Shown here: one piece after another, positions 1 to 64,000 of the stretch
Layout: the number at the start of each line of letters is the position of its first letter
How positions within the stretch are numbered: position 1 is the first letter of the stretch
Source: Alistipes sp.
Lineage (GTDB): Bacteria; Bacteroidota; Bacteroidia; Bacteroidales; Rikenellaceae
Length of the DNA stretch: 64,000 nt
Assembly (NCBI RefSeq): GCF_022782405.1
Contig: NZ_JALFNK010000011.1
Reading direction: 5' to 3' (one strand)
Made by a program: the position numbers and the translations under genes
The notes under the pieces: generated by a model
What the model saw: only the letters and a program-made list of their open reading frames with translations
What the model was told of the DNA's origin: nothing
The model's database searches: none

Positions 1-34
1 ACGCCGTGCTTGCCGAAATTTCCGGTCGTGCGTA

Positions 35-421
35 TTAACGCTTGCTGAACTGGAACTTGCGACGTGCTCCGGGCTGTCCGGGCTTCTTACGCTCAACCTC
101 GCGGGGATCGCGCGTGAGGAATCCGGCCTTCTTCAGCACCGGACGCATCTCGGCGTCGATCTCGCACAGTGCGCGTGCGATACCCAGACGAGCGGCTTCG
201 GCCTGTCCCTTGATACCACCTCCGTCGAGGTTGATCATGATGTCGTAGTTCTCGGCAGTGTTCGTGGCCAGCAGCGGCTGCTTAACCTGGAACTGGAGAA
301 TCTCGAGCGGGAAATAGGCTGCAAGCTCCTTGTGGTTGATTGTAATCTGACCCTTACCCGGCTTCACGAATACGCGAGCCACAGCGGCCTTACGACGACC
401 TACGGTGTTTACAACTTCCAT
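35..421 (-). CDS. rpsI: 30S ribosomal protein S9
   Basis: N-terminal GRRK-AVARV, GGG-GQAEA, C-terminal RKKPG...QFSKR; directly downstream of L13. Confidence 0.98.
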   Translation of the reverse strand: MEVVNTVGRRKAAVARVFVKPGKGQITINHKELAAYFPLEILQFQVKQPLLATNTAENYDIMINLDGGGIKGQAEAARLGIARALCEIDAEMRPVLKKAGFLTRDPREVERKKPGQPGARRKFQFSKR

Positions 422-426
422 AACTC

Positions 427-882
427 TTACTTAATCTCGTTTAACTTAATGGTCTTCGGGTTCTGAGCGGCGTGCGGATGCTCGGCGCCGGCGTAAACCT
501 TCAGGTTCGTGAGCAGCTTCTCGCCCAGACGGGTCTTCGGAAGCATACCCTTGACGGCTTTCTCGATGAGGAAAGTCGGTTTCTTGGCCAGATAGTCGGC
601 CGGGGTAGCGAAACGCTGACCGCCGGGATATCCGGTGTGTCGGGTGTAGACCTTCTTGGTCATCTTGTTGCCCGTGAGCTTCACCTTCTCCGCGTTGATG
701 ACGATGACATAATCACCGCAATCCACATGGGGCGTGTAGCTGGGCTTGTTCTTGCCTCGGAGGATCTTCGCAACCTGCGATGCAAGACGTCCCAATACCT
801 CGTTCGTAGCGTCGATGACAACCCACTCCTTGGTTACCGTCGATGCATTGGCCGAGATAGTCTTGTAGCTTAATGAATCCAC
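427..882 (-). CDS. rplM: 50S ribosomal protein L13 (GTG start)
   Basis: W-VIDA...LGRLAS, KNKPSYTPHVDCGD, AVKGMLPK motifs. Confidence 0.98.
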   Translation of the reverse strand: MDSLSYKTISANASTVTKEWVVIDATNEVLGRLASQVAKILRGKNKPSYTPHVDCGDYVIVINAEKVKLTGNKMTKKVYTRHTGYPGGQRFATPADYLAKKPTFLIEKAVKGMLPKTRLGEKLLTNLKVYAGAEHPHAAQNPKTIKLNEIK

Positions 883-939
883 TGTGTTTTACGTTTAAAT
901 TGAACTTGTTGTAATCCTTTCCCGCATATTGCGGGTGCG

Positions 940-970
940 CAAAGGTACGAAAAAGTTTTTGATCTGCAAA
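940..970 (-). promoter_or_regulatory. Bacteroidota housekeeping promoter of rplM (-7 TACCTTTG, -33 TTTG)
   Basis: TACCTTTG at 947-940 and TTTG at 970-967 on minus strand, about 19 nt spacing. Confidence 0.75.
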
Positions 971-1106
971 ACAGGATCAAACGCTATTCGAAAAATATTT
1001 TCGCAGGAGACGGGACTCCTGCCGCAAATGCCGGAATTCGGGGCGAATGTCCGGAGAAACGCTCCGCAACCGACGCTCGGAGCCGGCACGGGTCAGGTGC
1101 GTACAC

Positions 1107-1136
1107 GGAAAAAGCCGGATTGCTCCGGCTCTTTCC
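1107..1136 (-). terminator. Intrinsic terminator of mce-mmd operon
   Basis: agccgga/tccggct stem followed by a T-run on the minus strand, 40 nt after the beta-subunit stop. Confidence 0.75.
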
Positions 1137-1176
1137 CTATTGCGCGGAACCGCAAGGCTCCGCATCGTACGTCTTT

Positions 1177-2388
1177 CTATCCGAGGAACGACAGCAGGAT
1201 ACCCGCAGCCACGGCCGAACCTACGACACCGGCTACGTTGGGACCCATGGCGTGCATGAGCAGGTAGTTTCCCGGATCCTCTTTCTGACCCTCGACCTGC
1301 GAAACGCGCGCTGCCATCGGCACGGCCGAAACACCGGCCGACCCGATCAGCGGGTTGATCTTGTTGCCCTCCTTCGAGAAGAGATTCATGAACTTGGCGA
1401 GCAGCACGCCGCCGGCCGTACCCATACCGAAGGCAATGACACCCAGTACGAGGATACCCAGCGTACGGAAGTTGAGGAACGCCTCGGCCGTAGCCGTGGC
1501 ACCCACCGTCAGACCCAGGAAGATCACCACGATGTTCATCAGCTCGTTCTGCACGGTCTTGCTCAGACGATCCACCACACCGCACTCCTTCATCAGGTTG
1601 CCCAGCATGAGGCAGCCGATCAGCGGCGCAGCGCTCGGCAGCAGCAGGGCGATGATGACCGCAATGACGATCGGGAAGAGGATGCGTTCGAGTTTCGATA
1701 CGGGACGCAGCGTCTGCATCCGGATGGCGCGCTCCTTCTTGGTGGTCAGCGCACGCATGATGGGCGGCTGGATCACCGGAACGAGGGCCATGTAGGAGTA
1801 GGCAGCCACGGCGATCGGGCCGAGCAGCTCGGGCGAAAGCATCGAAGTAAGGTAGATGGCCGTCGGGCCGTCGGCACCGCCGATGATACCGATCGAACCG
1901 GCCTGTGCGGGCGTAAAGCCGAGGGCATAGGCTCCCAGGAACGTGGCGAAGATACCGATCTGTGCGGCGGCACCCAGCAGGAAGCTCTTGGGATTGGCGA
2001 TCAGCGGTCCGAAGTCGGTCATGGCACCCACGCCGACGAAGATCAGACAGGGGTAGATACCGAGTTTCACACCCAGATAGAGGTAGTCGAGCAGACCGGC
2101 GTTGGCAACGAAGATGTCCCAGTGCACATGTCCGCCCTCGAAGAGTTCGGTGTGATAAAGGTTCGCATCCGGGAGGTTCGTGAGCAGCATGCCGAAGGCA
2201 ATGGTGAAGAGCAGCAGCGGCTCGAACTTATGCCGGATGGCCAGGTAGAGCAGGAAGAAGGCGACGCAGATCATCGCCACGTTGCCCCACCCCATTTCGG
2301 CGAAGAAGCCCGCGATACCGGTGGAACCCGCGAAATCCCGCAGGCTGTTCCACACGAAATCGGAACTCGAGGTCAGCAGTGTACACAT
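1177..2388 (-). CDS. mmdB: Na+-translocating decarboxylase beta subunit (OadB/MmdB)
   Basis: Polytopic membrane protein with [23 protein letters not shown] and AMGPNVAGV motifs. Confidence 0.93.
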
Positions 2389-2390
2389 AG

Positions 2391-2852
2391 TTATTCGATG
2401 ACGATTAAGTTATCACCTTCCATAACCGTGGCGCCCTGCTGTACGAGCACCTGCTTGACAACACCGGCACGATCCGCGTCGATATTGTTCTCCATCTTCA
2501 TGGCCTCGAGGATCACGAGCGTCTGGCCGCGCGACACGGTATCGCCCACATTGACCTTGACCGACAGCACCGTACCGGGCAGCGGGCACTTCACGGCATA
2601 TCCCGAGCTGGGAGCTACCGCGCTCAAGCGGGGCGACGGAGCAGCCGTCGCGGGAGTGATCATTGCGCTGTTGGCGCCTTTTGCTGCGGGTGCGACCTGC
2701 GGCTTGGTCGAAGCCGCAGCCTTGGCCCCGCCGATCTCCACCTCGTACGATACGCCATTGACGACCACATGGGCCAGCGTCGAAGCCTCATTGACGTCGT
2801 CGATCTGCACGTCGTAATTATGTCCGTTGATTTTCAAAGAGTAATCTTTCAT
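2391..2852 (-). CDS. mmdC: Biotin carboxyl carrier subunit
   Basis: EAMKM biotinylation motif after an Ala/Pro-rich linker; operon context. Confidence 0.92.
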
Positions 2853-2862
2853 TGCTTTTTAA

Positions 2863-3204
2863 CTATTTTCTGTCAGGCATCTGGGTTAAACCGTGAATTT
2901 TGGAATTCCAGGGCGAATAGGCACGCTTGATGCTCAAAATGGTCAGCACCTCCGACTCGCGGTCGTGCAGCTCGCTGCGGAAGATCTTGAGCGCCGTGGC
3001 GATGGCGGCGATCTCTTCGTCATGCAGCTGCGCAGGAGCGGAAGCCGGGTTCATGGCGTTGCGGCGCGAGAAGGCGGCTCCGAAGCCCTTCATCACCCAC
3101 ACCAGCAGCAACAGCACGAGGAACACCAGGCAGATGCTGATGAGCGCCACCCACAGCATCTCCGACCAGCCCCAGTCCATAACCGTTAATATTTTCATAG
3201 TCAT
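2863..3204 (-). CDS. mmdD: OadG/MmdD-family small membrane subunit
   Basis: Single N-terminal TM helix, IAAIATAL motif, C-terminal SPWNSK; lies between mmdA and mmdC. Confidence 0.8.
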   Translation of the reverse strand: MTMKILTVMDWGWSEMLWVALISICLVFLVLLLLVWVMKGFGAAFSRRNAMNPASAPAQLHDEEIAAIATALKIFRSELHDRESEVLTILSIKRAYSPWNSKIHGLTQMPDRK

Positions 3205-3213
3205 GCGATTTTA

Positions 3214-4779
3214 TTACAGGGGGATGTTGGAATGCTTCTTCGGCGGGTTCTGCAGGCGTTTCGTTGCCAGCGACTGCAGGGCGCGGATGATGCGGAAGCG
3301 CGTGTTGCGCGGCTCGATCACATCGTCGATGTAACCGTAGCGGGCGGCATTGTAGGGGTTCGAGAACTTGTCGTTGTACTCCTTCTCCTTTGCTGCGATG
3401 AAGGCGGCCTTCTCTTCGGGCTTGTCGGCAAGCTCCTTGAGTTCCTTGCCGTAGAGCACCTCGACGGCACCGCTGGCACCCATCACGGCAATCTCGGCCG
3501 TAGGCCATGCATAGTTGATATCGCCGCGGATGTGCTTCGACGACATGACGATGTAGGCACCTCCGTAAGCCTTGCGGAGCGTAACGGTGATCTTCGGCAC
3601 CGTAGCCTCGCAGTAGGCGAAGAGCAGCTTCGCACCGTGCGTGATCACGCCGCCGTACTCCTGGGTCGTACCCGGCAGGAAGCCCGGAACGTCCACGAGC
3701 GTTACGATCGGGATGTTGAACGCGTCGCAGAAACGCACGAAGCGGGCAGCCTTGCGGCTGGCGTTGATATCGAGCACGCCGGCCATGAACTTGGGCTGGT
3801 TGGCGATGATGCCGACCGACTGTCCGTTGAAGCGGGCGAAGCAGGTGATGATGTTCTTGGCATAACCGGCAGCCGACTCCAGGTATTCGCCGTTATCGAC
3901 AATCGCACGGATCACCTCGGCCATGTCATAGGGCTTGTTGGCGCTGTCGGGAATGATCTCGTTGAGCGAATCCTCCAGACGGTCGATACGGTCCGTGCAG
4001 ATTGCCAGCGGAGCATCCTCCATGTTGTTCTGCGGCATGTAGGAGATAAGCTTCTTGATCAGCTCGATACCCTCCTCCTCGGTATCAACGGCAAACTGGG
4101 CCACACCCGACTTGGTGGTATGCATCACGGCACCGCCGAGCTGCTCCTGCGTTACGTCCTCGCCCGTTACGGTCTTCACGACCTTCGGGCCCGTGAGGAA
4201 CATGTTCGAGGTCTCCTTCTTCATGATGATGAAGTCGGTCAGCGCAGGCGAATAAACCGCACCGCCGGCGCAGGGGCCAAAGATGGCCGAGATCTGCGGG
4301 ATGACACCCGAAGCCATCACGTTGCGCTGGAAAATGTTGGCGTAACCAGCCAGGGCGTTCACGCCCTCCTGGATACGGGCGCCGCCCGAGTCGTTCATGC
4401 CGATGCAGGGAGCACCGTTGCGCATGGCCATGTCCATGACCTTGCAGATCTTGTCGGACATCGACAGCGACAGCGAACCGGCCGTTACGGTGAAGTCCTG
4501 TGCAAAGACATAGACCAGACGGCCGCCGATCGTTCCGTAACCCGTTACCACACCGTCGCCGAAGGCGTGGCTCTTGTCCATGCCGAAATCGTAGCAGCGG
4601 TGCGTTACGAACATGTCGAACTCCTCGAACGAGCCCTCGTCCAAAAGCATCTGGATACGTTCGCGCGCCGTGTACTTGCCCTTGGCATGCTGGGCGTCGA
4701 TACGCTTCTGGCCACCTCCGAGACGCGCCGTTTCGCGATTCTCGATGAGCTGGTTGATCTTATTCTGAATTTCGCTCAT
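3214..4779 (-). CDS. mmdA: Methylmalonyl-CoA decarboxylase alpha / acyl-CoA carboxyltransferase subunit
   Basis: [45 protein letters not shown]. Confidence 0.93.
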
Positions 4780-4794
4780 AATAATGATGAATGA

Positions 4795-5208
4795 TTATTT
4801 TTTGTTCTTGTTCTCGCAAAGTTCGGTCAGGATGCCCTGCGTGGATTTCGGATGCAGGAAGGCGATGGTCATACCCTCGGCGCCCTTGCGCGGCGTCTTG
4901 TCGATCAGGCGGATGCCCTTGGCTTCGGCATCGGCAAGCTGCTCCTCGATATTCTCGCAGGCGAGAGCCATGTGGTGGATACCGATTCCGCGGTTCTCGA
5001 TATACTTGGCGATCGTCGAATCCTCCGACGTGGGCTCCAGCAGCTCGATCTTCGTCTGGCCCAGCATGAAGAACGCCGTGCGCACCTTCTGGTCAGCGAC
5101 CTCCTCGATCGCATAGCACTTCAGACCCAATACGTTCTCCCAATAGGGAATTGCTTCATCCAGGCTCTTCACTGCGATGCCGAGATGCTCGATATGAGAA
5201 ACTTTCAT
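4795..5208 (-). CDS. mce: Methylmalonyl-CoA epimerase
   Basis: VOC fold metal ligands HLGIAV, ELLEP, GIHH, FLHPKST, ELCE. Confidence 0.95.
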   Translation of the reverse strand: MKVSHIEHLGIAVKSLDEAIPYWENVLGLKCYAIEEVADQKVRTAFFMLGQTKIELLEPTSEDSTIAKYIENRGIGIHHMALACENIEEQLADAEAKGIRLIDKTPRKGAEGMTIAFLHPKSTQGILTELCENKNKK

Positions 5209-5278
5209 AACAAAATGGATTTAAGTTTGTTGAATATCGTTGAAATCTAAAACGTTTGATATGCTTTTTTTGCGCACA

Positions 5279-5286
5279 CAAAGATA
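5279..5286 (-). promoter_or_regulatory. -7 box (TATCTTTG) of mce-mmd operon
   Basis: Exact TAnnTTTG 70 nt upstream of mce start. Confidence 0.65.
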
Positions 5287-5503
5287 GAAGAATTCTTCGG
5301 GATTCGCCAAAATTCGGCCGATTTTTTTTAGACCTGTTTCCTCCGTCCGGTCGGTGAAAATGTCCGGAATGGCAGGATCGGCATGCGGGGTCCGCGACAC
5401 CTTCGGGAAAAGACAGCGGAAGGTGTTTTTTCACTTATCACAGACGAATTTTGCAGGCTTCTGACAAAAATTCGTTATCTTTCGGCGTCAAACCCGCGCC
5501 ACG

Positions 5504-5974
5504 ATGATCAGAAAAATGTTCTTGATGCTGCTGCTCTCCCTCGCCTCGGCGGGATCCGCCGCAGCCCAGCACATCGCTCTCGGAGAGCGCATTCCGGAAT
5601 TCCGGAGCGCCACATGGCTCGACGGACACGAGCCGCAGCAGGCCCCGCTGACATGGATCGTATTCTTCCACTCGGCCAATCCGGCCTGCCGCACCTCGCT
5701 CGAACGTCTCGGGCCGCTCCGCGCACTCTCCGGAGAGTTGATGCAGGCGGTCATCGTTGTCTGCGAAGAGAACGCGAGCACCGAATCCCTGCTGCGGCCA
5801 CTGCTCTCCGACCGTACGGCAGTGGCTCTCGATCCCGAAAGGAAGATCTTTGCGGCCTTCGGCGTCAACTATGTCCCCTACGGGGTACTTGCCGACGCCC
5901 GCAACCGGGCCCTGTGGCAGGGCAACGCGCTCCGTCTCGACAATTCGATCATCGAACAACACGTTACCAGATAA
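5504..5974 (+). CDS. Exported thioredoxin-like (TlpA/redoxin) protein with single Cys
   Basis: Signal peptide; IVFFHSANPAC aligns to the FWATWCxxC pattern; FGVNYVPY cis-Pro loop. Confidence 0.65.
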   Translation: MIRKMFLMLLLSLASAGSAAAQHIALGERIPEFRSATWLDGHEPQQAPLTWIVFFHSANPACRTSLERLGPLRALSGELMQAVIVVCEENASTESLLRPLLSDRTAVALDPERKIFAAFGVNYVPYGVLADARNRALWQGNALRLDNSIIEQHVTR

Positions 5975-5985
5975 TACAAAACACC

Positions 5986-7101
5986 ATGTCGTTCACCAAA
6001 ATAAACCACTACGAAAAGGAGTATGCGGACACGCATCACGATACGGCGCTCAACGTCTCGGAAGGCGTCGAAGACCAGCCGATCATAAGTCCCTATTTCA
6101 CGCGGCGCAAGAAGCGCACGCTCACGACTGACGAATATGTCGAAGGGATCCTTGCTGGCAACATCACCACCCTCTCGCAGGCCATCACGCTCGTCGAGTC
6201 GTCGAATCCGGCGCATTACGCCCAGGCCCAGGAGATCATCGAACGCTGTCTGCCCCATGCCGGGCGCTCGGTGCGCATCGGCATCACGGGCGTGCCGGGA
6301 GCCGGAAAATCGACCTTTATCGAAGCCGTGGGCAACATGGTAACCTCCCTGCGGCACAAGCTGGCCGTGCTGGCCATCGACCCCTCGTCGGAGCGCAGCG
6401 GCGGCTCGATCCTCGGCGACAAGACCCGCATGGAGAGCATCTGCCACAACCCCGACATCTTCATCCGTCCTTCGCCGTCGGCCGGATCGCTCGGCGGCGT
6501 GGCCCGCAAGACGCGCGAGACGATCGTGCTGTGCGAAGCGGCGGGCTTCGACGTCATCTTCATCGAGACGGTGGGCGTCGGGCAGTCCGAGACGGCCGTA
6601 CACTCGATGGTGGACATGTTCATGCTGCTGCAGATCTCGGGTGCGGGCGACGAGCTGCAGGGCATCAAGCGGGGCATCATGGAGATGGCAGACATGATGG
6701 TCATCACGAAAGCCGACGGCGAAAACCTCCACAAGGCCGAGCTGGCCCGCACGCAGTTCCAGGGGGCGCTGCGGCTCTTCCCGGTGCCGGAATCGGGCTG
6801 GCGGCCCAAGGTATACACCTGTTCGTCGGTGGCAGAAACGGGGCTCGAAGAGGTATGGAAGGGCGTCGAGGAGTACCTCGACCACATTCACGCCAACGGC
6901 TATTTCCAGCACAACCGCAACCGGCAGAACAAGTACTGGATGTACGAGACAATCAACGAGGCGCTGCGCAGCAGCTTCTACCACGACCCGGCTGTCGAAG
7001 GGAAGATCGCCGAATACGAACAGCGGGTACTCGATGATAAAATATCCTCGTTCATTGCCGCCAAGGAGTTGCTCGAACTCTATTTCAAGGATCTGAAATA
7101 A
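5986..7101 (+). CDS. meaB: Methylmalonyl-CoA mutase-associated GTPase
   Basis: GITGVPGAGKST, DPSSERSGGSILGDKTRM, IETVGVGQSE, GDELQGIKRG. Start reassigned to ATG 5986; the ORF extension upstream is spurious. Confidence 0.95.
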   Translation: MSFTKINHYEKEYADTHHDTALNVSEGVEDQPIISPYFTRRKKRTLTTDEYVEGILAGNITTLSQAITLVESSNPAHYAQAQEIIERCLPHAGRSVRIGITGVPGAGKSTFIEAVGNMVTSLRHKLAVLAIDPSSERSGGSILGDKTRMESICHNPDIFIRPSPSAGSLGGVARKTRETIVLCEAAGFDVIFIETVGVGQSETAVHSMVDMFMLLQISGAGDELQGIKRGIMEMADMMVITKADGENLHKAELARTQFQGALRLFPVPESGWRPKVYTCSSVAETGLEEVWKGVEEYLDHIHANGYFQHNRNRQNKYWMYETINEALRSSFYHDPAVEGKIAEYEQRVLDDKISSFIAAKELLELYFKDLK

Positions 7102-7121
7102 AAACCGGACACCCGAATAAG

Positions 7122-7153
7122 AAATGCCTGCCGCATCAGCGGCAGGCATTTTT
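7122..7153. terminator. Bidirectional intrinsic terminator
   Basis: aaatgcctgccgc/gcggcaggcattttt between convergent genes. Confidence 0.8.
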
Positions 7154-7176
7154 CGTCCGCATATTGCGGCGCGGCC

Positions 7177-7791
7177 CTATGCGTCCATATTCTGCTTGAG
7201 GGTAGGAAGGCACAGGCCGAAACGCACGGCAACAACCCGCACGGCGATGACGCTCACGGCCGTAACGATCTGGAGCATCGCGCCGGAAAGACCCAGTACG
7301 GCCCCTCCGCCGTAGACCAGTCCCCCGAAAACGCAGGCCAGCGCATAGATCTCCTTGCGGAAGATGAGCGGCTCCTCGTTGATGAGGATGTCGCGCAGCA
7401 CGCCGCCGGCGGCACCGGTGATCGTACCCATGATGATGGCCACCCAGAGCGGGAATCCCGCCGTAAGGGTCTTCTCGACCCCGACGACCGTAAAAAGCCC
7501 CAGACCGATGGCGTCGAAGATGAAGAACGTATTGTTCAGATGGATCAGATGGCGCCCGCCGAGGACCACGATGCCCAGGGCGAAGGCCGTTACGATCAGA
7601 TAGGAGCTGTCAAGCATCCAGAAGGGAGTTACCGAGAGCATCAGGTCACGCAGCGTTCCGCCGCCGATGGCCGTCGTAAAGCCCACGACATAGGCTCCGA
7701 ACCAGTCGAAGCGCTTGGCCGAAGCCAGGCGGATGCCGCTGATCGCAAAGGCCAGCGTACCCAGAATTTCGATGAAGGTGAACAGTGTCAT
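7177..7791 (-). CDS. Trimeric intracellular cation channel / UPF0126 family membrane protein
   Basis: Two repeats with TAIGGGTLRD and TGAAGGVLRD; DAIGLGLF. Start taken at MTLFTF. Confidence 0.88.
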   Translation of the reverse strand: MTLFTFIEILGTLAFAISGIRLASAKRFDWFGAYVVGFTTAIGGGTLRDLMLSVTPFWMLDSSYLIVTAFALGIVVLGGRHLIHLNNTFFIFDAIGLGLFTVVGVEKTLTAGFPLWVAIIMGTITGAAGGVLRDILINEEPLIFRKEIYALACVFGGLVYGGGAVLGLSGAMLQIVTAVSVIAVRVVAVRFGLCLPTLKQNMDA

Positions 7792-7854
7792 GACAAGGCG
7801 GCCCCGCGCGGAGTGTTCAGCCGCACGGAGCCGCCGCAAAGATAGCGCAAATTT

Positions 7855-8556
7855 TTACTTTTCCGACGCTGCACGGAGCAATTCATCGACAAGCGGAGGC
7901 ACCCCTTCCGCCGCGCGTTTGCGCACGACAGTCAGCGGGTTGCGGATCCCGGCCGTATCGGGCTGCCCGGGATCGACCAGGAAGATCGGAATCTCGGGAC
8001 GGACATAGCGCACGAGCGACGCTGCGGGATAGACCGCGAGCGATGTTCCGACGACGAGCATCAGATCGGCCTGCCGGGCGATCTCCGCAGCCTGCTCGAA
8101 CATCGGCACAGACTCGCCGAAGAAGACGATATGCGGACGCAGCAGCGCACCGTCGGGTGCCGTGGCTTCGAGCGTCTGTTCCCACCCATCGATCGGAACG
8201 ATAAGGTCGGGATTGCGCGACGAGCGCAGCTTGCGCAGCTCGCCGTGCAGGTGCGTAACGCGGGTCGAGCCGGCCCGCTCATGCAGATCATCGACATTCT
8301 GCGTTACAACCTCGACGTCGTAGGCCCGCTCGAGCCGGGCGATGGCCTCGTGCGCCGCATTGGGCTGTGTCGTGAGCAGTTCACGGCGCCGCTTGTTGTA
8401 GAATTCGATGACCAAAGCCCGGTTGCGCGCCAGCGCCTCGGGCGTGCAGACATCCTCGATGCGGTAGTTGGCCCACAGGCCGTCGGCATCACGGAAAGTC
8501 GCCAGACCGCTGTCGGCACTCACACCGGCACCGGTGAAAACCACGATTTTCTTCAT
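7855..8556 (-). CDS. cobB: NAD-dependent protein deacylase (sirtuin, class III)
   Basis: GAGVSADSGLATFR, TQNVDDLHE, HLHG, RPHIVFFGE, GTSLAVYPAA; own TATCTTTG at 8587-8580. Confidence 0.92.
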   Translation of the reverse strand: MKKIVVFTGAGVSADSGLATFRDADGLWANYRIEDVCTPEALARNRALVIEFYNKRRRELLTTQPNAAHEAIARLERAYDVEVVTQNVDDLHERAGSTRVTHLHGELRKLRSSRNPDLIVPIDGWEQTLEATAPDGALLRPHIVFFGESVPMFEQAAEIARQADLMLVVGTSLAVYPAASLVRYVRPEIPIFLVDPGQPDTAGIRNPLTVVRKRAAEGVPPLVDELLRAASEK

Positions 8557-8631
8557 ATCCGGAAGCATTTTCCCGAAAACAAAGATACGCACTTTTTCCG
8601 CACATCGTATGGGGCAATCGGCTCCTGACGC

Positions 8632-8660
8632 AAAAAAAGCGTCCGAACAGGACGCTTTTT
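8632..8660 (-). terminator. Intrinsic terminator of SPFH operon
   Basis: aaaaagcgtcc/ggacgcttttt hairpin. Confidence 0.75.
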
Positions 8661-8680
8661 CGGAACCGGTCATACCCCGC

Positions 8681-9268
8681 CTATTCGCACGGTGCCGTCA
8701 GCTTTACAGGCATGATGACCGCCGCGACGGCAAGCAGTTTCAACAGAATGCCGAAGAGGGCCCGCACCGTCTGTCCCTCTTCCGAAAAGAGCAGCTCCAG
8801 CTGCGGAGCACAGATCGCGGCCAAAGCCGCTACCGACAACAGCACACCGAGTCCGAGCAAAAGCCGGTTCGTCACGACGCCCCGCTGCCTCTGTCGCTCG
8901 ATCCAGCGCGACAGGGCATTTTCGTCGGTCGGCTCAACCGGCTCTTTAGCCAACCGCCCATCGGTCGAGCCCCAGATGCCGATGATCCAGCACAACGCCA
9001 CGACTCCCGCCGCCATACCGCCCTTGACCAACGCTTCGGTTACGGGCAAATCGATCGTCCGCAGCGGAAAACACAGCAAAAAAGAGAGGATCGCCGCGGC
9101 GGGAAGTCCGTGCCACAGTCGTCTGCGTGCATGGGCAAACCGCACCAGCCGTGCGCGCAACCGCTCCCCCTCACGCTGATTTCGGGCAACGGCCTGCCCG
9201 ACCCGGTTGCGGAGGCGGTCCTTGAAACAACCGCCGCTCACCCTATTGTCAAAGGGATCTCTGTTCAT
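8681..9268 (-). CDS. Hypothetical membrane protein (about 4 TM), third gene of SPFH-Arc operon
   Basis: ATG overlaps the Arc gene stop (ATGA at 9265-9268); four hydrophobic segments. Confidence 0.6.
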   Translation of the reverse strand: MNRDPFDNRVSGGCFKDRLRNRVGQAVARNQREGERLRARLVRFAHARRRLWHGLPAAAILSFLLCFPLRTIDLPVTEALVKGGMAAGVVALCWIIGIWGSTDGRLAKEPVEPTDENALSRWIERQRQRGVVTNRLLLGLGVLLSVAALAAICAPQLELLFSEEGQTVRALFGILLKLLAVAAVIMPVKLTAPCE

Positions 9269-9513
9269 GGTTCCGGTTCGTTTGCGGGGTTCTTCACGGC
9301 CGGCGTCGCCGGCATTCCGCCCGAAGCAACGGCACGGGCAGCTTGCGGACGGGGCCTCTTCAGCCGCCCGCTGCGCCGCAGCGCATCGGCGATGATCCAC
9401 TGGAGCTGGCCGTTGATCGAGCGGAACTCATCCTCGGCCCACGCCTCCAGTGCCTCCATCGTCGCCGCATCGACACGCAGCACGAAACTTCGGGTATTTG
9501 TCTCACGCGCCAT
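9265..9513 (-). CDS. Arc-family ribbon-helix-helix DNA-binding protein
   Basis: SFVLRVD...LEAWAEDEFRSINGQLQWII pattern; starts 4 nt after the SPFH stop. Confidence 0.85.
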   Translation of the reverse strand: MARETNTRSFVLRVDAATMEALEAWAEDEFRSINGQLQWIIADALRRSGRLKRPRPQAARAVASGGMPATPAVKNPANEPEP

Positions 9514-9517
9514 CCGA

Positions 9518-10477
9518 TCAGTGGTGAAGCGTTCCGGCATTGACCACGGGCTGTGCCGCCTCGTCGGCACAGAGCACAACGAGCAGGTTCGAAACCATCG
9601 CCGCCTTGCGCTCCTCGTCCAGCTCGACGACCTGCTCGTCGGAGAGGCGCTCCAGCGCCATGTGCACCATCGATACGGCTCCCTCGACGATCTTCTCGCG
9701 GGCGGCGATCACGGCGTCGGCCTGCTGGCGGCGCAGCATCACGGCAGCAATCTCCGGGGCATAGGCCAGGTAGTTGATTCGCGCCTCGACGACCTCGATT
9801 CCGGCCATCGCCAGACGCTCGTTCAGTTTCGTCTCGAGCTGCTCGTTGATCTCCTCGCTGTTCGAGCGCAGCGTCAGCGTCTCCTGCTTCGTGCCGTTGT
9901 CATCGTAGGCATAGCAGCCAGCCACCTGGCGCAGCGCCGCGTCGCTCTGCACGTTCACGAAGTTCTGCAGCACGTTCATGCGCGCCGAAGCCGAAACGCC
10001 CTGCCCGGGTGCGGCAGGCGCCGCGTCGATCTCGAAGACCGCCTTGTAGATGTCATCGCGCTTGATGCGCCATACGAGCACCAGACCGATCAGAATCGGG
10101 TTTCCCGTCTTGTCATTGACCTTGATCGGATCGACATTGAGGTTGCGCGCCCGCATCGAAATCGGCTTGGCCGACATGAAGGGATTGACCCACCAGAAGC
10201 CCGTCTCATAGAACGTGCCGCGGTAGTTGCCGAAGAAGACCATCACGCGCGCCTCGTTGGGTTCGAGCAGCATGAAGCCGCACAATCCGACCACCACGAC
10301 GGCAAGTCCCACGGAGCCCGTCATGACCATCCACACCCCGCCCGGCAGCGAAGCATCGGCCCGCATGGCTCCCAATACGATCAAAGCGATGAATCCGGCC
10401 AGCAGAAGCAGTTCACACGCCAGCGCCACGAATCCGTTGGCCTTCCAGCCACCATAGACGAAGTTTCGGTTCTCCAT
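9518..10477 (-). CDS. SPFH/band 7 domain membrane protein
   Basis: Two N-terminal TMs, GFWWVNPF, KVNDKTGNPI, LAYAPEIAAVMLRRQQA, AAMVSNLLVVLC. Confidence 0.92.
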   Translation of the reverse strand: MENRNFVYGGWKANGFVALACELLLLAGFIALIVLGAMRADASLPGGVWMVMTGSVGLAVVVVGLCGFMLLEPNEARVMVFFGNYRGTFYETGFWWVNPFMSAKPISMRARNLNVDPIKVNDKTGNPILIGLVLVWRIKRDDIYKAVFEIDAAPAAPGQGVSASARMNVLQNFVNVQSDAALRQVAGCYAYDDNGTKQETLTLRSNSEEINEQLETKLNERLAMAGIEVVEARINYLAYAPEIAAVMLRRQQADAVIAAREKIVEGAVSMVHMALERLSDEQVVELDEERKAAMVSNLLVVLCADEAAQPVVNAGTLHH

Positions 10478-10485
10478 ATTCGAAA

Positions 10486-10536
10486 TGATATTAATTTGAT
10501 ATCACAAATCTAACATATTTTCCGGGCTGTTCCAAA
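10486..10536 (-). promoter_or_regulatory. SPFH operon promoter (-7 TAGATTTG 10512-10505, -33 TTTG 10536-10533) with adjacent TGATAT repeat operator (10486-10504)
   Basis: Consensus boxes at 20 nt spacing; TGATATtaattTGATATCA immediately downstream of the -7 box. Confidence 0.6.
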
Positions 10537-10619
10537 TTTTCCGGTCATTTTCCCGCCTTTTTTCGAACGCCTTTGCCGGAAGGCTTTCCGAGCGGTCCCG
10601 AAGCGTCCGCATCGGGGCT

Positions 10620-10636
10620 CTGGCACAGTTCATGCA
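10620..10636 (+). promoter_or_regulatory. Candidate sigma54 -24/-12 promoter of gadB
   Basis: CTGGCACAGTTCATGCA vs consensus YTGGCACGRNNNTTGCW; exact GG-N10-GC spacing; no TAnnTTTG upstream of gadB. Confidence 0.55.
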
Positions 10637-10681
10637 ACCCGACAAGGCGGAATATACCACAATTTCTAAACCTGAAAACGT

Positions 10682-12097
10682 ATGGATCTTTTGAAACACC
10701 TGCACGAAGACACGCTGACCGATGTTTTCGGCACGCGGGAGATGCGTTCGCCGGCTCCCACGGAGTTCATTCCCAAAGGAAAGACGGCCCCCGAAGTGGC
10801 TTACCAGATGGTCAAGGACGAGACCTACCCCCAGACACAGCCGCGCCTGAACCTCGCCACGTTCGTTACGACCTACATGGACGACTACGCCACGCGGCTG
10901 ATGAACGAGGCGATCAATGTCAATTACATCGACGAGACGGAGTATCCGCGCGTGGCGGTCATGTGCGGACGCTGCATCAACATCATCGCCAACCTCTGGA
11001 ACACCCCCGAAAAGGCGGAATGGAAAACCGGCGCCGTCGGCATCGGCTCCTCGGAAGCCTGCATGCTGGGCGGCGTGGCCGCCTGGCTGCGCTGGCGCGC
11101 CAAGCGCAAGGCTGCCGGCAAACCATGCGACAAGCCCAACCTGGTGATGAGCGCCGCCTATCAGATCGTCTGGGAGAAATTCTGCCAACTCTGGCAGATC
11201 GAACTGCGCACCGTACCGCTCGACGAGAAACACCCGACACTCAATATCGAAGCCGCCCTCGGCCTCTGCGACGAAAACACGATCTGCATCGTACCGATCG
11301 CCGGCGTTACCTGGACCGGGCTCAACGATGACGTCGAGGCGCTCGACAAGGCGCTCGACGCCTACAACCGCAAGACAGGATACGACATTCCGATCCATGT
11401 AGATGCCGCCTCGGGCGGCTTCATCCTGCCGTTCCTCAATCCGGGCAAAAAGTGGGACTTCCGCCTGCGGTGGGTGCAGTCGATCTCCACGTCGGGCCAC
11501 AAGTTCGGACTGGTCTATCCGGGTCTGGGATGGGTCGTATGGAAAGACAAGAAGTACCTTCCCGAGGAGATGTCCTTCTCGGTCAATTACCTCGGAGCCA
11601 GCATCACGCAGGTGGGTCTGAACTTCTCGCGTCCGGCGGCGCAGATTCTCGGCCAGTACTACAACTTCATCCGCCTGGGATTCGAGGGATACCGGGAGAT
11701 TCAGCAGAACTCGATGGACATAGCCGCCTACTGCCACCGGGCCATCGGCGAGATGACCTGCTTCCGCGTTTTCGCCAAAGAGGTGGTCAATCCGCTCTTC
11801 ATCTGGTCGCTGGACCCCGCCTACGAGAAAAGAGCCAAATGGACGCTTTTCGACCTGCAGACCCGATTGCAGCAAAGCGGGTGGATGGTGCCGGCCTACA
11901 CGATGCCTGCGGCCATCGAGCAGACGATCGTCATGCGCATCGTCGTACGGCAGGGCATGTCGCGCGACATGGCCGACATGCTGCTGCAGGACATCTGCAA
12001 CGCCGTCGGGGAGTTCGAGACGCTCAAATACCCCACGCAGTCGCGTCTGAAGTACGAAAAGAGCGAAAAACAGAAGGGCAAGGTCTATACGCACTGA
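10682..12097 (+). CDS. gadB: Glutamate decarboxylase
   Basis: NLATFVTT, IDETEYP, IHVDAASGGF, STSGHKFGLVYPG (PLP lysine), VNYLG, WMVPAY. Confidence 0.96.
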   Translation: MDLLKHLHEDTLTDVFGTREMRSPAPTEFIPKGKTAPEVAYQMVKDETYPQTQPRLNLATFVTTYMDDYATRLMNEAINVNYIDETEYPRVAVMCGRCINIIANLWNTPEKAEWKTGAVGIGSSEACMLGGVAAWLRWRAKRKAAGKPCDKPNLVMSAAYQIVWEKFCQLWQIELRTVPLDEKHPTLNIEAALGLCDENTICIVPIAGVTWTGLNDDVEALDKALDAYNRKTGYDIPIHVDAASGGFILPFLNPGKKWDFRLRWVQSISTSGHKFGLVYPGLGWVVWKDKKYLPEEMSFSVNYLGASITQVGLNFSRPAAQILGQYYNFIRLGFEGYREIQQNSMDIAAYCHRAIGEMTCFRVFAKEVVNPLFIWSLDPAYEKRAKWTLFDLQTRLQQSGWMVPAYTMPAAIEQTIVMRIVVRQGMSRDMADMLLQDICNAVGEFETLKYPTQSRLKYEKSEKQKGKVYTH

Positions 12098-12172
12098 CGC
12101 CCTGTCCGACCGAAGCGCCGCAAAAAGGGTCGGATACGACACTTCGCGCGGGCTCCGGCGGCCGACATGACG

Positions 12173-12209
12173 AAAAGAGATGCACACTCGATGGGTGCAT
12201 CTCTTTTTT
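12173..12209 (+). terminator. Intrinsic terminator after gadB
   Basis: aaaagagatgcac/gtgcatctctttttt. Confidence 0.8.
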
Positions 12210-12327
12210 CTCGTCCGACCATCCGGACGTTTCCCCGGCCAAAGCAAACAGCATCCGCAACAGGCAGCCCTTGACCGAGCCGAAAAAAAAGCGTAACTTT
12301 ACTGCGTTTTACCGCGCAGTCCCCCGC

Positions 12328-13089
12328 ATGGAACATACATTCGACATCTTCCTGACCGTCATGGCGGTTCTGGCGCTCGTCGTCTTCATCGCCCTGCACT
12401 TCTTCGAGGCCGGATACGGCTACCTGTTCGACCGTCGTTACGGCCCGCCCGTGCCCAACCGCATCGGATGGGTCGTCATGGAATCCCCGGTATTCATTCT
12501 CATGTGCATACTCTGGGCAGCCTCGGACCGCATGCTGCAGGCCGCGCCGCTTACGCTCTTCCTGCTCTTCCAGGCGCACTACCTCCAGCGGGCCTTCATC
12601 TTCCCGCTGCTGATCCGCGGCAACTCGAAGATGCCCCTCGGCATCGTCCTCATGGGCATGCTCTTCAACACGCTCAACGCCCTGATGCAGGGCGGATGGA
12701 TCTTCTATGTCTCCCCGGCGAACTACTACGACGGATGGTTCGCAAAGCCCTACATTTACATAGGCGGCATGCTGTTCCTTGCCGGAATGGTCATCAACCT
12801 CCACTCGGACCACATCATCCGCCACCTCCGCCAACCCGGAGACACACGCCACTACATCCCCCGCGGCGGCATGTTCCGCTACGTCTCGTCGGCTAACTAC
12901 TTCGGAGAGCTGCTCGAATGGGTCGGCTTCGCCGTCGCCTCGTGGTCGTGGGCCGGAGCGGTCTTTGCCTGGTGGACCTTCGCCAACCTGGCGCCCCGCG
13001 CCGCCTCGTTGCGCCGCCGCTATGAACGGGAATTCGGCGAAGAGTTCATCCGCCTCAAACGCAAACGCATCATACCCTTCATCTACTGA
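12328..13089 (+). CDS. 3-oxo-5-alpha-steroid 4-dehydrogenase (steroid 5alpha-reductase family)
   Basis: GWVVMESP, HYLQRAFIFP, NLHSDHIIRHLR, YIPRGGMFRYVSSANYFGELLEW, ANLAPRA. Confidence 0.9.
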   Translation: MEHTFDIFLTVMAVLALVVFIALHFFEAGYGYLFDRRYGPPVPNRIGWVVMESPVFILMCILWAASDRMLQAAPLTLFLLFQAHYLQRAFIFPLLIRGNSKMPLGIVLMGMLFNTLNALMQGGWIFYVSPANYYDGWFAKPYIYIGGMLFLAGMVINLHSDHIIRHLRQPGDTRHYIPRGGMFRYVSSANYFGELLEWVGFAVASWSWAGAVFAWWTFANLAPRAASLRRRYEREFGEEFIRLKRKRIIPFIY

Positions 13090-13107
13090 AACCCCTGAAC
13101 CGCCACC

Positions 13108-14319
13108 ATGTCAAAACTCTTCACTCCCTATAAGCTGGGCCCCGTTACGCTGCGTAACCGCACGATCCGCTCCGCAGCGTTCGAATCCATGGGCAAGGAC
13201 TTCGGCCCTACCGAACAGCTCAAACAGTACCACGTCTCGGTGGCCCGCGGCGGCATCGGCATGACGACGCTCGCCTACGCCGCCGTATCGCGCAGCGGAC
13301 TGTCGTTCAACAAGCAGCTGTGGCTGCGGCCCCAGATCGTCCCGGGGCTGCGCGACATCACCGACGCCATACACCGCGAAGGGGCCGCCGCCGCGATCCA
13401 GATCGGCCACTGCGGCAACATGACCCACTACTCCACGGCCGGACAGATTCCGATCGGCGCTTCGTCGGGCTTCAACCTCTACGCCTACACGCCCGTGCGG
13501 GGCATGCGGCACAACGAGATCGAAGAGGTTGCCCGCGATTTCGGACGTGCCGTACGCACGGCACACGACGCCGGGTTCGATTCGGTGGAGGTGCACGCCG
13601 GGCACGGATACCTCATCTCGCAGTTCCTTTCGCCATACACGAACCGCCGCCGGGACGAATACGGCGGGTCGCTCGAGAACCGCATGCGCTTCATGCGCAT
13701 GTGTCTGGACGAGGCGGTCGGAGCTGCACGGGCCTGCGGCATGGCCATCACCGTCAAGCACAACATGTACGACGGTTTCAAGGGCGGCATCGAGATTCCC
13801 GAGAGCATCGAGATCGCCCGGGTCATCGAATCGTACGGCGTGGACGGCATCGTCCTCTCGGGCGGATTCGTCTCGAAGGCCCCGATGGCCGTCATGCGCG
13901 GACTGATCCCGATCTACACGATGAGCTACTACTCGCCATGGTGGCTCCGCTACTTCATCCGCTGGTGCGGACCCTTCATGATCAAGCAGTTCCCCTTCGA
14001 GGAGTGCTATTTCCTGGAAGATGCCAAAAAGTTCCGCGCCGCACTCAAGGGTCCGCTGATCTATGTCGGAGGTCTGGTGAGCCGCGAAGGCATCGACCGG
14101 GCGCTCGACGCCGGATTCGAACTGGTGCAGATGGCGCGGGCGCTGGTGAACGACCCGGCCTTCGTCGAGAAGCTCCGCACGGGCGACGAAACGACCCGCA
14201 GCGCCTGCGACCACCGCAACTACTGCATCGCCCGCATGTACTCCGTGGACATGAAGTGCTGCAAGGATTGCCCCGACCTGCCGCGGAAAATCGTCGAAGA
14301 GCTTAAGCGCCTGCCCTGA
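13108..14319 (+). CDS. NADH:flavin oxidoreductase (OYE family), candidate steroid 5beta-reductase
   Basis: ARGGIGM, IQIGHCG, EVHAGHGYLISQFLSP, RRDEYGGSLENRMR; Cys-rich C-terminus. Confidence 0.88.
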   Translation: MSKLFTPYKLGPVTLRNRTIRSAAFESMGKDFGPTEQLKQYHVSVARGGIGMTTLAYAAVSRSGLSFNKQLWLRPQIVPGLRDITDAIHREGAAAAIQIGHCGNMTHYSTAGQIPIGASSGFNLYAYTPVRGMRHNEIEEVARDFGRAVRTAHDAGFDSVEVHAGHGYLISQFLSPYTNRRRDEYGGSLENRMRFMRMCLDEAVGAARACGMAITVKHNMYDGFKGGIEIPESIEIARVIESYGVDGIVLSGGFVSKAPMAVMRGLIPIYTMSYYSPWWLRYFIRWCGPFMIKQFPFEECYFLEDAKKFRAALKGPLIYVGGLVSREGIDRALDAGFELVQMARALVNDPAFVEKLRTGDETTRSACDHRNYCIARMYSVDMKCCKDCPDLPRKIVEELKRLP

Positions 14320-15158
14320 TGAGTCTCCGAAAACATACGACATGCCGCAGGCGCGGCGCCGTACCACAAGGCACGGCATGGGCTCTCGTAACGGGTGCAG
14401 GATCGGGCATCGGGCGCTGCTATGCCCTCCGGCTGGCAGCCCTGGGATACAACCTTGTTCTGGCCGGCATCCGGCCCGAACCGCTCGAAACGGTCCGCAG
14501 GGAGATCGAGACGGCCACGCCCGGCACGCGGGTGCTGACATTCGGAATCGACCTGGCACGCATCGGCGCCGCAAAGGAGCTGTACGATTCCACCCGGCGT
14601 GAGGGGATCGACATCGACGTGCTGATCAACAATGCCGGGATCTTCTCCTTTTGCGACCTGCTCCGCACCCCTGCCGAGCGGATCGAGCGGATCATCCTCC
14701 TCCACGACCTGACCAACACGGAAATGTGCCGGCTCTATGCCGCGGACATGATACGGCGCGGCAAGGGCGGTCATATTCTCAACATGTCCTCCTATTCGTT
14801 GTGGATGCCCTTTCCGGGACTGTCGCTTTACAGCGCCTCGAAAGCCTACCTGCGCGCCTTCTCCGTAGCCTTCGCCAAGGAGGTCCGCGAGGCGGGAATC
14901 CGCGTTACCGCCGTATGCCCGGCCGGTGTGGCTACCGATCTCTATGGACTGACGCCCCGCTGGCAACGTATCGGGCTGCGCCTGGGCGTACTTATCTCGG
15001 CCGACACCTGCGCCCGTCGGGGACTGCGGGGGCTGTGGCGCGGGCGCCGCACCATCGTACCCGACTGGTGGAACCGCCTCTGGATCCCGCTGTGCAAGAT
15101 GCTGCCCATGGCGCTCATCGCTCCGCTGCGGCGTTTTACGATGCAATTCCAGAAATAG
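14319..15158 (+). CDS. SDR oxidoreductase, candidate 3beta-hydroxysteroid dehydrogenase
   Basis: TGAGSGIG, NNAG, YSASK; start overlaps the upstream stop. Confidence 0.85.
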   Translation: MSLRKHTTCRRRGAVPQGTAWALVTGAGSGIGRCYALRLAALGYNLVLAGIRPEPLETVRREIETATPGTRVLTFGIDLARIGAAKELYDSTRREGIDIDVLINNAGIFSFCDLLRTPAERIERIILLHDLTNTEMCRLYAADMIRRGKGGHILNMSSYSLWMPFPGLSLYSASKAYLRAFSVAFAKEVREAGIRVTAVCPAGVATDLYGLTPRWQRIGLRLGVLISADTCARRGLRGLWRGRRTIVPDWWNRLWIPLCKMLPMALIAPLRRFTMQFQK

Positions 15159-15244
15159 ATATTTCCCGGTCCGATCTTCCGCAACGGGATTTTTCGTATC
15201 TTTGTGCCGCCCGAAACGGGCCAGAACAAGAAGCAATCCATCCT

Positions 15245-15877
15245 ATGGAATCCATCAAAAACGTAGTATTCGATCTGGGCGGCGTACTGGTTCCGCTCGA
15301 CCTGAATCGCTGCATCGCAGCTTTCCGGCATCTCGGCATGGATGCCGTGGCCGAAATCATCAACCCCTGCTACCCCGCCGAGATGCTCGGACGCCTCGAA
15401 CACGGCGACATCACCTTTCACGAAACCTGCGACGCCATGCGCCAGCTTTCGAACCGGCCCGACATCACCGACGAGCAGATCGAATGGGCCTACGGCGAAT
15501 TTCTGAATCCCATACCGGTCAAACTGCTCCGGCAGATCGAGACCCTGCGCCGACGGGGAATCCGCACCTATGTACTCTCGAACAACAACCCCGCCTCGAT
15601 GAAATTCGTCGAAGAGATGTTCCGGGCCGACGGCCACGAGATGGAATACTATTTCGATGCGGTCTATCTCTCCTACCGGATGCATGAATTGAAACCTTCC
15701 GAGGCGATCTTCCGCAAGATGATCGATGCGAGCGGCATGATCCCCGAAGAGACCTTATTCATCGACGACGGACTGAAAAATATCGAAACGGCCCGCAGCC
15801 TCGGATTCGCCGTTTACATGCCTGTGTCCGGCGAGGATTTCGGGCACCTGCTCGAATCGGTGGCCGATCGGGAATAG
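15245..15877 (+). CDS. HAD-family phosphatase (YihX-like)
   Basis: FDLGGV motif I, LSNNN, KPSEAIF, FIDD; own TATCTTTG at 15198-15205. Confidence 0.88.
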   Translation: MESIKNVVFDLGGVLVPLDLNRCIAAFRHLGMDAVAEIINPCYPAEMLGRLEHGDITFHETCDAMRQLSNRPDITDEQIEWAYGEFLNPIPVKLLRQIETLRRRGIRTYVLSNNNPASMKFVEEMFRADGHEMEYYFDAVYLSYRMHELKPSEAIFRKMIDASGMIPEETLFIDDGLKNIETARSLGFAVYMPVSGEDFGHLLESVADRE

Positions 15878-15893
15878 CCAAGAAACGTATCAA

Positions 15894-15935
15894 GGGAAAA
15901 AAGCCTTTCAGTTCAAACTGAAAGGCTTTTTTCCC
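15894..15935. terminator. Bidirectional terminator between HAD gene and tRNA-Pro
   Basis: gggaaaaaagcctttcag/ctgaaaggcttttttccc. Confidence 0.85.
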
Positions 15936-15936
15936 T

Positions 15937-16014
15937 TGGTCGGGGTAACAGGATTCGAACCTGTGACCCCCTGCTCCCAAAGCAGGTGCGCTAACCGGAC
16001 TGCGCTACACCCCG
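15937..16014 (-). tRNA. tRNA-Pro (anticodon UGG), CCA encoded
   Basis: Reverse complement CGGGGTGTAGCGCAGTCCGGTTAGCGCACCTGCTTTGGGAGCAGGGGGTCACAGGTTCGAATCCTGTTACCCCGACCA folds as a cloverleaf. Confidence 0.96.
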
Positions 16015-16063
16015 AATCGTACTTTGCTTCGGACCGGAAACTCCGAAGGCCGGAAACTCGAAT

Positions 16064-16095
16064 AAAAAAAGCAGACCACCGAATGGGCGGTCTGC
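16064..16095 (-). terminator. Terminator-like hairpin between the two tRNA-Pro genes
   Basis: gcagacc/ggtctgc stem followed by T7 on the minus strand. Confidence 0.65.
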
Positions 16096-16102
16096 CGATC
16101 TG

Positions 16103-16177
16103 TCGGGGAGACTGGATTCGAACCAGCGACCTCCAACTCCCGAAGCTGGCGCGCTAACCGGACTGCGCTACACCCCG
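16103..16177 (-). tRNA. tRNA-Pro (anticodon CGG), CCA not encoded
   Basis: Reverse complement CGGGGTGTAGCGCAGTCCGGTTAGCGCGCCAGCTTCGGGAGTTGGAGGTCGCTGGTTCGAATCCAGTCTCCCCGA; promoter TATCTTTG at 16214-16207. Confidence 0.96.
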
Positions 16178-16279
16178 AACAGGGCCCTTATCGTTTTAAG
16201 AGCGCACAAAGATAAGTCTAAAATCCGAAAGGACAAAATAAATTCACAAAAAAATACCGGTTGCAAGAAGATGCCGACC

Positions 16280-17353
16280 TCATAACCGGTGATAATGGCA
16301 GCCGAGCAACATGCCCCGATCGTCGCGCAGGTGCATGCCGCCACCCTGGCAATAACGGAACATACGACAGTCTCCGCACATTCCCCGGCGCATCCATTCC
16401 CGGTCGCGGAAGGGTTGGAAACGGGTCTGCCACACCTCCCAGAAACGGTCGCGGTAGATATTTCCCTGATTGAAGTTGGCACGGATCGACGTGCAGCCCG
16501 AAATAGCCCCGTCCACCCGGACGGAGGCCACCGAGATTCCGGCGGCACATTGATAAAAATGATCGCGGACCTCGGCCTCGTAACCACCGAGAAAACCTTC
16601 GCAGGCATAGCTGGCATCGATACGCCCTTCACGGCGCGTACGTCGGATGAAATCGAGCAACGTCCGGAATTCGGCATCCGAAAGACGGAGTTTCGGCTCC
16701 TCCTTGGCACGCCCGGCCGGAAAAATGGAGAAAAGCCGCCAATGACGGACCCCTTCGGCGATGAGCATATCGCGAAAAGCCTCCAACTGCGGGACAAGGG
16801 AGGCCGTAACGCAGGTTACGATATCGAAGGAGAGCGACGGCTCGCGCACGACCATCCGCACGGCTTCGAGCGCCTGTTCATAGCTGCGCGGATTGCCTCG
16901 CAACCAGTTGTGCTCGGAAGCGAATCCGTCGAGGCTTACGGACAAACTTCGCAAGCCGGCCGCAAGCAGGCTGCGCAGCCGGTCCGGAGTCAGCGCCAGT
17001 CCGTTGGTAACCATCCCCCACGGATAACCGCGGCGGGAAATTTCCATTCCGGCCCGTTCGAGATCCGGGCGTACCAATGCCTCGCCGCCCGAGATGACGA
17101 CGAGCACCTGTGCCGGATCGACATGGGGCGTTACCTCCTCATCGAGAACGCGCAGGAAATCTTCCAAAGGCATGTCCGCCACCCCGGGATCCGTACGGCA
17201 GTCGCTGCCGCAGTGACGGCACGAGAGATTGCAACGCAGCGTACACTCCCAAAAGAGCGTATCGAGACGATGTTCGCGCACCCGCTCCCGATACAGGTCT
17301 GAAAAAAGATCGAGGGCCCATTTCTTGCGGAGCCCCAAACGCCGGCCGCGCAT
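16280..17353 (-). CDS. Radical SAM/SPASM enzyme, resembling the Bacteroidota rSAM/lipoprotein system (TIGR04133-like)
   Basis: LFWECTLRCNLSCRHC (CxxxCxxC), ISGGEAL, GMVTNG, SVSLDG; SPASM-type CAAG...GC...CGDCRMFRYC; 3 nt downstream of a small lipoprotein gene. Confidence 0.9.
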   Translation of the reverse strand: MRGRRLGLRKKWALDLFSDLYRERVREHRLDTLFWECTLRCNLSCRHCGSDCRTDPGVADMPLEDFLRVLDEEVTPHVDPAQVLVVISGGEALVRPDLERAGMEISRRGYPWGMVTNGLALTPDRLRSLLAAGLRSLSVSLDGFASEHNWLRGNPRSYEQALEAVRMVVREPSLSFDIVTCVTASLVPQLEAFRDMLIAEGVRHWRLFSIFPAGRAKEEPKLRLSDAEFRTLLDFIRRTRREGRIDASYACEGFLGGYEAEVRDHFYQCAAGISVASVRVDGAISGCTSIRANFNQGNIYRDRFWEVWQTRFQPFRDREWMRRGMCGDCRMFRYCQGGGMHLRDDRGMLLGCHYHRL

Positions 17354-17356
17354 GGA

Positions 17357-17641
17357 TCAGCGCTCCGCTTGCGGCGTTTCACCGCCGGTTTCCGAAGATT
17401 CCGGGACCGTTGGACTCTGCGAGCGTTCGACCTGCTCCATGGGACGCTTGTCCAACGGCGTCTGAGCTGGCGGACGCACACCGTACATGACAATGATCTG
17501 CGGACGTTCGCTGCCCTCCACGGCCGTAGAATCCGCGCGTTCCGCCCTTTCGGAGTTGCCTTTCGCGGTGTTTTTTACCGTGGAACACGCTGTCGAGAAC
17601 CCCAACAGTGCCAAAATCGCCCATTTGAACCGTTTGCTCAT
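17357..17641 (-). CDS. Small lipoprotein, putative rSAM substrate (MYG motif)
   Basis: Basic N-terminus, hydrophobic core, lipobox Cys19 (LLGFSTAC); polar low-complexity body with IIVMYGVRP; own TATCTTTG at 17672-17665. Confidence 0.75.
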   Translation of the reverse strand: MSKRFKWAILALLGFSTACSTVKNTAKGNSERAERADSTAVEGSERPQIIVMYGVRPPAQTPLDKRPMEQVERSQSPTVPESSETGGETPQAER

Positions 17642-17772
17642 GAATCGCTGCTATTAGTAGTCTACAAAGATAGCATTTTTCATGCTAATCCAAAAAAAAG
17701 ATCAAATCATTTTGAAAGTCAATGTTTTTTATATTACTTTGTAGAACCTAATAACATTTTAATTCATTTTTT

Positions 17773-17973
17773 ATGACAGGCAAAGTAAAATGGTTCGATA
17801 GCAAGAAAGGCTACGGATTCATTACGGCGGAGAACGGCAAGGAAATTTTCGTGCACTTCTCGGGAATTGCGAAGGAGGGTTTCAAGTCGCTCAACGAAGG
17901 TCAGACGGTCGAGTTCGAAATCGGCACGGGTGCCAAGGGAGAACAGGCCATTAACGTAACTGTAGTTGAGTAA
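17773..17973 (+). CDS. Cold-shock domain protein
   Basis: [15 protein letters not shown] (RNP1) and IFVHFS (RNP2). Confidence 0.95.
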
Positions 17974-17997
17974 ACTATAATTACCGGTTATTTTATT

Positions 17998-18032
17998 AAG
18001 AGGCGTTCCCGCGAGGGAGGCCTCTTTTTTTT
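17998..18032 (+). terminator. Terminator after csp gene
   Basis: aagaggc...gcctcttttttttt hairpin with T-run. Confidence 0.7.
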
Positions 18033-18115
18033 GCCCGTTTGAAAAATATGTCGTATTTTTGGGCGGTTTTAGTCCGAAAAACAGGTTCAAAAAACACAAT
18101 AAACCTATCAAGATC

Positions 18116-19351
18116 ATGAAAGAAGCTATCGCAATCCTGACCGGCGGCGGACCGGCCCCCGGCATGAACACCGTAGTGGGCAGCGTCGCCAAGACGTTCC
18201 TCCGCAAAGGTTACCGCGTAATCGGCCTGCACGAAGGCTATACGGGACTGTTCAACCCCTCGCCCCGCACCGTGGACATCGACTATCCGATGGCCGACGG
18301 CATCTTCAACCAGGGTGGATCGTTCCTGCAGATGAGCCGCTTCAAGCCGACCGATGCCGATTTCGAAAACAACTTCAACCTCAAGTTCTTCACCGACAAC
18401 AACGTGAAACTCCTCGTTACGGTCGGCGGAGACGATACCGCCTCGACGGCCAACCGTATCGCCAAATTCCTCGAGGCCAAGAAGTACCCCATCGCCAACA
18501 TCCACGTTCCGAAGACCATCGACAACGACCTGCCCCTTCCGAAGGGCACGCCCACGTTCGGTTACGAGTCGGCCAAGGACAAGGGTGCCGTCATCGCCCG
18601 CGCCGTCTATGTGGACGCCCGTACGAGCGGCAACTGGTTCGTGCTGGCTGCCATGGGCCGTTCGGCCGGACACCTCGCCTTCGGTATCGGTGAGGCCTGC
18701 CACTATCCGATGATCGTCATCCCCGAGATGTTCAACAAGACGGAGATCACCGTCGAGAAGATCGTGAACCTCGTGATCTCGTCGATCATCAAGCGCAAGA
18801 TCATGGGTATGGACTACGGTGCCGCCGTCATCTCGGAGGGCGTCTTCCACGCCCTTTCGGACGAGGAGATCCGCAAGAGCGGCGTACACTTCACCTACGA
18901 CGAGCACGGACATCCCGAGCTGGGCAAGGTTTCGAAGGCACACATCTTCAACGAGATGATCGAGAAGAAGCTCAAGGAGCTGGGTATCAAGGTCAAGAGC
19001 CGCCCCGTAGAGCTCGGCTACGAAATCCGCTGCCAGACCCCGATTGCTTACGACCTGACCTACTGCTCGGAGTTGGGTATCGGCGTGCACAAGCTCTTTG
19101 CCGAGGGCAAGACGGGCTGCATGGTCTATGTGGATTCCGAGGGCAACGTATCACCGCTCTACCTGAAGGACCTGCAGGACCCCACGACGGGCAAGATTCC
19201 GCCCCGTCTGGTCGATATCAACTCGGACAAGTTCACCTCGGTAGTCGAGAACATCCTCAACGCTATCACGCCGGCCGATTACGAAGCCGCCAAGAAGTAT
19301 GTGGCCAACCCCGAGGAGTACGACTTCCACAAGATTCTCAACTGGAAATAA
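18116..19351 (+). CDS. 6-phosphofructokinase family, PPi-dependent signature
   Basis: GGGPAPGMN, GGDDT, PKTIDND, MGR; promoter TATTTTTG at 18054-18061. Confidence 0.9.
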   Translation: MKEAIAILTGGGPAPGMNTVVGSVAKTFLRKGYRVIGLHEGYTGLFNPSPRTVDIDYPMADGIFNQGGSFLQMSRFKPTDADFENNFNLKFFTDNNVKLLVTVGGDDTASTANRIAKFLEAKKYPIANIHVPKTIDNDLPLPKGTPTFGYESAKDKGAVIARAVYVDARTSGNWFVLAAMGRSAGHLAFGIGEACHYPMIVIPEMFNKTEITVEKIVNLVISSIIKRKIMGMDYGAAVISEGVFHALSDEEIRKSGVHFTYDEHGHPELGKVSKAHIFNEMIEKKLKELGIKVKSRPVELGYEIRCQTPIAYDLTYCSELGIGVHKLFAEGKTGCMVYVDSEGNVSPLYLKDLQDPTTGKIPPRLVDINSDKFTSVVENILNAITPADYEAAKKYVANPEEYDFHKILNWK

Positions 19352-19372
19352 TCGTCCATAAGAATCCGACAA

Positions 19373-19410
19373 CGAAAAAACGGAGCATCGCATGATGCTC
19401 CGTTTTTCGT
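19373..19410. terminator. Bidirectional terminator
   Basis: cgaaaaaacggagcatc/gatgctccgtttttcg. Confidence 0.85.
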
Positions 19411-19428
19411 ATTGGCTGAGGTCGGATA

Positions 19429-19938
19429 TCAGAAGAGTTCGGGATCCGCCGGCCGGATGGCCAGCGCTGCTGAAGGATGAAGGTTCCACACCTCGCAATT
19501 TCGCCCGAAAGCCCGACGCAGGGTGTATTGTGTTCCGCCGGGAGAACCGTCATACCAGGCCACGACGAGTGAAGCATTATCGACCAGATAACGGTTCCGC
19601 ACGGCATAGCACCCGCGATGAAAAACCTCGGAAAGAACCACGGTCTCGTCGGATGCAGCCTCCACGGCCCTGAAGCGCGCCTGCTCCAGCTCCGGGAAAC
19701 GGGTCTCCTGCCCGCGGAAAGGTATGACGGCGACAAGCCGTACGCATGGGTGCTCCGCACGGAACGCAAGAACCGCTTCGGCCGCTGCAAGGTCGAAGCC
19801 CATGGCCATGCCCGACAGAAAAGTACGGTAACCGCGGGCGAAAGCACGCTCCACGGCCGCCGCAAGCGACGCTCCCGCCGTACCGCCGTAAGTACGGTGG
19901 CCCGTAAAGGCCACCGTTGTCCGGATATCCGCATTCAT
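19429..19938 (-). CDS. SLOG family protein (YspA/DUF1273-like)
   Basis: VAFTGHR, FLSGMAMGFDL, IPFRGQ, RNRYLVD, GSPGGT. Confidence 0.85.
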   Translation of the reverse strand: MNADIRTTVAFTGHRTYGGTAGASLAAAVERAFARGYRTFLSGMAMGFDLAAAEAVLAFRAEHPCVRLVAVIPFRGQETRFPELEQARFRAVEAASDETVVLSEVFHRGCYAVRNRYLVDNASLVVAWYDGSPGGTQYTLRRAFGRNCEVWNLHPSAALAIRPADPELF

Positions 19939-19955
19939 ATCTCAAAGGTAGCCTT

Positions 19956-19972
19956 TTGGCCCGGACTTTGCA
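19956..19972 (+). promoter_or_regulatory. Candidate sigma54 -24/-12 promoter of ytxH operon
   Basis: TTGGCCCGGACTTTGCA, one mismatch to YTGGCACGRNNNTTGCW; 31 nt before the ATG. Confidence 0.6.
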
Positions 19973-20003
19973 ACACTTCCCGCGGCATAAAAACATCATT
20001 ACC

Positions 20004-20213
20004 ATGAAAAACACAGGCATCGTCATCGCATCGCTCGTGGGCGGCATGATTCTCGGATCGGCCCTCACGATGTTGCTCACGCCCCAGTCGGGCCCGGAAC
20101 TGCGTCGGAAAATCAAGGACCTTGTCGGCGAAGAACTGGACCGTGTACAGGAGAAAATCGGAGAGGTAGAGACCCGCATCGACGAAATCCGCTGTCAATG
20201 CGAGGAGCAGTAA
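20004..20213 (+). CDS. YtxH-domain protein
   Basis: N-terminal GG-GxxxxxLLTPQSGPELRRKI motif followed by coiled coil. Confidence 0.85.
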   Translation: MKNTGIVIASLVGGMILGSALTMLLTPQSGPELRRKIKDLVGEELDRVQEKIGEVETRIDEIRCQCEEQ

Positions 20214-20226
20214 ACCGCAGCAGACC

Positions 20227-20565
20227 ATGAACGACCGCTCCGCCTCCGGCCATCTTGTCGCCGCACTGCTTTTCTTCGCGATCGCAGCGCTGGCAGCCAT
20301 GCTGATGGTGCTTACGGCACTCGTCGTATGGTTGTCCTCATTGACCGGATCGCTCATTCTTTCGGCTGCGGTCCTCGGCCTGCTTTTCGCGCTCATCGCC
20401 CTGGCAATCTACCGCTTCTCGATCTGTGAAGAGCTGCAAAGGATTCGGACACAGATCGAAACGGTCTACGAGGTGGCTTATGCGGCCCGAAGCGGTTACG
20501 AATGGCTTGTCGCGAAAGTTGTCCGACTGCTCCGTCCCCGAGAGGATCCGCCGCATGAAGCGTAA
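20227..20565 (+). CDS. Two-TM membrane protein (holin-like/YqjE-type)
   Basis: Two hydrophobic helices and a soluble tail; 13 nt after ytxH. Confidence 0.55.
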   Translation: MNDRSASGHLVAALLFFAIAALAAMLMVLTALVVWLSSLTGSLILSAAVLGLLFALIALAIYRFSICEELQRIRTQIETVYEVAYAARSGYEWLVAKVVRLLRPREDPPHEA

Positions 20566-20567
20566 AC

Positions 20568-20603
20568 GAAAGCGCCCGGAGTCTTTGACCTCCGGACGCT
20601 TTC
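20568..20603. terminator. Terminator between convergent genes
   Basis: gaaagcg-ccggag/ctccgga-cgctttc imperfect stem. Confidence 0.6.
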
Positions 20604-20636
20604 ATAACTGTCTGACGGAAAAAGTCCTCCGTTCCA

Positions 20637-21377
20637 TCAATAATCGAGCGCCACACGCACCTCCGTATAACTTTCGCCGATACGCAGCCGCAAGGTATAA
20701 TAGGTGGACCCGGAACCGTACGACGGCCACTCGAGCAATGTAAAGACCAGTTTGCGCCCCTGCTTCTCGCACACGAGCTCACCCTTGCCGTCGAGTTCGG
20801 CCTCAAAGTTGTCGGAAGGCATTGTTACGGCAACCTTATCCATAAGGGCCTTCGACGAATAATCCAACTTGTAGGGTGCGGAGCCCCACTCGGGCAATCC
20901 GTGGTTCCGGGGAGTCTCGATAACGAACTTCACAACGGCGCCCAGATTTCCGCGCTCCGTATCTTCTATATTGTCGGCAACATAGAACTTGAGGTAGTTT
21001 GCGCCCAGGGCGGGATCAAGCGGCAGTGCCACATTTTGAGACGGGAACATCCGGGCAGCGGCACCCCGCACGGCCACATAACCATATCCTTTCGTTACCG
21101 CTACTTCGGTAGCGGGATTCTTCAATGCGGATATCTGCACATCCCCCAGCCCCGAACGTTTGCCCAGCATGAAGATCTGGCAATCCGAAGGACTGATGAA
21201 ATTTCCGGCATCGTTGATATAAATGTCCGAATCATCAAGCATCGTTTTTCCGTTCTGCTCGTTGTACATGTTGAGCATGGCGGTTCCTTCGGGATCGCCC
21301 GGCGTGTCGTCCTTCGAGCAGGACCCGGCTGCGCAAAACAAAACCGCAGCAAGAAGCGTCAGAAACATTTTTTTCAT
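20637..21377 (-). CDS. Surface lipoprotein, DUF5036-like
   Basis: Lipobox AGSC followed by SKDD; PEGTAMLNMYNEQNGKT recalled as DUF5036-like; promoter TATCTTTG at 21424-21417. Confidence 0.65.
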   Translation of the reverse strand: MKKMFLTLLAAVLFCAAGSCSKDDTPGDPEGTAMLNMYNEQNGKTMLDDSDIYINDAGNFISPSDCQIFMLGKRSGLGDVQISALKNPATEVAVTKGYGYVAVRGAAARMFPSQNVALPLDPALGANYLKFYVADNIEDTERGNLGAVVKFVIETPRNHGLPEWGSAPYKLDYSSKALMDKVAVTMPSDNFEAELDGKGELVCEKQGRKLVFTLLEWPSYGSGSTYYTLRLRIGESYTEVRVALDY

Positions 21378-21456
21378 CTTTTCACGATATTTTTGAGTGG
21401 TGGTGTAGCCGGAGTACAAAGATAAGCCAAAAATTATTCCGGCAATCGATCCGGCG

Positions 21457-21491
21457 AAAAAAAGCAGGCTCCCCATGATGGGAAGCCTGCT
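21457..21491 (-). terminator. Terminator after rubrerythrin gene
   Basis: agcaggct-ccc/ggg-agcctgct with T7. Confidence 0.75.
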
Positions 21492-21512
21492 CCGAATCTA
21501 TTGAAGGAGGGA

Positions 21513-22067
21513 TTACTTGCCGAAGTAACGCTTGTAAAGGCCTTCGAATCCCTTGCCGTGGCGCGCTTCGTCCTTGGCCATCTCGTGTACGGTATCGTGC
21601 ACGGCATCGAGGTTCTCCTCCTTGGCCATGCGGGCCAGACGCATCTTGTCCTCGCAGGCACCGCACTCGGCGTTCATGCGCTTGTAGAGGTTGGTCTTCG
21701 TATCCCATACCACCTCACCTATCAGCTCGGCGAACTTCGAGGCGTGCTCGGCCTCCTCCCAGGCATAACGCTTGTAAGCCTCGGCAATCTCGGGATAGCC
21801 CTCGCGGTCAGCCTGACGGCTCATGGCCAGATACATGCCCACCTCGGTGCACTCGCCCATAAAGTGGTTCTGCAGACCCTCCCAGAGCTCCTTGCTGGCG
21901 CCTTTGCCATCGCCGATCTTATGAACGGTAACGAAATCAAGATCGCCTTCCTGCTCTACGACTTCTACGAACTTATCCTTGCCAACCTTGCACATCGGGC
22001 ACTGCTCGGGTGCCTCGGGTCCTTCGTGAATGTACCCGCATACGGTACAACGCCATTTCTTTGCCAT
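21513..22067 (-). CDS. Reverse rubrerythrin / NADH peroxidase
   Basis: N-terminal rubredoxin CTVCGY...CPMC; diiron EAEHA and EARHG; promoter TACCTTTG at 22127-22120. Confidence 0.92.
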
Positions 22068-22246
22068 AGTTTTACTATTTAAAGTGTGTATGTTTGTATT
22101 TCGTGGTTTTTGACCGGTACAAAGGTAACGATTCCCCGCAAAGATCCCGCATAAAAGCGATCGTCTTTTTTTATGGCCCGATAAGCAAAATCTATACCCG
22201 ACCCCGGGAACATACCGAACAGTTATAACGCCGCCGCATCGGCTCA

Positions 22247-23173
22247 TTATCCCCGGCGGTCGATCACCTCCTCGATCTGCGGAACCGAGGTCGAATCCTT
22301 CACCAGCACACGCTTGTCGCAGTCGAAAAGGTAAAGCGACGGGATGGCATGGAAATCGTAGGTTCCCTCATCCCGGATGACGCATCCCCGGTCGTAGGCA
22401 TTGATCCACTTCGGCGGAATCTGATCCGCATAGTCGCGCCACGCAGCCAGGTCCTCATCGGGATAGAGCGCCAGCACACGCAGTCGGCCCCGTTCGATCA
22501 TCTCCGAGAGCATGGGTGAAGAAGCAATCTCCTCACGGATCTCGCGGCACATCGTACAGCCGGGATTATTGACAAAAAGCAGGACATACTCGGCATCCAA
22601 CCCGTAAAGGGTCCCCGAAGCGCCCGAGGCGAGCGTATAGCGGATGTCGTTGGCCCGTTCCCCGACGCGGTTCTGAAGCGCCATGTGCAGGTCGTATTCG
22701 GGCGCAATCCGCTCGTATTCGTCATACCAGGGCGCCGCCAGCAGGGCCCGCAGCACGGGAATGTAGAATTCATCGTTCCGGAAGGGCGAATTGGGATCGT
22801 GGAGCACTCCGTCGGCCAACATCGCGAAATAGTCCATCATCCGGCGCGACGAGCAGGCGCGGCGCATGAGCGTGTCGATCGGTGCGCCGTCCGTCGGGCG
22901 GTCCGAAAGCAGCACGATATAACGGGCAAAGGCGTCGAACATCTGCGCCGTGTCGATCCGCGCAAGAAACAGCGTATCGGCAAAGTCGAAACAGTCCCAA
23001 TAGTGGGCCTTCAGGTATTCGCGGCGTCCTTCTTCCGTCAGGTGCGCCGGAGGCACGGGAACACGGAACGTCGCCGGAACGGTGGCGGGTGCCGCCTGTT
23101 CAGTCTTCGTCGGGCGTGTGCCGCACGAAGTCAGGAAGAGAAGCAGAGAGAGAATCGTTGCAATACGGCGCAT
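22247..23173 (-). CDS. DUF5106-domain lipoprotein with C-terminal thioredoxin-like domain
   Basis: Lipobox LTSC; HYWDCFDF; NNPGCTMC; HAIPSLYL. Confidence 0.75.
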
Positions 23174-23263
23174 GGCAAACGGATTGTGGATCGTCGATGG
23201 AACAAAGATAGGAATTTCTGCCGGATTTCCACCTGCGCCGTCCGGTTTTCGCACCGCCGGATT

Positions 23264-23280
23264 TTTGCACGGTAGTTGCA
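23264..23280 (+). promoter_or_regulatory. Degenerate sigma54-like motif upstream of gadC
   Basis: TTTGCACGGTAGTTGCA matches consensus except the first G of the -24 GG. Confidence 0.3.
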
Positions 23281-23312
23281 CTCGCTGCAGCGTTCAAACA
23301 AAAACAACGCAT

Positions 23313-24899
23313 ATGGATGTAAAAAAAACTACCTCAAGCAAGGGGTTCAAATTGAGCGTCATGACGCTGGCCATCATGAACGTTACGGCCGTCGTCAGCC
23401 TGCGCGGACTCCCGGCCGAAGCGGTCTACGGCCTCTCGTCGGCCTTCTACTACCTCTTTGCGGCCATCGTGTTCCTCATTCCTACGGCGCTGGTCGCCGC
23501 CGAACTTGCCGCGATGTTCTCCGACAAACAGGGAGGTGTCTTCCGCTGGGTCGGCGAGGCCTTCGGCGCCCGCACGGGATTTCTGGCCATCTGGCTGCAG
23601 TGGATCGAATCGACGATCTGGTATCCGACGGTGCTGACCTTCGGTGTCGTGTCGATCGCCTTTATCGGGACGAACGAGACGCACGACATGTCGCTGGCCT
23701 CGAACAAGCTCTTCACTCTGCTGATCGTCATGGCGATCTACTGGGTGGCGACCTTCATCTCGCTCAAGGGAATGAGTTGGGTCGGCAAGATCAGCAAATG
23801 GGGCGGCATGGTCGGCACGATCATCCCCGCAGGCCTGCTCATCATCCTGGGCATCGTCTATCTGGCTACGGGCGGCACGAACCACATGGACCTCTCGCAG
23901 GGATTCTTTCCCGACCTTACGAAGCTCGACAATCTCGTGCTGGCCAGCAGCATCTTCCTCTTCTATGCCGGCATGGAGATGATGGGCATCCACGTCATGG
24001 ACGTGAAGAACCCCACACGCAACTACCCGCGGGCCATCATCATCGGCTCGCTGGCCACGGTCTGCATCTTCGTGCTGGGCACCTTCGCCCTGGGGCTCAT
24101 CATTCCCGCCAAGGAGATCAGCCTCACGCAGTCGCTGCTTATCGGCTTCGACGACTATTTCCGCTACCTGCACCTATCGTGGGCCTCGCCCGTGATCGCC
24201 ATCGCCCTGATGTTCGGCGTGCTGGCCGGCGTGCTGACATGGGTAGCCGGTCCTTCGAAGGGTATCTTCACCGTCGGCAAGGCGGGATACCTGCCCCCCT
24301 TCTTCCAGAAGACGAACCGCAACGGCGTACAGAGCAACATCCTCTACATCCAGGGGGCAATCGTAACGCTGCTGGCGCTGCTGTTCGTCGTGATGCCCTC
24401 CGTACAGTCGTTCTACCAGATTCTGTCGCAGCTCACCGTGCTGCTCTACCTGATCATGTACATGCTGATGTTCGCCGCGGCGATCGTACTGCGCTACCGC
24501 ATGAAATCGACCCCGCGGCCTTTCCGCCTCGGCAAACGGAACGGCATGATGTGGCTGCTCGGAGGATTGGGATTCCTCGGATCGCTGCTGGCCTTCGTGT
24601 TGAGCTTCATCCCGCCCGGACAGATCGCCACGGGCAGCAATACCGTATGGTATTCCGTGCTTGTCATCGGGTGCCTGCTCGTCGTCGGCGTACCGTTCGT
24701 CATCTACGCTCTGCGCAAGCCCTCATGGCGCGACCCGCAGGCCGCAGCAGAATTCGCTCCCTTCCATTGGGAACAGCCGACTGCCATCGCGGAATCGCCG
24801 ACCGGCTTCCATCCGGGTTCTTCGACACGACATCTGGAATCACAATCAAAACAGCAACAGTCCCGGACGAAGCGTAATTCGGACAGGATGCCAAAATGA
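23313..24899 (+). CDS. gadC: Glutamate/GABA antiporter (APC family)
   Basis: TAVVSLRGLP, AAELAAM, GGVFRWVGEAFG, FYAGME, NYPRAI; about 12 TM. Confidence 0.85.
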   Translation: MDVKKTTSSKGFKLSVMTLAIMNVTAVVSLRGLPAEAVYGLSSAFYYLFAAIVFLIPTALVAAELAAMFSDKQGGVFRWVGEAFGARTGFLAIWLQWIESTIWYPTVLTFGVVSIAFIGTNETHDMSLASNKLFTLLIVMAIYWVATFISLKGMSWVGKISKWGGMVGTIIPAGLLIILGIVYLATGGTNHMDLSQGFFPDLTKLDNLVLASSIFLFYAGMEMMGIHVMDVKNPTRNYPRAIIIGSLATVCIFVLGTFALGLIIPAKEISLTQSLLIGFDDYFRYLHLSWASPVIAIALMFGVLAGVLTWVAGPSKGIFTVGKAGYLPPFFQKTNRNGVQSNILYIQGAIVTLLALLFVVMPSVQSFYQILSQLTVLLYLIMYMLMFAAAIVLRYRMKSTPRPFRLGKRNGMMWLLGGLGFLGSLLAFVLSFIPPGQIATGSNTVWYSVLVIGCLLVVGVPFVIYALRKPSWRDPQAAAEFAPFHWEQPTAIAESPTGFHPGSSTRHLESQSKQQQSRTKRNSDRMPK

Positions 24900-24900
24900 G

Positions 24901-24934
24901 AAGGAGCCGCTCCAAATCGATGGAGCGGCTCCTT
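24901..24934. terminator. Bidirectional terminator
   Basis: aaggagccgctcca/tggagcggctccttt. Confidence 0.85.
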
Positions 24935-24952
24935 TGTCTGCAACTGATCGGA

Positions 24953-25504
24953 TCAGAAGCGATAGCGCACACCGGCCAGAATCGATCCCGAGGCTCCGAT
25001 ACCGGCTTCGGCATAGAGTGCCAGACGGCCGCCGACGGTGATGCCGATAGGCGAAACCTGATAGGCGAAGCGGGTGGCATTCTCATCCTTCGCATCTTGG
25101 ACCTCGGCTTTCGAGAATACGGCTCCGATGGCTCCCCGTGAGTAAAGCGAGATGATTTTCAGGTTGAGCCACGTCCACTTCACATTGGGCATGACGGCCC
25201 AATAACGGTTCTTGATCTCCGTGCCCGTTCCCTTGATCTTCTGTGTGTTGGTCGAGCAGACTACCTGGGCACCGATGCTCAACGGACCCAGCAGGCGGAA
25301 GTTGTAACCGACCGTAACGGCACCCCAACCCGATATATCGGTCTTCGCATCCGAAACCAGGTCCTTGATCGCACTGAACGAATCGCTCCAGTTCGATGTC
25401 GGGGCATATCCGTAAGACACGGTGATTTCGCTGCGGTGATCCTGCGCAAAGAGCGGCGTGCAGAAGAGCACGGCGGCGGCGAGAAATAAAATCTTCTTCA
25501 TCAT
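24953..25504 (-). CDS. Outer-membrane 8-strand beta-barrel protein
   Basis: Signal peptide, amphipathic strands, C-terminal GVRYRF; promoter TATATTTG at 25539-25532. Confidence 0.75.
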   Translation of the reverse strand: MMKKILFLAAAVLFCTPLFAQDHRSEITVSYGYAPTSNWSDSFSAIKDLVSDAKTDISGWGAVTVGYNFRLLGPLSIGAQVVCSTNTQKIKGTGTEIKNRYWAVMPNVKWTWLNLKIISLYSRGAIGAVFSKAEVQDAKDENATRFAYQVSPIGITVGGRLALYAEAGIGASGSILAGVRYRF

Positions 25505-25626
25505 AAGACTCCCTGTTTGAAAGGTTACGGACAAATATACGTCAAAAATCGTGCGCATACAAATATCCGCCCGGAAAAGGCTTCCGAGGTCCCGTTCCGT
25601 CAGGCACGGCCCCTCCGGCAACCGAC

Positions 25627-25668
25627 AAAAAAGGGCGTCCCGGATCGAATCCGGGACGCCCCGCTTTT
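25627..25668 (-). terminator. Terminator of purA-etf-acd operon
   Basis: gggcgtcccggat/atccgggacgccc with T-run. Confidence 0.8.
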
Positions 25669-25685
25669 GACCGGCACCTACGGCA

Positions 25686-27410
25686 CTACTCCTCGTCGCC
25701 TACGGCGTGGAACAGTTCGACATCTTCGGTCGTGGAGTCCATCACATAGGTATATGCCTCCGAAATCTTGCCTTCGGCCAGCTTCGAGAAGATGCGCGCC
25801 GAGGCGACATACTCCTCCGACTGGCCGGCCTGACGGGCCAGCAGGTAGCTGATGATGATATGACCGGCTGTCTCGACCAGACGGCGGGCATGGAAGTCCT
25901 TGAATCCGGCGCACTCCTTGTCGCCGGCCTCGACCCGTGCCACCATCTCCGAGAACTTCACGGTCAGCGCCTTCAGTTTCGCAACGATCGGCCGCATCGC
26001 CTCCGAATACTCTTCGGCGGCGTAACGCTCGATCTGTTCCATGAAGGTGCCCTTCGTTACGGCGTTGATCGCCGCCACGACCTGCAGCTGCGACGTACCC
26101 TCGTAGATATTCATGATGCGGGCGTCGCGATAGAGGCGCTCGCAGGGGTAATCCTTCATGAATCCCGAGCCGCCGTGGATCTGAATCGCATCATAGGCCA
26201 ACTGGTTGGCATACTCCGACGAGAAGAGCTTTACGAGCGGCGTGAAACCGTCGGCCAGACGGTTGTAGAACTTCATCTCCTGACGCTCTTCCGGTTCGAG
26301 CGAACGCTCGTGCGAAATATGCGTGTACTGCTTGTAGACCTCCACGAAGCGGGCCGTTTCATAGAGCAGCGCACGGGCGCCCTGCAGCTTGGCCTTCATG
26401 TTCGAAAGCATCTCCGAAACGGCTGCGAAACGGATGATCGGCTTGCCGAACTGCTCACGCTCGTGGGCATACTTCAGCGCCTCGCGGAAGGCGGCCTCGC
26501 AAAGGCCCACCGACTGTGCGCCGATACCCAGACGGGCGGCGTTCATCAGCGACATGACGTACTTGATCAGACCCATCTTGCGGTCGCCGACCAGCTGGGC
26601 CGGAGCATTTGTGAAGACCAGCTCGCACGTCGGCGAGCCCTTGATGCCGAGTTTGTTCTCGATACGGCGCACCTTCACGCCGCCGTCGCGCTTGTCATAG
26701 ACGAGCATCGACAGGCCGCGGGCGTCGGTCGTCCCCTCCTCCGTACGGGCCAGAACGAGCGAAACCTCGCCGTCGCCGTTCGTGATGAAACGCTTCACGC
26801 CGTTGAGCAGCCAGGTCTGCCGCTCCTCCGACCAGGTGGCCTTCAGCATCACGGCACCCAGATCCGATCCGGCATCGGGCTCCGTGAGGTCCATGGCGCA
26901 CGTCGCGCCGGCCGACACCCACTTGAGGAACTTCTCCTTCTGCTCCTCCGAGGCAAACTCGTTGAGCGTCTCGGCGCAGTCCTGCAGACCCCAGATATTC
27001 TCGAAGCTGGCATCCGCACGGGCCACCATCTCATTGGCCATGACGAAGCAGATGAGCGGGAAGTTCAGTCCGTCGTACTTGCGCGGGAGAGTCATGCCGC
27101 TCAAACCGGCATCGACCACGGCCTTCATGTTGCGAACCGTACCCGAAGCATACTCCACATGGTCATTTACCACGCGCGGGCCCTCATGGTCCACACCCTC
27201 GGCGTTGGGGGCGATCACATCGCCGCACACCTCGCCGGCGATCTCCAGCACGCGGCGGTAGGAGTCCATCGCGTCGTCGAAATCCTGCGGCGCATAGTCG
27301 TAGAGCTCCTTGTCGGCAAAGCCGCGCTCCTTCAGCTCCACGATCTTCCGCATCAGCGGATGATCCAGATGGAACTGCAAATCCTTGTTATCTGAAAAGA
27401 AATTAGCCAT
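25686..27410 (-). CDS. Acyl-CoA dehydrogenase family protein (574 aa)
   Basis: MDLTEPDAGSD, LNGVKRFIT, KLGIKGSPT, QIHGGSGF, IYEGTSQLQ. Confidence 0.93.
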   Translation of the reverse strand: MANFFSDNKDLQFHLDHPLMRKIVELKERGFADKELYDYAPQDFDDAMDSYRRVLEIAGEVCGDVIAPNAEGVDHEGPRVVNDHVEYASGTVRNMKAVVDAGLSGMTLPRKYDGLNFPLICFVMANEMVARADASFENIWGLQDCAETLNEFASEEQKEKFLKWVSAGATCAMDLTEPDAGSDLGAVMLKATWSEERQTWLLNGVKRFITNGDGEVSLVLARTEEGTTDARGLSMLVYDKRDGGVKVRRIENKLGIKGSPTCELVFTNAPAQLVGDRKMGLIKYVMSLMNAARLGIGAQSVGLCEAAFREALKYAHEREQFGKPIIRFAAVSEMLSNMKAKLQGARALLYETARFVEVYKQYTHISHERSLEPEERQEMKFYNRLADGFTPLVKLFSSEYANQLAYDAIQIHGGSGFMKDYPCERLYRDARIMNIYEGTSQLQVVAAINAVTKGTFMEQIERYAAEEYSEAMRPIVAKLKALTVKFSEMVARVEAGDKECAGFKDFHARRLVETAGHIIISYLLARQAGQSEEYVASARIFSKLAEGKISEAYTYVMDSTTEDVELFHAVGDEE

Positions 27411-28435
27411 TACTTCGAGTTTTGCTTGTAGTACTTGATCATTTTCGGGATAATCTCGTTCACGTCGCCCGTGATGGCGTAGTCGGCGATCTTGTTGATC
27501 GGCGCATCGGGATCGGAGTTGATCGAGATGACCATCGACGACTGGTCCATGCCGGCCGTATGCTGGATCTGCCCCGAGATACCGCAGGCGATGTAGAGTT
27601 TCGGGCGCACCGTAACGCCGGTCTGCCCCACCTGACGCTCATGCTCCGTGAAGCCCGCATCGACCGCCGCACGGCTTGCGCCGACCTCGGCACCCAGCAC
27701 GTCGGCCAGGTCATGCACCAGCTTGAAGTTCTCCTTCGAGCCCATGCCGTAGCCGCCGGCCACGATGATCGAAGCACCCTTGATGTCGATCTTGCGCTCC
27801 TCGATCTGACGATCGACGATCTTCACCGCCAGGTCCGTATCCTTGACAAACTTCTGCCAGTCGATCGGCTTCACCTCGCCGGCTGCGGCCTGCGGGGCAC
27901 ACTCCTTGCGCATCACGCCCTCACGCACGGTGGCCATCTGCGGACGGTGATCCGGATTGACGATCGTGGCGATGATGTTGCCGCCGAAGGCGGGACGGAT
28001 CTGATACAACAGGTCCTTGTACTCCTTGCCCGTCTTGGCATCCTTGTGGTCGCCGATCTCAAGCTGCGTACAGTCGGCCGTCAGACCGCTGTGCAGCGCC
28101 GACGATACGCGCGGCGCGAAATCGCGGCCCACGGGCGTTGCGCCGAAGAGCGCGATCTGGGGCTTCTCCTGTTCGATCAGCCCGCACATCACGGCCGTAT
28201 GGGGCAGCGTACGGAACGGATCAAAGATCCCGTCATCGGCCACCCACACCGTATCGGCACCGTATTTTGCCAGTTCCTTCTCGATACCCGCGAGATTGCA
28301 GCCCAGGACGACGGCCTCGGTCTTCACACCGAGCCGTGCGGCCAGCTCGCGGCCCTTGGTCAGCAGTTCGAGACTCACGTCGGCGATTTTGCCGCCCTCC
28401 ATCTCGATATATACGAATACGTTGTTCATCTCCAA
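27410..28435 (-). CDS. etfA: Electron transfer flavoprotein alpha
   Basis: GLTADCT, RPAFGGN, GASRAAVD, QVGQTG, GISGQIQH. Confidence 0.95.
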   Translation of the reverse strand: MEMNNVFVYIEMEGGKIADVSLELLTKGRELAARLGVKTEAVVLGCNLAGIEKELAKYGADTVWVADDGIFDPFRTLPHTAVMCGLIEQEKPQIALFGATPVGRDFAPRVSSALHSGLTADCTQLEIGDHKDAKTGKEYKDLLYQIRPAFGGNIIATIVNPDHRPQMATVREGVMRKECAPQAAAGEVKPIDWQKFVKDTDLAVKIVDRQIEERKIDIKGASIIVAGGYGMGSKENFKLVHDLADVLGAEVGASRAAVDAGFTEHERQVGQTGVTVRPKLYIACGISGQIQHTAGMDQSSMVISINSDPDAPINKIADYAITGDVNEIIPKMIKYYKQNSK

Positions 28436-28441
28436 AGTGCA

Positions 28442-29320
28442 TTAACCGAGCGTGTGGCTCGCAATAAGTTCGACCATCAGTGAATTGATATCCTCGTCCG
28501 ATGCCGTGAGGCGCTTGGCCTCCTTGGCCGCGAAGACCACATTCTCGATCTTCTTGACCTTCGTGGGCGAACCCTGCAGGCCGAGCTGTGCGGGATCCGG
28601 ATCGACATCCGCGGGAGCCCACTCGACGATCTGCAGGTAGGGTGTCGCGGCAGCACGCTCCGCTGCGGGCGTTCCGGCCGCTGCGGCGATCTCCGACGTG
28701 GCGAGGGCATACTTGTACTTCATCACGCGCTTGGCGTTGCGCGGGCGGCACTCGGCAGCCGAGGCATTGACCGTGATGACGGCCGGCAGCGGGCACTCGA
28801 CCGTCTCGACACCATGTTCCAGACGGCGTTTGATAACCAGCGAAGCCTCCTTGACCTCAACGATCTCCTCGGCATAGGTAACCTGCGGCAGGCCGAGTTT
28901 CTCGGCCACCTGGGGACCCACCTGCGCCGTATCGCCGTCGATGGCCTGACGTCCGGCGAAGATCACGTCGGGCGAGATCCTGCGCAGGGCGCACGAAAGG
29001 GCGTAGGAGGTCGCCAGCGTATCCGACCCGGCGAACTCGCGGCCCGAAAGCAGGTAGCCGCCGTCGGCGCCGCGGAACATTGCGTCGCGGATGATGTCGG
29101 CGGCACGCTGGGGACCCATCGTCAGGATATGGACCGTCGATCCCTCAACGGCGTCCTTGAGCCGCAGCGCGGCCTCGAGGGCATTGAGGTCCTCGGGATT
29201 GAAGATGGCCGGCAGAGCCGCACGATTGACCGTCCCTTCGGGCGTCATCGCATCCTTGCCCACATTGCGGGTGTCGGGCACCTGCTTGGCCAATACTACG
29301 ATTTTCAATGGTTGTTTCAT
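28442..29320 (-). CDS. etfB: Electron transfer flavoprotein beta
   Basis: KQVPDT, FNPED, GSDTLATS, GRQAIDGDTAQVGPQ. Confidence 0.95.
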   Translation of the reverse strand: MKQPLKIVVLAKQVPDTRNVGKDAMTPEGTVNRAALPAIFNPEDLNALEAALRLKDAVEGSTVHILTMGPQRAADIIRDAMFRGADGGYLLSGREFAGSDTLATSYALSCALRRISPDVIFAGRQAIDGDTAQVGPQVAEKLGLPQVTYAEEIVEVKEASLVIKRRLEHGVETVECPLPAVITVNASAAECRPRNAKRVMKYKYALATSEIAAAAGTPAAERAAATPYLQIVEWAPADVDPDPAQLGLQGSPTKVKKIENVVFAAKEAKRLTASDEDINSLMVELIASHTLG

Positions 29321-29341
29321 GGTTACTATTTAGGTATTGAA

Positions 29342-30607
29342 CTATCTTTCGATCGTCTCTCCGCGGTCAGGACCCACGGAGATGATTTTCACGGGAACGC
29401 CCGTCTCGCGTTCGATGAACTCCACATAGCGGCGGAACGCCTCGGGGAAATCCTCGTAGCGGCGGCACCGGCGCAGGTCGCACTTCCAACCCTCGAAATC
29501 GGTATAGACGGGCTTCACGCCGTCCGTAATCTCGTAGGGGAACTCCGTCGTGCGCTTTCCGTCGATCTCGTAGGCCGTGGCCACGCGGATCGTATCGAAG
29601 TCATTCATCACGTCGGACTTCATCATGATGAGCTGCGTTACACCGTCGATCATGATCGCATACTTGAGGGCCACCAGATCGAGCCATCCGCAGCGGCGCT
29701 TGCGACCGGTAACGGCACCGAATTCGTGTCCGAGCTGACAGAGCCGCTCGCCCGTCTCGTCAAAGAGCTCCGTGGGGAACGGGCCGCTGCCCACGCGCGT
29801 ACAGTATGCCTTGAAGATGCCGTAAACCTCGCCGATGCGATTGGGGGCCACGCCCAGACCGGTGCAGACGCCTGCGCAGACCGTGTTCGAGGAGGTTACG
29901 AAAGGATACGATCCGAAATCGACGTCGAGCAGCGTACCCTGCGCACCCTCGGCAAGGATCGACTTGCCGTCGGCCAGGCAGCCGTTCACGAAATACTCGC
30001 TGTCCACGATGCGGAAGCGCTTGAGGTACTCGACGGCCTCGAACCACTTGGCCTCGAGTTCCGTAATGTCGTAGCTGTAATTCAGGCTGCGAAGGATCTG
30101 TTCGTGGCGGGCCTTGGCCTTCGCGTAGATCGCCCGGAAATCGGGATTCAGCAGGTCGCCCACGCGCATGCCGTTGCGGCTGACCTTGTCCGTATAGGTC
30201 GGACCGATACCCTTGCCCGTAGTGCCGATCTTGGAGCTGCCCTTGGCCGCCTCATAGGCTGCATCGAGCATGCGATGCGTCGGAAGGATCAGATGTGCCT
30301 TCTTCGATATGACGAGTTGCCGGGTCAGATCGTGGCCGCTGGCCGCCAGCGCCTCGGCCTCTTCACGGAACAGGATGGCGTCAAGCACCACGCCGTTGCC
30401 GATGACATTGGTCTTGCCTCCCTGGAAAATACCGGAAGGTATCGAACGCAGGATATATTTCTCACCGCCGAATTCCAACGTATGACCCGCATTGGGACCG
30501 CCCTGGAAACGTGCAACGACTTCATAACGGGGCGTCAGCACATCCACGACCTTTCCCTTGCCCTCGTCCCCCCATTGCAGGCCGAGGATTACATCTACTT
30601 TTTTCAT
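29342..30607 (-). CDS. purA: Adenylosuccinate synthetase
   Basis: QWGDEGKGK, GGPNAGHT, EGAQG, TGRKRRCGW; promoter TACCTTTG at 30658-30651. Confidence 0.98.
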   Translation of the reverse strand: MKKVDVILGLQWGDEGKGKVVDVLTPRYEVVARFQGGPNAGHTLEFGGEKYILRSIPSGIFQGGKTNVIGNGVVLDAILFREEAEALAASGHDLTRQLVISKKAHLILPTHRMLDAAYEAAKGSSKIGTTGKGIGPTYTDKVSRNGMRVGDLLNPDFRAIYAKAKARHEQILRSLNYSYDITELEAKWFEAVEYLKRFRIVDSEYFVNGCLADGKSILAEGAQGTLLDVDFGSYPFVTSSNTVCAGVCTGLGVAPNRIGEVYGIFKAYCTRVGSGPFPTELFDETGERLCQLGHEFGAVTGRKRRCGWLDLVALKYAIMIDGVTQLIMMKSDVMNDFDTIRVATAYEIDGKRTTEFPYEITDGVKPVYTDFEGWKCDLRRCRRYEDFPEAFRRYVEFIERETGVPVKIISVGPDRGETIER

Positions 30608-30713
30608 CGTAACCGGTTAAAAATTTAGCGCAAAAGACATTTTTTGCATCCAAAGGTACGAATTTTTCTTCGAATAGAAACACGCCGGGCGGGTACTTTT
30701 CAACAAATTATGA

Positions 30714-34049
<3,336 letters not shown>

Positions 34050-34067
34050 ATACGAAAACGAAAAACG

Positions 34068-34967
34068 ATGAATACCATGAAACATTCCGCACTGTCCGGC
34101 GTAGGCGCCGCCATGATTACCCCCTTCACACAGGAGGGACGCGTCGATTACCAGGCGCTGGCCCGCATGATCGACTACGTCATCGAGGGCGGCGTCGATT
34201 ACATCGTCGCCCTCGGCACGACGGCCGAGACCCCGACCCTCTACATGCCCGAACGGGCCGTAATCGCCATGTTCATCACCAATCAGATCGCCGGCCGCGT
34301 GCCGCTGGTCATGGGCTGCGGCGGCAACTCCACCTCGGAGGTACTCGACCAGCTGCGCGAATTCGACCTGCGGGGTGCCGATGCCATCCTGAGCGTTACG
34401 CCCTACTACAACAAGCCCTCGCAGGAGGGGCTCTACCAGCATTTCCGCACTGTCTCGGAGCACTCGCCCCTGCCCGTGATCCTCTACAACATCCCGGGAC
34501 GCTCGGGCGTGAACATGACCGCCGAGACGACGCTGCGCATCGCCCGCGACTTCCCGAACGTCATCGGCGTAAAGGAGGCTTCGGGCAACATCGACCAGAT
34601 CCAGCGGATCATCGACGCACGTCCCGACGATTTTCTCGTCCTCTCGGGCGACGACGGCATGACGCTCGAAGTCATGCGCCGCGGCGGCGACGGCGTGATC
34701 TCGGTAGCTGCCAATGCCTTCCCGCAGCGGTTCATGGCGTGCGTGAACCGGGCCAAGCAGGGGGATTTCAAGGGGGCGGAAGAGGCCTATGCCTGTCTGG
34801 ACGAAGCCGTGCAGGCGCTCTTCGAGGAGGGCAATCCCGTAGGCGTGAAGTGTGCCCTCGCGGAGATGGGCAAGATCCTTCCCACGATGCGTCTGCCGCT
34901 GGTCGAAGGTACCGAAAAACTGCATGCGAAGTTCCGCGAGCTGATCCGCAAATACGATTTGCGCTAA
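34068..34967 (+). CDS. dapA: 4-hydroxy-tetrahydrodipicolinate synthase
   Basis: LGTTAE, PYYNKPSQEG, YNIPGRSG, GVKEASG, LSGDD, NPVGVK. Confidence 0.95.
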   Translation: MNTMKHSALSGVGAAMITPFTQEGRVDYQALARMIDYVIEGGVDYIVALGTTAETPTLYMPERAVIAMFITNQIAGRVPLVMGCGGNSTSEVLDQLREFDLRGADAILSVTPYYNKPSQEGLYQHFRTVSEHSPLPVILYNIPGRSGVNMTAETTLRIARDFPNVIGVKEASGNIDQIQRIIDARPDDFLVLSGDDGMTLEVMRRGGDGVISVAANAFPQRFMACVNRAKQGDFKGAEEAYACLDEAVQALFEEGNPVGVKCALAEMGKILPTMRLPLVEGTEKLHAKFRELIRKYDLR

Positions 34968-35004
34968 AATTCCGTTCGTAAGGGAAACATCTATTTACGA
35001 CACG

Positions 35005-35742
35005 ATGAAAAAATTTCTGCTGTTTACGCTGCTGATTCCCGCGCTGGTTGCGGCAAAGGTGCCTGTCGAGGAGGATATCCTCGACAAGATCTCCGATACG
35101 AACTCGCCCTACTACTACACGGAACTCAAAATGCGTTACGATACGGGCGACGAGACGCTGACGGACGAGGACTACCACTACCTCTATTATGGCTATGCCT
35201 ATCAGGAGAGCTACAAGCCGCTCAACACCAACCCCGACCTGGACAAGGTGCTGCTGCTCGCCTCGGGACTCGACCCCGACAACCCCGACGTGAAGACGCT
35301 CGAGTCGCTCATCTCCGCCGGGAACGCCGCCCTGCAGCGCGACCCGTTCAGCCCGAAACTGCTCAATCTGATGTCTTACGCCTACGGCGCCCTGGGCGAC
35401 CGGAAGCAGGAACGCGCCTATGCGAACCGCATGAACGGCGTGGTGCGCACGATCCTCTCCTCGGGAGACGGATTCACGCAAAAGACCCCGCGCCACATCC
35501 TCATGTTCGATCATGCACTCGACGTGCTGACACTCGAAGGATACAGCTACGGCAAGTCGCGGGTCATCAGCCGCACCGTGGAGTTCGTACCGCTTACGGT
35601 ACCCTATGTCGTCGAGGGCAAGAAACGCCGGGGCTTCTATTTCGATTTCAGCCGCATCTACTGGAACAAGCCCGAAGGGTACACCTACAAACGGGACCGC
35701 ACCTGGCAGTTCAACAACCTCAAACCCCGCACCTACAAATGA
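35005..35742 (+). CDS. Exported protein, DUF4919-like
   Basis: Signal peptide; DYHYLYYGY; ILSSGDG; FYFD recalled from this family. Confidence 0.65.
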   Translation: MKKFLLFTLLIPALVAAKVPVEEDILDKISDTNSPYYYTELKMRYDTGDETLTDEDYHYLYYGYAYQESYKPLNTNPDLDKVLLLASGLDPDNPDVKTLESLISAGNAALQRDPFSPKLLNLMSYAYGALGDRKQERAYANRMNGVVRTILSSGDGFTQKTPRHILMFDHALDVLTLEGYSYGKSRVISRTVEFVPLTVPYVVEGKKRRGFYFDFSRIYWNKPEGYTYKRDRTWQFNNLKPRTYK

Positions 35743-36941
35743 TCCGACCGCTCCGTCATGCCTTCATAGGCCTCGTCTGCGCCGTTTTGCTCGCCTCCTG
35801 TTCCAAAGGGAACGAAGGACCGGGATACGTTCCGCCCGAAACGGCCGAACAGACCCATCTGATGTACATGCCCTGGTCGGACAACCTAACCTCCTATTTC
35901 CGCATCAACATCGACGACATGGCGCGTGTCGTTGCAGACGGGATCGACGACGACGTCCGCGTTCTCGTATTCTTCATGGAGAGCGCCACCTCGGGGTCGC
36001 TCTTCGAGATGTACCGCCAAAAGGGGGAATGCGTCCGGCGCACGATCAAGAGCTACACGGCACCCATAGACTTCACCTCGGCGGCCGGAATCGCCTCGAT
36101 CCTCGGCGACGTGAAGGCCGAAGCTCCGGCCCGCCGCTACACGATGAGCATCGGTTCGCACGGTATGGCCTGGCTTCCCGTAGTATCGCAGACCAAAGCC
36201 CCGCAGCGCTCCAACATGCAGCCCCGCAGGGAGTATTGGGAGTACGCCGCACCCGACCGGCCGCTGACCCGCTGGTTCGGGGGTGTGAGCACGGCACACC
36301 GTACGGAGATCCGGACCCTGGCCGAAGCGCTCACGCAGGCCGGGCTGTATATGGACTACATTCTGTTCGACGACTGCTACATGTCGTCGGTCGAGGTGGC
36401 CTACGACCTGCGCCACGTTACGGACTACCTGATCGGCTCGACCTCCGAGATCATGGCCTACGGTTTTCCCTATGCACTGGCCGGGGAGTACATGCTCGGC
36501 GAGGTGGACTACGAGGGGATCTGCAACGCCTTCCACGGCTTTTACAGCACCTACGAATACCCATACGGGACGATCGGCGTAACCTGCTGTGCCGAACTGG
36601 ACGACCTGGCCGACGTCATGCGACGCATCAACAGCGCCTGCACGTTCGACACCTCCCGGGTCGATGAGCTCCAGCGGCTCGACGGCTACTCGCCGGCGCT
36701 CTTCTTCGACATGGGCGACTATGTGCGCCATCTTTGCACGGATACGGCCCTGCTCGATGAATTCGAGCGGCAGCTCGCACGCACCGTACCCTGGCACCGC
36801 CATACGGATTACTACTACTCGATGACCAACGGCAAGAATCCGATCCACACCTTCTCGGGCATCACGACCTCCGATCCGAGCATCGATCCCGAGATCATGA
36901 TCGACCGGCAGCAGACCGCCTGGTACCAGGCCACGCACTGA
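35739..36941 (+). CDS. Clostripain-family (C11) cysteine peptidase lipoprotein
   Basis: Lipobox LASC; SHGMAW (His) and FDDCYM (Cys) dyad; EIMAYGFPY. Confidence 0.88.
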   Translation: MIRPLRHAFIGLVCAVLLASCSKGNEGPGYVPPETAEQTHLMYMPWSDNLTSYFRINIDDMARVVADGIDDDVRVLVFFMESATSGSLFEMYRQKGECVRRTIKSYTAPIDFTSAAGIASILGDVKAEAPARRYTMSIGSHGMAWLPVVSQTKAPQRSNMQPRREYWEYAAPDRPLTRWFGGVSTAHRTEIRTLAEALTQAGLYMDYILFDDCYMSSVEVAYDLRHVTDYLIGSTSEIMAYGFPYALAGEYMLGEVDYEGICNAFHGFYSTYEYPYGTIGVTCCAELDDLADVMRRINSACTFDTSRVDELQRLDGYSPALFFDMGDYVRHLCTDTALLDEFERQLARTVPWHRHTDYYYSMTNGKNPIHTFSGITTSDPSIDPEIMIDRQQTAWYQATH

Positions 36942-36960
36942 CACGGCAGCCCAAGACACG

Positions 36961-36994
36961 AGAGCGGCCCCTCCGACGGAAGGGCCGCTCTTTT
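36961..36994. terminator. Terminator between convergent genes
   Basis: agagcggccc/gggccgctct-ttt. Confidence 0.8.
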
Positions 36995-37015
36995 ATATGC
37001 CACAGTTGCCGCGCG

Positions 37016-38296
37016 CTATTCGTACTGTCCGGATTTCAGCCGTTCGACCTCCTCGCGCGTCAAAAAGCGCCAGGCGCCCCGCTTGAGGTTCTTCTTCGTA
37101 AGACCCGCATAGTAGACGCGGTCGAGCTTGGTTACCGTATATCCCAGCGACTCGAAGATTCGGCGCACGATGCGGTTGCGGCCCGAGTGGATCTCGATGC
37201 CCACCTCCTGCTTGTTATCCTTGACATAGGAGATCTCGTCGGCATAGATCTCACCGTCCTCCAACGTTACACCCTCGGCGATACGGTCCATGTCGGCCCG
37301 CGTCAGCGGCTTGTCGAGCGATACCTGATAGATCTTCTTCTTGCGGTACGAGGGGTGCGTGAGCTGCTTGGTCAGATCGCCGTCGTTGGTGAAAAGCAGC
37401 AGTCCGACACTGTTCTTGTCGAGACGTCCCACGGGATAGATGCGCTCTTCGCAGGCACCCTTAACCAGGTCCATCACCGTCTTCTCGGCATGCGGATCGT
37501 CGAGCGAGGTAACGTATCCCTTGGGTTTGTTCAGCACCAGATAGACCTTCTTCTCGCCCTGCACGCGGCTGTCGTTGAAACGCACTTCGTCGGTCGGGAG
37601 CACCTTCGTGCCCAGTTCCGTAACGATCTTGCCGTTTACCGAGACCACGCCTGCCGTGATGAAGTCATCGGCCTCACGGCGCGAGCAGATACCCGACTGT
37701 GCCAGAAACCGGTTCAGACGGATCGCACCCGTCTGACGGGCGGGATCGTATTTCGGATAGGTGGCCGGGCGGGATTCGTCCCGGCGTACGGATGTTTTGC
37801 CGAAAGGCTTGGTGGTACGCGCCCCGGCGCCGCGTTCCCCATAACCGCTGCGGGATGCGGGTTTTCCGCCGTGGGGTTTCTCTCCGTAGGAGGTGCGCTT
37901 CGCACCATCGGAACGGCCGCCATAGGATCGCGGACCGCTTCCCGTCGCATGCTGCTTGTCCCCGTAGGTACGGTGCGGATGTTCGCCTCCCTTCCGGCTG
38001 CCGAAACCTTCCGACGAACGGGCATGCTGATCGTCATAACGGCCGTAGCGCACACGGTCCTCCGACGTACGCTCCGCATGTTCGAACTTCGGGCGGTTAT
38101 CCGCCGTAAAATGGGGATTGTAGGAGGACCGCTTCGGACGGTACTCTCCGGAACGGGGCTGCTCCGAATCGGCAGCATCACGCTGCGAACGCGGGCGACG
38201 CTCGACACGCTCCGCCGTAGCCTTCACCGTACGGGTACGTTTGTCGCGACCGAAGCGCGCCAGTACGGATGTCGAGTCGTTGTTCTGATCTTTCAT
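37016..38296 (-). CDS. rRNA pseudouridine synthase (RluB/RsuA family) with long disordered N-terminus
   Basis: S4 domain RLNRFLA...CSRREAD; VGRLD catalytic motif; GRNRIVRR; promoter TACCTTTG at 38415-38408. Confidence 0.93.
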   Translation of the reverse strand: MKDQNNDSTSVLARFGRDKRTRTVKATAERVERRPRSQRDAADSEQPRSGEYRPKRSSYNPHFTADNRPKFEHAERTSEDRVRYGRYDDQHARSSEGFGSRKGGEHPHRTYGDKQHATGSGPRSYGGRSDGAKRTSYGEKPHGGKPASRSGYGERGAGARTTKPFGKTSVRRDESRPATYPKYDPARQTGAIRLNRFLAQSGICSRREADDFITAGVVSVNGKIVTELGTKVLPTDEVRFNDSRVQGEKKVYLVLNKPKGYVTSLDDPHAEKTVMDLVKGACEERIYPVGRLDKNSVGLLLFTNDGDLTKQLTHPSYRKKKIYQVSLDKPLTRADMDRIAEGVTLEDGEIYADEISYVKDNKQEVGIEIHSGRNRIVRRIFESLGYTVTKLDRVYYAGLTKKNLKRGAWRFLTREEVERLKSGQYE

Positions 38297-38516
38297 CTTC
38301 TCTATCGATTAATTGAAGCCTCCGGCCGCGGACCGTCTGTTCCCGATGCCGCGGGATCCGCCGCATCGTCGGAACCTCATCCGCCCGAACCGTCGGCTTG
38401 TCGCCGGCAAAGGTAATCCATTTTTCCGGATTGCCGCACATTGCATGCCTCATTTGCAGATAAAAGCGATACAAAGCCGCAATATCGGCTCTTTTGCCTT
38501 ATCTTTGCATCCGCAT

Positions 38517-39848
38517 ATGAACATGAACCGCGAAATACTGCGCATCGCGCTCCCGAACATCGTCTCGAATATCACCGTGCCGCTCATGGGCATCGTCTCA
38601 ACGGCCATCGCCGGACATTGGGGCGACGATTCGGCAGCCGCCATCGGGGCACTGGCCATCGGGGTTTCGATCTTCAACTTCATCTACTGGAACTGCTCGT
38701 TCGTACGCATGGGTACGAGCGGACTTACGGCCCAGGCCTTCGGCGCCGGAAATTTCCGCGAGTGCGCCAACATGCTGGCCCGTGCCCTGGCCGCAGCCGG
38801 CGCCATGGGGCTGCTGATGGTCCTGCTGCAGTATCCCGTCGGCGAGATGGCGCTATGGGCCATGCACGGCAGCGAAATGACCCGCGAATACTTCTACGCC
38901 CGCATCTGGGCCGTACCCGCCGGAATCATGCTCTTCGGATTCAACGGCTGGTACACGGGCATGCAGAACGCCCTGTTTCCGATGTGCACGGCCATCACCG
39001 TAAACATCATCCACACGCTCTGCAGCCTCTGGTTCGCATTCGGCATGGATATGGGCATCGTGGGCATCGCCTACGCCTCGGTCATCGCCCAATGGACCGG
39101 AGTGCTGCTCGCATCGGTGCTGCTTATCGCGAAATACCGCCACATCATCAGGCAGATCGACTGGTCCGAGGTGCTCGACCTGCGCCCGCTGAAGACCTAC
39201 TTCCTCATCAACCGCGACATCATTCTCCGCACGTTCTGCATCGTGGCCGTCTATACCTTTTTCACGGGCTCTTCGGCCCGTCTGGGCAATCAGGAGCTGC
39301 TGGCCGTAAACGCCCTGCTGCTCGAACTCTTCACGATGTTCTCCTACATGAACGATGGCTTCGCCTATGCCGCCGAAGCGCTTACGGGCCGCTTCATCGG
39401 CGCCCGCGACGAAACCTCGCTGCGCCGCTGTCTGAAGGGTTGCCTGACTTGGGGGACGGTCGTATCGGCCGCATTCGTCGTCATCTATATCATCTGGTGG
39501 CGCGATCTGGTCGGGCTCTTCGTCAGCCCCACGGCAACCAACGCCGCCACACTGATCGAAACCGCCGGGCGGTACATCGTCTGGATCATCATCATCCCGA
39601 TCGCCTCGGCCATGCCCTTCATCATGGACGGAATCATGGTCGGAGCCACCGAAACACGCGTCATGCGCAACTCGATGTTCCTGGCAACGGCAGCCTACTT
39701 CGGCATCTATTATGCCCTGCATCCCCTGATCGGGAACAATGCCCTGTGGCTCGCCTTCACGCTCTACATGTTCCTGCGGGGCGTATTGCAGTTCTTCATG
39801 ACAAGGCAGCTGCGTACGATCCGCGCCAAAGCCTCCGTACGGGCCTGA
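38517..39848 (+). CDS. MATE family efflux transporter (DinF-like)
   Basis: ALPNIVSNITVPL, RMGTSGLTAQAFG, two-fold repeat, about 12 TM; TATCTTTG at 38500-38507. Confidence 0.9.
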   Translation: MNMNREILRIALPNIVSNITVPLMGIVSTAIAGHWGDDSAAAIGALAIGVSIFNFIYWNCSFVRMGTSGLTAQAFGAGNFRECANMLARALAAAGAMGLLMVLLQYPVGEMALWAMHGSEMTREYFYARIWAVPAGIMLFGFNGWYTGMQNALFPMCTAITVNIIHTLCSLWFAFGMDMGIVGIAYASVIAQWTGVLLASVLLIAKYRHIIRQIDWSEVLDLRPLKTYFLINRDIILRTFCIVAVYTFFTGSSARLGNQELLAVNALLLELFTMFSYMNDGFAYAAEALTGRFIGARDETSLRRCLKGCLTWGTVVSAAFVVIYIIWWRDLVGLFVSPTATNAATLIETAGRYIVWIIIIPIASAMPFIMDGIMVGATETRVMRNSMFLATAAYFGIYYALHPLIGNNALWLAFTLYMFLRGVLQFFMTRQLRTIRAKASVRA

Positions 39849-39958
39849 CGATCGCAGGTCGTCGCCCCGGGAAGGGGTAAAATCCGGACCGAAATCCGGA
39901 GCCAGCGTCGGATTTCGGAGATGCGCAGTCTATTCCTCCGGCAAAAGAACATACCCTG

Positions 39959-39999
39959 CAAAAAGAGCCCCGGAAGCCAAAGCTTCCGGGGCTCTTTTT
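39959..39999. terminator. Bidirectional terminator
   Basis: caaaaagagccccggaagc/gcttccggggctctttttg. Confidence 0.9.
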
Positions 40000-40017
40000 G
40001 AAATGGATGCAGGGAAA

Positions 40018-41370
40018 TTACTCCTGCCCCTGAATCTGCTTGAAGAGTTCGTTGTACTTCGTATACTTGTCCATCATCCCCTCCTCATCGCGAAGACGGA
40101 AGCAGATCGACTTGAGAAGTTCCAGCGAACTGGGATCGTTTGCCTTGATCTCGAGTGCCTTCTCCAGATAAGGAATCGCCTCCATGTAGATGGCGTTCAC
40201 TCCCTTCAGATCCGCATCATAGGCAGCCTGGCTGCTGTATTGCTTCTCGTTGATCACCTTGTTGGCCTCGTCGCCCTTGATCGTATAGAAGACTCCCAGA
40301 TAGTAGTTGCCCTCATAAAGGTCAGGCATGAGTTCCACGACCTTCTTGAACGACTCGATGCTCTGGTCGTAATCCTTCAGTGCATAGAAGATACGGCCGC
40401 GGCCGAACCACAGATCCACACTCGTAGGATTGCCCTCAATGGCCTTGTCGATCAACTCGATCAGATCGGCCGGATCGCCCACATTGTCATCGGGCGTCGT
40501 ATAAAGCTGTACCAGACCGTCGATGATGCGGTCATTCTTCGGGAACTTTTCGACACCCGAAAGCAGCATCTGCTTGGCCTTCTCGAGGAACGAACGGTCC
40601 TTGTCCTTCTGACCGTAGTAGCAGTGGAAAAGGTAGTAGTAGATATTGCCCTCTTCGTCGGCATAACCCATATCGATCGCCTTGGAGAGGTAGTCGCCGC
40701 CCAGTACGAACGATTCGGGATTGTTCGATCCGTCCACCGTACGCAGATAACCGGCGTAGTAGAGCAGCGCGGGATCGGGCTTACCCTCATAAGCAGGGCA
40801 CGATTGAGCCGTGAAGGCCTTGATATAGGCATCGGCAGCTCCCACATAATCGCCCGTATCGAGGCCGGCATTGCCTACCTGCGAGCAGAAATCGCTGATC
40901 TGCTGGAGTCCCTCCTTCACCTTCGAGGCACTCTTGGGATCCATTTCGTAAGCCTTCATGTAGGACTCGAGGGCCTTGTCGATCGCACCTTCGTACACAT
41001 TCTGCGTCTGCTTCCAGGTCTTCACCTTGCCTCCCTCGAAGTAAGCCGTATAGTAGGGATAAACCCAGGCTTCATACTCCGTACCGTTCACCGTCTCCTT
41101 ACCTACGGACGTAGGATCACCGTCGGCCAGTTTGAGCATCGTACCCTCGAGGCCTACGAAAAGGCTCTTCGTAGGAGCCACGGCAGCATCGTAGTACGCT
41201 TTGCCGCGGCTGACCCACGTTGCGGCTTTCGCCCCTTTCTTGGCATCGGCAACAGCTTCGTCGCTCTTCTCGATCTTCGACAGGAGCGCCTCCTTGTTCA
41301 CCTTCTGGGCCTGTACCGCCGGAACAGCCAGAAGCATTGCGGCCAGAGCCGTCAAAATCGTCTTTTTCAT
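40018..41370 (-). CDS. Exported tetratricopeptide-repeat protein
   Basis: Signal peptide; TPR-like helices; gyrA-downstream position typical of Bacteroidota. Confidence 0.8.
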   Translation of the reverse strand: MKKTILTALAAMLLAVPAVQAQKVNKEALLSKIEKSDEAVADAKKGAKAATWVSRGKAYYDAAVAPTKSLFVGLEGTMLKLADGDPTSVGKETVNGTEYEAWVYPYYTAYFEGGKVKTWKQTQNVYEGAIDKALESYMKAYEMDPKSASKVKEGLQQISDFCSQVGNAGLDTGDYVGAADAYIKAFTAQSCPAYEGKPDPALLYYAGYLRTVDGSNNPESFVLGGDYLSKAIDMGYADEEGNIYYYLFHCYYGQKDKDRSFLEKAKQMLLSGVEKFPKNDRIIDGLVQLYTTPDDNVGDPADLIELIDKAIEGNPTSVDLWFGRGRIFYALKDYDQSIESFKKVVELMPDLYEGNYYLGVFYTIKGDEANKVINEKQYSSQAAYDADLKGVNAIYMEAIPYLEKALEIKANDPSSLELLKSICFRLRDEEGMMDKYTKYNELFKQIQGQE

Positions 41371-41451
41371 AACCAATCAGAATTTAGTTTAAATGTTCTC
41401 TGTTTCATATGTCGGGCGCCCCGGGAATTTCCCGTCGCGCGCCTTCGGGCA

Positions 41452-44007
41452 TTACTCCTGTGCGGGACTCTCCGTAACGGCGGGGTCAGCCGTACCGTTT
41501 TCGGTCGTCTGCTCCGCAGATTCCACCTCCTCCTCGGCACCGGCAGCCGGAACGGCCATCACCGAAGCAATGGCATCGCCTTCGCGGAGGTTGATGATAC
41601 GCACGCCCTGCGTGGCGCGTCCCGCAAGACGGATCTGCGACACGGCGGTGCGAATGGTGAGTCCCGAACGGTTGATGATCATCAGGTCGTTATCGTCCGT
41701 TACGGCCTGAATCGATATGAGTTTGCCTGTCTTTTCGGTAATGTTGATGGTCTTGACGCCTTTGCCGCCCCGGTTCGTGATGCGGTACTCGTCCAGATCG
41801 GTACGCTTGCCGTAGCCGTTCTCGCTCAATACCAGAACATCCTGCTTCGAATCGGGCTCCACACAGATCATGCCGACAACCTCGTCCGACTCATCGATCG
41901 AGATACCGCGGACACCGGCGCCGACACGCCCGATCGGGCGCACCGTATTTTCGTTGAAGCGGATCGCCTTGCCTTCGCGGGCCGCAATCATCACCTCGGC
42001 CTCGCCGCTCGTGAGCTTGGCCTCGATGAGCTGGTCGCCCTCGCGGATCACGATGGCATTGACACCGTTCTGACGCGGGCGCGAATAGGCCTCGAGCTTC
42101 GTCTTCTTGATCGTACCGTCCTTGGTGCACATGATGATGTAGTTGTTGTTCACATACTCCGCATCATCCAGGCGCTTGACATTGATATAGGCACGGACCT
42201 TGTCCTCGGGTTCGATCTGGATGACGTTCTGGATGGCACGTCCCTTCGACGAACGCGTACCCTCGGGAATTTCGTAGACCTTGAGCCAGTAGCAGCGGCC
42301 CTTCTCCGTGAAGAAGAGCATCGTATTGTGCATCGAGGCGACGTAGATGTGCTCGATGAAATCCTCGTCGCGCGTGGCGCTTCCCTTGGCACCCACTCCG
42401 CCGCGGTTCTGCGTACGGTACTCGGCCAGCGGCGTGCGCTTGATGTATCCCATGTGCGAGATGGTGATGACCATGTCGTCGTCGGCGTAGAAATCCTCGG
42501 GGTTGAACTCTTCCGAAGCGTAGACGATCTGCGAGCGGCGCTCGTCGCCGTACTTCTCCTTGATCTCCAGCAATTCATCCTTGATGATCTGCATCTGCAT
42601 CGCCACGTTGGCCAGCACCTCCGTGAGGTGGGCGATGAGGGCCATCAGTTCGTCGCGCTCGGCAACGAGCTTGCCGTGCTCGAGGCCCGTCAGGGCGCGC
42701 AGACGCATCTCGATGATCGCCGAAGCCTGGATGTCGTCCAGCTCGAAGCGCTCCATCATCGTCTGCTTGGCCTCGTCGGGGGTCTTCGACGAACGGATGA
42801 TCCGCACGATCTCGTCGATGTTGTCCTGAGCGATCAGCAGACCCAGCACGATATGCAGGCGCTCCTCGGCCTTGCGCTTGTCATAGCGCGTCCGGCGCAC
42901 CACCACGTCGTGACGATGGTCGATGAAGTGGCGGATCAGGTCGCGCATCGTAAGCAGCTGCGGACGACCGTTCACCAGCGCGATGTTGTTCACGGCGAAC
43001 GAGGTCTGCAGCGGCGTATTCTTGAACAACGTGTTGAGCACCACGCTCGCCACGGCATCGTGTTTCAGGATGATGATGATGCGCAGGCCGTTGCGGTCCG
43101 ACTCGTCGTTGATGTAGGAGATGCCGTCGATCTTCTTGTCGTTGATCATGTCGGCGATCTTCTTGATCATCTCGGCCTTGTTGATCATGTAGGGGATCTC
43201 GGTGATCACGATGCACTCGCGGCCCGAGGGGGTGTGCTCGATCTCGGTCTTGGCGCGCATGACCACGCGGCCGCGGCCCGTGAGCATCGCCTCCTTGACC
43301 CCTTCGTATCCGTAGATGATGCCGCCGGTCGGGAAGTCGGGACCCTTGACGTAGTGCAGCAGCTCTTCACCCGTGATCTCGGGATTGTCGACATAGGCGC
43401 AGCAGGCATCCACGACCTCCGAGAGGTTGTGCGGAGCCATGTTCGTCGCCATACCCACGGCGATACCGCTCGCACCGTTCACGATCAGCAGCGGAATCTT
43501 CGTCGGCAGCACCGTCGGTTCGGGAATCGTATCGTCGAAGTTGAGCGTCCAGTCGACCGTCTCCTTGTCGATGTCGGCCATCACCTCGTCGGTGATCTTC
43601 TTCATGCGGGCCTCTGTATAACGCATGGCGGCCGGCGAGTCGCCGTCCATCGATCCGAAGTTACCCTGCCCGTCCACGAGCGGGTAGCGCATCGACCACT
43701 CCTGGGCCAGACGCACCATGGCGTCGTAGACCGAAGTGTCTCCGTGGGGGTGGAACTTACCGAGCACGTCGCCGACGATACGGGCCGACTTACGGGTGGG
43801 TTTGTCCGAGTAGAGGTTGAGCTCGGCGCTCATATCGTAGAGGATGCGTCGGTGCACGGGTTTCAGACCGTCCCGCACATCGGGCAGGGCTCGCGACACG
43901 ATCACCGACATCGAGTAGTCGATGTAGGCCGACTTCATCTGCTCTTCGATATTGATGGGGATGATCCGCCCCACCAAACCGGCATTCTTTTCTTCTTCTG
44001 TTAGCAT
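41452..44007 (-). CDS. gyrA: DNA gyrase subunit A
   Basis: [25 protein letters not shown], GyrA-box QNRGGVG, acidic tail; promoter TATTTTTG at 44086-44079. Confidence 0.98.
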
Positions 44008-44196
44008 CTATCTCTTATCTCTTCTGTAAAACCTGTTTCATCGACAGCGCGGGTCGCTGCAACCCGTCGAATAACGAACAAAAATAGTAATTTCTTGCGA
44101 TCTGACCAACTTTGCCGGGGAAAATCGCACGCCCTCGCGCGATATTTTCCGACAAAGCGGCCATTTTCGGCCCTTTTCCGGCGATCTGACGGCCTC

Positions 44197-44227
44197 AAAA
44201 AAAATTCCCGACACAGGGTCGGGAATA
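44197..44227 (-). terminator. Terminator after lolA-like gene
   Basis: attcccgac/gtcgggaat with T-run on the minus strand. Confidence 0.75.
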
Positions 44228-44282
44228 AATTACGCTCGGAAGCCGCATCGCCGCTCCGACGGATAAGCGCCGGACGGGTCTC

Positions 44283-44909
44283 TTACCGGAAGTCGATGAA
44301 CTCGTAACCGGCACAAGCCTTGCGGTCGAAGGCCCGGTAGGCATCGGCACGGGGTTCGATTTCTCCGACGAGAATCTCGACCCGCTCGCCATCGTAGTCG
44401 TAGGCAAGCGACTGGGGCCGCATCGAGGCGGTATCGACCACAAGCGTTATCACACCCGCTGCGGCATTGCTCTCGCCCGTCGGGGTCAGGCGGACGGAGG
44501 CCTTCCCGTCGCGTTCCCACTCCAGTGTAAAGGCATACTCGCTGTCCAGGAAGTCGAAAGCCCGGACGGGATTTTCCAGTATGTTGCGGCTCGACCGGTT
44601 TACGTCGGCGATCGTAACCTCCCCCCGACGGTGGTCCACCTCATAGCGGACCTTACCATCGGAGAAGACCTCGGCATCATCGCCCAGAAAAAGACGGTAA
44701 TTTCCATCGCTGACTGCATAGCCGCCCGCCGTACGATAGTCGTCGGCAACCACCTCGAAACGTACCGTATAACGCTTCATCGCACGGAATCCGTCGGCGA
44801 CGCGGCCGAGGATTTCACCGGCGCGATCGGCAGCCGACGCGCCGCACACCCCTCCCGCGAGGAGTGCCATGCAGACTGCCATTCTTACCCATTTCATCCT
44901 TGCTATCAT
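44283..44909 (-). CDS. lolA: LolA-like outer-membrane lipoprotein carrier
   Basis: Signal peptide; FSDGK...EVTI pattern; immediately downstream of ftsK. Confidence 0.65.
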   Translation of the reverse strand: MIARMKWVRMAVCMALLAGGVCGASAADRAGEILGRVADGFRAMKRYTVRFEVVADDYRTAGGYAVSDGNYRLFLGDDAEVFSDGKVRYEVDHRRGEVTIADVNRSSRNILENPVRAFDFLDSEYAFTLEWERDGKASVRLTPTGESNAAAGVITLVVDTASMRPQSLAYDYDGERVEILVGEIEPRADAYRAFDRKACAGYEFIDFR

Positions 44910-44960
44910 GTTTCGGATATTTTTCGAAAACCATCCCGCATGTCCCGCATCCGACGCCTG

Positions 44961-47888
44961 TCAGAAGAGCCCCAGCTCCTGAAGCTTTGTCTCGAGCGAC
45001 GGCAGGTCATGATACAGGATGTCGCGAGGCTTGGCACCCTGCTGGCGTCCGACGATGCCGGCCCGCTCGAGCTGCATCATAATACGCCCCGCACGGTTGA
45101 AACCCACCTCGTAGTTGCGCTGAATCATCGATGTCGAGATCTGCCCGCCACTCACCACGTCGCGGGCTATTTCCGCAAACAGCGAGTCGTATTTCACGGG
45201 TGCCGACGCCTCTTCGCTGCCCAAACCGCCCTCACCGTTGCTTTCGGGCGTGTAGTCGGGCAGCGTATAGGCCGAAGTATAGCCCTGCTGTTTGGAGATG
45301 TAATCGACAATGCGCTCGACCTCCTTCGTCTCGACCAGTGCACACTGGATACGCGTCAGCTCCCCGTCCTTCGAGATGAGCATGTCGCCGCGTCCGATCA
45401 GCTGGTCGGCACCCGGGCGGTCGAGAATCGTCCGCGAATCGATCATCTGCATCACGCGGAAGGCGATGCGCGCCGGGAAGTTGGCCTTGATCTTGCCCGT
45501 AATGACATCGACCGAGGGACGCTGCGTGGCAATGATCAGATGAATGCCGATGGCACGGGCCTTCTGCGCCAGACGCGTTACGGGGGTCTCGACCTCCTTG
45601 GCCGTCATGATCAGGTCGGCAAACTCGTCGATCACCACCACGATATAGGGCAGGAAACGGTGCCCGTGCATCGGGTTGAGCCGGCGGGACGTAAATTTCT
45701 CGTTGTACTCGACGATATTTCGGGTTCCGGCCTTCTTGCAGAGCTCCAGTCGGTTGTCCATCTCCACGCAGAGCGAGTTGAGCGTATAGACCGCCTTCTT
45801 GGGATCGGTGATGATGGCCTCGTCCTCCGACTCCATCTTGGCCAGGAAGTGGCGCTCGATCTTCGCATAAAGCGAGAATTCGACCATCTTGGGGTCGATC
45901 ATCACGAACTTCAGCTGCGCAGGGTGCTTGCTGTAGAGCAACGAGGTTATGATGGCGTTCAGGCCCACCGACTTACCCTGTCCGGTGGCTCCGGCAACCA
46001 GCAGGTGGGGCATCTTCGTCAGATCGAAGACGAAATTTTCGTTCTGGATCGTACGGCCGATCACCACGGGCAACTCGGCCCGCTGCACCTGGTCGAAAAA
46101 GCGCTTCGACCGCAGGGCCGAATACATCGAAACCACTTGCTTGTTGCGGTTCGGCACCTCGATGCCGATCGTACCCCGACCGGGGATCGGCGCAATGATA
46201 CGGATACCCGATTCGGCCTTGAGGCTTTGGGCGATATCGTTCTGAAGGCCCTGGATCTTGGCGATCTTCACACCCTGCTTCTGCACGATCTCATAGAGCG
46301 TAACGGTGGGGCCCACCGTCGCCTTGATACGCTGGATCGGAATGCCGAAATTCTTGAGCGTCTCCTCGATCTTGGTCTTGTTTTCGAAGATCTCCTCGTC
46401 GGAGACCTCCGAATCGGAGACATAGTCCTCGAGCAACGTTACGGGCGGTTTGCGGTAATTCACCAGATCCTTCAGCGGATCGTAGCTCTCGGTGGATATG
46501 CGTCCTTCATCGACCAACTGCGCCTCGCGGGCCTCGACCGTTACGACCACCCCTTCGGCTGTCTTCTCCGGCACCGGCTGCACCGCTGCGGGTTGCGGAG
46601 CATCCGCAGCCAGACCCTCCTCCTGATTGCCGGATACGGAGAACTCCTCGAACACGGGACGCTCGCCGGCCGGTTCACGATGTACGGGTGCAGCCGGCCG
46701 CACTCCGGCGGAACGGTCTTCCCCGGAAGCGCCCTCCACGAGAATTTCCGTAAATGGCCCCTCCTGTACGACAGCTTGACGCACGGCCGGACGCTCCAGC
46801 TCGACCAGTCCTCCGCGTCCCATGACCACCCGGTTCTCCGAATGCGGAAGGTCCACTTCGGTAAACTCCTCATCGACCGACTCCGCAGAAGCCGGATCGG
46901 GGTGCGACGCGGCAAGCGGCGTACCGTCGGGTGCGAGCTCCACAAAAGGATCGTCCTCGGGCATGTCCGGGTGCATGGCCCGACCGGCAGGATTTGCAGC
47001 GGGTGCAACCGGCTCGGATTCGCCGCGCCGCACCTCGCGTTGCACGGCCGCACGCAAAACGGCAGCATCCACGTCCTCCGCCGCAGGCGGCTCGGACTCC
47101 GCAATTTGCGGGCCTTCGGAGGATGGGCCCGCCCCGGACCGCTCCGGCATGGGATCATCGGGTTCCTGCGCAGCCGGCTCCGTATCGCGGAATGCATCGC
47201 CGCCGAGCGGCTCGTCCTCGACCACACGGCCCGAAACCCTGCGACGGACCGTTTCGACGATCCGTTCGCCGCGATCCACCATGACATTGCCCGCCCGGTT
47301 CACCTTGTTGATGAAGTTGCGGTTGATGAAAACCCCGGTGAGGATCCAGCCGCCAAGCAGCAGGATCAGGGTTCCGAATACTCCGATATGACCGTGCAGC
47401 CAGGCGGCTGTCTCGATGCCGAAGGCTCCGCCCCACCCCGTGGAACAACACAGGCTCCAGTTCTTGCCGAAAGCGAACCCGAGGGTCAGGGAGCCGAGAA
47501 TAAGCACCAGAAACAGCGAAAGAATCGAATGGTTCACAAGCAACGGACGCTGCCGGATGATCCGCAGGCCGATGAGCGTCACCATCACGGGAATCAGAAT
47601 GCCGAAGACTCCGAACGAGTTGTCCACCAGCATCCGACCGATACGGGCCCCGAGTTCGCCGCAGAGATTTTCGACCTCGTTGCCGAGCAGCTCGCGCTCT
47701 TCGGCCGTCTTTTGGAGAATGCTCTGATCCACATCCCAACTGACGAACGAAAAAAGAACCGAGGCAATGGCGAACAAACCTCCGAAAAGCAGCACGAGGC
47801 CTCCGACCCAGCGAAAACTGTCGCCGTTGGATCGCTCGACGCCCTGACGCCGGTTCGGAGAGGAAGATGAACTATTTTTGGATGCCAT
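44961..47888 (-). CDS. ftsK: FtsK/SpoIIIE DNA translocase
   Basis: N-terminal TM domain, long linker, PHLLVAGATGQGKS, IDEFADL, ATQRPS, gamma domain VGFNRAGR. Confidence 0.97.
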   Translation of the reverse strand: MASKNSSSSSPNRRQGVERSNGDSFRWVGGLVLLFGGLFAIASVLFSFVSWDVDQSILQKTAEERELLGNEVENLCGELGARIGRMLVDNSFGVFGILIPVMVTLIGLRIIRQRPLLVNHSILSLFLVLILGSLTLGFAFGKNWSLCCSTGWGGAFGIETAAWLHGHIGVFGTLILLLGGWILTGVFINRNFINKVNRAGNVMVDRGERIVETVRRRVSGRVVEDEPLGGDAFRDTEPAAQEPDDPMPERSGAGPSSEGPQIAESEPPAAEDVDAAVLRAAVQREVRRGESEPVAPAANPAGRAMHPDMPEDDPFVELAPDGTPLAASHPDPASAESVDEEFTEVDLPHSENRVVMGRGGLVELERPAVRQAVVQEGPFTEILVEGASGEDRSAGVRPAAPVHREPAGERPVFEEFSVSGNQEEGLAADAPQPAAVQPVPEKTAEGVVVTVEAREAQLVDEGRISTESYDPLKDLVNYRKPPVTLLEDYVSDSEVSDEEIFENKTKIEETLKNFGIPIQRIKATVGPTVTLYEIVQKQGVKIAKIQGLQNDIAQSLKAESGIRIIAPIPGRGTIGIEVPNRNKQVVSMYSALRSKRFFDQVQRAELPVVIGRTIQNENFVFDLTKMPHLLVAGATGQGKSVGLNAIITSLLYSKHPAQLKFVMIDPKMVEFSLYAKIERHFLAKMESEDEAIITDPKKAVYTLNSLCVEMDNRLELCKKAGTRNIVEYNEKFTSRRLNPMHGHRFLPYIVVVIDEFADLIMTAKEVETPVTRLAQKARAIGIHLIIATQRPSVDVITGKIKANFPARIAFRVMQMIDSRTILDRPGADQLIGRGDMLISKDGELTRIQCALVETKEVERIVDYISKQQGYTSAYTLPDYTPESNGEGGLGSEEASAPVKYDSLFAEIARDVVSGGQISTSMIQRNYEVGFNRAGRIMMQLERAGIVGRQQGAKPRDILYHDLPSLETKLQELGLF

Positions 47889-47897
47889 GATCTCTAA

Positions 47898-47922
47898 CGC
47901 TTGATATTATCAAGCGAAGTTA
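47898..47922 (-). promoter_or_regulatory. ftsK promoter variant (TAACTTCG) with overlapping 19-bp palindrome
   Basis: TCGTAACTTCG resembles TCGTAnnTTTG seen at other promoters; CGCTTGATA-T-TATCAAGCG at 47898-47916. Confidence 0.45.
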
Positions 47923-48070
47923 CGAAATAATTTGCAGATTAAAAAATCCGGAGAAGAAAAGAAGGTTGACATCGCATCCTATTTATTTAAGCAACAACAG
48001 GTTACGATGCTTTATCTAACAAAGCAAAAAGATAACATATGCAGGGCAAAGAAATGCAGATAGATATGCC

Positions 48071-48859
48071 CTACGACATCGATTCAAAAGCCTTTTCCTC
48101 GAGCCGTTTCCGGTAGGCGGCACCGGCGAAGGAAAGGAACGCATAGTCGGGCCGGTGGTCGGGAGCCGCCCGCAGACCGTCGCGGTCGAGCAGCTGAACG
48201 ACCCGCCGTGCAACAGCCGGGGAGGGGTCGATGATTGCCACGCCGCTACCGGCGACGACACGCTCCATGACGGGACGCAGAAAGGGATAATGCGTGCATC
48301 CGAGCACGATCTGGTCGGCGCCCCGCGCCAACATCGGCTCCAGAGCGGCACGCACACACGCCTCGGCTTCCGGAGTTTGCTCACGGTCCGCCTCAACCAG
48401 CTCGACGAATCCCCGGCCGGGGAGCGTCAGCACCTCGATGCCGTCGCCATATTTGGCCGCCGTGCGCCGAAACAGCTCGCCGTCGAGGCTCCGCTCCGTA
48501 GCCAGCACCCCCACCACGCCGGTACGGGTTGCCAGACAGGCGGGTTTCACGGCCGGCTCCATGCCCACGATGGGTATCGCGGCATATTTTTCGCGCAGAA
48601 AGTCGATCGCCGCGGCCGTTGCCGTATTGCAGGCCACCACGACCAGTTTGCATCCCTCGGCCACGAGCCGACCCACGGCGTCGTCAGCCAGACGGCGCAC
48701 CTCCTCCCGCGGACGGGAACCGTATGGGCAGTTCTTGCCATCGCCCAGATAGACGAGCGACTCTCCGGGCAGGGCACGCCGGATCTCGCGCCAGACGGTC
48801 AGACCGCCCAGTCCCGAATCATAAACACCAATGGGTGCGTTATCGTAAGATCCGTTCAT
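48071..48859 (-). CDS. murI: Glutamate racemase
   Basis: DSGLGGL, PYGSR, VACNTA, VLGCTHYP. Confidence 0.96.
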   Translation of the reverse strand: MNGSYDNAPIGVYDSGLGGLTVWREIRRALPGESLVYLGDGKNCPYGSRPREEVRRLADDAVGRLVAEGCKLVVVACNTATAAAIDFLREKYAAIPIVGMEPAVKPACLATRTGVVGVLATERSLDGELFRRTAAKYGDGIEVLTLPGRGFVELVEADREQTPEAEACVRAALEPMLARGADQIVLGCTHYPFLRPVMERVVAGSGVAIIDPSPAVARRVVQLLDRDGLRAAPDHRPDYAFLSFAGAAYRKRLEEKAFESMS

Positions 48860-49373
48860 GAAAAGCATCCAGAATGAAATTCCCGATCTCGTCGTCGGTC
48901 ATCGCACCGCACTCGACCGTCAGAGCGGCTTTCGCATAGAAGGGCTCCCGGGCAGCCATATCGCGTGTCATGAAGGCCACCAGCTCCTCGTCGTTCAAGC
49001 CGCGCAGCCGGGGCCGCTTCTGCCGTCCGTACGGGCTCAGGCACCGGGCGATCTGTTCGGGCGTACGGCGCAGATAGACCGTAAATCCCGTTCGGTTCAT
49101 ACACTCCATATTGTCGCTCCAGGTCGGAAGTCCCCCGCCGGTGGAGATTACCGCACTGTCATCCTGACGGATAGCCGCCTCCAGAACCTCCCGTTCGATC
49201 TCGCGAAAACGCTCCTCTCCCTCGTATCGGAACACATCGGCCACACTGGCCCCCTCGTGCTCCTCGACCCGAGCATCCGTATCGACGAACTCCGCATCGA
49301 GCCGCCGGGCCAGTTTCCGGCCGAGAGTACTCTTCCCGCACCCCATATAACCGACGAGAAAAATTTTCCTCAT
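48840..49373 (-). CDS. aroK: Shikimate kinase
   Basis: GYMGCGKST, EGEERFR, STGGG, RPRL. Confidence 0.95.
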   Translation of the reverse strand: MRKIFLVGYMGCGKSTLGRKLARRLDAEFVDTDARVEEHEGASVADVFRYEGEERFREIEREVLEAAIRQDDSAVISTGGGLPTWSDNMECMNRTGFTVYLRRTPEQIARCLSPYGRQKRPRLRGLNDEELVAFMTRDMAAREPFYAKAALTVECGAMTDDEIGNFILDAFHERILR

Positions 49374-49375
49374 CT

Positions 49376-52294
49376 TCAGAAAAGATTTAGCTGTTCAGGG
49401 TCAATCAGCTCATCCGCATCACCTTTCGCTCGCTCTATCTCGAATTCGATTCCTCCGGCGACCGTCCCGGTCTGCGGCAATCCATAAGTCTCCGGCTCCG
49501 CTTTGGACGGCTGCTCCGATGCGGCACGGGATCTCTTCGGCGTTTCGGCATCCGAGGGCTGTTTCTCCTCGGCTACTGCTCCATCCCGGGCGCCGGCCGA
49601 CAGGTCCTCCGACTCTGCCCCTTCCGGCATATCGGCCTCCAGGATATCGTCGGGAAGAGCCTCCTCGGAATCCTCCTCCGCGGATTCGGGCGGAAGTTCA
49701 GGCTCGATAAAACGCAATGCCGCCACCTCATAGGTCGTCAGACGTTTGCCCTTGGCACGATGGCTCTTCACCCCGACAAAGCTGTCCACATCCAGCAAAT
49801 CGGCCGGACGCGAAGCATGCGCCCCCTTGTAGGTGATCTCGAGCTGCGAACCGGGACATCCCGTAACGCAGACGAAATCGGCATCCTCATCGAGGAAAGC
49901 CTGCAGGCGGTCGCTCATCTCGGCCGTAAAGCGCTTCATGTAATAGTACTTCTGACTGCGGTCGTAATAGCAGAGATTGTAGATCCGATCGGAATCGTAA
50001 CGCTCCACAAGCACCGTATCGTCGGGGAAATGCTGACCGAGGTCATAGCCGGTGATATAGTATTGATTTTTAGAGGTCCATACGATCAACTTGTCATCAC
50101 CCTTGAACTCGCCGAGATACTTGCCGCGGCCATCCGAATTCAAACGGCGCACATCCTCGTCGAACCAGACGTTCAGGCCGCCGAGCGTCGATGCGCCCCG
50201 CTCCTTGAGTACGATCTTGCTGATGCCGTACCGCGAGAAGAGGTTGCCCTGGCTCTGGCGTCCCTTGATGGCCAGCGTCGAAAAATCGAGATCGACAATG
50301 AGCTTCTTCAGCCGCGGACGAGGCTTGAAGTAAACCTTCAATACCTCCGCCTCACCATTCGGATTCACAGACATATATATGATCTCACTGCGCGGCGTTC
50401 CCTTCGTTATGTCATACTCCTTGTCGCGCGTGATGCCCTTGATGGCGCATCGCTTCATCATCAGGGGACCGTTCTTGCCGTCGCGGTAGAGCACATTGTA
50501 GATCGTACGTTCGTCGTTGCGTTTGAATACCCCGATATAATAGATTCCCTTCTGAAAAAAGGCCTTGTCCGATACTTTCGTGATGACATAACGCCCCTCT
50601 TTCGTAAAGACAATCACATCGTCGATATCCGAGCAGTCGCAGACGAACTCGGCGTCCTTCATCGACTTGCCGATGCCGAAGAAGCCCTCGGCTCGGTCCA
50701 CATAGAGCTTGGCATTCGTAACGGCCACCTTCGTCGCCTCGATCGAGTCGAACTCGCGGAGTTCCGTGCGGCGTTCGCGGCCCTTGCCGTACTTGTCGCG
50801 GATGCGCTCATAATAGGCCACCGTATAGTCGGTCAGATGGGCCAGGTTGTACTGTGTCGTGCGGATATCCTCCTCGATCTGGCGGATCTCGTTGTCGGCC
50901 TTCTCGGTATCGTAGCGCGAAATGCGGATGAACTTCAGTTCGGTAAGCTTCTGCACATCCTCAAGCGTTACTTCACGCCGCAGCTGTTTCTTGAAGGGTT
51001 CCAACCCTTTATCTACGGCCGCATAAGCCTCCTCGCGAGTCTTGCAGCCCTCGATAAGCTGGTAGAGCTTGTTCTCGATGAAGATGCGCTCGAGCGAGGC
51101 GGCATGCCACGCCTCCTGCAACTCCCCGAGACGGATCTCCAGTTCGCGGCCCAGCAGGTATTTCGTATGCTCGGCCGAGCGGCGGAGAATCTCCTTCACG
51201 CCGAGGAAGTGCGGCTTGTCCTCCCAGATGACGCAGGCATTCGGGGAGATCGACACCTCACAGTCCGTAAAGGCATAGAGAGCGTCGATGGTCTTGTCCG
51301 ACGACTCGTCCGGGGCAACCTGGATCACGATCTCGACCTTGTCGGCCGTATTGTCGTCCACCTTGCGGATCTTGATCTTTCCCTTATCGTTGGCCTTGAT
51401 GATCGACTCCTTGATCGACTCGGTAGTCGTCGTATAGGGAATCTCCGTGATGGCAAGGGTCCGCTTGTCGATCTTCGAGATCTTCGCACGCACCTTGACC
51501 GTACCGCCCCTCAAGCCGTCGTTATAACGACTCACGTCGGCCATTCCTCCCGTCGGGAAATCAGGATAGAGTTCGAAATCACGGCCCTGGAGGTGTGCGA
51601 TGGCCGCATTGATCAACTCGATGAAGTTGTGCGGCAGAATCTTCGAAGCAAGGCCTACGGCGATACCGTCCGAGCCCTGCGCCAGCAGCAGCGGGAACTT
51701 GATCGGCAGTGTAACGGGTTCATCGTTGCGGCCGTCGTAGGAGCGCATCCACTCGGTGGTCTTGCGGTTGAAGACCACCTCGAGGGCGAATTTCGAAAGA
51801 CGCGCCTCGATATATCGGCCCGCGGCAGCATCGTCGCCCGTGAGGATATTGCCCCAGTTGCCCTGACAATCGATCAGCAGGTCTTTCTGGCCCAACTGCA
51901 CGAGGGCATCCTTGATCGATGCATCTCCGTGCGGATGATACTTCATCGTCTCGCCGACGATACCTGCGACCTTGTTGTAACGGCCGTCGTCCACACTCTT
52001 CATGGCGTGCAGAATACGCCGCTGCACGGGTTTCAGACCGTCCTCGACATGCGGAACGGCACGCTCCAGGATGACGTACGAGGCGTAATCCAGAAACCAG
52101 TTGCGGTACATGCCCGACAGTTTGCGGACCCCTTCGTCCTGCGTGATGCGGTCGTATTTGCCCGGCTTGGCCGCAGGTACCGCAGCGGTGTCGCCCTCGG
52201 CATTCCCGGAATCGGGACTCCCGGCGGCGGCCTCCGGCATACCCGCGGAGTCTCCGGGGATCAGGTCTTGCGTATCTTTATCCTTGTCTGTCAT
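49376..52294 (-). CDS. parC: DNA topoisomerase IV subunit A
   Basis: DGLKPVQRRIL, YHPHGDAS, AAGRYIEAR; no GyrA-box; follows the parE-like gene. Confidence 0.9.
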   Translation of the reverse strand: MTDKDKDTQDLIPGDSAGMPEAAAGSPDSGNAEGDTAAVPAAKPGKYDRITQDEGVRKLSGMYRNWFLDYASYVILERAVPHVEDGLKPVQRRILHAMKSVDDGRYNKVAGIVGETMKYHPHGDASIKDALVQLGQKDLLIDCQGNWGNILTGDDAAAGRYIEARLSKFALEVVFNRKTTEWMRSYDGRNDEPVTLPIKFPLLLAQGSDGIAVGLASKILPHNFIELINAAIAHLQGRDFELYPDFPTGGMADVSRYNDGLRGGTVKVRAKISKIDKRTLAITEIPYTTTTESIKESIIKANDKGKIKIRKVDDNTADKVEIVIQVAPDESSDKTIDALYAFTDCEVSISPNACVIWEDKPHFLGVKEILRRSAEHTKYLLGRELEIRLGELQEAWHAASLERIFIENKLYQLIEGCKTREEAYAAVDKGLEPFKKQLRREVTLEDVQKLTELKFIRISRYDTEKADNEIRQIEEDIRTTQYNLAHLTDYTVAYYERIRDKYGKGRERRTELREFDSIEATKVAVTNAKLYVDRAEGFFGIGKSMKDAEFVCDCSDIDDVIVFTKEGRYVITKVSDKAFFQKGIYYIGVFKRNDERTIYNVLYRDGKNGPLMMKRCAIKGITRDKEYDITKGTPRSEIIYMSVNPNGEAEVLKVYFKPRPRLKKLIVDLDFSTLAIKGRQSQGNLFSRYGISKIVLKERGASTLGGLNVWFDEDVRRLNSDGRGKYLGEFKGDDKLIVWTSKNQYYITGYDLGQHFPDDTVLVERYDSDRIYNLCYYDRSQKYYYMKRFTAEMSDRLQAFLDEDADFVCVTGCPGSQLEITYKGAHASRPADLLDVDSFVGVKSHRAKGKRLTTYEVAALRFIEPELPPESAEEDSEEALPDDILEADMPEGAESEDLSAGARDGAVAEEKQPSDAETPKRSRAASEQPSKAEPETYGLPQTGTVAGGIEFEIERAKGDADELIDPEQLNLF

Positions 52295-52296
52295 AG

Positions 52297-54168
52297 TCAG
52301 CTGATTTTCAGATCCTGCTCGACGAGGTCCTCCTCAATGCGCAGGTTGTCAATAATGAATCCCTGGCGTTCGAAGGTGTTTTTGCCCATGTAGAACTCCA
52401 GCAGGTCGTGGATCGGATCATCCTTCGTAAGGCGCACACGGTCGAGCCGCATGTTTTCGCCGATGAACTCCTTGAACTCCGTGGAGGAGATCTCGCCCAA
52501 ACCTTTGAAACGCGTGATCTCCGCTCCGGTTCCGCACCGCTCGATGGCCTTCAGACGCTCCTCCTCCGAATAGCAGTAGAAGGTTACCTTCTTGTTGCGG
52601 ACACGGAAAAGCGGCGTCTGCAGAATGTAAAGGTGTCCCGAACGGATCACGTCGGGGAAGAACTGCAGAAAGAACGATGTGAGCAGCAGGCGGATGTGCA
52701 TGCCATCGACATCGGCATCGGTGGCGATGATGACCTTGTTGTAGCGCAGGTTCTCCATATCCTCCTCGATATTGAGCGCGGCCTGCAGAAGGTTGAACTC
52801 CTCGTTCTCGTAGACCACCTTCTTGGTCAGCCCGTAGCAGTTGAGCGGCTTGCCCCGCAACGAAAACACCGCCTGTGTGCGGACATCGCGCGACGCGGTG
52901 ATCGATCCCGAAGCCGAATCGCCCTCCGTGATGAAGATCATCGACTGCTCGGCCAGATCATTCTTGTCCGTGAAGTGGATCTTGCAGTCGCGCAGCTTGC
53001 GGTTGTTGAGCGAAACCTTCTTGGCCGTCTCGCGCGCCTTCTTCTGGATACCCGAAATGGCCTTGCGCTCCTTCTCGTTCTCGACGATCTTCTTCTGCAG
53101 CGTCTGCGCCGTCTCGGGATGCTTGTGCAGGTAGTCGTCGAGCTGCTTGCCCAGGAAATCCATGACGAAGTTGCGCATCGAAACACCCGGCTCGATCTCC
53201 TTCGAGCCGAGCTTGATCTTCGTCTGCGACTCGAACACCGGATCGGTTACCTTGACCGAGATGGCCGCGATGATCGATGTGCGGATGTCCGAAGGATCGT
53301 AGTCCTTATGATAAAACTCCTTGATGGTCTTCGCAATGGCCTCCCGGAAAGCTGCCTGGTGCGTACCGCCCTGCGAGGTGTACTGGCCATTGACGAACGA
53401 ATAGTAGCTCTCGCCGTAACCCGAACCGTGGGTGATGGCCACCTCGATGTCCTCACCCGAAAGGTGGATCGGTGCGTAGAGCGGATCTTCGGTCATATTC
53501 TCATTGAGCAGGTCCAGAAGGCCGTTTTTCGATACGTAGCTCCGGCCGTTGAGCGTGAACGTAAGGCCCAGATTCAGATAGGTATAGTTCTTGACCATCT
53601 GCTCGACATACTCCATGTTGTAGGAGTAGGAGCCGAAAATCTCCTCATCAACCCGGAAGGAGATGAACGTACCGTTCTTCTCCCCGACTCCGCTCTCCCA
53701 CCGGTCGCTCTGCTCGAGGCCCTGCGAGAAGGTTACCGTTCGCGCCTCGCCGTCGCGGACCGAACGCGCCGTGAAGGCACTCGAAAGCATGTTCACGGCT
53801 TTCACGCCCACGCCGTTCAGACCCACGGTCTTCTTGAAGGCCGTGCCGCCGTACTTGCCGCCCGTGTTCATCTCCGAAACGGCTGCCGCGAGCGACTTGA
53901 GCGGGATGCCGCGGCCATAGTCGCGGACCGTAACGACATTGTCCTCGACGGTGATGTCGATGCGGTGCCCGGCACCCATGATGAACTCGTCCACCGAATT
54001 ATCGACGACCTCCTTGATCAAGACGTAGATGCCGTCGTCGGCCTGCGAGCCGTCGCCCAGTTTGCCGATATACATACCCGGTCGCAGTCGGATATGCTCC
54101 CGGGGCGAAAGGGTTACGATGGCATCGTCGCCGTAGCTGTTCGCATTCGTATTGAGTAAGTCTGCCAT
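52297..54168 (-). CDS. parE: DNA topoisomerase IV subunit B
   Basis: [48 protein letters not shown]. Confidence 0.92.
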
Positions 54169-54171
54169 AGT

Positions 54172-54900
54172 CTATCGTTTGTCGCGGATTTCGGTAAGCG
54201 CCGTGCTCATCGCATCGTGCACACGTTCCATAAGAAGATGCGGATCCGTTTCGGCAACCTCTGCAGCCGGGACCGGAGGCAGCACGCGGATCGTAATCCG
54301 GTTGCGCCAGTTGAACAGAAGATTTTTACCGATAAGCCTATTCGTACCGTCGAGTACTACGGGAAGGATATCTACCCCCGCCTCGCGTGCCAGCGTGAAT
54401 GCACCCGCCTTGAAGCGGTGAATCTCGCCGTCCTTCGAGCGCGTACCCTCGGGGAAGATCGCCACGGAGGCACCCCGGGCAATCCACATGCGGCCTTCTC
54501 GCAGAATCTGCTCCATGGCGGCCGTAGCACGGCCCCGGTTGATGCAGATATCGCCGTGCAGGAAGAGGAACTGTCCGAAGAAGGGCACCTTATAAACCTC
54601 GCGCTTCGAAACCCAACGGAAATTGAGCGGCAGGTAATAGAGCGTCGGGATGTCGATCACCGTATTATGGTTCAGCACGATGACATAGCTCTTGCGTCGA
54701 TCGACATGCTCCAGGCCGATGACCCGCTGCCGCCAGAAGGGAGGAATGGCGAAAAAAATCCGCACCAGAATGCGCGAAAGGCCGTGCACCACACGACGCG
54801 AAGGGTCGAACGGAGCGCAGAGCACCAGCGCCACGGCCGACAGAATCATGAAAAAGGTGCACAGCAGCACCAGAAACAGGTAGTAAAGCGCGCTTATCAT
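54172..54900 (-). CDS. plsC: Lysophospholipid acyltransferase
   Basis: NHNTVID (HX4D), FPEGTRS, LPVV; promoter TATCTTTG at 54992-54985. Confidence 0.88.
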   Translation of the reverse strand: MISALYYLFLVLLCTFFMILSAVALVLCAPFDPSRRVVHGLSRILVRIFFAIPPFWRQRVIGLEHVDRRKSYVIVLNHNTVIDIPTLYYLPLNFRWVSKREVYKVPFFGQFLFLHGDICINRGRATAAMEQILREGRMWIARGASVAIFPEGTRSKDGEIHRFKAGAFTLAREAGVDILPVVLDGTNRLIGKNLLFNWRNRITIRVLPPVPAAEVAETDPHLLMERVHDAMSTALTEIRDKR

Positions 54901-55371
54901 AATCGTCCGATATGGGGTATACCACATTTCCGCATGCGGCCCGAAGCCGCAGCGGAACCGGATATTCCCGAAAAAATCTTCTTGCAAAGATAGCAATTAT
55001 TTCCGGGGATTCCTATCCGGCCGCAAGGCCTTTTTTCAACAAAATTTTTACGAAAGAATGAGGCCCGCTACGGTTCGTTTCCAAACAGGCACACCGCGAT
55101 ACGACCGGAAAACCACCGAGATACCCCGATTCGGGCAACAGACGGAAGCGGGATCTCACGCCGAAAACCGCATCGGGAAACACCCGGGATAAACAGAAGA
55201 AGCGAGAGCCCGATCACGCCCCGTTGAAGTCCGGGACATAACGACGCACCCCGTCCTGTCCGTCCCCTGCCGACCGGTCGGATTCCGGGCGTTCGCCGGA
55301 TAAACTCCACAAACCGGAACGTTCGATGCACGACAATATATATAAGTATCAAAATAATTCCGAAAAAACAA

Positions 55372-55413
55372 GTACTATGCGTTACATAGTACAAATATTT
55401 TTATATATCTTTG
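55372..55413 (+). promoter_or_regulatory. Promoter (TATCTTTG 55406-55413) with inverted repeat GTACTATG-N5-CATAGTAC (55372-55392)
   Basis: Perfect 8-bp inverted repeat over the expected -33 position. Confidence 0.6.
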
Positions 55414-55461
55414 CACTGTCAGATAACAAACAGGACAAACTACAAATAAAAAAAGAATAGC

Positions 55462-57831
55462 ATGAAAACTTGGACGATTTTCCTCGTAGCCGTAGCCTTC
55501 GGGCTCCAGAGCGCATTTGCGGCCCGTCTTTACCCGTCGAAGGGCCGTGTCGTAAATGAACAGGGACAGGCGATCGAGTATGCCACGGTCGTGCTGCTCG
55601 ACGAAGGTGAGCAGGTGGCCGGAATGGCGACCGATCCCGAAGGGCGTTTCTCGCTGAAGGTTCCCTCGGGCGACTACACGCTGCAGATCCAGTATCTGGG
55701 TTACGAGCCACTGACACGATCCGTACGGGTCGAAGCCGACAACGACCTGGGCGACTTTACGCTGCATGCGGCGACCACGCAGATCGAAGGGGTCGTAGTG
55801 AAGGCGCAGCTCATACGCCGCGAAGCGGACCGTTTCGTCATGGATGTGGCCAACGCTCCGGCGGCCATCGGAAAGGATGGCGTCGAGCTGCTCGAAAGGG
55901 CTCCTGGTGTCTGGATGGACAACGAGCGGATCTCGATCAACGGCAAGAGCGGCACGAAGGTCTTCGTGAACGACCGCGAACTGCGGCTCGAACCCGAGCA
56001 GCTGACGACCTACCTGCGTTCGCTGCGCGCCGAGGAGATTCAGAAGATCGAGGTCATCCCCACGACCGGTGCCGACCACGACGCCGATGCCACGGGCGGC
56101 ATCATCCGCATCACGCTCCGCAAGCAGCGCGAAAACGGCATGCAGGGTTCTCTCTCGATGCGTACCACGCAGGGCTGCCGGCAACACGCGTATTACCCCG
56201 GCGGCAACATCTCCCTGCACAGCGGCAAGTGGGACCTCAACGCCTCGGCATGGGGCAATCTGGGCAGTTCGGTTTCTCTGACAGAGGAAAATACCGTCTA
56301 CACCACGCAGCAGAAGGAGCTCCGGGCCCATTCCCGGCTCGAAGATACGGACCGCAACGGCGGCGCAACCGTCGGAGCATTCTACGAGATCAACGACCGG
56401 CACAGCCTCGGCGCCGAATTCTCCTATCTGCACCTCGGCTCCGAAGGCGGGACCGGAACGACGACCGACCTGATGACCCGGAGCGACACGAACACCGCAA
56501 GCCATTATGCGAACAACAACATCATCGACGGATACGAAGGGACGTTCAACTACATCTGGAAGATCGACACGCTGGGTTCAACACTCAAGGTGCTGGGAGA
56601 CTACGCCCACCGCAATACGGATGCCGCGAATGACAACCGAAGCCGCATAACGGGAACCGAACTGCCGGAAACCCCCGATTCGCTTTACCGCGACCGCACG
56701 CGGAGCAGCTACGACGTGGCGGCACTGACGATCGCCCTCGAAAAGAAGTTCTCACCCCGCTGGAGCCTCAAGGCCGGTGCCAAATACACGCGCAACGAGA
56801 TGCGCAACAACGCCCTGTACGAATACCTGCACGGGGAGTCGTGGACGCGCAACGAGGCGCAGAGCTTCGAGATCAACTATACGGAGCACATTGCGGCCGC
56901 CTACGGCGTCGTATCGGCCGATCTGGGACGCTGGAGCCTCGTGGCCGGGTTGCGCGGAGAGTACACCCACACCTACGGACGCAACGGTACGGTCGCACAG
57001 GATTACTTCTCGCTCTTCCCGAACGCCAACCTCTCCTTCAAACTGACGGAAAACGGTGCCTGGTCGCTGGTCGCCCAGTATGCCCGGACCATCGAACGTC
57101 CCCGATTCTGGTGTCTGACGCCCCAGCGATCGCAGATCTCGGACTACACCTACCAGATCGGAAACCCGCTGCTCAATCCCGCCTACGAACAGGATATCAG
57201 CCTTACGCTCGTCATGGCCCACAAATACACCCTCACGGCCGGCGTTCAGCTCGACAGGGACGAGATCAACCAGACGATGCGCACCGATGCGGACAATCCC
57301 GACATGCTCGGCATATTGTGGGTCAATTTCGACCGGACGAAGTGCTGGTATCTGGCGGCCAACCTCCCCTTCCAGCCTGCGAAATGGATGCAGCTCAACC
57401 TCGGCACCAACTTCATGCGGCGCGGGCAGCGGCTCGACCAGCATGCCCCGGAGACGTTCCGGAACATCGTCTTCCTGAATGCCTCGACCACCTTCTCACT
57501 GCCGGGAAAATGGTATATAGACCTCTCCTATCGCTATCAGGGTCGCCTGGAGATCGGAAGCATTCTGCTCGAACCGATGCAGTTTCTCAATGCAGGCGTG
57601 AAGAAGCGTTTCGGCGAACGGTTCACCCTCTCCGTAACGGGTTATGCCCTGCTTAACGAAGTACAGCGGTTCGCGACGACCGACAAATCCTTCGTCCGTG
57701 AGGTCCGGACCCGTCAGCCGTGGAACAGTCCTTCGGTACAAGTGGGATTCACCTACAATTTCAAGGCGGGAAAGGCCTTCCGCAAGAAGGCCGTGGAGGC
57801 GGCGGCTTCTGAAGAGAAGGGGCGCATGTAG
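55462..57831 (+). CDS. TonB-dependent-receptor-like outer-membrane beta-barrel protein
   Basis: Signal peptide, carboxypeptidase-regulatory-like N-domain, plug (KIEVIPT...GGIIRITL), barrel ending GFTYNF. Confidence 0.85.
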   Translation: MKTWTIFLVAVAFGLQSAFAARLYPSKGRVVNEQGQAIEYATVVLLDEGEQVAGMATDPEGRFSLKVPSGDYTLQIQYLGYEPLTRSVRVEADNDLGDFTLHAATTQIEGVVVKAQLIRREADRFVMDVANAPAAIGKDGVELLERAPGVWMDNERISINGKSGTKVFVNDRELRLEPEQLTTYLRSLRAEEIQKIEVIPTTGADHDADATGGIIRITLRKQRENGMQGSLSMRTTQGCRQHAYYPGGNISLHSGKWDLNASAWGNLGSSVSLTEENTVYTTQQKELRAHSRLEDTDRNGGATVGAFYEINDRHSLGAEFSYLHLGSEGGTGTTTDLMTRSDTNTASHYANNNIIDGYEGTFNYIWKIDTLGSTLKVLGDYAHRNTDAANDNRSRITGTELPETPDSLYRDRTRSSYDVAALTIALEKKFSPRWSLKAGAKYTRNEMRNNALYEYLHGESWTRNEAQSFEINYTEHIAAAYGVVSADLGRWSLVAGLRGEYTHTYGRNGTVAQDYFSLFPNANLSFKLTENGAWSLVAQYARTIERPRFWCLTPQRSQISDYTYQIGNPLLNPAYEQDISLTLVMAHKYTLTAGVQLDRDEINQTMRTDADNPDMLGILWVNFDRTKCWYLAANLPFQPAKWMQLNLGTNFMRRGQRLDQHAPETFRNIVFLNASTTFSLPGKWYIDLSYRYQGRLEIGSILLEPMQFLNAGVKKRFGERFTLSVTGYALLNEVQRFATTDKSFVREVRTRQPWNSPSVQVGFTYNFKAGKAFRKKAVEAAASEEKGRM

Positions 57832-57834
57832 CCC

Positions 57835-58824
57835 CTATCTCCGATGCCGCAGCCGCGGCACGGGAAGACGCCGCAGCCAGGCAAGAGTCCAGTGCGGAAG
57901 ATGCGGGTGCGACAGCCGGTAGGCAAGGTGCGACACCGAGGTCGGGACATGAAGGGATTTTCCGGCGATGATGAGCGTTACGGCCACGAGGATCAGCACG
58001 ACTCCCGTCAGGATGCGCAGCGTAAGCTGCTCGTGGAAGACCAGCACCCCGAAAAAAAGCGCCGTAACGGGTTCCAGAGCCCCGAGGATCGCCGTGGGCG
58101 TGGAGCCGATGCGGCGGATGGCTCCGGCCATCGTAACAAGGGAGATGATTGTGGGAAAAAGAGCCAGCGAAACGGCATTGATCCAAAGCAGGGGCGAAGG
58201 TATCATCTTCAGATCGGCAACTCCCCGCAGGCGGACCAGATAGATGCTCAAACCGAAAAGCAACGCATAGAAGGTCAGCTTCTCGGTCGAGAGTTCACGC
58301 AGCGAGGAGCGATTGACCCCGACGATATAGATCGCATAACACAGCGACGAGAGAAAGACCAGCCCCACGCCGACCAGACTCAAGGTCGCACCGTCGCCTC
58401 CCTTGTAAAGCAAAGCTATTCCCGTAAGGGCCAGCAGGATCGAAAGGACCGTAACCGCCGTGATCCGCTCGCGGAAACAGACCGCCATGATAACGGCGAC
58501 CATGACCGGATAGAGAAAGAGAATCGTCGAGGCAATGCCGGCATCCATGTAGTTGTAGCTGGCAAAAAGCGTCAGCGACGAAAAGGAGAACAGAAGTCCC
58601 ATAACCACCAGCGGCAGCAGGTCCCGCCGCGACAGGGCGAAGGACTGCCGACGGACGGCCATCAGTGTTCCCAGCATGACGACAGCCAGCAGATAACGGT
58701 AAAAGAGGACCGAATCCGGATCGAGCCCCGCCTCATAAAGCGGCAGCGTAAAGAGCGGATTGAGTCCGTAGCTGGCGGCGGCTACCGCTCCCAGCACATA
58801 GCCGCGGGTCTTTTCGGCAAGCAT
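57835..58824 (-). CDS. EamA/DMT family transporter
   Basis: Two EamA repeats, SYGLNP, LGALEPV; starts 1 nt after the lemA stop. Confidence 0.88.
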   Translation of the reverse strand: MLAEKTRGYVLGAVAAASYGLNPLFTLPLYEAGLDPDSVLFYRYLLAVVMLGTLMAVRRQSFALSRRDLLPLVVMGLLFSFSSLTLFASYNYMDAGIASTILFLYPVMVAVIMAVCFRERITAVTVLSILLALTGIALLYKGGDGATLSLVGVGLVFLSSLCYAIYIVGVNRSSLRELSTEKLTFYALLFGLSIYLVRLRGVADLKMIPSPLLWINAVSLALFPTIISLVTMAGAIRRIGSTPTAILGALEPVTALFFGVLVFHEQLTLRILTGVVLILVAVTLIIAGKSLHVPTSVSHLAYRLSHPHLPHWTLAWLRRLPVPRLRHRR

Positions 58825-58825
58825 C

Positions 58826-59401
58826 TCAGAACTGCACCTCGGGAGCCTTGTCGGCACCCTCCGAAGCATCGAAATAGGGTTTCTTCTCGAATCCGAAAAG
58901 GCCGGCTACCAGATTCGACGGGAAACTGCGCACGGCAACGTTATAGCGCTGCGCGGCCGCATTGAAATCCTTGCGGGCTACGGCGATACGGTTTTCCGTG
59001 CCCTCGAGCTGTGCCTGAAGTTCCAGGAAGTTCTGGTTGGCCTTCAGATCGGGATAGTTCTCCGCCACGGCAATCAGGCGCCCCAGGGCCGAACGCACAT
59101 CGGCCTGTGCCTGCTGGAAGTCCGCAAGTTTCTCGGGCGTAAGTTCCGATGCCGAAAGGTTGATCGAGGTAGCCTTCGCACGCGCCTCGGTAACTGCACC
59201 GAGCGTCTCGGACTCATGGACGGCATAGCCCTTGACCGTATTGACCAGATTGGGGATGAGGTCCGCGCGACGCTGGTACTGCGTCTCGACATTCGACCAG
59301 GCGCTGCTGAGGGTCTCTTCCTTCGTAACAAGTCCGTTGTAGGTGAAGTAAAAGAAGATCGCAACAAGGGCGACCACACCGATCCAGATCCACTTTTTCA
59401 T
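58826..59401 (-). CDS. lemA: LemA family protein
   Basis: YQRRADLIPNLV, ENYPDLKANQNFLELQ, ENRIAVAR, FPSNLVA. Confidence 0.95.
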   Translation of the reverse strand: MKKWIWIGVVALVAIFFYFTYNGLVTKEETLSSAWSNVETQYQRRADLIPNLVNTVKGYAVHESETLGAVTEARAKATSINLSASELTPEKLADFQQAQADVRSALGRLIAVAENYPDLKANQNFLELQAQLEGTENRIAVARKDFNAAAQRYNVAVRSFPSNLVAGLFGFEKKPYFDASEGADKAPEVQF

Positions 59402-59433
59402 AGTTGCTGTTTTTTATATCATTTTTCTGTTAT

Positions 59434-60327
59434 TTACCATTTCGAGCCGGCGCCGCCGCCTCCGAAGCTGCCGCCTCCGAAGCCACCGCCGATCGAGCCG
59501 CCGCCGAAACCTCCTCCGAAGCCACCGCCGCCGATAATCATGCCGCCGCCCGAACCGCCGCCGAAGCCGTTGCCGCGCGACTGGCGCGAACGACGCCGGA
59601 CAACCTCGCCGCAATGCCGGCAGACATAGGTGTACTCCACCTCGCGGAAAGTGAGCGTCGTATGCACGACCTGCCGGGCATCGAGCTGGAGACTGCAGCG
59701 ATGGCATCGCGGACAGCGGCGCGAAGCATAATGACGCCACAGTCCCACGGCAAGCGGCAGGAGAATAAAGGCGCAGACGAAAATCCAGCCAAGGTTCTCT
59801 CCTTCCCCGGCGTCGAGATCGGGCTCTCCGCCTTCAAGCAGCTGCGCCGCAGCCTCAACACCCGCCAGCATCCCCGCATCGTAGTCCCCGTTGCGGAAGG
59901 CCGGAAGCATATACTGCATCTGAATGCGCTTGCAGAGGGCATCGGGCAGCACGCCTTCGACACCGCCGCCCGTAACGAAGCGGATTTCACGAAGGTCCCG
60001 CACCAGCAGGATGCCCAGTCCGTTGTTGCTCTTCTTTCCGCCTACGCCCCAGCTGTCGAAAAGATCGACGGCAAAGGTGAAGGTGTCGCCGCCCTCGATA
60101 TCGTCCACGGCGACGACGGCGACCTGCGCCAGCCCCCGTTCGCGCAGCGAAGCACAGAGAGCATCGAGGCGCGCGACGGTTGTCTCGGAGAGGATACCGT
60201 CGGGATTCGAGACATAGCGGCGCGAATCCATACGTTGCACGTTGGGGACATCCTCCACGCGGTAGGTTGCAGCTCCGGCCGAAAGGGCGAAGAGCAGAAG
60301 CAGGCAGAAAAGCAGCGTCTTTTTCAT
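59434..60327 (-). CDS. TPM-domain protein with Zn-ribbon and Gly-rich tail
   Basis: YVSNPDGIL, WGVGG...NNGLGILL, GGGVEGVLPD; CPRC/CRHC; GGGGAGSKW; TATCTTTG at 60343-60336. Confidence 0.88.
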   Translation of the reverse strand: MKKTLLFCLLLLFALSAGAATYRVEDVPNVQRMDSRRYVSNPDGILSETTVARLDALCASLRERGLAQVAVVAVDDIEGGDTFTFAVDLFDSWGVGGKKSNNGLGILLVRDLREIRFVTGGGVEGVLPDALCKRIQMQYMLPAFRNGDYDAGMLAGVEAAAQLLEGGEPDLDAGEGENLGWIFVCAFILLPLAVGLWRHYASRRCPRCHRCSLQLDARQVVHTTLTFREVEYTYVCRHCGEVVRRRSRQSRGNGFGGGSGGGMIIGGGGFGGGFGGGSIGGGFGGGSFGGGGAGSKW

Positions 60328-60434
60328 CACGGGGGCAAAGATACGAATTTTTCGTTCCGCAGACCGCATGTGGCAAAAAAAGCGGTGTCGGGTCCTGAAA
60401 GGCCCGGCACCGCGGATTATCGGGTTCGCGCACG

Positions 60435-61886
60435 TCAGAGTGCACGCAGTGTCTCGAGCAGCAGGTCCCAGAACTTGGGGACCGTAGCAATGGCGAGACG
60501 CTCGTCGGGCGAATGTACGCCCCGGAGCGTCGGTCCGAAGGAGACCATCTCCAGATGCGGGTATTTCTCGAGGAACAGCCCGCATTCCAGACCGGCATGA
60601 ATCGCACGCACCTTGGGCTCCGTGGAGAAGAGACGGCGGTAAGCGGCAACCGTAACGTCGAGCAGATGCGACTCGGGATTGGGCGTCCAGCCCGGATAAC
60701 CGTCGGAGTGGACCACCTCGGCTCCGGCCAGTTCGAAAACCGCCTCGACGGATTGCATGACGGCCTCCTTGGCACTCTCGACCGAGGAGCGCTGCGATGT
60801 GGTTACAACAATACGCCGGTCGGATTCGAACTTCACGGAAGCGAGGTTCGTGGAGGTCTCCACAAGACCCGGAACTGCGAACGACATCTCCACAACACCG
60901 TTCGGCACTCCCACCAAAGCGTGAAGCAGCCCCCGCTGCGTGGCGGCATCGATCACCGTATCGGGCTGCGGAGCGGCAGCGAGAGCAATGCGGAAATTCG
61001 GCTCGCGGAAATGGAATTCGGCGGCAAGGTCGGCGGCGAAACGCTCGTAGAAGGCCTCGAATTCGGCCTTGTGTACGGCGGGAACACCGAAAAGCGCCAC
61101 GGCCTCGCGCGGAATGGCATTGCGCAGGTTGCCGCCGTCGAAATGGCTCAGACAAAGTCCGAACCGCTGACGGGCGCTCCACAGCAGGCGGGCCAAAGCC
61201 CGGTTCGAGTTCACACGCCCCTTGTCGATATCGTCGCCCGAGTGGCCGCCCTGAAGATCCGACACGCGGGCCGTATAGTAGGCGTAATCCGCGGGAACCG
61301 GCTGCTCCTGATAGCGGAATGTGGCCAGGGTGTCGATACCTCCGGCACATCCGATAAAAAGCTCGCCCTCATCCTCGGAATCGAGGTTTATGAGGTATTT
61401 GCCCGTGAGCATGTCCGCACCCAGGCCGAAGGCCCCCGTAAGGCCCGTCTCCTCATCGACCGTAAAGAGCGCCTCCAAAGGTCCGTGCTGCACCGCGGGG
61501 TCGATCAGCACGGCAAGCGCCGCAGCCATGCCGATGCCGCAGTCGGCGCCGAGCGTCGTGCCTTCGGCCCGGACCCATTCGCCGTCGATGCACGGACGGA
61601 TGGCATCGTGCTCGAAATCGAACTCCACGTCCGAATTCTTCTCGCAGACCATGTCCATGTGCGACTGGAGCACCACGCCGGGATGGTCCTCATAGCCCGG
61701 AGTGGCCGGCTTGCGCATGACCACGTTGCCCGTGGCATCCTTCGCATATTCGATATGGTGCCGGCGGGCGAAGTCGATCAGAAATTCGATAATCTTCCCC
61801 TCCTTCTTCGAGGGGCGCGGAACCCGTGTGATGGCATCGAACTGCTCCCAGACGATGCGGGGTTCGAGAGTGGTGATTGCTGACAT
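60435..61886 (-). CDS. pepD: Aminoacyl-histidine dipeptidase (M20)
   Basis: LQSHMDMV, TTLGADCGIG, VDEETG, GGHSG, HAGLECG, HSPDE. Confidence 0.95.
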   Translation of the reverse strand: MSAITTLEPRIVWEQFDAITRVPRPSKKEGKIIEFLIDFARRHHIEYAKDATGNVVMRKPATPGYEDHPGVVLQSHMDMVCEKNSDVEFDFEHDAIRPCIDGEWVRAEGTTLGADCGIGMAAALAVLIDPAVQHGPLEALFTVDEETGLTGAFGLGADMLTGKYLINLDSEDEGELFIGCAGGIDTLATFRYQEQPVPADYAYYTARVSDLQGGHSGDDIDKGRVNSNRALARLLWSARQRFGLCLSHFDGGNLRNAIPREAVALFGVPAVHKAEFEAFYERFAADLAAEFHFREPNFRIALAAAPQPDTVIDAATQRGLLHALVGVPNGVVEMSFAVPGLVETSTNLASVKFESDRRIVVTTSQRSSVESAKEAVMQSVEAVFELAGAEVVHSDGYPGWTPNPESHLLDVTVAAYRRLFSTEPKVRAIHAGLECGLFLEKYPHLEMVSFGPTLRGVHSPDERLAIATVPKFWDLLLETLRAL

Positions 61887-61922
61887 AGTTCGGTTATTTT
61901 TGATTGTATCGTTTGTTCCGGA

Positions 61923-62735
61923 TCACTCCACATAGATCATCCTGCGCGTCATGCCGCCATCGACGGTGATCAGCTCCCCGTCGATGAAGTCGTTGGCCTC
62001 CATGCAGAGAAACAGGCAGACGCGGGCGATGTCCTCGGGACGTCCGACCCGTCCCGAAGGGTGCTGTTCGTGATCTTCGCGGCGCAGCCCGGCATAATCG
62101 GCGTGTTCGATCCAACCGGGAGCAACGGCATTCACCGTAATGTGCTGCGGAGCGAGCGACAGCGCCAGGGCATGCGTGAGCGAGCAGATGCCGCCCTTCG
62201 AGGCAGCATAGCCTTCGCTGCCCGGCTCGCTCATGAGCCAGCGTGTCGAGGAGATATTGATGATACGCCCGTAGGGATTGCGCTGCGGAAGGCCTGCACG
62301 ATGACGGGCCAGCATGCGCGACGTAATGAAGGCCGGGCGCAGATTCGTGGCGAGGATCCGGTCGAAATCGGCGACCGTAGTCTCCTCGAGCGGCGAAAAG
62401 CGGCTGATGCCCACATTATTGATGACAACATCCAGATCGCCCCACTGCGCAAACAGCTCGCAGAGACACCGTTCGAGGGCCGCGGCATCGCAGACATCGA
62501 GTTCGAAGTAGCGCGATCCGGTGGCTGCGGCTGTCGCAGCACCCGCCGCAGCGTCGATATCGCAGAAGGCAACACGGCAGCCGGCGCGGCAAAAAGCCGC
62601 GACAAGCGCCCGTCCGATCCCCTGTGCGCCGCCCGTAACAAAGACCCGGCGGCCGGGAAAATGGAATTCGACCCGTTCGGAAGTTCCTTGCGAACAGCTT
62701 TCGGCATCCGGAATATGTCTGTCGGCTTCAGTCAT
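61923..62735 (-). CDS. SDR family oxidoreductase
   Basis: TGGAQGIG, NNVG, YAASKGG, VNAVAPG; promoter TATATTTG at 62767-62760. Confidence 0.9.
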   Translation of the reverse strand: MTEADRHIPDAESCSQGTSERVEFHFPGRRVFVTGGAQGIGRALVAAFCRAGCRVAFCDIDAAAGAATAAATGSRYFELDVCDAAALERCLCELFAQWGDLDVVINNVGISRFSPLEETTVADFDRILATNLRPAFITSRMLARHRAGLPQRNPYGRIINISSTRWLMSEPGSEGYAASKGGICSLTHALALSLAPQHITVNAVAPGWIEHADYAGLRREDHEQHPSGRVGRPEDIARVCLFLCMEANDFIDGELITVDGGMTRRMIYVE

Positions 62736-62835
62736 CGGTCCAATCTTGTGGAAAACGTACAAATATACGGAAAAAAGATCGGAATCTCCGCTCCCGGGCG
62801 AAGATTCCGACCGAAAGAAACGGCTTCGCCGCGGA

Positions 62836-63999
62836 TCAGCCGCAATGGAAGTAGGTATCGACGAGCTGCTTGATACGCATCTGGTCGCCGGCGATCTCCT
62901 GACGCAGATTCGCATCGTGGAATGCGGTAAGGCGGGCCACAAGTCCGTCGATGAGTCCCGGGGCGAAGACCCCGTGCCGCTCGTAGATCGTCCGATGCGC
63001 CTCCAGGCAGCGGGCAGACTCCTCGCACGATGCCGGAAGGCTGCTCAATCGGGCGAGGACCTCACGGTGTTTGTCGTCAAAGATATTCACATCCACATAG
63101 CGGTCGCGTGCATACTGCAGGCCGTTCTCCATCTCAAAACCGTGGCGTGCGGCGACGGCAAGACCTGCCAGCAGCAGATAGATGTCGGCCGAACCGTCCG
63201 GGCAACGGAACTCCACGGTCTGCTTCAGATCGACGTCCGGATCGGTGGGCGCCTCCAGCGGATTGGCATCGCAGGCCATGCCCCCCGCCCCGCGGCTCCA
63301 GCCCAGCGGTACGCGCACGAGGACCGAACGGTTGCGGTCGCCCCAGCAGATGTTCGTCGGAGCCTCCTGGTGCGGAACCAATCGGAAATAGGAGGTCGGA
63401 TTGGTATTGCCGAAAGCCGTGAGCGACGGCGCAAGCGACAGGTAGCCGGCAATGGCCTTCAGGGCATTTTCCGACAGGCGGCCGTCGGCCCCGACCATCG
63501 CGTTGCGTCCATCGTGCATCAGCCGCGTATGGATATGCAGTCCGCTGCCTGCCTTGCCGACGGTGATCTTCGGCGCGAACGTAACGCTCACACCGTATTC
63601 ATAGGCCAGCGTGCGGATGATCCACTTGGCTATGAGCAGCTGATCGGCCGCAGCCTCGAGGTCCGTGGGCAGAAATTCGATTTCGTTCTGCTCGTACATC
63701 CACTCGCCCTGCGTGAAGTTGCCCACCTCCGAATGGCCGTACTTGATCTCTCCGCCCGCCTGCGCGATGTACTGCATGGCGCGGGCTCGGAAGTCCGCCC
63801 CTTTGCTGAAAGGGGTCGATTCATGGTAACCGCGCTGATCGACAGCCGGGAAAAGCTCCTCGCGCGGGGCGACGACATAGAATTCCAGCTCGCCCATGAC
63901 GTGGAAATCGAAACCCGTTACACGGCGCAGCGCTTCGTGTGCCCGGCGCAGCGTCTGCTCGGGAGCCATCTCGAACGGCGTGCCGTCCTTCGTATAGTA
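62836..63999 (-). CDS. glnA: Glutamine synthetase family protein (5' end beyond window)
   Basis: ELEFY, HSEVG, QNEIEF, GSGLHIH, RLVPHQEAP, NRSVLVRVP, EFRCPD; frame open to the window edge. Confidence 0.88.
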   Translation of the reverse strand, partial: YYTKDGTPFEMAPEQTLRRAHEALRRVTGFDFHVMGELEFYVVAPREELFPAVDQRGYHESTPFSKGADFRARAMQYIAQAGGEIKYGHSEVGNFTQGEWMYEQNEIEFLPTDLEAAADQLLIAKWIIRTLAYEYGVSVTFAPKITVGKAGSGLHIHTRLMHDGRNAMVGADGRLSENALKAIAGYLSLAPSLTAFGNTNPTSYFRLVPHQEAPTNICWGDRNRSVLVRVPLGWSRGAGGMACDANPLEAPTDPDVDLKQTVEFRCPDGSADIYLLLAGLAVAARHGFEMENGLQYARDRYVDVNIFDDKHREVLARLSSLPASCEESARCLEAHRTIYERHGVFAPGLIDGLVARLTAFHDANLRQEIAGDQMRIKQLVDTYFHCG

Positions 64000-64000
64000 A

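Follow-up and report, generated by a model that had tools for sequence, protein, structure and literature searches.

What drives the glutamate decarboxylase (GAD) genes of a gut bacterium that has neither RpoS nor SigB? The regulons of RpoS in Escherichia coli and SigB in Bacillus overlap in the types of target they contain, among them the GAD system, YtxH and GlsB/YeaQ-type proteins. How Alistipes, a common genus of the gut, responds to stress and controls its transcription has hardly been studied. In a 64,000-nucleotide stretch of an Alistipes sp. genome (the window), gadB, gadC and a ytxH-like gene are each preceded by a box resembling the -24/-12 promoters of sigma-54 (RpoN), and the first-pass annotation proposed that RpoN may act as the general-stress and acid-resistance sigma factor of this lineage. 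The reading favored here, to which we give a probability of roughly 0.78, is that the three boxes are conserved sigma-54 promoters through which the gadB, gadC and ytxH units would join a heat-shock chaperone and protease regulon. The features concerned are as follows.

10620-10636, plus strand: sigma-54-type -24/-12 box of gadB, CTGGCACAGTTCATGCA (core TGGCACAGTTCATGCA, 10621..10636), predicted start 10647-10648.
10682..12097, plus strand: gadB, glutamate decarboxylase, 471 aa (TIGR01788, 556.7 bits, cut-off 380; PF00282).
19956-19972, plus strand: sigma-54-type box of ytxH, TTGGCCCGGACTTTGCA (core TGGCCCGGACTTTGCA, 19957..19972), predicted start 19983-19984.
20004..20213, plus strand: ytxH-like gene, 69 aa, with a single N-terminal membrane helix (PF12732 YtxH, 40 bits, cut-off 37.5).
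20227..20565, plus strand: open reading frame for a 112-aa membrane protein, 13 nt 3' of ytxH.
23264-23280, plus strand: sigma-54-type box of gadC, TTTGCACGGTAGTTGCA (core TTGCACGGTAGTTGCA, 23265..23280), predicted start 23291-23292.
23313..24899, plus strand: gadC, glutamine/glutamate-GABA antiporter, 528 aa (TIGR03813, 792 bits, cut-off 650).
24901..24934, no strand assigned: 14-pair hairpin immediately 3' of gadC, between convergent genes.

The boxes have the sequences and positions first described, ending 45 nt before the ATG of gadB (10682), 31 nt before that of ytxH (20004) and 32 nt before that of gadC (23313). The three gene identities are borne out by the profile matches to TIGR01788, PF12732 and TIGR03813. 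The 112-aa frame has no match among Pfam and NCBIfam profiles and probably shares one transcript with ytxH, while the hairpin is likely a two-way terminator. The ytxH box adjoins the TACCTTTG -7 box of a divergent minus-strand gene.

A sigma-54 promoter is defined here by GG and GC (or TG) exactly 10 nt apart, within TGGCAC-N5-TTGCW. The gadB box reads TGGCAC-N5-ATGCA and thus has GG-N10-GC. This spacing is also found in the ytxH box, TGGCCC-N5-TTGCA, in which the fifth position is C where A is normally conserved. In the gadC box, TTGCAC-N5-TTGCA, the first letter of the near-invariant GG is T. Both departures, TG for GG in gadC and C for the conserved A in ytxH, were counted against a sigma-54 reading.

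Scored with a canonical sigma-54 matrix, the gadB box (16.1) ranks 5 and the ytxH box (14.6) ranks 11 among all 16-mers of the 2.26-Mb genome. All five genomic copies of TTGCAC-N5-TTGC[AT], the form found before gadC, are intergenic. Among intergenic boxes with a matrix score of at least 14, 17 lie in an orientation capable of promoting a gene and 3 do not, an enrichment of about six-fold; inside coding sequence, boxes of this score occur at 0.5 per 100 kb. The motif is therefore commoner upstream of genes than in the background, as the first-pass annotation would have it. Matrix rank, orientation enrichment and sense-strand conservation across genera together place the boxes beyond chance.

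Conservation was followed for gadB in 80 named records of Alistipes, Rikenellaceae and Cryptobacteroides. The pattern GGCA-Y-A-N-TTT-N-TG is kept in 79 of them, in 48 sequence variants and amid flanks that cannot be aligned; G2, G3, A5, T9, T13 and G14 are invariant. Most orthologs have GTGA or ATGA rather than TTGC as the -12 element and thus do not keep the C of the canonical GC, which counts against sigma-54. So does the TTT conserved in the spacer of the gadB boxes, which is not a usual feature of sigma-54 promoters and may point to a protein site that overlaps the box.

The other two boxes show the same persistence. The gadC 16-mer is identical in three other genomes of the genus though its flanks have diverged, and in a fourth it is replaced by AGGCACGGTAGTTGCT. 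In other genera the gadC boxes begin with TGGCAC or TTGCAC, and orthologs alternate between TTGCAC, AGGCAC and TGGCAC; as would be expected, no separate box precedes gadC copies lying directly behind gadB in an operon. Upstream of ytxH, TGGCGCGGACTTTGCA occurs in three genomes of the same genus even though their proteins share only 32-68% identity, and about 20 homologs from other genera have TGG-N9-TTTG(C/T). When upstream regions from other genera were scored with the canonical matrix, which was not trained on these data, the sense strand outscored the antisense strand in 22 of 24 cases for gadB (p=5e-6), 18 of 24 for gadC (p=0.005) and 20 of 23 for ytxH (p=4e-4). Equivalent boxes, confined to the sense strand, thus precede the orthologs of all three genes across the family.

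Such conservation could also reflect an operator, in which case the 16-mer would be the site of an acid-resistance-specific repressor or activator and transcription would start from a nearby weak promoter. This would account for the conservation of the gadB spacer TTT and of A7, which is as strong as that of the -24/-12 letters, for the partial dyad CAnA-N3-TnTG that the invariant letters form, and for the loss of the canonical -12 C. However, no symmetric counterpart exists for the invariant GG, and covariation is absent at the dyad positions 6/12, 3/15 and 2/16; this asymmetry fits a promoter and not the operator of a dimer. The box is also strictly gene-oriented, ytxH, gadC and a dozen chaperone genes have a like architecture with other spacers upstream of them, and downstream of the box there is neither TAnnTTTG nor a conserved -10 element. 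A dedicated operator is consequently considered improbable, and a sigma-54 promoter preferred.

A second alternative is that the boxes are degenerate housekeeping promoters read by sigma-A, with TTTG or TTG as the -7 element and the upstream TGG kept for another reason. TTTG does occur within ytxH boxes, and the mapped GrpE start of Bacteroides thetaiotaomicron uses a TACCTTTG box. In the same species BT_0157 has a look-alike box with its start just 8 nt past TTTG, so not all look-alikes are sigma-54 promoters. Yet neither gadB nor gadC has TTTG in its box in this genome, and a -7 element leaves the invariant GGCA at fixed spacing unexplained. The reported lack of TAnnTTTG holds on the sense strand, where no exact copy lies within 150 nt upstream of gadB, ytxH or gadC. 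This absence discriminates weakly, since just 48% of 1028 upstream regions genome-wide (our own gene calls) have one. Housekeeping transcription is, of all the rivals, the one we find hardest to credit. Two further mapped starts in B. thetaiotaomicron favor the sigma-54 reading: BT_0565, a heat shock protein gene, has GG at -26/-25, and BT_1000 has GG at -25/-24 together with TTGA as its -12 element, which suggests that within this order such boxes work with the geometry of sigma-54.

Bacteroides provides a contrast for gadB itself. In B. thetaiotaomicron, gadB (BT_2570) has a stationary-phase start and belongs to the regulon of SigH-1, an extracytoplasmic function (ECF) sigma factor, with a -30/-10 ‘PM2’ motif (PMC7366714, PMC12596196). 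The gene is the same, the proteins of these sister families being 71-75% identical, and in both cases an alternative, stress-linked sigma factor appears to be involved, but the promoter class differs, the Alistipes lineage having a sigma-54-type box. No -24/-12 box lies in the 50 nt before the mapped BT_2570 start, which shows no likeness to the Alistipes region, and the gadB box is absent in six other Bacteroidales families. The proposed sigma-54 wiring of gad is therefore lineage-specific, belonging to Rikenellaceae and a few close relatives and not to all Bacteroidota. A PM2-type gadB promoter, with -30 and -10 elements about 20 nt apart, was considered for Alistipes and rejected: the blocks are 5 nt apart and nothing downstream is conserved.

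The ECF regulon of B. thetaiotaomicron shows that an ECF route exists in Bacteroidales, which counts against sigma-54. One of the six ECF-size sigma factors of the Alistipes genome might thus transcribe the three genes, with the box holding its -35-like element. The SigH-1 (BT1197) regulon includes glsA and a permease besides gadB (BT2570), and BT_2569, which adjoins gadB, is itself an ECF sigma factor. The ytxH homologs often have TGGAAC or TGGAAT, resembling the GGAAC -35 element of many ECF promoters. Against this, 5 nt separate the conserved blocks compared with 16-17 nt in promoters of the sigma-70 family, and conservation is lacking at the expected place of the -10 element. The mapped BT_2570 promoter is unlike the Alistipes upstream region, and the six families without the gadB box have a different, A-rich pattern there. 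ECF control is accordingly judged very unlikely, a shade more so than an operator, leaving sigma-54 as the preferred reading.

The sigma factors of the genome accord with this reading. The rpoN gene that the proposal calls for is present (PF04552, 180 bits, C16:155274-156692), encodes an intact RpoN box, ARRTVAKYR, and is found in 80 of 81 genomes of the family. It is accompanied by five full sigma-54 activators (enhancer-binding proteins, EBPs; PF00158), one of which (C4:74551-75762) lies ahead of a PF04390 LptE gene. The remaining sigma factors are one primary and the six of ECF size. In keeping with what the first-pass annotation said of Bacteroidota, RpoS and SigB are missing from this genome, and the RpoH type is likewise absent. 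Sigma-54 is then the sole alternative sigma factor not of ECF size and may plausibly cover the roles of RpoH and of RpoS/SigB.

Like boxes were found genome-wide before groES (TGGCACAGCTCTTGTT), htpG (TGGCACACCGTTTGTT), dnaK (TGGTACAACCTTTGTT), grpE (TGGTATGCAATTTGCG), clpB (TGGCAGGCGTTTTGCG), hsp20 (TGGCACGGGATTTGAC) and clpP, and also before a GlsB/YeaQ-like gene, tpx and a K+ channel gene. The genes behind the boxes match the Pfam families HSP90, Cpn10, HSP70, GrpE, HSP20, ClpB, CLP_protease, Transgly_assoc, Ion_trans_2 and Redoxin. These further boxes, with the lack of RpoS, SigB and RpoH, give independent support to the idea of RpoN as the general-stress sigma factor of this lineage.

What the sequences show directly is the boxes themselves, how they are conserved and oriented, and that rpoN and activators exist; that sigma-54 is required, where transcription starts, which signals induce it and which EBP acts are inferred. 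Sigma-54 RNA polymerase would bind TGGCAY-N5-(T/A/G)TG in a closed complex, which an ATP-hydrolyzing EBP would have to remodel before transcription could begin about 12-13 nt past the -12 element, near 10647, 19983 and 23291. A single regulon would then unite gadB, gadC and the ytxH-like membrane-protein operon with groES-EL, dnaK, grpE, htpG, clpB, hsp20 and, probably, clpP, and would also include the GlsB/YeaQ-type stress protein and the K+ channel. A common upstream activator site was found neither in 79 gadB upstream regions nor in 15 gadB, gadC and ytxH regions of the genus. The ytxH intergenic region is only 65 nt long, so that an enhancer could not fit there without reaching into coding sequence. 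Both points speak against sigma-54.

In E. coli, RpoN acts on GAD negatively and by an indirect route, the gad promoters there being of the sigma-S/sigma-70 type. Work on enterohaemorrhagic strains describes an effect of RpoN on glutamate-dependent acid resistance that needs NtrC and rpoS (PMC3459932, PMC4287178). Sigma-54 and GAD are connected there as they would be in Alistipes, but in Alistipes the box lies directly on the gadB and gadC promoters. The RpoS and SigB regulons differ further in sigma family and mechanism, as sigma-54 needs an ATPase activator.

Sigma-54 control of chaperones and proteases in Bacteroidota is already published. For Flavobacterium psychrophilum, 5'-end RNA-seq has mapped a sigma-54 regulon of chaperones and proteases with the motif SM4 (Guerin et al. 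2021, PMC9723704). It belongs to the same phylum and shares the -24/-12 architecture, its targets include groES-EL, dnaK, grpE-dnaJ, htpG and clpB (PMC9723704), and groES, dnaK, grpE, htpG and clpB likewise carry boxes in the present genome. A sigma-54 activator gene adjoins lptE in both organisms (PMC9723704). In contrast, gad, YtxH and GlsB-like genes are not among the SM4 targets selected for Table 2A of that study (PMC9723704). Starts were mapped in F. psychrophilum, whereas Alistipes, an anaerobic gut member of the Bacteroidales, is known here by sequence. A PSSM survey (PLoS One 2025) predicted Bacteroidota sigma-54 promoters to be enriched before GroEL/ES, GrpE, DnaJ/K, IbpA, HtpG, ClpB and Lon (PMC12316311); glutamate decarboxylase, gad, acid resistance and YtxH did not come up in a search of its text. 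We found no published description of acid-resistance or YtxH members of a sigma-54 regulon. Relative to the targets presented in these two studies, the gad and ytxH part alone is new (PMC9723704, PMC12316311). The proposed mechanism is ordinary, and the finding would be a new branch of a known sigma-54 regulon, extending the heat-shock set to acid resistance.

A broader scheme is possible, though rather doubtful. In Rikenellaceae and close relatives, sigma-54 might be the single global stress sigma factor in place of RpoH, RpoS and SigB, with the GAD system captured by promoter replacement, as the ECF-type promoter of the same gadB in sister families suggests. The whole regulon might be fired without promoter-specific enhancers, either by the receiver-less, PspF-like, lptE-linked activator or by the activator without a DNA-binding domain, which would account for the missing upstream activator site.

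Besides its part in acid resistance, GAD makes GABA, a metabolite that acts on the host. Should gadB and gadC be driven directly by sigma-54, both GABA output and acid resistance in these bacteria would depend on an ATPase activator and on a switch shared with the heat-shock response. Set against the ECF-type gadB promoter of Bacteroides, this would mean that sister families have exchanged one type of sigma control for another on a core stress system. How RpoS and RpoH may have been replaced in Bacteroidota can be approached through the three start sites predicted here, a single sigma gene and its five activators.

Three genes of the window are preceded by sigma-54-type -24/-12 elements, at exactly the positions proposed by the first-pass annotation (plain coordinates count along the window; those with a contig label, such as C7, refer to contigs of the same genome):

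10620-10636, CTGGCACAGTTCATGCA, box 45 nt before the ATG of gadB (glutamate decarboxylase, TIGR01788, 557 bits)
19956-19972, TTGGCCCGGACTTTGCA, box 31 nt before the ATG of a 69-aa YtxH-family gene (PF12732)
23264-23280, TTTGCACGGTAGTTGCA, box 32 nt before the ATG of gadC (GadC antiporter, TIGR03813, 792 bits)

In the gadB and ytxH boxes the GG-N10-GC spacing typical of sigma-54 promoters is preserved. The gadC box has TG where the canonical promoter has GG, and the ytxH box carries a C at the fifth position. All three upstream regions lack an exact TAnnTTTG, the housekeeping -7 element of Bacteroidota, as the same annotation had stated; this absence carries little weight because only about half of the genome's upstream regions contain the exact motif. 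The gadB box lies in one common intergenic region with the TAGATTTG housekeeping -7 box (10500-10520, minus strand) of the divergent SPFH/Band_7 gene (9518-10477), and the ytxH box is abutted by a TACCTTTG box serving the gene at 19429-19938. Scanning for a sigma-70 consensus and terminators is uninformative for Bacteroidota. No Rfam family matches near the leaders of the three boxes; the only Rfam matches are two tRNA genes, near which (15940-16177) the ORF-based gene calls include spurious ORFs:

15940-16014, minus strand, tRNA gene
16103-16177, minus strand, tRNA gene

At the level of sequence, the strongest evidence for the boxes is their conservation upstream of orthologues. Among gadB orthologues from the sampled genera of the family (68-83% protein identity), the box is located 26-125 nt from the ATG. 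It is found in 79 of 80 named records from Alistipes (among them A. putredinis DSM 17216, A. timonensis and A. montrealensis), Rikenellaceae, Ca. Cryptobacteroides and unclassified Bacteroidales. Positions G2, G3, A5, T9, T13 and G14 are constant across 48 distinct gadB box variants, the flanks of which are unalignable. Upstream of gadC, TTGCACGGTAGTTGCA occurs in three other genomes of the genus although the flanks have diverged, and AGGCACGGTAGTTGCT in one further genome; more distant genera carry TTGCAC or TGGCAC boxes, and gadC copies directly 3' of gadB are without a box of their own. Homologues of ytxH (32-68% protein identity) keep TGGCGCGGACTTTGCA within the genus, and about 20 elsewhere keep TGG-N9-TTTG(C/T). 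When the best canonical-matrix score in the 200 nt upstream of the ATG is compared between strands, with the own genus excluded, the sense strand scores higher in 22/24 gadB regions (p=5e-6), 18/24 gadC regions (p=0.005) and 20/23 ytxH regions (p=4e-4).

Some features of the boxes would also suit an overlapping regulator site, to which we assign a small probability: the spacer TTT is conserved in the gadB boxes, the C of the -12 element is variable, and the gadC and ytxH boxes depart from the canonical promoter by their TG and fifth-position C. The motif is asymmetric and its dyad positions do not covary, which argues against a simple dimer operator; for the gadB box, a palindromic operator was rejected on the same grounds, its GG being asymmetric and covariation absent. 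The best reading of these sequences is an ordinary sigma-54 promoter, and the probability that the gadB, gadC and ytxH boxes are sigma-54 dependent is estimated at roughly 0.78. The earlier proposal that RpoN governs a general-stress and acid-resistance regulon is thus supported as far as sequence analysis goes.

Scored with a first matrix, written from the canonical sigma-54 consensus, the gadB and ytxH boxes rank 5th and 11th among all genomic 16-mers. The perfect site is present in a single copy, a TGGCAC-N5-TTGCT box (C3:22898-22913, minus strand) 33 nt upstream of a gene whose product, a 193-aa lipoprotein, matches no Pfam family. A second matrix, built from orthologous sites in other genomes with the spacer ignored, finds 17 intergenic boxes scoring at least 14 in an orientation able to serve the downstream gene versus 3 in the opposite one, and 0.5 such boxes per 100 kb of coding sequence. 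The motif is thus enriched upstream of genes in the correct orientation. The excess of TGGCAY-N5-TTG inside genes, considered as intragenic promoters, lies mostly on the antisense strand and in one frame, and was read as a codon-usage artefact. When a lineage matrix tolerates T in place of the first G, it also recovers housekeeping TTTG boxes at a distance of 13-20 nt from the ATG; these hits were discounted. All five genomic copies of TTGCAC-N5-TTGC[AT] are intergenic. Boxes of this TTGCAC type, which share the T for the first G with the gadC box, precede an M16 peptidase gene and an Rce1-like CAAX protease gene (C9:96820-96835, C6:6885-6900), and another, TTGCACACGATTTGAA, is located 47 nt upstream of the gene for a 1577-aa membrane protein (C7:47974-52707).

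The genome (2.26 Mb, 59% G+C) holds the window at C7:110282-174281, and its gadB shares 97% identity with the gene of Candidatus Alistipes faecigallinarum (Rikenellaceae). It has a single rpoN, whose RpoN box is intact, and five full sigma-54 activators, the enhancer-binding AAA+ ATPases. Its other sigma factors are a single primary sigma, which has region 3, and six of ECF size. The inventory contains no RpoS, SigB or RpoH-type sigma, and the premise that RpoS and SigB are missing holds true for this genome. Since rpoN is found in 80 of 81 family genomes, comparing its phyletic distribution with that of the box is uninformative.

Mechanistically, a sigma-54 closed complex would form on each box and be opened by an ATPase activator, with transcription predicted to start near 10647, 19983 and 23291. 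The candidate activators are:

C14:45695-46921, receiver-AAA-HTH response regulator
C11:59921-61249, receiver-AAA-HTH response regulator
C7:25721-27085, receiver-AAA-HTH response regulator
C14:16481-17581 (predicted gene boundaries), receiver and AAA+ with no HTH_8 DNA-binding domain
C4:74551-75762, receiver-less, AAA+ from residue 13 and C-terminal HTH_8, followed by lptE (C4:74038-74547)

The activator without HTH_8 could act from solution. The receiver-less protein resembles PspF, which also starts directly with its AAA+ domain, and may serve as an activator for the stress regulon. In Flavobacterium psychrophilum, the counterpart activator likewise adjoins lptE (PMC9723704). K-mer counts revealed no common activator site in 79 gadB upstream regions or in 15 within-genus regions (gadB, gadC and ytxH), recovering only A-runs and the TAnnTTTG boxes of neighbouring genes. 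Upstream of ytxH the intergenic region spans just 65 nt. Conceivably, an activator might act from solution or from sites inside coding sequence.

In a genome-wide scan, further stress genes carry this box in the correct orientation, 20-150 nt ahead of their start. Gene starts, called with a hexamer model and interval scheduling, are approximate, so some distances, such as those for DnaK and Hsp20, are over-estimated. Identities in the first, second and fourth lines are by Pfam:

Chaperones and proteases: groES, htpG, dnaK, grpE, clpB, hsp20, clpP
Other stress-linked genes: Transgly_assoc (GlsB/YeaQ/YmgE-type), tpx
Envelope and unknown genes: DUF2007 protein, porin-like protein, several lipoproteins
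C7:70641-71327, minus strand, Ion_trans_2 K+ channel (stress-linked), outside the window and ~39 kb upstream, TGGCACCGATTTTGAA 23 nt before the start

The gad cluster of Bacteroides includes a K+ channel gene, which makes the boxed channel notable; the latter may belong to the same acid-resistance set despite its separate location. Glutaminase was rejected as an additional member, there being no PF04960 gene in the genome.

For the phylum, the chaperone core of this regulon has been described before. In F. psychrophilum, a 5'-end mapping study describes a -24/-12 motif, termed SM4, upstream of groES-EL, lon, dnaK, grpE-dnaJ, htpG, skp and clpB, with its conserved letters confirmed by mutagenesis in one operon (Guerin et al., 2021, PMC9723704). 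The same enrichment at chaperone genes emerges from a 2025 matrix survey spanning Bacteroidota and Planctomycetota, which makes no mention of gad, acid resistance or YtxH (PMC12316311). The Bacteroides thetaiotaomicron start-site table includes boxes with the right geometry for sigma-54 (PMC7366714): GG lies at -26/-25 for BT_0565 (heat shock protein) and at -25/-24 for BT_1000, whose -12 element is TTGA. Look-alike boxes call for caution, because the BT_0157 start recorded there lies only 8 nt past the TTTG of its box. The start mapped for BT_1243 (GrpE) in rich medium arises from a TACCTTTG housekeeping box (PMC7366714, Supplementary Data 1), and a nearby TGGCAT is followed by no -12 element. 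Heat-shock genes of B. thetaiotaomicron may have dual promoters.

For gadB, the promoter class differs between sister families, since neither B. thetaiotaomicron nor six other Bacteroidales families carry the -24/-12 box. For gadB of B. thetaiotaomicron (BT_2570), a start site is recorded in stationary phase only (PMC7366714), and no such box occurs in the 50 bases upstream of it. The adjoining gene, BT_2569, encodes an ECF sigma, and gadB, glsA and a permease belong to the SigH-1 regulon, that of an ECF sigma with a -30/-10 motif (PMC7366714, PMC12596196). In an order-wide sample, the gadB upstream regions of the six families (L199-L204; gadB 71-75% identical) lack the box, with best scores <6, and several show an A-rich AAAATC...AAAC pattern like that of B. 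thetaiotaomicron. Within the literature on Alistipes sigma-54 and on Bacteroides RpoN and glutamate decarboxylase, we found no paper linking gad to sigma-54. Previously undescribed, then, are gadB, gadC, the ytxH operon, the GlsB-like gene and the K+ channel as putative members of the regulon in Alistipes and its relatives, together with a sigma-54-type wiring of gad where Bacteroides has an ECF-type one.

Follow-up and report, generated by a model that had tools for sequence, protein, structure and literature searches.

The three-gene locus and its boundaries

The window, a stretch of 64,000 nucleotides from a 2.26-Mb, 99.9%-complete Alistipes genome, contains three contiguous, co-directional open reading frames on the + strand (positions 12328–15158), here called 5AR (P0001), 5BR (P0002) and SDR-A (P0003). 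Proteins encoded in this genome match entries named Alistipes shahii or uncultured Alistipes, with complete or almost complete identity. The genes and the features around them are as follows.

About 12178–12210, + strand: terminator of the gadB-like gene (hairpin and T-run), 5′ boundary of the operon
12270–12301, + strand: candidate Bacteroidetes-type promoter of 5AR, read by eye
12328–13089, + strand: 5AR (P0001), membrane steroid 5α-reductase of the SRD5A family, 253 aa, PF02544
13108–14319, + strand: 5BR (P0002), short Old-Yellow-Enzyme (OYE) flavin ene-reductase, 403 aa, PF00724
14319–15158, + strand: SDR-A (P0003), classical short-chain dehydrogenase (SDR), 279 aa, PF00106
15164–15195, + strand: weak terminator-like hairpin with TTTTT, 3′ boundary of the operon after SDR-A

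An 18-nt gap (13090–13107) separates 5AR from 5BR, and the stop codon of 5BR overlaps the start of SDR-A by 1 nt at position 14319. The upstream neighbour encodes a gadB-like PLP-dependent decarboxylase (PF00282, 10682–12097), whose terminator reads AGATGCAC ... GTGCATCT, then CTTTTTT, with an inner stem also found. Downstream, a perfect Bacteroidetes −7 box (TAtcTTTG, 15197–15204) lies ahead of the gene for a HAD hydrolase, whose ATG is at 15246. The preliminary description of three coupled genes, with the gadB terminator on one side and a separately promoted HAD gene on the other, proved exact in its coordinates, gap and overlap.

The promoter consensus of Bacteroides is TTTG...TAnnTTTG. Ahead of 5AR, the candidate promoter combines a TTG (12271–12273) with a −7 box, TAacTTTA (12294–12301), which lies 27 nt 5′ of the ATG and, judged by eye, has one mismatch to the consensus. 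A sigma-54-type −24/−12 element 5′ of 5AR was rejected, also by eye, for its misfitting spacing.

The order of the genes recurs among relatives. Among the best 80 loci nearest to P0001, whose labels are mostly Alistipes or Rikenellaceae, 64 have the order 5AR-5BR-SDR-A, and a further six have 5AR-5BR-SDR-A-SDR-B, where a second dehydrogenase follows as a fourth gene; this recurrence argues that the three-gene arrangement is not due to chance. A sample of 300 genomes from the same order contains 5AR homologues in two tiers, one with at least 47% identity, usually with an adjoining OYE gene, and one with 33–41%. Ten loci with 35–41% identity, inspected with 16-kb flanks, contained no OYE or SDR gene beside 5AR.

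The two predicted A-ring reductases

P0001 matches the Pfam family Steroid_dh (PF02544, 1.2e-43) and is the one member of that family encoded in its genome. Over its full length it matches the structures of a bacterial SRD5A (PbSRD5A, PDB 7c83; 1e-56) and of human SRD5A2 (7bw1; 1.6e-42), at an identity that we estimate by eye as about 40–50%. The substrate-binding Glu and Tyr of these enzymes are kept: E52 and Y85 of P0001 align with E57 and Y91 of SRD5A2 and are invariant in an alignment of 22 5AR orthologues. A difference is that P0001 is encoded in an operon with an ene-reductase. In a phylogenetic tree, which like the SDR tree described below came from a quick search with SH-aLRT as its sole measure of support, P0001 lies inside a clade of operon-linked 5ARs (SH-aLRT 100), and the stand-alone homologues (35–41% identity) form a separate clade. 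The operon-linked clade includes sequences from Phocaeicola massiliensis, P. faecalis, P. plebeius, P. fibrisolvens and Bacteroides gallinaceum, along with Coprobacter, Barnesiella and a Parabacteroides whose 5AR belongs to the same 90% cluster as that of P. johnsonii.

P0002 matches the Pfam family Oxidored_FMN (PF00724, 3.5e-53), and its nearest solved structure is a YqjM-type OYE (2e-35). Its HAGHGYL motif (H163-A-G-H166-G-Y168) is invariant across 13 orthologues; from knowledge of the OYE family, we take H163 and H166 to be the H-x-x-H/N carbonyl-binding pair, acting together with the Tyr. Four cysteines, C102 and the C-terminal C367, C373 and C384, are also invariant in the orthologue alignment. 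The Firmicutes bile-acid 5β-reductases BaiCD and BaiH have an N-terminal OYE flavin barrel homologous to P0002, but BaiCD is a two-domain Fe-S flavoenzyme of ~640 aa, whereas P0002, with 403 aa, is without the FAD/NAD(P) second domain. Identity of P0002 with BaiCD itself (NF041087) was rejected, since its score was 168.7 bits, where the cut-off is 825, and the match covered only profile positions 2–257 of 642. A specific NCBIfam model matching P0001, P0002 or P0003 was not found.

As the preliminary description had stated, the system is already described: the A-ring cluster has been published, and other papers count Alistipes among its carriers. In the isoalloLCA cluster of Bacteroidota (B. 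dorei Bacdor_03089–03091 and P. merdae PARMER_04016–18; Li 2021, Sato 2021), Bacdor_03090 converts 3-oxoLCA to 3-oxo-Δ4-LCA, Bacdor_03091 converts 3-oxo-Δ4-LCA to 3-oxoalloLCA, purified Bacdor_03089 yields isoalloLCA, and deletion of PARMER_04016–18 leads to the loss of all three products (Li et al., bioRxiv 10.1101/2021.01.08.425963). The Alistipes operon resembles this cluster in its 5AR-5BR order, in a 5AR of the same clade, in a closely homologous 5BR, in tight coupling on one strand and in having a gut Bacteroidales host. Compared with congeneric Phocaeicola proteins and a Parabacteroides proxy, which stood in for Bacdor_03089–91 and PARMER_04016–18 themselves, the 5AR is 47–60% and the 5BR 60–64% identical. 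These values, along with the shared clade, the gene order and the catalytic Glu and Tyr, bear out the earlier assignment of the first two genes to the described Bacteroidales cluster, as its 5AR and 5BR; the same proxy comparison gave a different result for the third gene.

Two clades of dehydrogenase at the third position

P0003 matches the Pfam family adh_short (PF00106, 1e-39) and carries the motifs of a classical SDR, namely TGxxxGxG (T25, G26, G30 and G32) and the triad S158/Y171/K175, all invariant in the SDR-A alignment, and NNAG (N104-N105-A106-G107), in which N105 is nearly invariant and the other three residues are invariant. The residue after strand 2 varies within the clade (Arg, Asn-Glu or Asp). 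The AF2 model of P0003 is a Rossmann fold (pLDDT 90.8) and, compared over its full length, most resembles structures of human HSD17B13 (TM 0.75–0.79, C-terminal helices included). This member of the SDR16C family is the best full-length match in both structure and sequence, yet its identity to SDR-A is 24–29%; the likeness is one of resemblance, not membership, and assigns no substrate. Searches of PDB sequences, Foldseek and the ESM Atlas returned matches to SDRs in general, with nothing to suggest the stereochemistry of SDR-A.

The third gene had been described as the 3β-HSDH of the cluster, a claim that failed the orthology test. P0003 is 25–28% identical to the SDRs of the Phocaeicola and Parabacteroides clusters (26% to that of the Parabacteroides locus L116) and belongs to a well-separated clade. 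All-against-all comparison resolved two groups, SDR-A, containing P0003 (40–63% identity internally), and SDR-B, containing the Parabacteroides SDR (40–59% internally), with 21–33% identity between them. In a 57-row tree, SDR-A (SH-aLRT 99) and SDR-B (SH-aLRT 100) each form a clade, and the SDR paralogues from the Alistipes genome itself branch between the two. By these comparisons, P0003 is not an orthologue of the predicted 3β-HSDH of the Phocaeicola and Parabacteroides clusters. That the characterised 3β-HSDH would be an SDR-B rests on conservation at the level of the genus, through the congeneric Phocaeicola sequences and the Parabacteroides proxy.

The Parabacteroides locus has the order 5AR-5BR-SDR with an SDR-B in third position, and a search of that proxy genome for SDR-A found none; this locus also has an upstream OmpR-type regulator, which is absent upstream of the Alistipes operon. 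In a large family that includes Phocaeicola (that of the genome carrying locus L107), 10 of 10 loci, five of them identified by name, have SDR-B and are without SDR-A; nine of these show the full 5AR-5BR-SDR-B order, and at the remaining one (L147) a 5AR open reading frame was not detected. The family of the genome carrying locus L109 is small, with 14 genomes. A homology search with SDR-B returned the names Parabacteroides and Tannerellaceae only. Third-position genes differ between the Phocaeicola and Parabacteroides clusters, with SDR-B, and the Alistipes operon, with SDR-A.

Both types occur together in four-gene clusters of Coprobacter, Barnesiella, Muribaculaceae MAGs and other loci, where two SDRs follow 5BR in the order SDR-A, then SDR-B. 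The first three genes of these clusters are orthologous to the three of Alistipes, whereas SDR-B is missing both from the Alistipes cluster and from the rest of its 99.9%-complete genome, in which none of about seven SDR open reading frames is SDR-B-like. Among 150 sampled genomes of the family, the same genus had 5AR in 13 of 14 genomes, SDR-A in 13 of 14 and SDR-B in 0 of 14; in another genus (g236) the counts were 15, 11 and 15 of 15, respectively. These surveys are samples, and absence here means not found among the genomes searched.

Predicted reactions and the end product

We consider that the Alistipes operon probably remodels 3-oxo bile acids and steroids at their A ring, with an SDR of the other clade as its third enzyme, and from the sequence relationships we infer its substrates, reaction directions and end product. 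By orthology, 5BR would work in the oxidative direction, converting a 3-oxo-5β steroid such as 3-oxoLCA to the Δ4-3-ketone, whose Δ4 bond the membrane-bound 5AR would then reduce from the other face with NADPH, giving the flat 3-oxo-5α product, 3-oxoalloLCA. SDR-A would most likely oxidise or reduce a hydroxyl or keto group of the steroid. As its clade differs from that of the characterised 3β-HSDH, it may act at the 3β or 3α position or at another carbon. There is good support for the predicted isomerisation from 5β to 5α at the 3-oxo level, but not for a final 3β reduction to isoalloLCA by the Alistipes operon. Accounts of the strain as a carrier of the isoalloLCA pathway would thus hold for the route to the 3-oxo-5α intermediate, through the orthology of 5AR and 5BR, and not for the last step, as P0003 is of the other clade and no SDR-B was found in the genome. 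The suggestion that the strain may also act on host steroids finds support in the literature for the P. merdae cluster, which has been extended to corticoid-derived steroids (2026 preprint, bioRxiv 10.64898/2026.08.21.746344).

A non-orthologous but functional 3β-HSDH would complete the full route from 3-oxoLCA to isoalloLCA, and we regard this as rather unlikely for SDR-A. It occupies the equivalent operon position, directly after 5BR, isoalloLCA is also made by strains without a 3β-HSDH homologue (Li et al., bioRxiv 10.1101/2021.01.08.425963), and a culture-collection paper counts an adjacent '3β-HSDH orthologue' in most Bacteroidales. The final step could therefore come from SDR-A or another SDR. 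Against this stand the low identity and separate clades of the two types and their presence side by side in the four-gene clusters, which argues that they are not redundant. Reported products point the same way: in a review's account of Sato 2021, isoalloLCA was produced by P. merdae, O. laneus and B. dorei, and twenty other Bacteroidota strains ended at 3-oxoalloLCA (PMC10382948); most 5AR-positive strains reportedly stop there, and a summary of the same study says that isoalloLCA requires '5AR and 3β-HSDH-II' (PMC11487953). As quoted in that summary, the wording '3β-HSDH-II' implies that Sato, too, saw two HSDH-like genes. A review of Alistipes ties the genus to 3-oxoalloLCA (PMC13233536). 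The 'less conserved 3β-HSDH with two extra helices' of a 2026 paper may reflect the same confusion of SDR-A with SDR-B.

If SDR-A complemented SDR-B, their joint retention would be explained, and the Parabacteroides proxy genome is without SDR-A; both fit a 3α-HSDH acting either at the entry to the pathway (LCA to 3-oxoLCA) or at its end, with alloLCA as the product, so that no partner such as Eggerthella would be needed. We give this reading about the same low odds as the 3β one, as neither the sequence nor the model of P0003 indicates stereochemistry and the literature search found no Alistipes 3α-HSDH activity. More broadly, that SDR-A is a steroid dehydrogenase differing from the known 3β-HSDH, for example the 3α-HSDH that Bacteroidota reportedly lack, is a tentative proposal to which we lend slightly more weight; between a 3α-specific or other-position SDR-A and a second 3β enzyme, one is as likely as the other. 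Very improbable, in our judgement, is an operon that acts on non-steroid lipids (polyprenol, fatty enoyl or endogenous membrane lipids) or serves as a general enone-detoxifying stress module beside gadB. The SRD5A superfamily does include polyprenol and enoyl reductases, P0001 weakly matches an enoyl-CoA reductase in the PDB (5e-8), and OYEs are promiscuous; however, P0001 is far closer to the steroid SRD5A1/2-type structures than to the enoyl reductase, it shares its clade with clusters shown to be active on bile acids, and gadB is followed by a terminator of its own.

With SDR-A in place of SDR-B, the Alistipes operon departs modestly from a system that is already known. Our literature search, in which Sato 2021 was covered second-hand, found no biochemistry on any Alistipes enzyme of the cluster, and no statement of an Alistipes form that has SDR-A alone and is without the characterised dehydrogenase type.

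Regulatory T cells are a target of isoalloLCA and related flat bile acids, which also inhibit Gram-positive pathogens; cohort studies of IBD and ageing use gene counts of the A-ring cluster as markers, and Alistipes is abundant in centenarians. If the last enzyme of the Alistipes cluster is a different dehydrogenase, the cluster may yield 3-oxoalloLCA or an allo-form instead of isoalloLCA, and markers based on '3β-HSDH' would miss or mislabel it. Should the activity of SDR-A differ from that of the known 3β-HSDH, metagenomic counts of 'isoalloLCA genes' that merge both SDR types would mislead; were it a 3α-HSDH, for example, taxa that have SDR-A, such as Alistipes, Coprobacter and Barnesiella, could start from LCA unaided or form products of the alloLCA type (3α,5α).

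Neighbourhood of the operon and candidate regulation

The Alistipes operon, encoding a 5-alpha-reductase (5AR), an Old-Yellow-Enzyme-type ene-reductase (5BR) and the short-chain dehydrogenase SDR-A, lies among the following features of the window:

9518-10477, - strand, SPFH/Band-7 protein (upstream)
10682-12097, + strand, glutamate-decarboxylase-like PLP enzyme with its own terminator (upstream)
from ATG 15246, HAD hydrolase with a perfect TAtcTTTG -7 box at 15197-15204 (downstream; first gene of the stretch 15246-19351)
16096-16070, - strand, strong terminator (downstream)
16280-17353, - strand, radical-SAM/SPASM protein (downstream)
18059-19351, + strand, phosphofructokinase (downstream)

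None of the operon's neighbours is comparable to the OmpR-type response regulator of the Parabacteroides locus L116 (8602-9303, - strand; PF00072 and PF00486), whose reading frame overlaps the start of 5AR; this protein is a candidate for controlling the inducible Parabacteroides cluster. Elsewhere in the window's own genome, a choloylglycine-hydrolase family protein (G000:C8:156430-157362; PF02275, 2.1e-64) represents a candidate bile salt hydrolase.

Variant gene orders and a split SDR-A match

In genus g218, which belongs to the family of the window genome, SDR-B follows directly 3' of 5AR after a gap of a few bases, with no intervening 5BR, at two loci:

G353:C28:50310-51894 (L134), 5AR-SDR-B without 5BR
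G325:C46 (L135), 5AR-SDR-B without 5BR

A further locus, L099, appears to resemble these two. In one genome of the window genome's genus (G381:C3:55835-56890), the SDR-A match falls into two pieces, covering residues 4-148 and 151-279, which may reflect a frameshift or an insertion.

Conserved cysteines of 5BR

Three C-terminal cysteines of the short OYE 5BR (P0002, 13108-14319), C367, C373 and C384, spaced C-x5-C-x10-C, are invariant among 13 orthologues, as is C102 within a GHCGN motif. Classical OYEs are not known to carry such a cysteine set. These residues may form a metal or Fe-S site, which, if true, would be relevant to electron exit while the enzyme runs oxidatively.

Follow-up and report, generated by a model that had tools for sequence, protein, structure and literature searches.

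The closest described counterpart of the locus studied here is the TIGR04133/TIGR04134 gene pair, listed in NCBIfam as hypothetical equivalogs. The TIGR04133 family is already catalogued and its chemistry is uncharacterised. Searches of full-text papers turned up nothing on TIGR04133 or TIGR04134, nor on spliceases linked to lipoproteins or Bacteroides, and the 2022 splicease survey by Scott et al. (Chem 8:2659) may already include the family. PGAP names the two products 'TIGR04133 family radical SAM/SPASM protein' and 'radical SAM-associated putative lipoprotein'. A second point of comparison is provided by the spliceotides, in which a radical SAM/SPASM enzyme likewise adjoins its ribosomal substrate. 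These comprise type I systems (PlpX/PlpY/PlpA, PcpXYA, TIGR04103/IPR026482) and binary type II systems (RhaX, RcsX, RasX). Splice sites of the MYG and LYG type occur in PcpA, RcsA and RasA, and AlphaFold models of PlpAXY, PcpAXY and RhaXA have been reported with an activating helix on the enzyme and the XYG in the active site.

The window, by which we mean the whole 64,000-nucleotide stretch of Alistipes sp. DNA that was analysed, carries a pair of this kind (Table 1). It shares with TIGR04133/TIGR04134 a full-length enzyme, a partner with a lipobox and the order lipoprotein then enzyme, and the annotated example in Treponema saccharophilum has the same gene order. An earlier sequence-only reading had described the pair as a two-gene operon with its own promoter. 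This held up: the lipoprotein gene lies 3 nt upstream of the enzyme gene, with a TAnnTTTG box in front. The junction in the window sequence reads TGA-TCC-ATG, and both ORFs are in one frame. The window holds 30 matches to TAnnTTTG where 10.65 would be expected, a count that none of 100 shuffles reached. The pair is flanked by a divergent cold-shock gene upstream and two tRNA-Pro genes downstream; as the same reading had stated, no RRE, protease or transporter gene adjoins it. The two genes thus stand as a module that is conserved and complete in itself.

Table 1. Features of the lipoprotein-enzyme gene pair, in window coordinates
Feature	Position	Strand	Remarks
Bacteroidota-type promoter -7 box, TATCTTTG (TAnnTTTG)	17665..17672	(-)	ends 23 nt 5' of lipoprotein ATG
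Prolipoprotein gene	17357..17641	(-)	94 aa; short disordered form of TIGR04133 partner
Signal peptide and lipobox, residues 1-19, MSKRFKWAILALLGFSTA-C	17585..17641	(-)	Cys19 at 17587-17585; lipobox LLGFSTA-C19
Hydrophobic island I49-P58 (IIVMYGVRPP)	17468..17497	(-)	predicted modification site M52-Y53-G54 at 17488-17480
TIGR04133-family radical SAM/SPASM enzyme gene	16280..17353	(-)	357 aa, predicted cytoplasmic, without RRE/PqqD domain
N-terminal helix, approximately residues 8-28, LRKKWALDLFSDLYRERVREH	17270..17332	(-)	precedes radical SAM core
Radical SAM [4Fe-4S] motif, C41-x3-C45-x2-C48	17210..17233	(-)	CNLSCRHC, then GSDC52
SPASM region	16298..16603	(-)	invariant C251, C269, C287, C326, C329, C335, C352

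The enzyme proved to be a clear member of TIGR04133, the family that had been suspected (597.2 bits, E 8.5e-180, cut-off 425), and its residues 8-357 cover positions 1-349 of the 350-position profile. The CxxxCxxC/SPASM architecture read from the sequence was recovered as C41-x3-C45-x2-C48 with hits to the Pfam domains Radical_SAM PF04055 (65 bits) and SPASM PF13186 (29 bits). The residues of the radical SAM cluster motif were invariant in alignments of 23 and of 76 sequences. Within the N-terminal helix, H28 is invariant, and R9 and L14 are nearly so; it is possible that this helix acts as an activator. The closest solved folds were SkfB, SuiB, BlsE, PqqE, DesII and ChlB, which are mostly peptide-modifying radical SAM enzymes.

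The upstream ORF encodes the expected 94-residue lipoprotein with a lipobox at Cys19, and L13, G14 and C19 are kept in an alignment of 24 orthologues. Its basic N-terminus, hydrophobic helix and lipobox, seen in the sequence and in a helix at residues 3-18 predicted by AF2, are those of an Lgt/LspA substrate. When the lipoprotein was folded alone, this signal-peptide helix was the sole predicted structure. The mature part is polar except for the stretch IIVMYGVRP, just as had been read from the DNA, including the position of M52-Y53-G54. Membership of TIGR04134 did not survive: the lipoprotein gave no match to this 150-position model even at E-values up to 10 (cut-off 39.8 bits). Nothing in the whole genome scored above the TIGR04134 cut-off, and searches of the lipoprotein against NCBIfam and Pfam returned no family match. 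Acidic residues following the lipoprotein Cys are the surface-export signal of Bacteroidota. Since the residues after Cys19 are basic (STVKN) and this acidic signal is absent, the mature peptide is probably turned towards the periplasm and not exposed on the cell surface. The only Cys of the lipoprotein is the lipobox Cys19, and thioether chemistry of the sactipeptide or ranthipeptide type was therefore rejected.

We determined how strictly the two genes are associated. Among 41 related genomes, the short-form lipoprotein was found only directly upstream of a TIGR04133 gene. All 13 strong short-form homologues occupied this position, and none occurred in a genome lacking the enzyme. The pair recurs at 30 loci of related genomes, and a lipoprotein HMM recovered the window's protein in its own genome with an E-value of 1e-27. 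Across Bacteroidales the pairing is almost universal and the adjacency strict, and the pair is also present in a Treponema. At least 585 species-level genomes contain a relative. Loci that at first seemed to break the pairing either place the lipoprotein at a greater distance upstream, beyond a second radical SAM gene, or carry a Y-A variant.

By the test that the sequence-only reading had set for itself, loss of YG among orthologous partners would have spoken against its interpretation. Instead, Y53 and G54 were present in 24 of 24 short-form orthologues (21-47% identity to the window's protein), where they are the sole invariant positions of the mature protein; M52, V55 and P58 are conserved in at least 90%. 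Across 80 species-level TIGR04133 loci, 75 have a YG lipoprotein nearby. The rest include three with YA variants, two cut by contig ends and one without a partner. Y-A also replaces Y-G in some paralogous partners, including some Alistipes loci. A logo of 127 YG sites showed Met (46%) or Glu (20%) at position -1, V/T/S/P at +2 and Pro (63%) at +3. The family consensus is X-Y-G-(V/T)-P, in which X is variable, with M above E, C, V and L.

A k-mer test on upstream ORFs, which were chosen blind to the motif, found YG in 73 of 79 (20 expected) and MY in 47 of 79 (5.8 expected), and MYG was the commonest tripeptide. YGx(x)P is rare in the window's genome, with just 21 occurrences per 79,699 mature lipoprotein residues. 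Chance falls far short of explaining either the gene pairing or the motif. Another lipoprotein of this genome has PYGTP just past its lipobox and was considered as a substrate in trans; the case is weak, about one such occurrence being expected by chance.

Considering the pairing and the conserved site, we regard it as very probable that the prolipoprotein is the substrate of the TIGR04133 enzyme. The site resembles those of spliceases, as the sequence-only reading had claimed: the (M/E)-Y-G-(V/T)-P pattern compares with the PlpA-derived splice tags xYGLPI and xYGVVFP and with the Nostoc TIGR04103 precursor, which ends in ...SIALYGLPPELF (ALYGLPP). Tyramine splicing at Tyr53 is our leading guess at the chemistry, though we would put it slightly short of an even chance.

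The enzyme itself does not belong to the splicease families. It scored 108 bits against a cut-off of 725 for TIGR04103 and 110 bits against 592 for TIGR03913, and it is 26% identical to the Nostoc TIGR04103 enzyme. A more distant relationship is suggested by several comparisons. The best plasmid matches outside its own family were from Agathobacter (109 bits), Nostoc TIGR04103 (106) and GDL-type TIGR03913 (92-103), all of which have X-Y-G partners. In the reverse search with four splicease-clade enzymes, three had TIGR04133 as their next-best NCBIfam family after TIGR04103/TIGR03913 (129-185 bits). The enzyme and the splicease clade have T180, W205, I284, S289 and, in the SPASM region, the signature G253-x4-Y258-E259-x3-R263 in common. 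E259 and R263 were absent in all ten other SPASM enzymes aligned, and some of the other signature residues recur in one or two of these. Other observations speak against such a relationship. Signature sites common to the splicease clade and other SPASM enzymes numbered 12, compared with nine for the splicease clade and TIGR04133. In CX2CX5CX3C, the splicease clade keeps a fourth Cys that TIGR04133 lacks, and the window's enzyme has Gly339 there.

A phylogenetic analysis of 29 sequences with IQ-TREE gave a three-way split between TIGR04133, the splicease clade and the other SPASM enzymes. With HxsB as outgroup, which forms a long branch, the splicease clade grouped with the other SPASM enzymes to the exclusion of TIGR04133. 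The window's genome contained no SPASM paralogue to use as an outgroup instead. A tree uniting TIGR04133 with the splicease clade was neither rejected (AU p 0.31) nor demonstrated.

Because both genes share one reading frame, reading through the TGA yields a natural fusion. We used this read-through fusion, with the TGA read as a residue, for a docking trial in AF2 with an alignment of 15 fusions and 61 enzyme-only rows. The enzyme part folded well, with pLDDT above 90 over most of the domain and approximately 90 in its N-terminal helix (residues 104-123 of the fusion). In this trial, run on the single-chain fusion, the MYG was not placed in the active site: its pLDDT was approximately 35, and residues 18-97 were below 50. 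The signal-peptide helix reached a pLDDT of 88 in the fusion and 83 in the lipoprotein folded alone. Since the helix is about equally confident alone, its confidence in the fusion is intrinsic and is not evidence of docking.

Taken together, we propose that a single transcription unit encodes the enzyme and its protein substrate. The cytoplasmic TIGR04133 enzyme would employ a 5'-deoxyadenosyl radical and auxiliary Fe-S clusters to modify the sole conserved mature site, M52-Y53-G54(-V-x-x-P), presumably ahead of Sec export. In the likeliest reaction, the enzyme would act as a splicease and cut a tyramine equivalent (C8H9NO, -135.07 Da) out of Tyr53. Lgt and LspA would afterwards lipidate Cys19 and remove the signal peptide, leaving a lipid-anchored, intrinsically disordered peptide of approximately 75 residues, probably facing the periplasm. 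We consider this explanation as a whole, with modification at MYG before export and splicing as the likeliest reaction, about evenly poised between right and wrong. The product could be a ketoamide, which might inhibit proteases. More broadly, TIGR04133 may be a separate tyramine-splicease branch, spread across Bacteroidales and in a Treponema. Its substrates would be Sec-exported lipoproteins, and its product a lipid-anchored alpha-keto-beta-amino acid (ketoamide) electrophile in the envelope of commensals that are abundant in the gut. The role of the leader/Y-protein activator would pass to the signal peptide or to the enzyme's N-terminal helix. We offer this broader view tentatively and hold it to be somewhat doubtful.

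The same pair could act at the same Y-G site through another radical chemistry, a considerable possibility but one we place clearly below even. The enzyme might instead crosslink the Tyr ring to residue +2 through a C-C or C-O bond (a triceptide-like three-residue cyclophane over Y-G-V/T), hydroxylate or desaturate a C-alpha or C-beta, bring about epimerisation, or cleave the Tyr side chain. TIGR04133 is a deep family of its own, not nested in the splicease clade, and its SPASM Cys pattern differs. The Nostoc splicease-family enzyme is about equally distant from MftC, from PqqE and from TIGR04133, and related SPASM enzymes perform many reactions on Tyr-containing peptides. The AF2 trial showed no splicease-like docking, and a crosslink to +2 could account for the constraint on the positions after the Gly (V/T/S/P, then P). 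Against this, a variable X with Met favoured, an invariant Y-G and then x-P is the pattern of proven splice sites, and the signature residues are common to TIGR04133 and the splicease clade. The invariant middle Gly and the variable third residue also fit a cyclophane poorly; to our knowledge, this combination is not typical of known three-residue cyclophane motifs.

It is improbable that the lipoprotein is not the substrate and that the enzyme works on another protein or, like AhbD and NirJ, on a small molecule or cofactor, with the lipoprotein as a co-expressed partner or an unrelated neighbour. The family scores give this reading some room: on the window's enzyme, the cofactor-type SPASM families TIGR04053 (119 bits) and AhbD (117 bits) come out slightly ahead of TIGR03913 and TIGR04103, and NirJ2 is comparable. 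The enzyme is also cytoplasmic and without an RRE domain, the lipoprotein is exported, and AF2 did not dock the two. However, such a reading leaves the near-universal, strict adjacency across Bacteroidales and in a Treponema unaccounted for. The partners have just a signal peptide and a short Y-G motif in common, and a structural partner should conserve more. In the window's genome there were no heme d1 or alternative heme genes beside the enzyme gene and no SPASM paralogue of the enzyme, and the closest solved folds are mostly peptide maturases. That the small ORF arose by chance or was wrongly called, with a coincidental MYG, as its shortness, low complexity and lack of a family match might suggest, is effectively refuted by in-frame conservation with lipobox and MYG in 24 species and by the adjacency of 13 of 13 strong homologues to the enzyme gene, and is further opposed by the HMM E-value in its own genome and the promoter box in front.

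If splicing is the reaction, a chemistry shown so far only through heterologous expression of peptide natural-product pathways would become a routine modification of envelope lipoproteins in Bacteroidales, with hundreds of species in gut and rumen performing it. Envelope proteins of the gut microbiota would then commonly undergo ribosomal backbone splicing, and the resulting membrane-tethered ketoamide electrophiles could control proteases in the periplasm or on the cell surface. Were the chemistry different, the Tyr-Gly site would be the target of a new radical SAM reaction. With two genes, one conserved site, a predicted mass shift and a disordered substrate of 75 residues, the window's version is close to the simplest family member to test.

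Of the known systems, MftC and PqqE have the fold, the SPASM architecture and a Tyr-containing peptide substrate in common with the window's system. Their distance in sequence is comparable (MftC 74-76 bits by tblastn, PqqE 55 bits by HMM), and unlike it they need a PqqD-type chaperone, yield cofactors and sit in larger operons. Their sites, a C-terminal Val-Tyr and Glu...Tyr, respectively, also differ from Y-G. Parallels are also seen in TIGR03913, the GDL-motif peptide-associated maturase of the 'rSAM trio' with DUF1843/DUF1842 partners. These partners carry P/M-Y-G(V/A/P) approximately 10 residues before the GDL, and some paralogous ones have Y-A for Y-G, as in some Alistipes TIGR04133 loci. 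TIGR03913 is 47-48% identical to TIGR04103 and therefore belongs to the splicease clade proper, unlike TIGR04133, and its partners are cytoplasmic helical or beta-barrel proteins, whereas the window's partner is a lipoprotein.

Compared with TIGR04134, the window's lipoprotein lacks the beta-rich 'DVDGxxNG' domain of approximately 100 residues and has a disordered 75-residue peptide instead. Its Y-G lies approximately 30 residues from the Cys rather than approximately nine, and the residues after the Cys are basic rather than acidic. In contrast to the spliceotides, the window's system has no Nif11/NHLP-type leader, protease or exporter; its substrate carries a signal peptide of the Sec/lipoprotein kind and would remain tethered to the membrane. 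The enzyme was not placed within the splicease clade, shows only the identity given above and has one SPASM Cys fewer. On the other side, the binary spliceotide systems are without a Y protein, as is the window's pair, and the G-x4-Y-E-x3-R signature is common to both, each family being among the other's best-scoring curated families. The target of the spliceotides is likewise an invariant Tyr-Gly, with a variable preceding residue that is often Met and x-Pro after it.

The pair consists of a prolipoprotein gene and a radical SAM/SPASM enzyme gene, both read in the same frame and parted by three bases (TGA-TCC-ATG). The lipoprotein has a basic start, followed by a hydrophobic helix and the lipobox LLGFSTA-C19. 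Beyond Cys19 it is polar and of low complexity, the exception being I49-P58 (IIVMYGVRPP). The window holds 30 copies of TAnnTTTG, where 10.65 would be expected. The 5' neighbour of the pair is a divergent cold-shock gene. Every detail that had been read from the sequence alone, from ORFs and gap to lipobox, MYG site and promoter box, was borne out, as was the absence of RRE, protease and transporter genes adjoining the pair at this locus.

Features of the window locus and of DUF1843/DUF1842 loci on plasmid records
Feature	Position	Strand	Basis
Prolipoprotein ORF, 94 aa, MSKRFKWAILALLGFSTACSTVKNTAKGNSERAERADSTAVEGSERPQIIVMYGVRPPAQTPLDKRPMEQVERSQSPTVPESSETGGETPQAER	17357..17641	minus	ORF translation
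Radical SAM/SPASM enzyme ORF, 357 aa	16280..17353	minus	ORF translation
M52-Y53-G54 of lipoprotein	17488-17480	minus	sequence
Bacteroidota -7 box TATCTTTG, 23 nt ahead of lipoprotein ATG	17665-17672	minus	TAnnTTTG match
Two tRNA-Pro genes (anticodons TGG, CGG), directly 3' of enzyme gene	15937-16014, 16102-16177	minus	
Own TATCTTTG box of tRNA-Pro genes (TAnnTTTG)	16207-16214		
Terminator-like hairpin by tRNA-Pro genes	16096-16070		
DUF1843/DUF1842 locus, Azospirillum sp. B510	L124:1808-2263		
DUF1843/DUF1842 locus, Aureibacter tunicatorum	L117:1647-2360		
DUF1843/DUF1842 locus, Burkholderia record	L118:324-1889		

The enzyme carries the radical SAM and SPASM clusters; it matches Pfam Radical_SAM and SPASM, and scores 597.2 bits against NCBIfam TIGR04133 (rSAM_w_lipo; cut-off 425). 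The suggested TIGR04133/TIGR04134 pair thus held for the enzyme but not for the lipoprotein, which matched no family in a direct search, TIGR04134 included; nor was a TIGR04134 match found when the entire 2.26-Mb Alistipes genome was searched in all six frames. The closest relatives of the enzyme are in an uncultured Alistipes (80% identity) and A. montrealensis (79%). Of 41 related genomes, 22 have TIGR04133 above its cut-off; the window's genome has a single simple locus. Relatives of the enzyme are encoded by at least 585 of the species representatives in GTDB. TIGR04133 and TIGR04134 are already catalogued, as an uncharacterised system. The literature searched contained no mention of either, nor any link between spliceases or ketoamides and lipoproteins or Bacteroides.

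The two-gene unit is conserved and its pairing is strict. In 30 loci from relatives and 80 species-level loci, a lipobox protein almost always adjoins the enzyme gene. Among the 80, the lipoprotein contained YG in 75 (in one of these an inserted second radical SAM gene sets it at a greater distance upstream), three had the same lipoprotein type with C-Y-A replacing C-Y-G, two were cut by contig ends and one had no partner. When each locus's upstream ORF was taken without demanding lipobox or motif, YG was present in 73 of 79 (20.1 expected by composition) and MY in 47 (5.8 expected), MYG being the commonest tripeptide (44 ORFs). By comparison, the roughly 255 candidate lipoproteins of the window's own genome hold 21 YGx(x)P sites in 79,699 mature residues. 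A profile of 24 short-form partners, the disordered type found in the window, retrieved 13 strong homologues from the 41 related genomes. All 13 had a TIGR04133 gene as their immediate downstream neighbour; genomes lacking the enzyme contained none.

Among paralogous Alistipes loci (L077:60-3574; L061, L063), some have a second radical SAM/SPASM gene (348 aa) and a membrane protein gene (169 aa) that part the TIGR04133 gene from its Y-G lipoproteins. At L061, L063 and L066, C-Y-A-(P/C) replaces C-Y-G in the partner. Outside the window, a 255-aa lipoprotein of the same genome (contig C8, minus strand, 127526-128293 counted along the strand) carries PYGTP four residues past its lipobox Cys (AAGCYDAPYGTPDAG). 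This protein might serve the enzyme as a further substrate in trans, although among ~255 lipoproteins chance alone should yield about one such case.

The partner lipoprotein evolves freely and is disordered, except for one conserved Y-G site. The 24 short forms are only 21-47% identical to the window's lipoprotein, and their invariant columns are G14 of the lipobox, Y53 and G54; conservation reaches at least 90% at L13, C19, M52, V55 and P58. The X-Y-G motif singled out by the sequence-only reading is therefore retained among orthologous partners. Across 127 YG sites from all partner types, the residue before Tyr is most often M (46%), with E next (20%) and C, V, L, A and I following; position +2 holds V, T, S or P, and +3 is P in 63%. 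AF2 gave the lipoprotein folded alone a signal-peptide helix and no predicted structure in the mature part.

Two types of partner were distinguished at loci L034-L113. The short disordered type (~98 aa) has ~30 residues between Cys and Y-G and is net basic past the Cys (C-S-[ST]-V-[KR]-[NQ]) in 31 of 42 cases. The long, TIGR04134-like type (~153 aa) has a 'DVDGxxNG' domain, ~9 residues between Cys and Y-G, and a net acidic stretch in 15 of 19. Such an acidic stretch past the lipidated Cys, which Lauber et al. in 2016 and Valguarnera et al. in 2018 are said to have described, is reportedly the surface-export signal of Bacteroidota. Since the short forms are mostly net basic, the peptide of the window probably remains at the periplasmic face, and the difference in charge suggests different final locations for the two types, the periplasmic face and the cell surface.

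Spliceases are radical SAM/SPASM enzymes that act at X-Tyr-Gly to cut out a tyramine equivalent; MYG and LYG are among the native sites, a small Y protein is needed in type I but not binary systems, an activating helix is supplied by Y proteins or leaders, and tested spliceotides inhibit Ser/Cys proteases (PMC11414181, PMC10533398, PMC11626197). We consider it highly probable that the window enzyme modifies the Y-G site of its lipoprotein. From topology, the modification would take place on the precursor in the cytoplasm, ahead of Sec, Lgt and LspA, because the enzyme lacks a signal peptide and its chemistry is oxygen-sensitive. The leading, if tentative, chemistry is the tyramine excision first proposed, by which Met52 would become a ketoamide. 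By analogy, the product might inhibit proteases or act in covalent capture in the envelope.

TGA-TCC alone parts the in-frame ORFs, as at 14 of 40 other loci examined. If the TGA is read as a residue, lipoprotein and enzyme join in a natural fusion of 453 aa, as they can at those 14 loci. The fusion served only as a modelling device for AF2 (alignment A3, 15 fusions and 61 enzyme-only rows). The enzyme part folded confidently (mean pLDDT 81.7, pTM 0.81). In this single-chain model, unlike published multimer models and run without a positive control, residues 18-97 had pLDDT below 50, the MYG scored ~35 and no docking of it at the enzyme was seen. The signal-peptide helix reached 88 in the fusion but also 83 in the lipoprotein alone, so its score is no evidence of docking. 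Overall the model weighs at most slightly against docking. Speculatively, a conserved helix at the N-terminus of the enzyme (residues 8-28, modelled at pLDDT ~90) may fill the activating-helix role.

The enzyme is not demonstrably a splicease by descent. It is 26% identical (117 bits) to the TIGR04103 enzyme of Nostoc sp. C057, which is itself 47-48% identical to TIGR03913 enzymes, 32% to an Agathobacter enzyme and 26-28% to MftC and PqqE. The splicease-family models scored 110 (TIGR03913) and 108 bits (TIGR04103) against the window enzyme; TIGR04053 (119) and AhbD (117) scored slightly higher. An IQ-TREE phylogeny of 29 sequences separated TIGR04133, the X-Y-G clade (support 88/75) and other SPASM enzymes (95/89), with the outgroup HxsB, a flagged long branch, attaching to TIGR04133; forcing TIGR04133 and the X-Y-G clade together cost 3.7 lnL units (AU p 0.31), so that this grouping was neither rejected nor established. 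In the reverse comparison of four splicease-clade enzymes with 18,950 NCBIfam models, TIGR04133 came next after their own two families for three (185, 175 and 129 bits) and fourth for the Nostoc enzyme (152 bits vs AhbD 154).

TIGR04133 and the splicease clade have in common G-x4-Y-E-x3-R just ahead of the first SPASM Cys, as well as T180, W205, I284 and S289. None of the ten further SPASM enzymes in the alignment has E259 or R263, while some other shared signature residues also occur in one or two of these. Conversely, the splicease clade keeps the fourth Cys of CX2CX5CX3C, where TIGR04133 has Gly. No splicease structure was found in the PDB copy searched; the nearest solved folds (SkfB, SuiB, BlsE, PqqE, DesII, ChlB) are mostly peptide-modifying radical SAM enzymes. 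The main rival to excision, a different radical reaction at the same Y-G site, is somewhat less likely.

In tblastn against plasmids, the window enzyme's own family was followed by a radical SAM enzyme of Agathobacter rectalis (109 bits), the Nostoc enzyme (106) and GDL-motif TIGR03913 enzymes (92-103), all accompanied by X-Y-G partners. In Nostoc, the Nif11 precursor terminates in GGRGSIALYGLPPELF, and a 71-aa Y-like ORF comes next.

At the Agathobacter locus (NZ_CP143948.1), an unannotated 35-aa ORF (L116:2342-2449, MFNLEELSLEFVKISELKTSKNLFGPVMYGTGVRM) ending in LFGPVMYGTGVRM lies just ahead of the radical SAM/SPASM gene (2531-3685) and an MFS transporter gene. The best families of this enzyme are TIGR04103 (235 bits), TIGR03913 (225) and TIGR04133 (185), and we regard this gut Firmicute locus as a spliceotide candidate. 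DUF1843 and DUF1842 proteins adjoin 'GDL motif peptide-associated' TIGR03913 enzymes on plasmid records. They look, from their sequences, like splicease substrates, since they carry P/M-Y-G ~10 residues ahead of GDL and TIGR03913 is so close to a PlpX-family TIGR04103 enzyme. A 2024 structural paper gives these DUF proteins as of unknown function, with radical SAM and splicing unmentioned (PMC10994174).

PlpX itself is a member of IPR026482. A 2022 survey reportedly screened all rSAM-SPASM proteins for YG-rich neighbours, with 939 predicted and 27 tested systems, and may already include TIGR04133. PlpA tags are xYGLPI and xYGVVFP. Compared with these tags and with the X-Y-G partners of the nearest enzymes, the window's IIVMYGVRPP resembles authentic splice sites in more than its YG.
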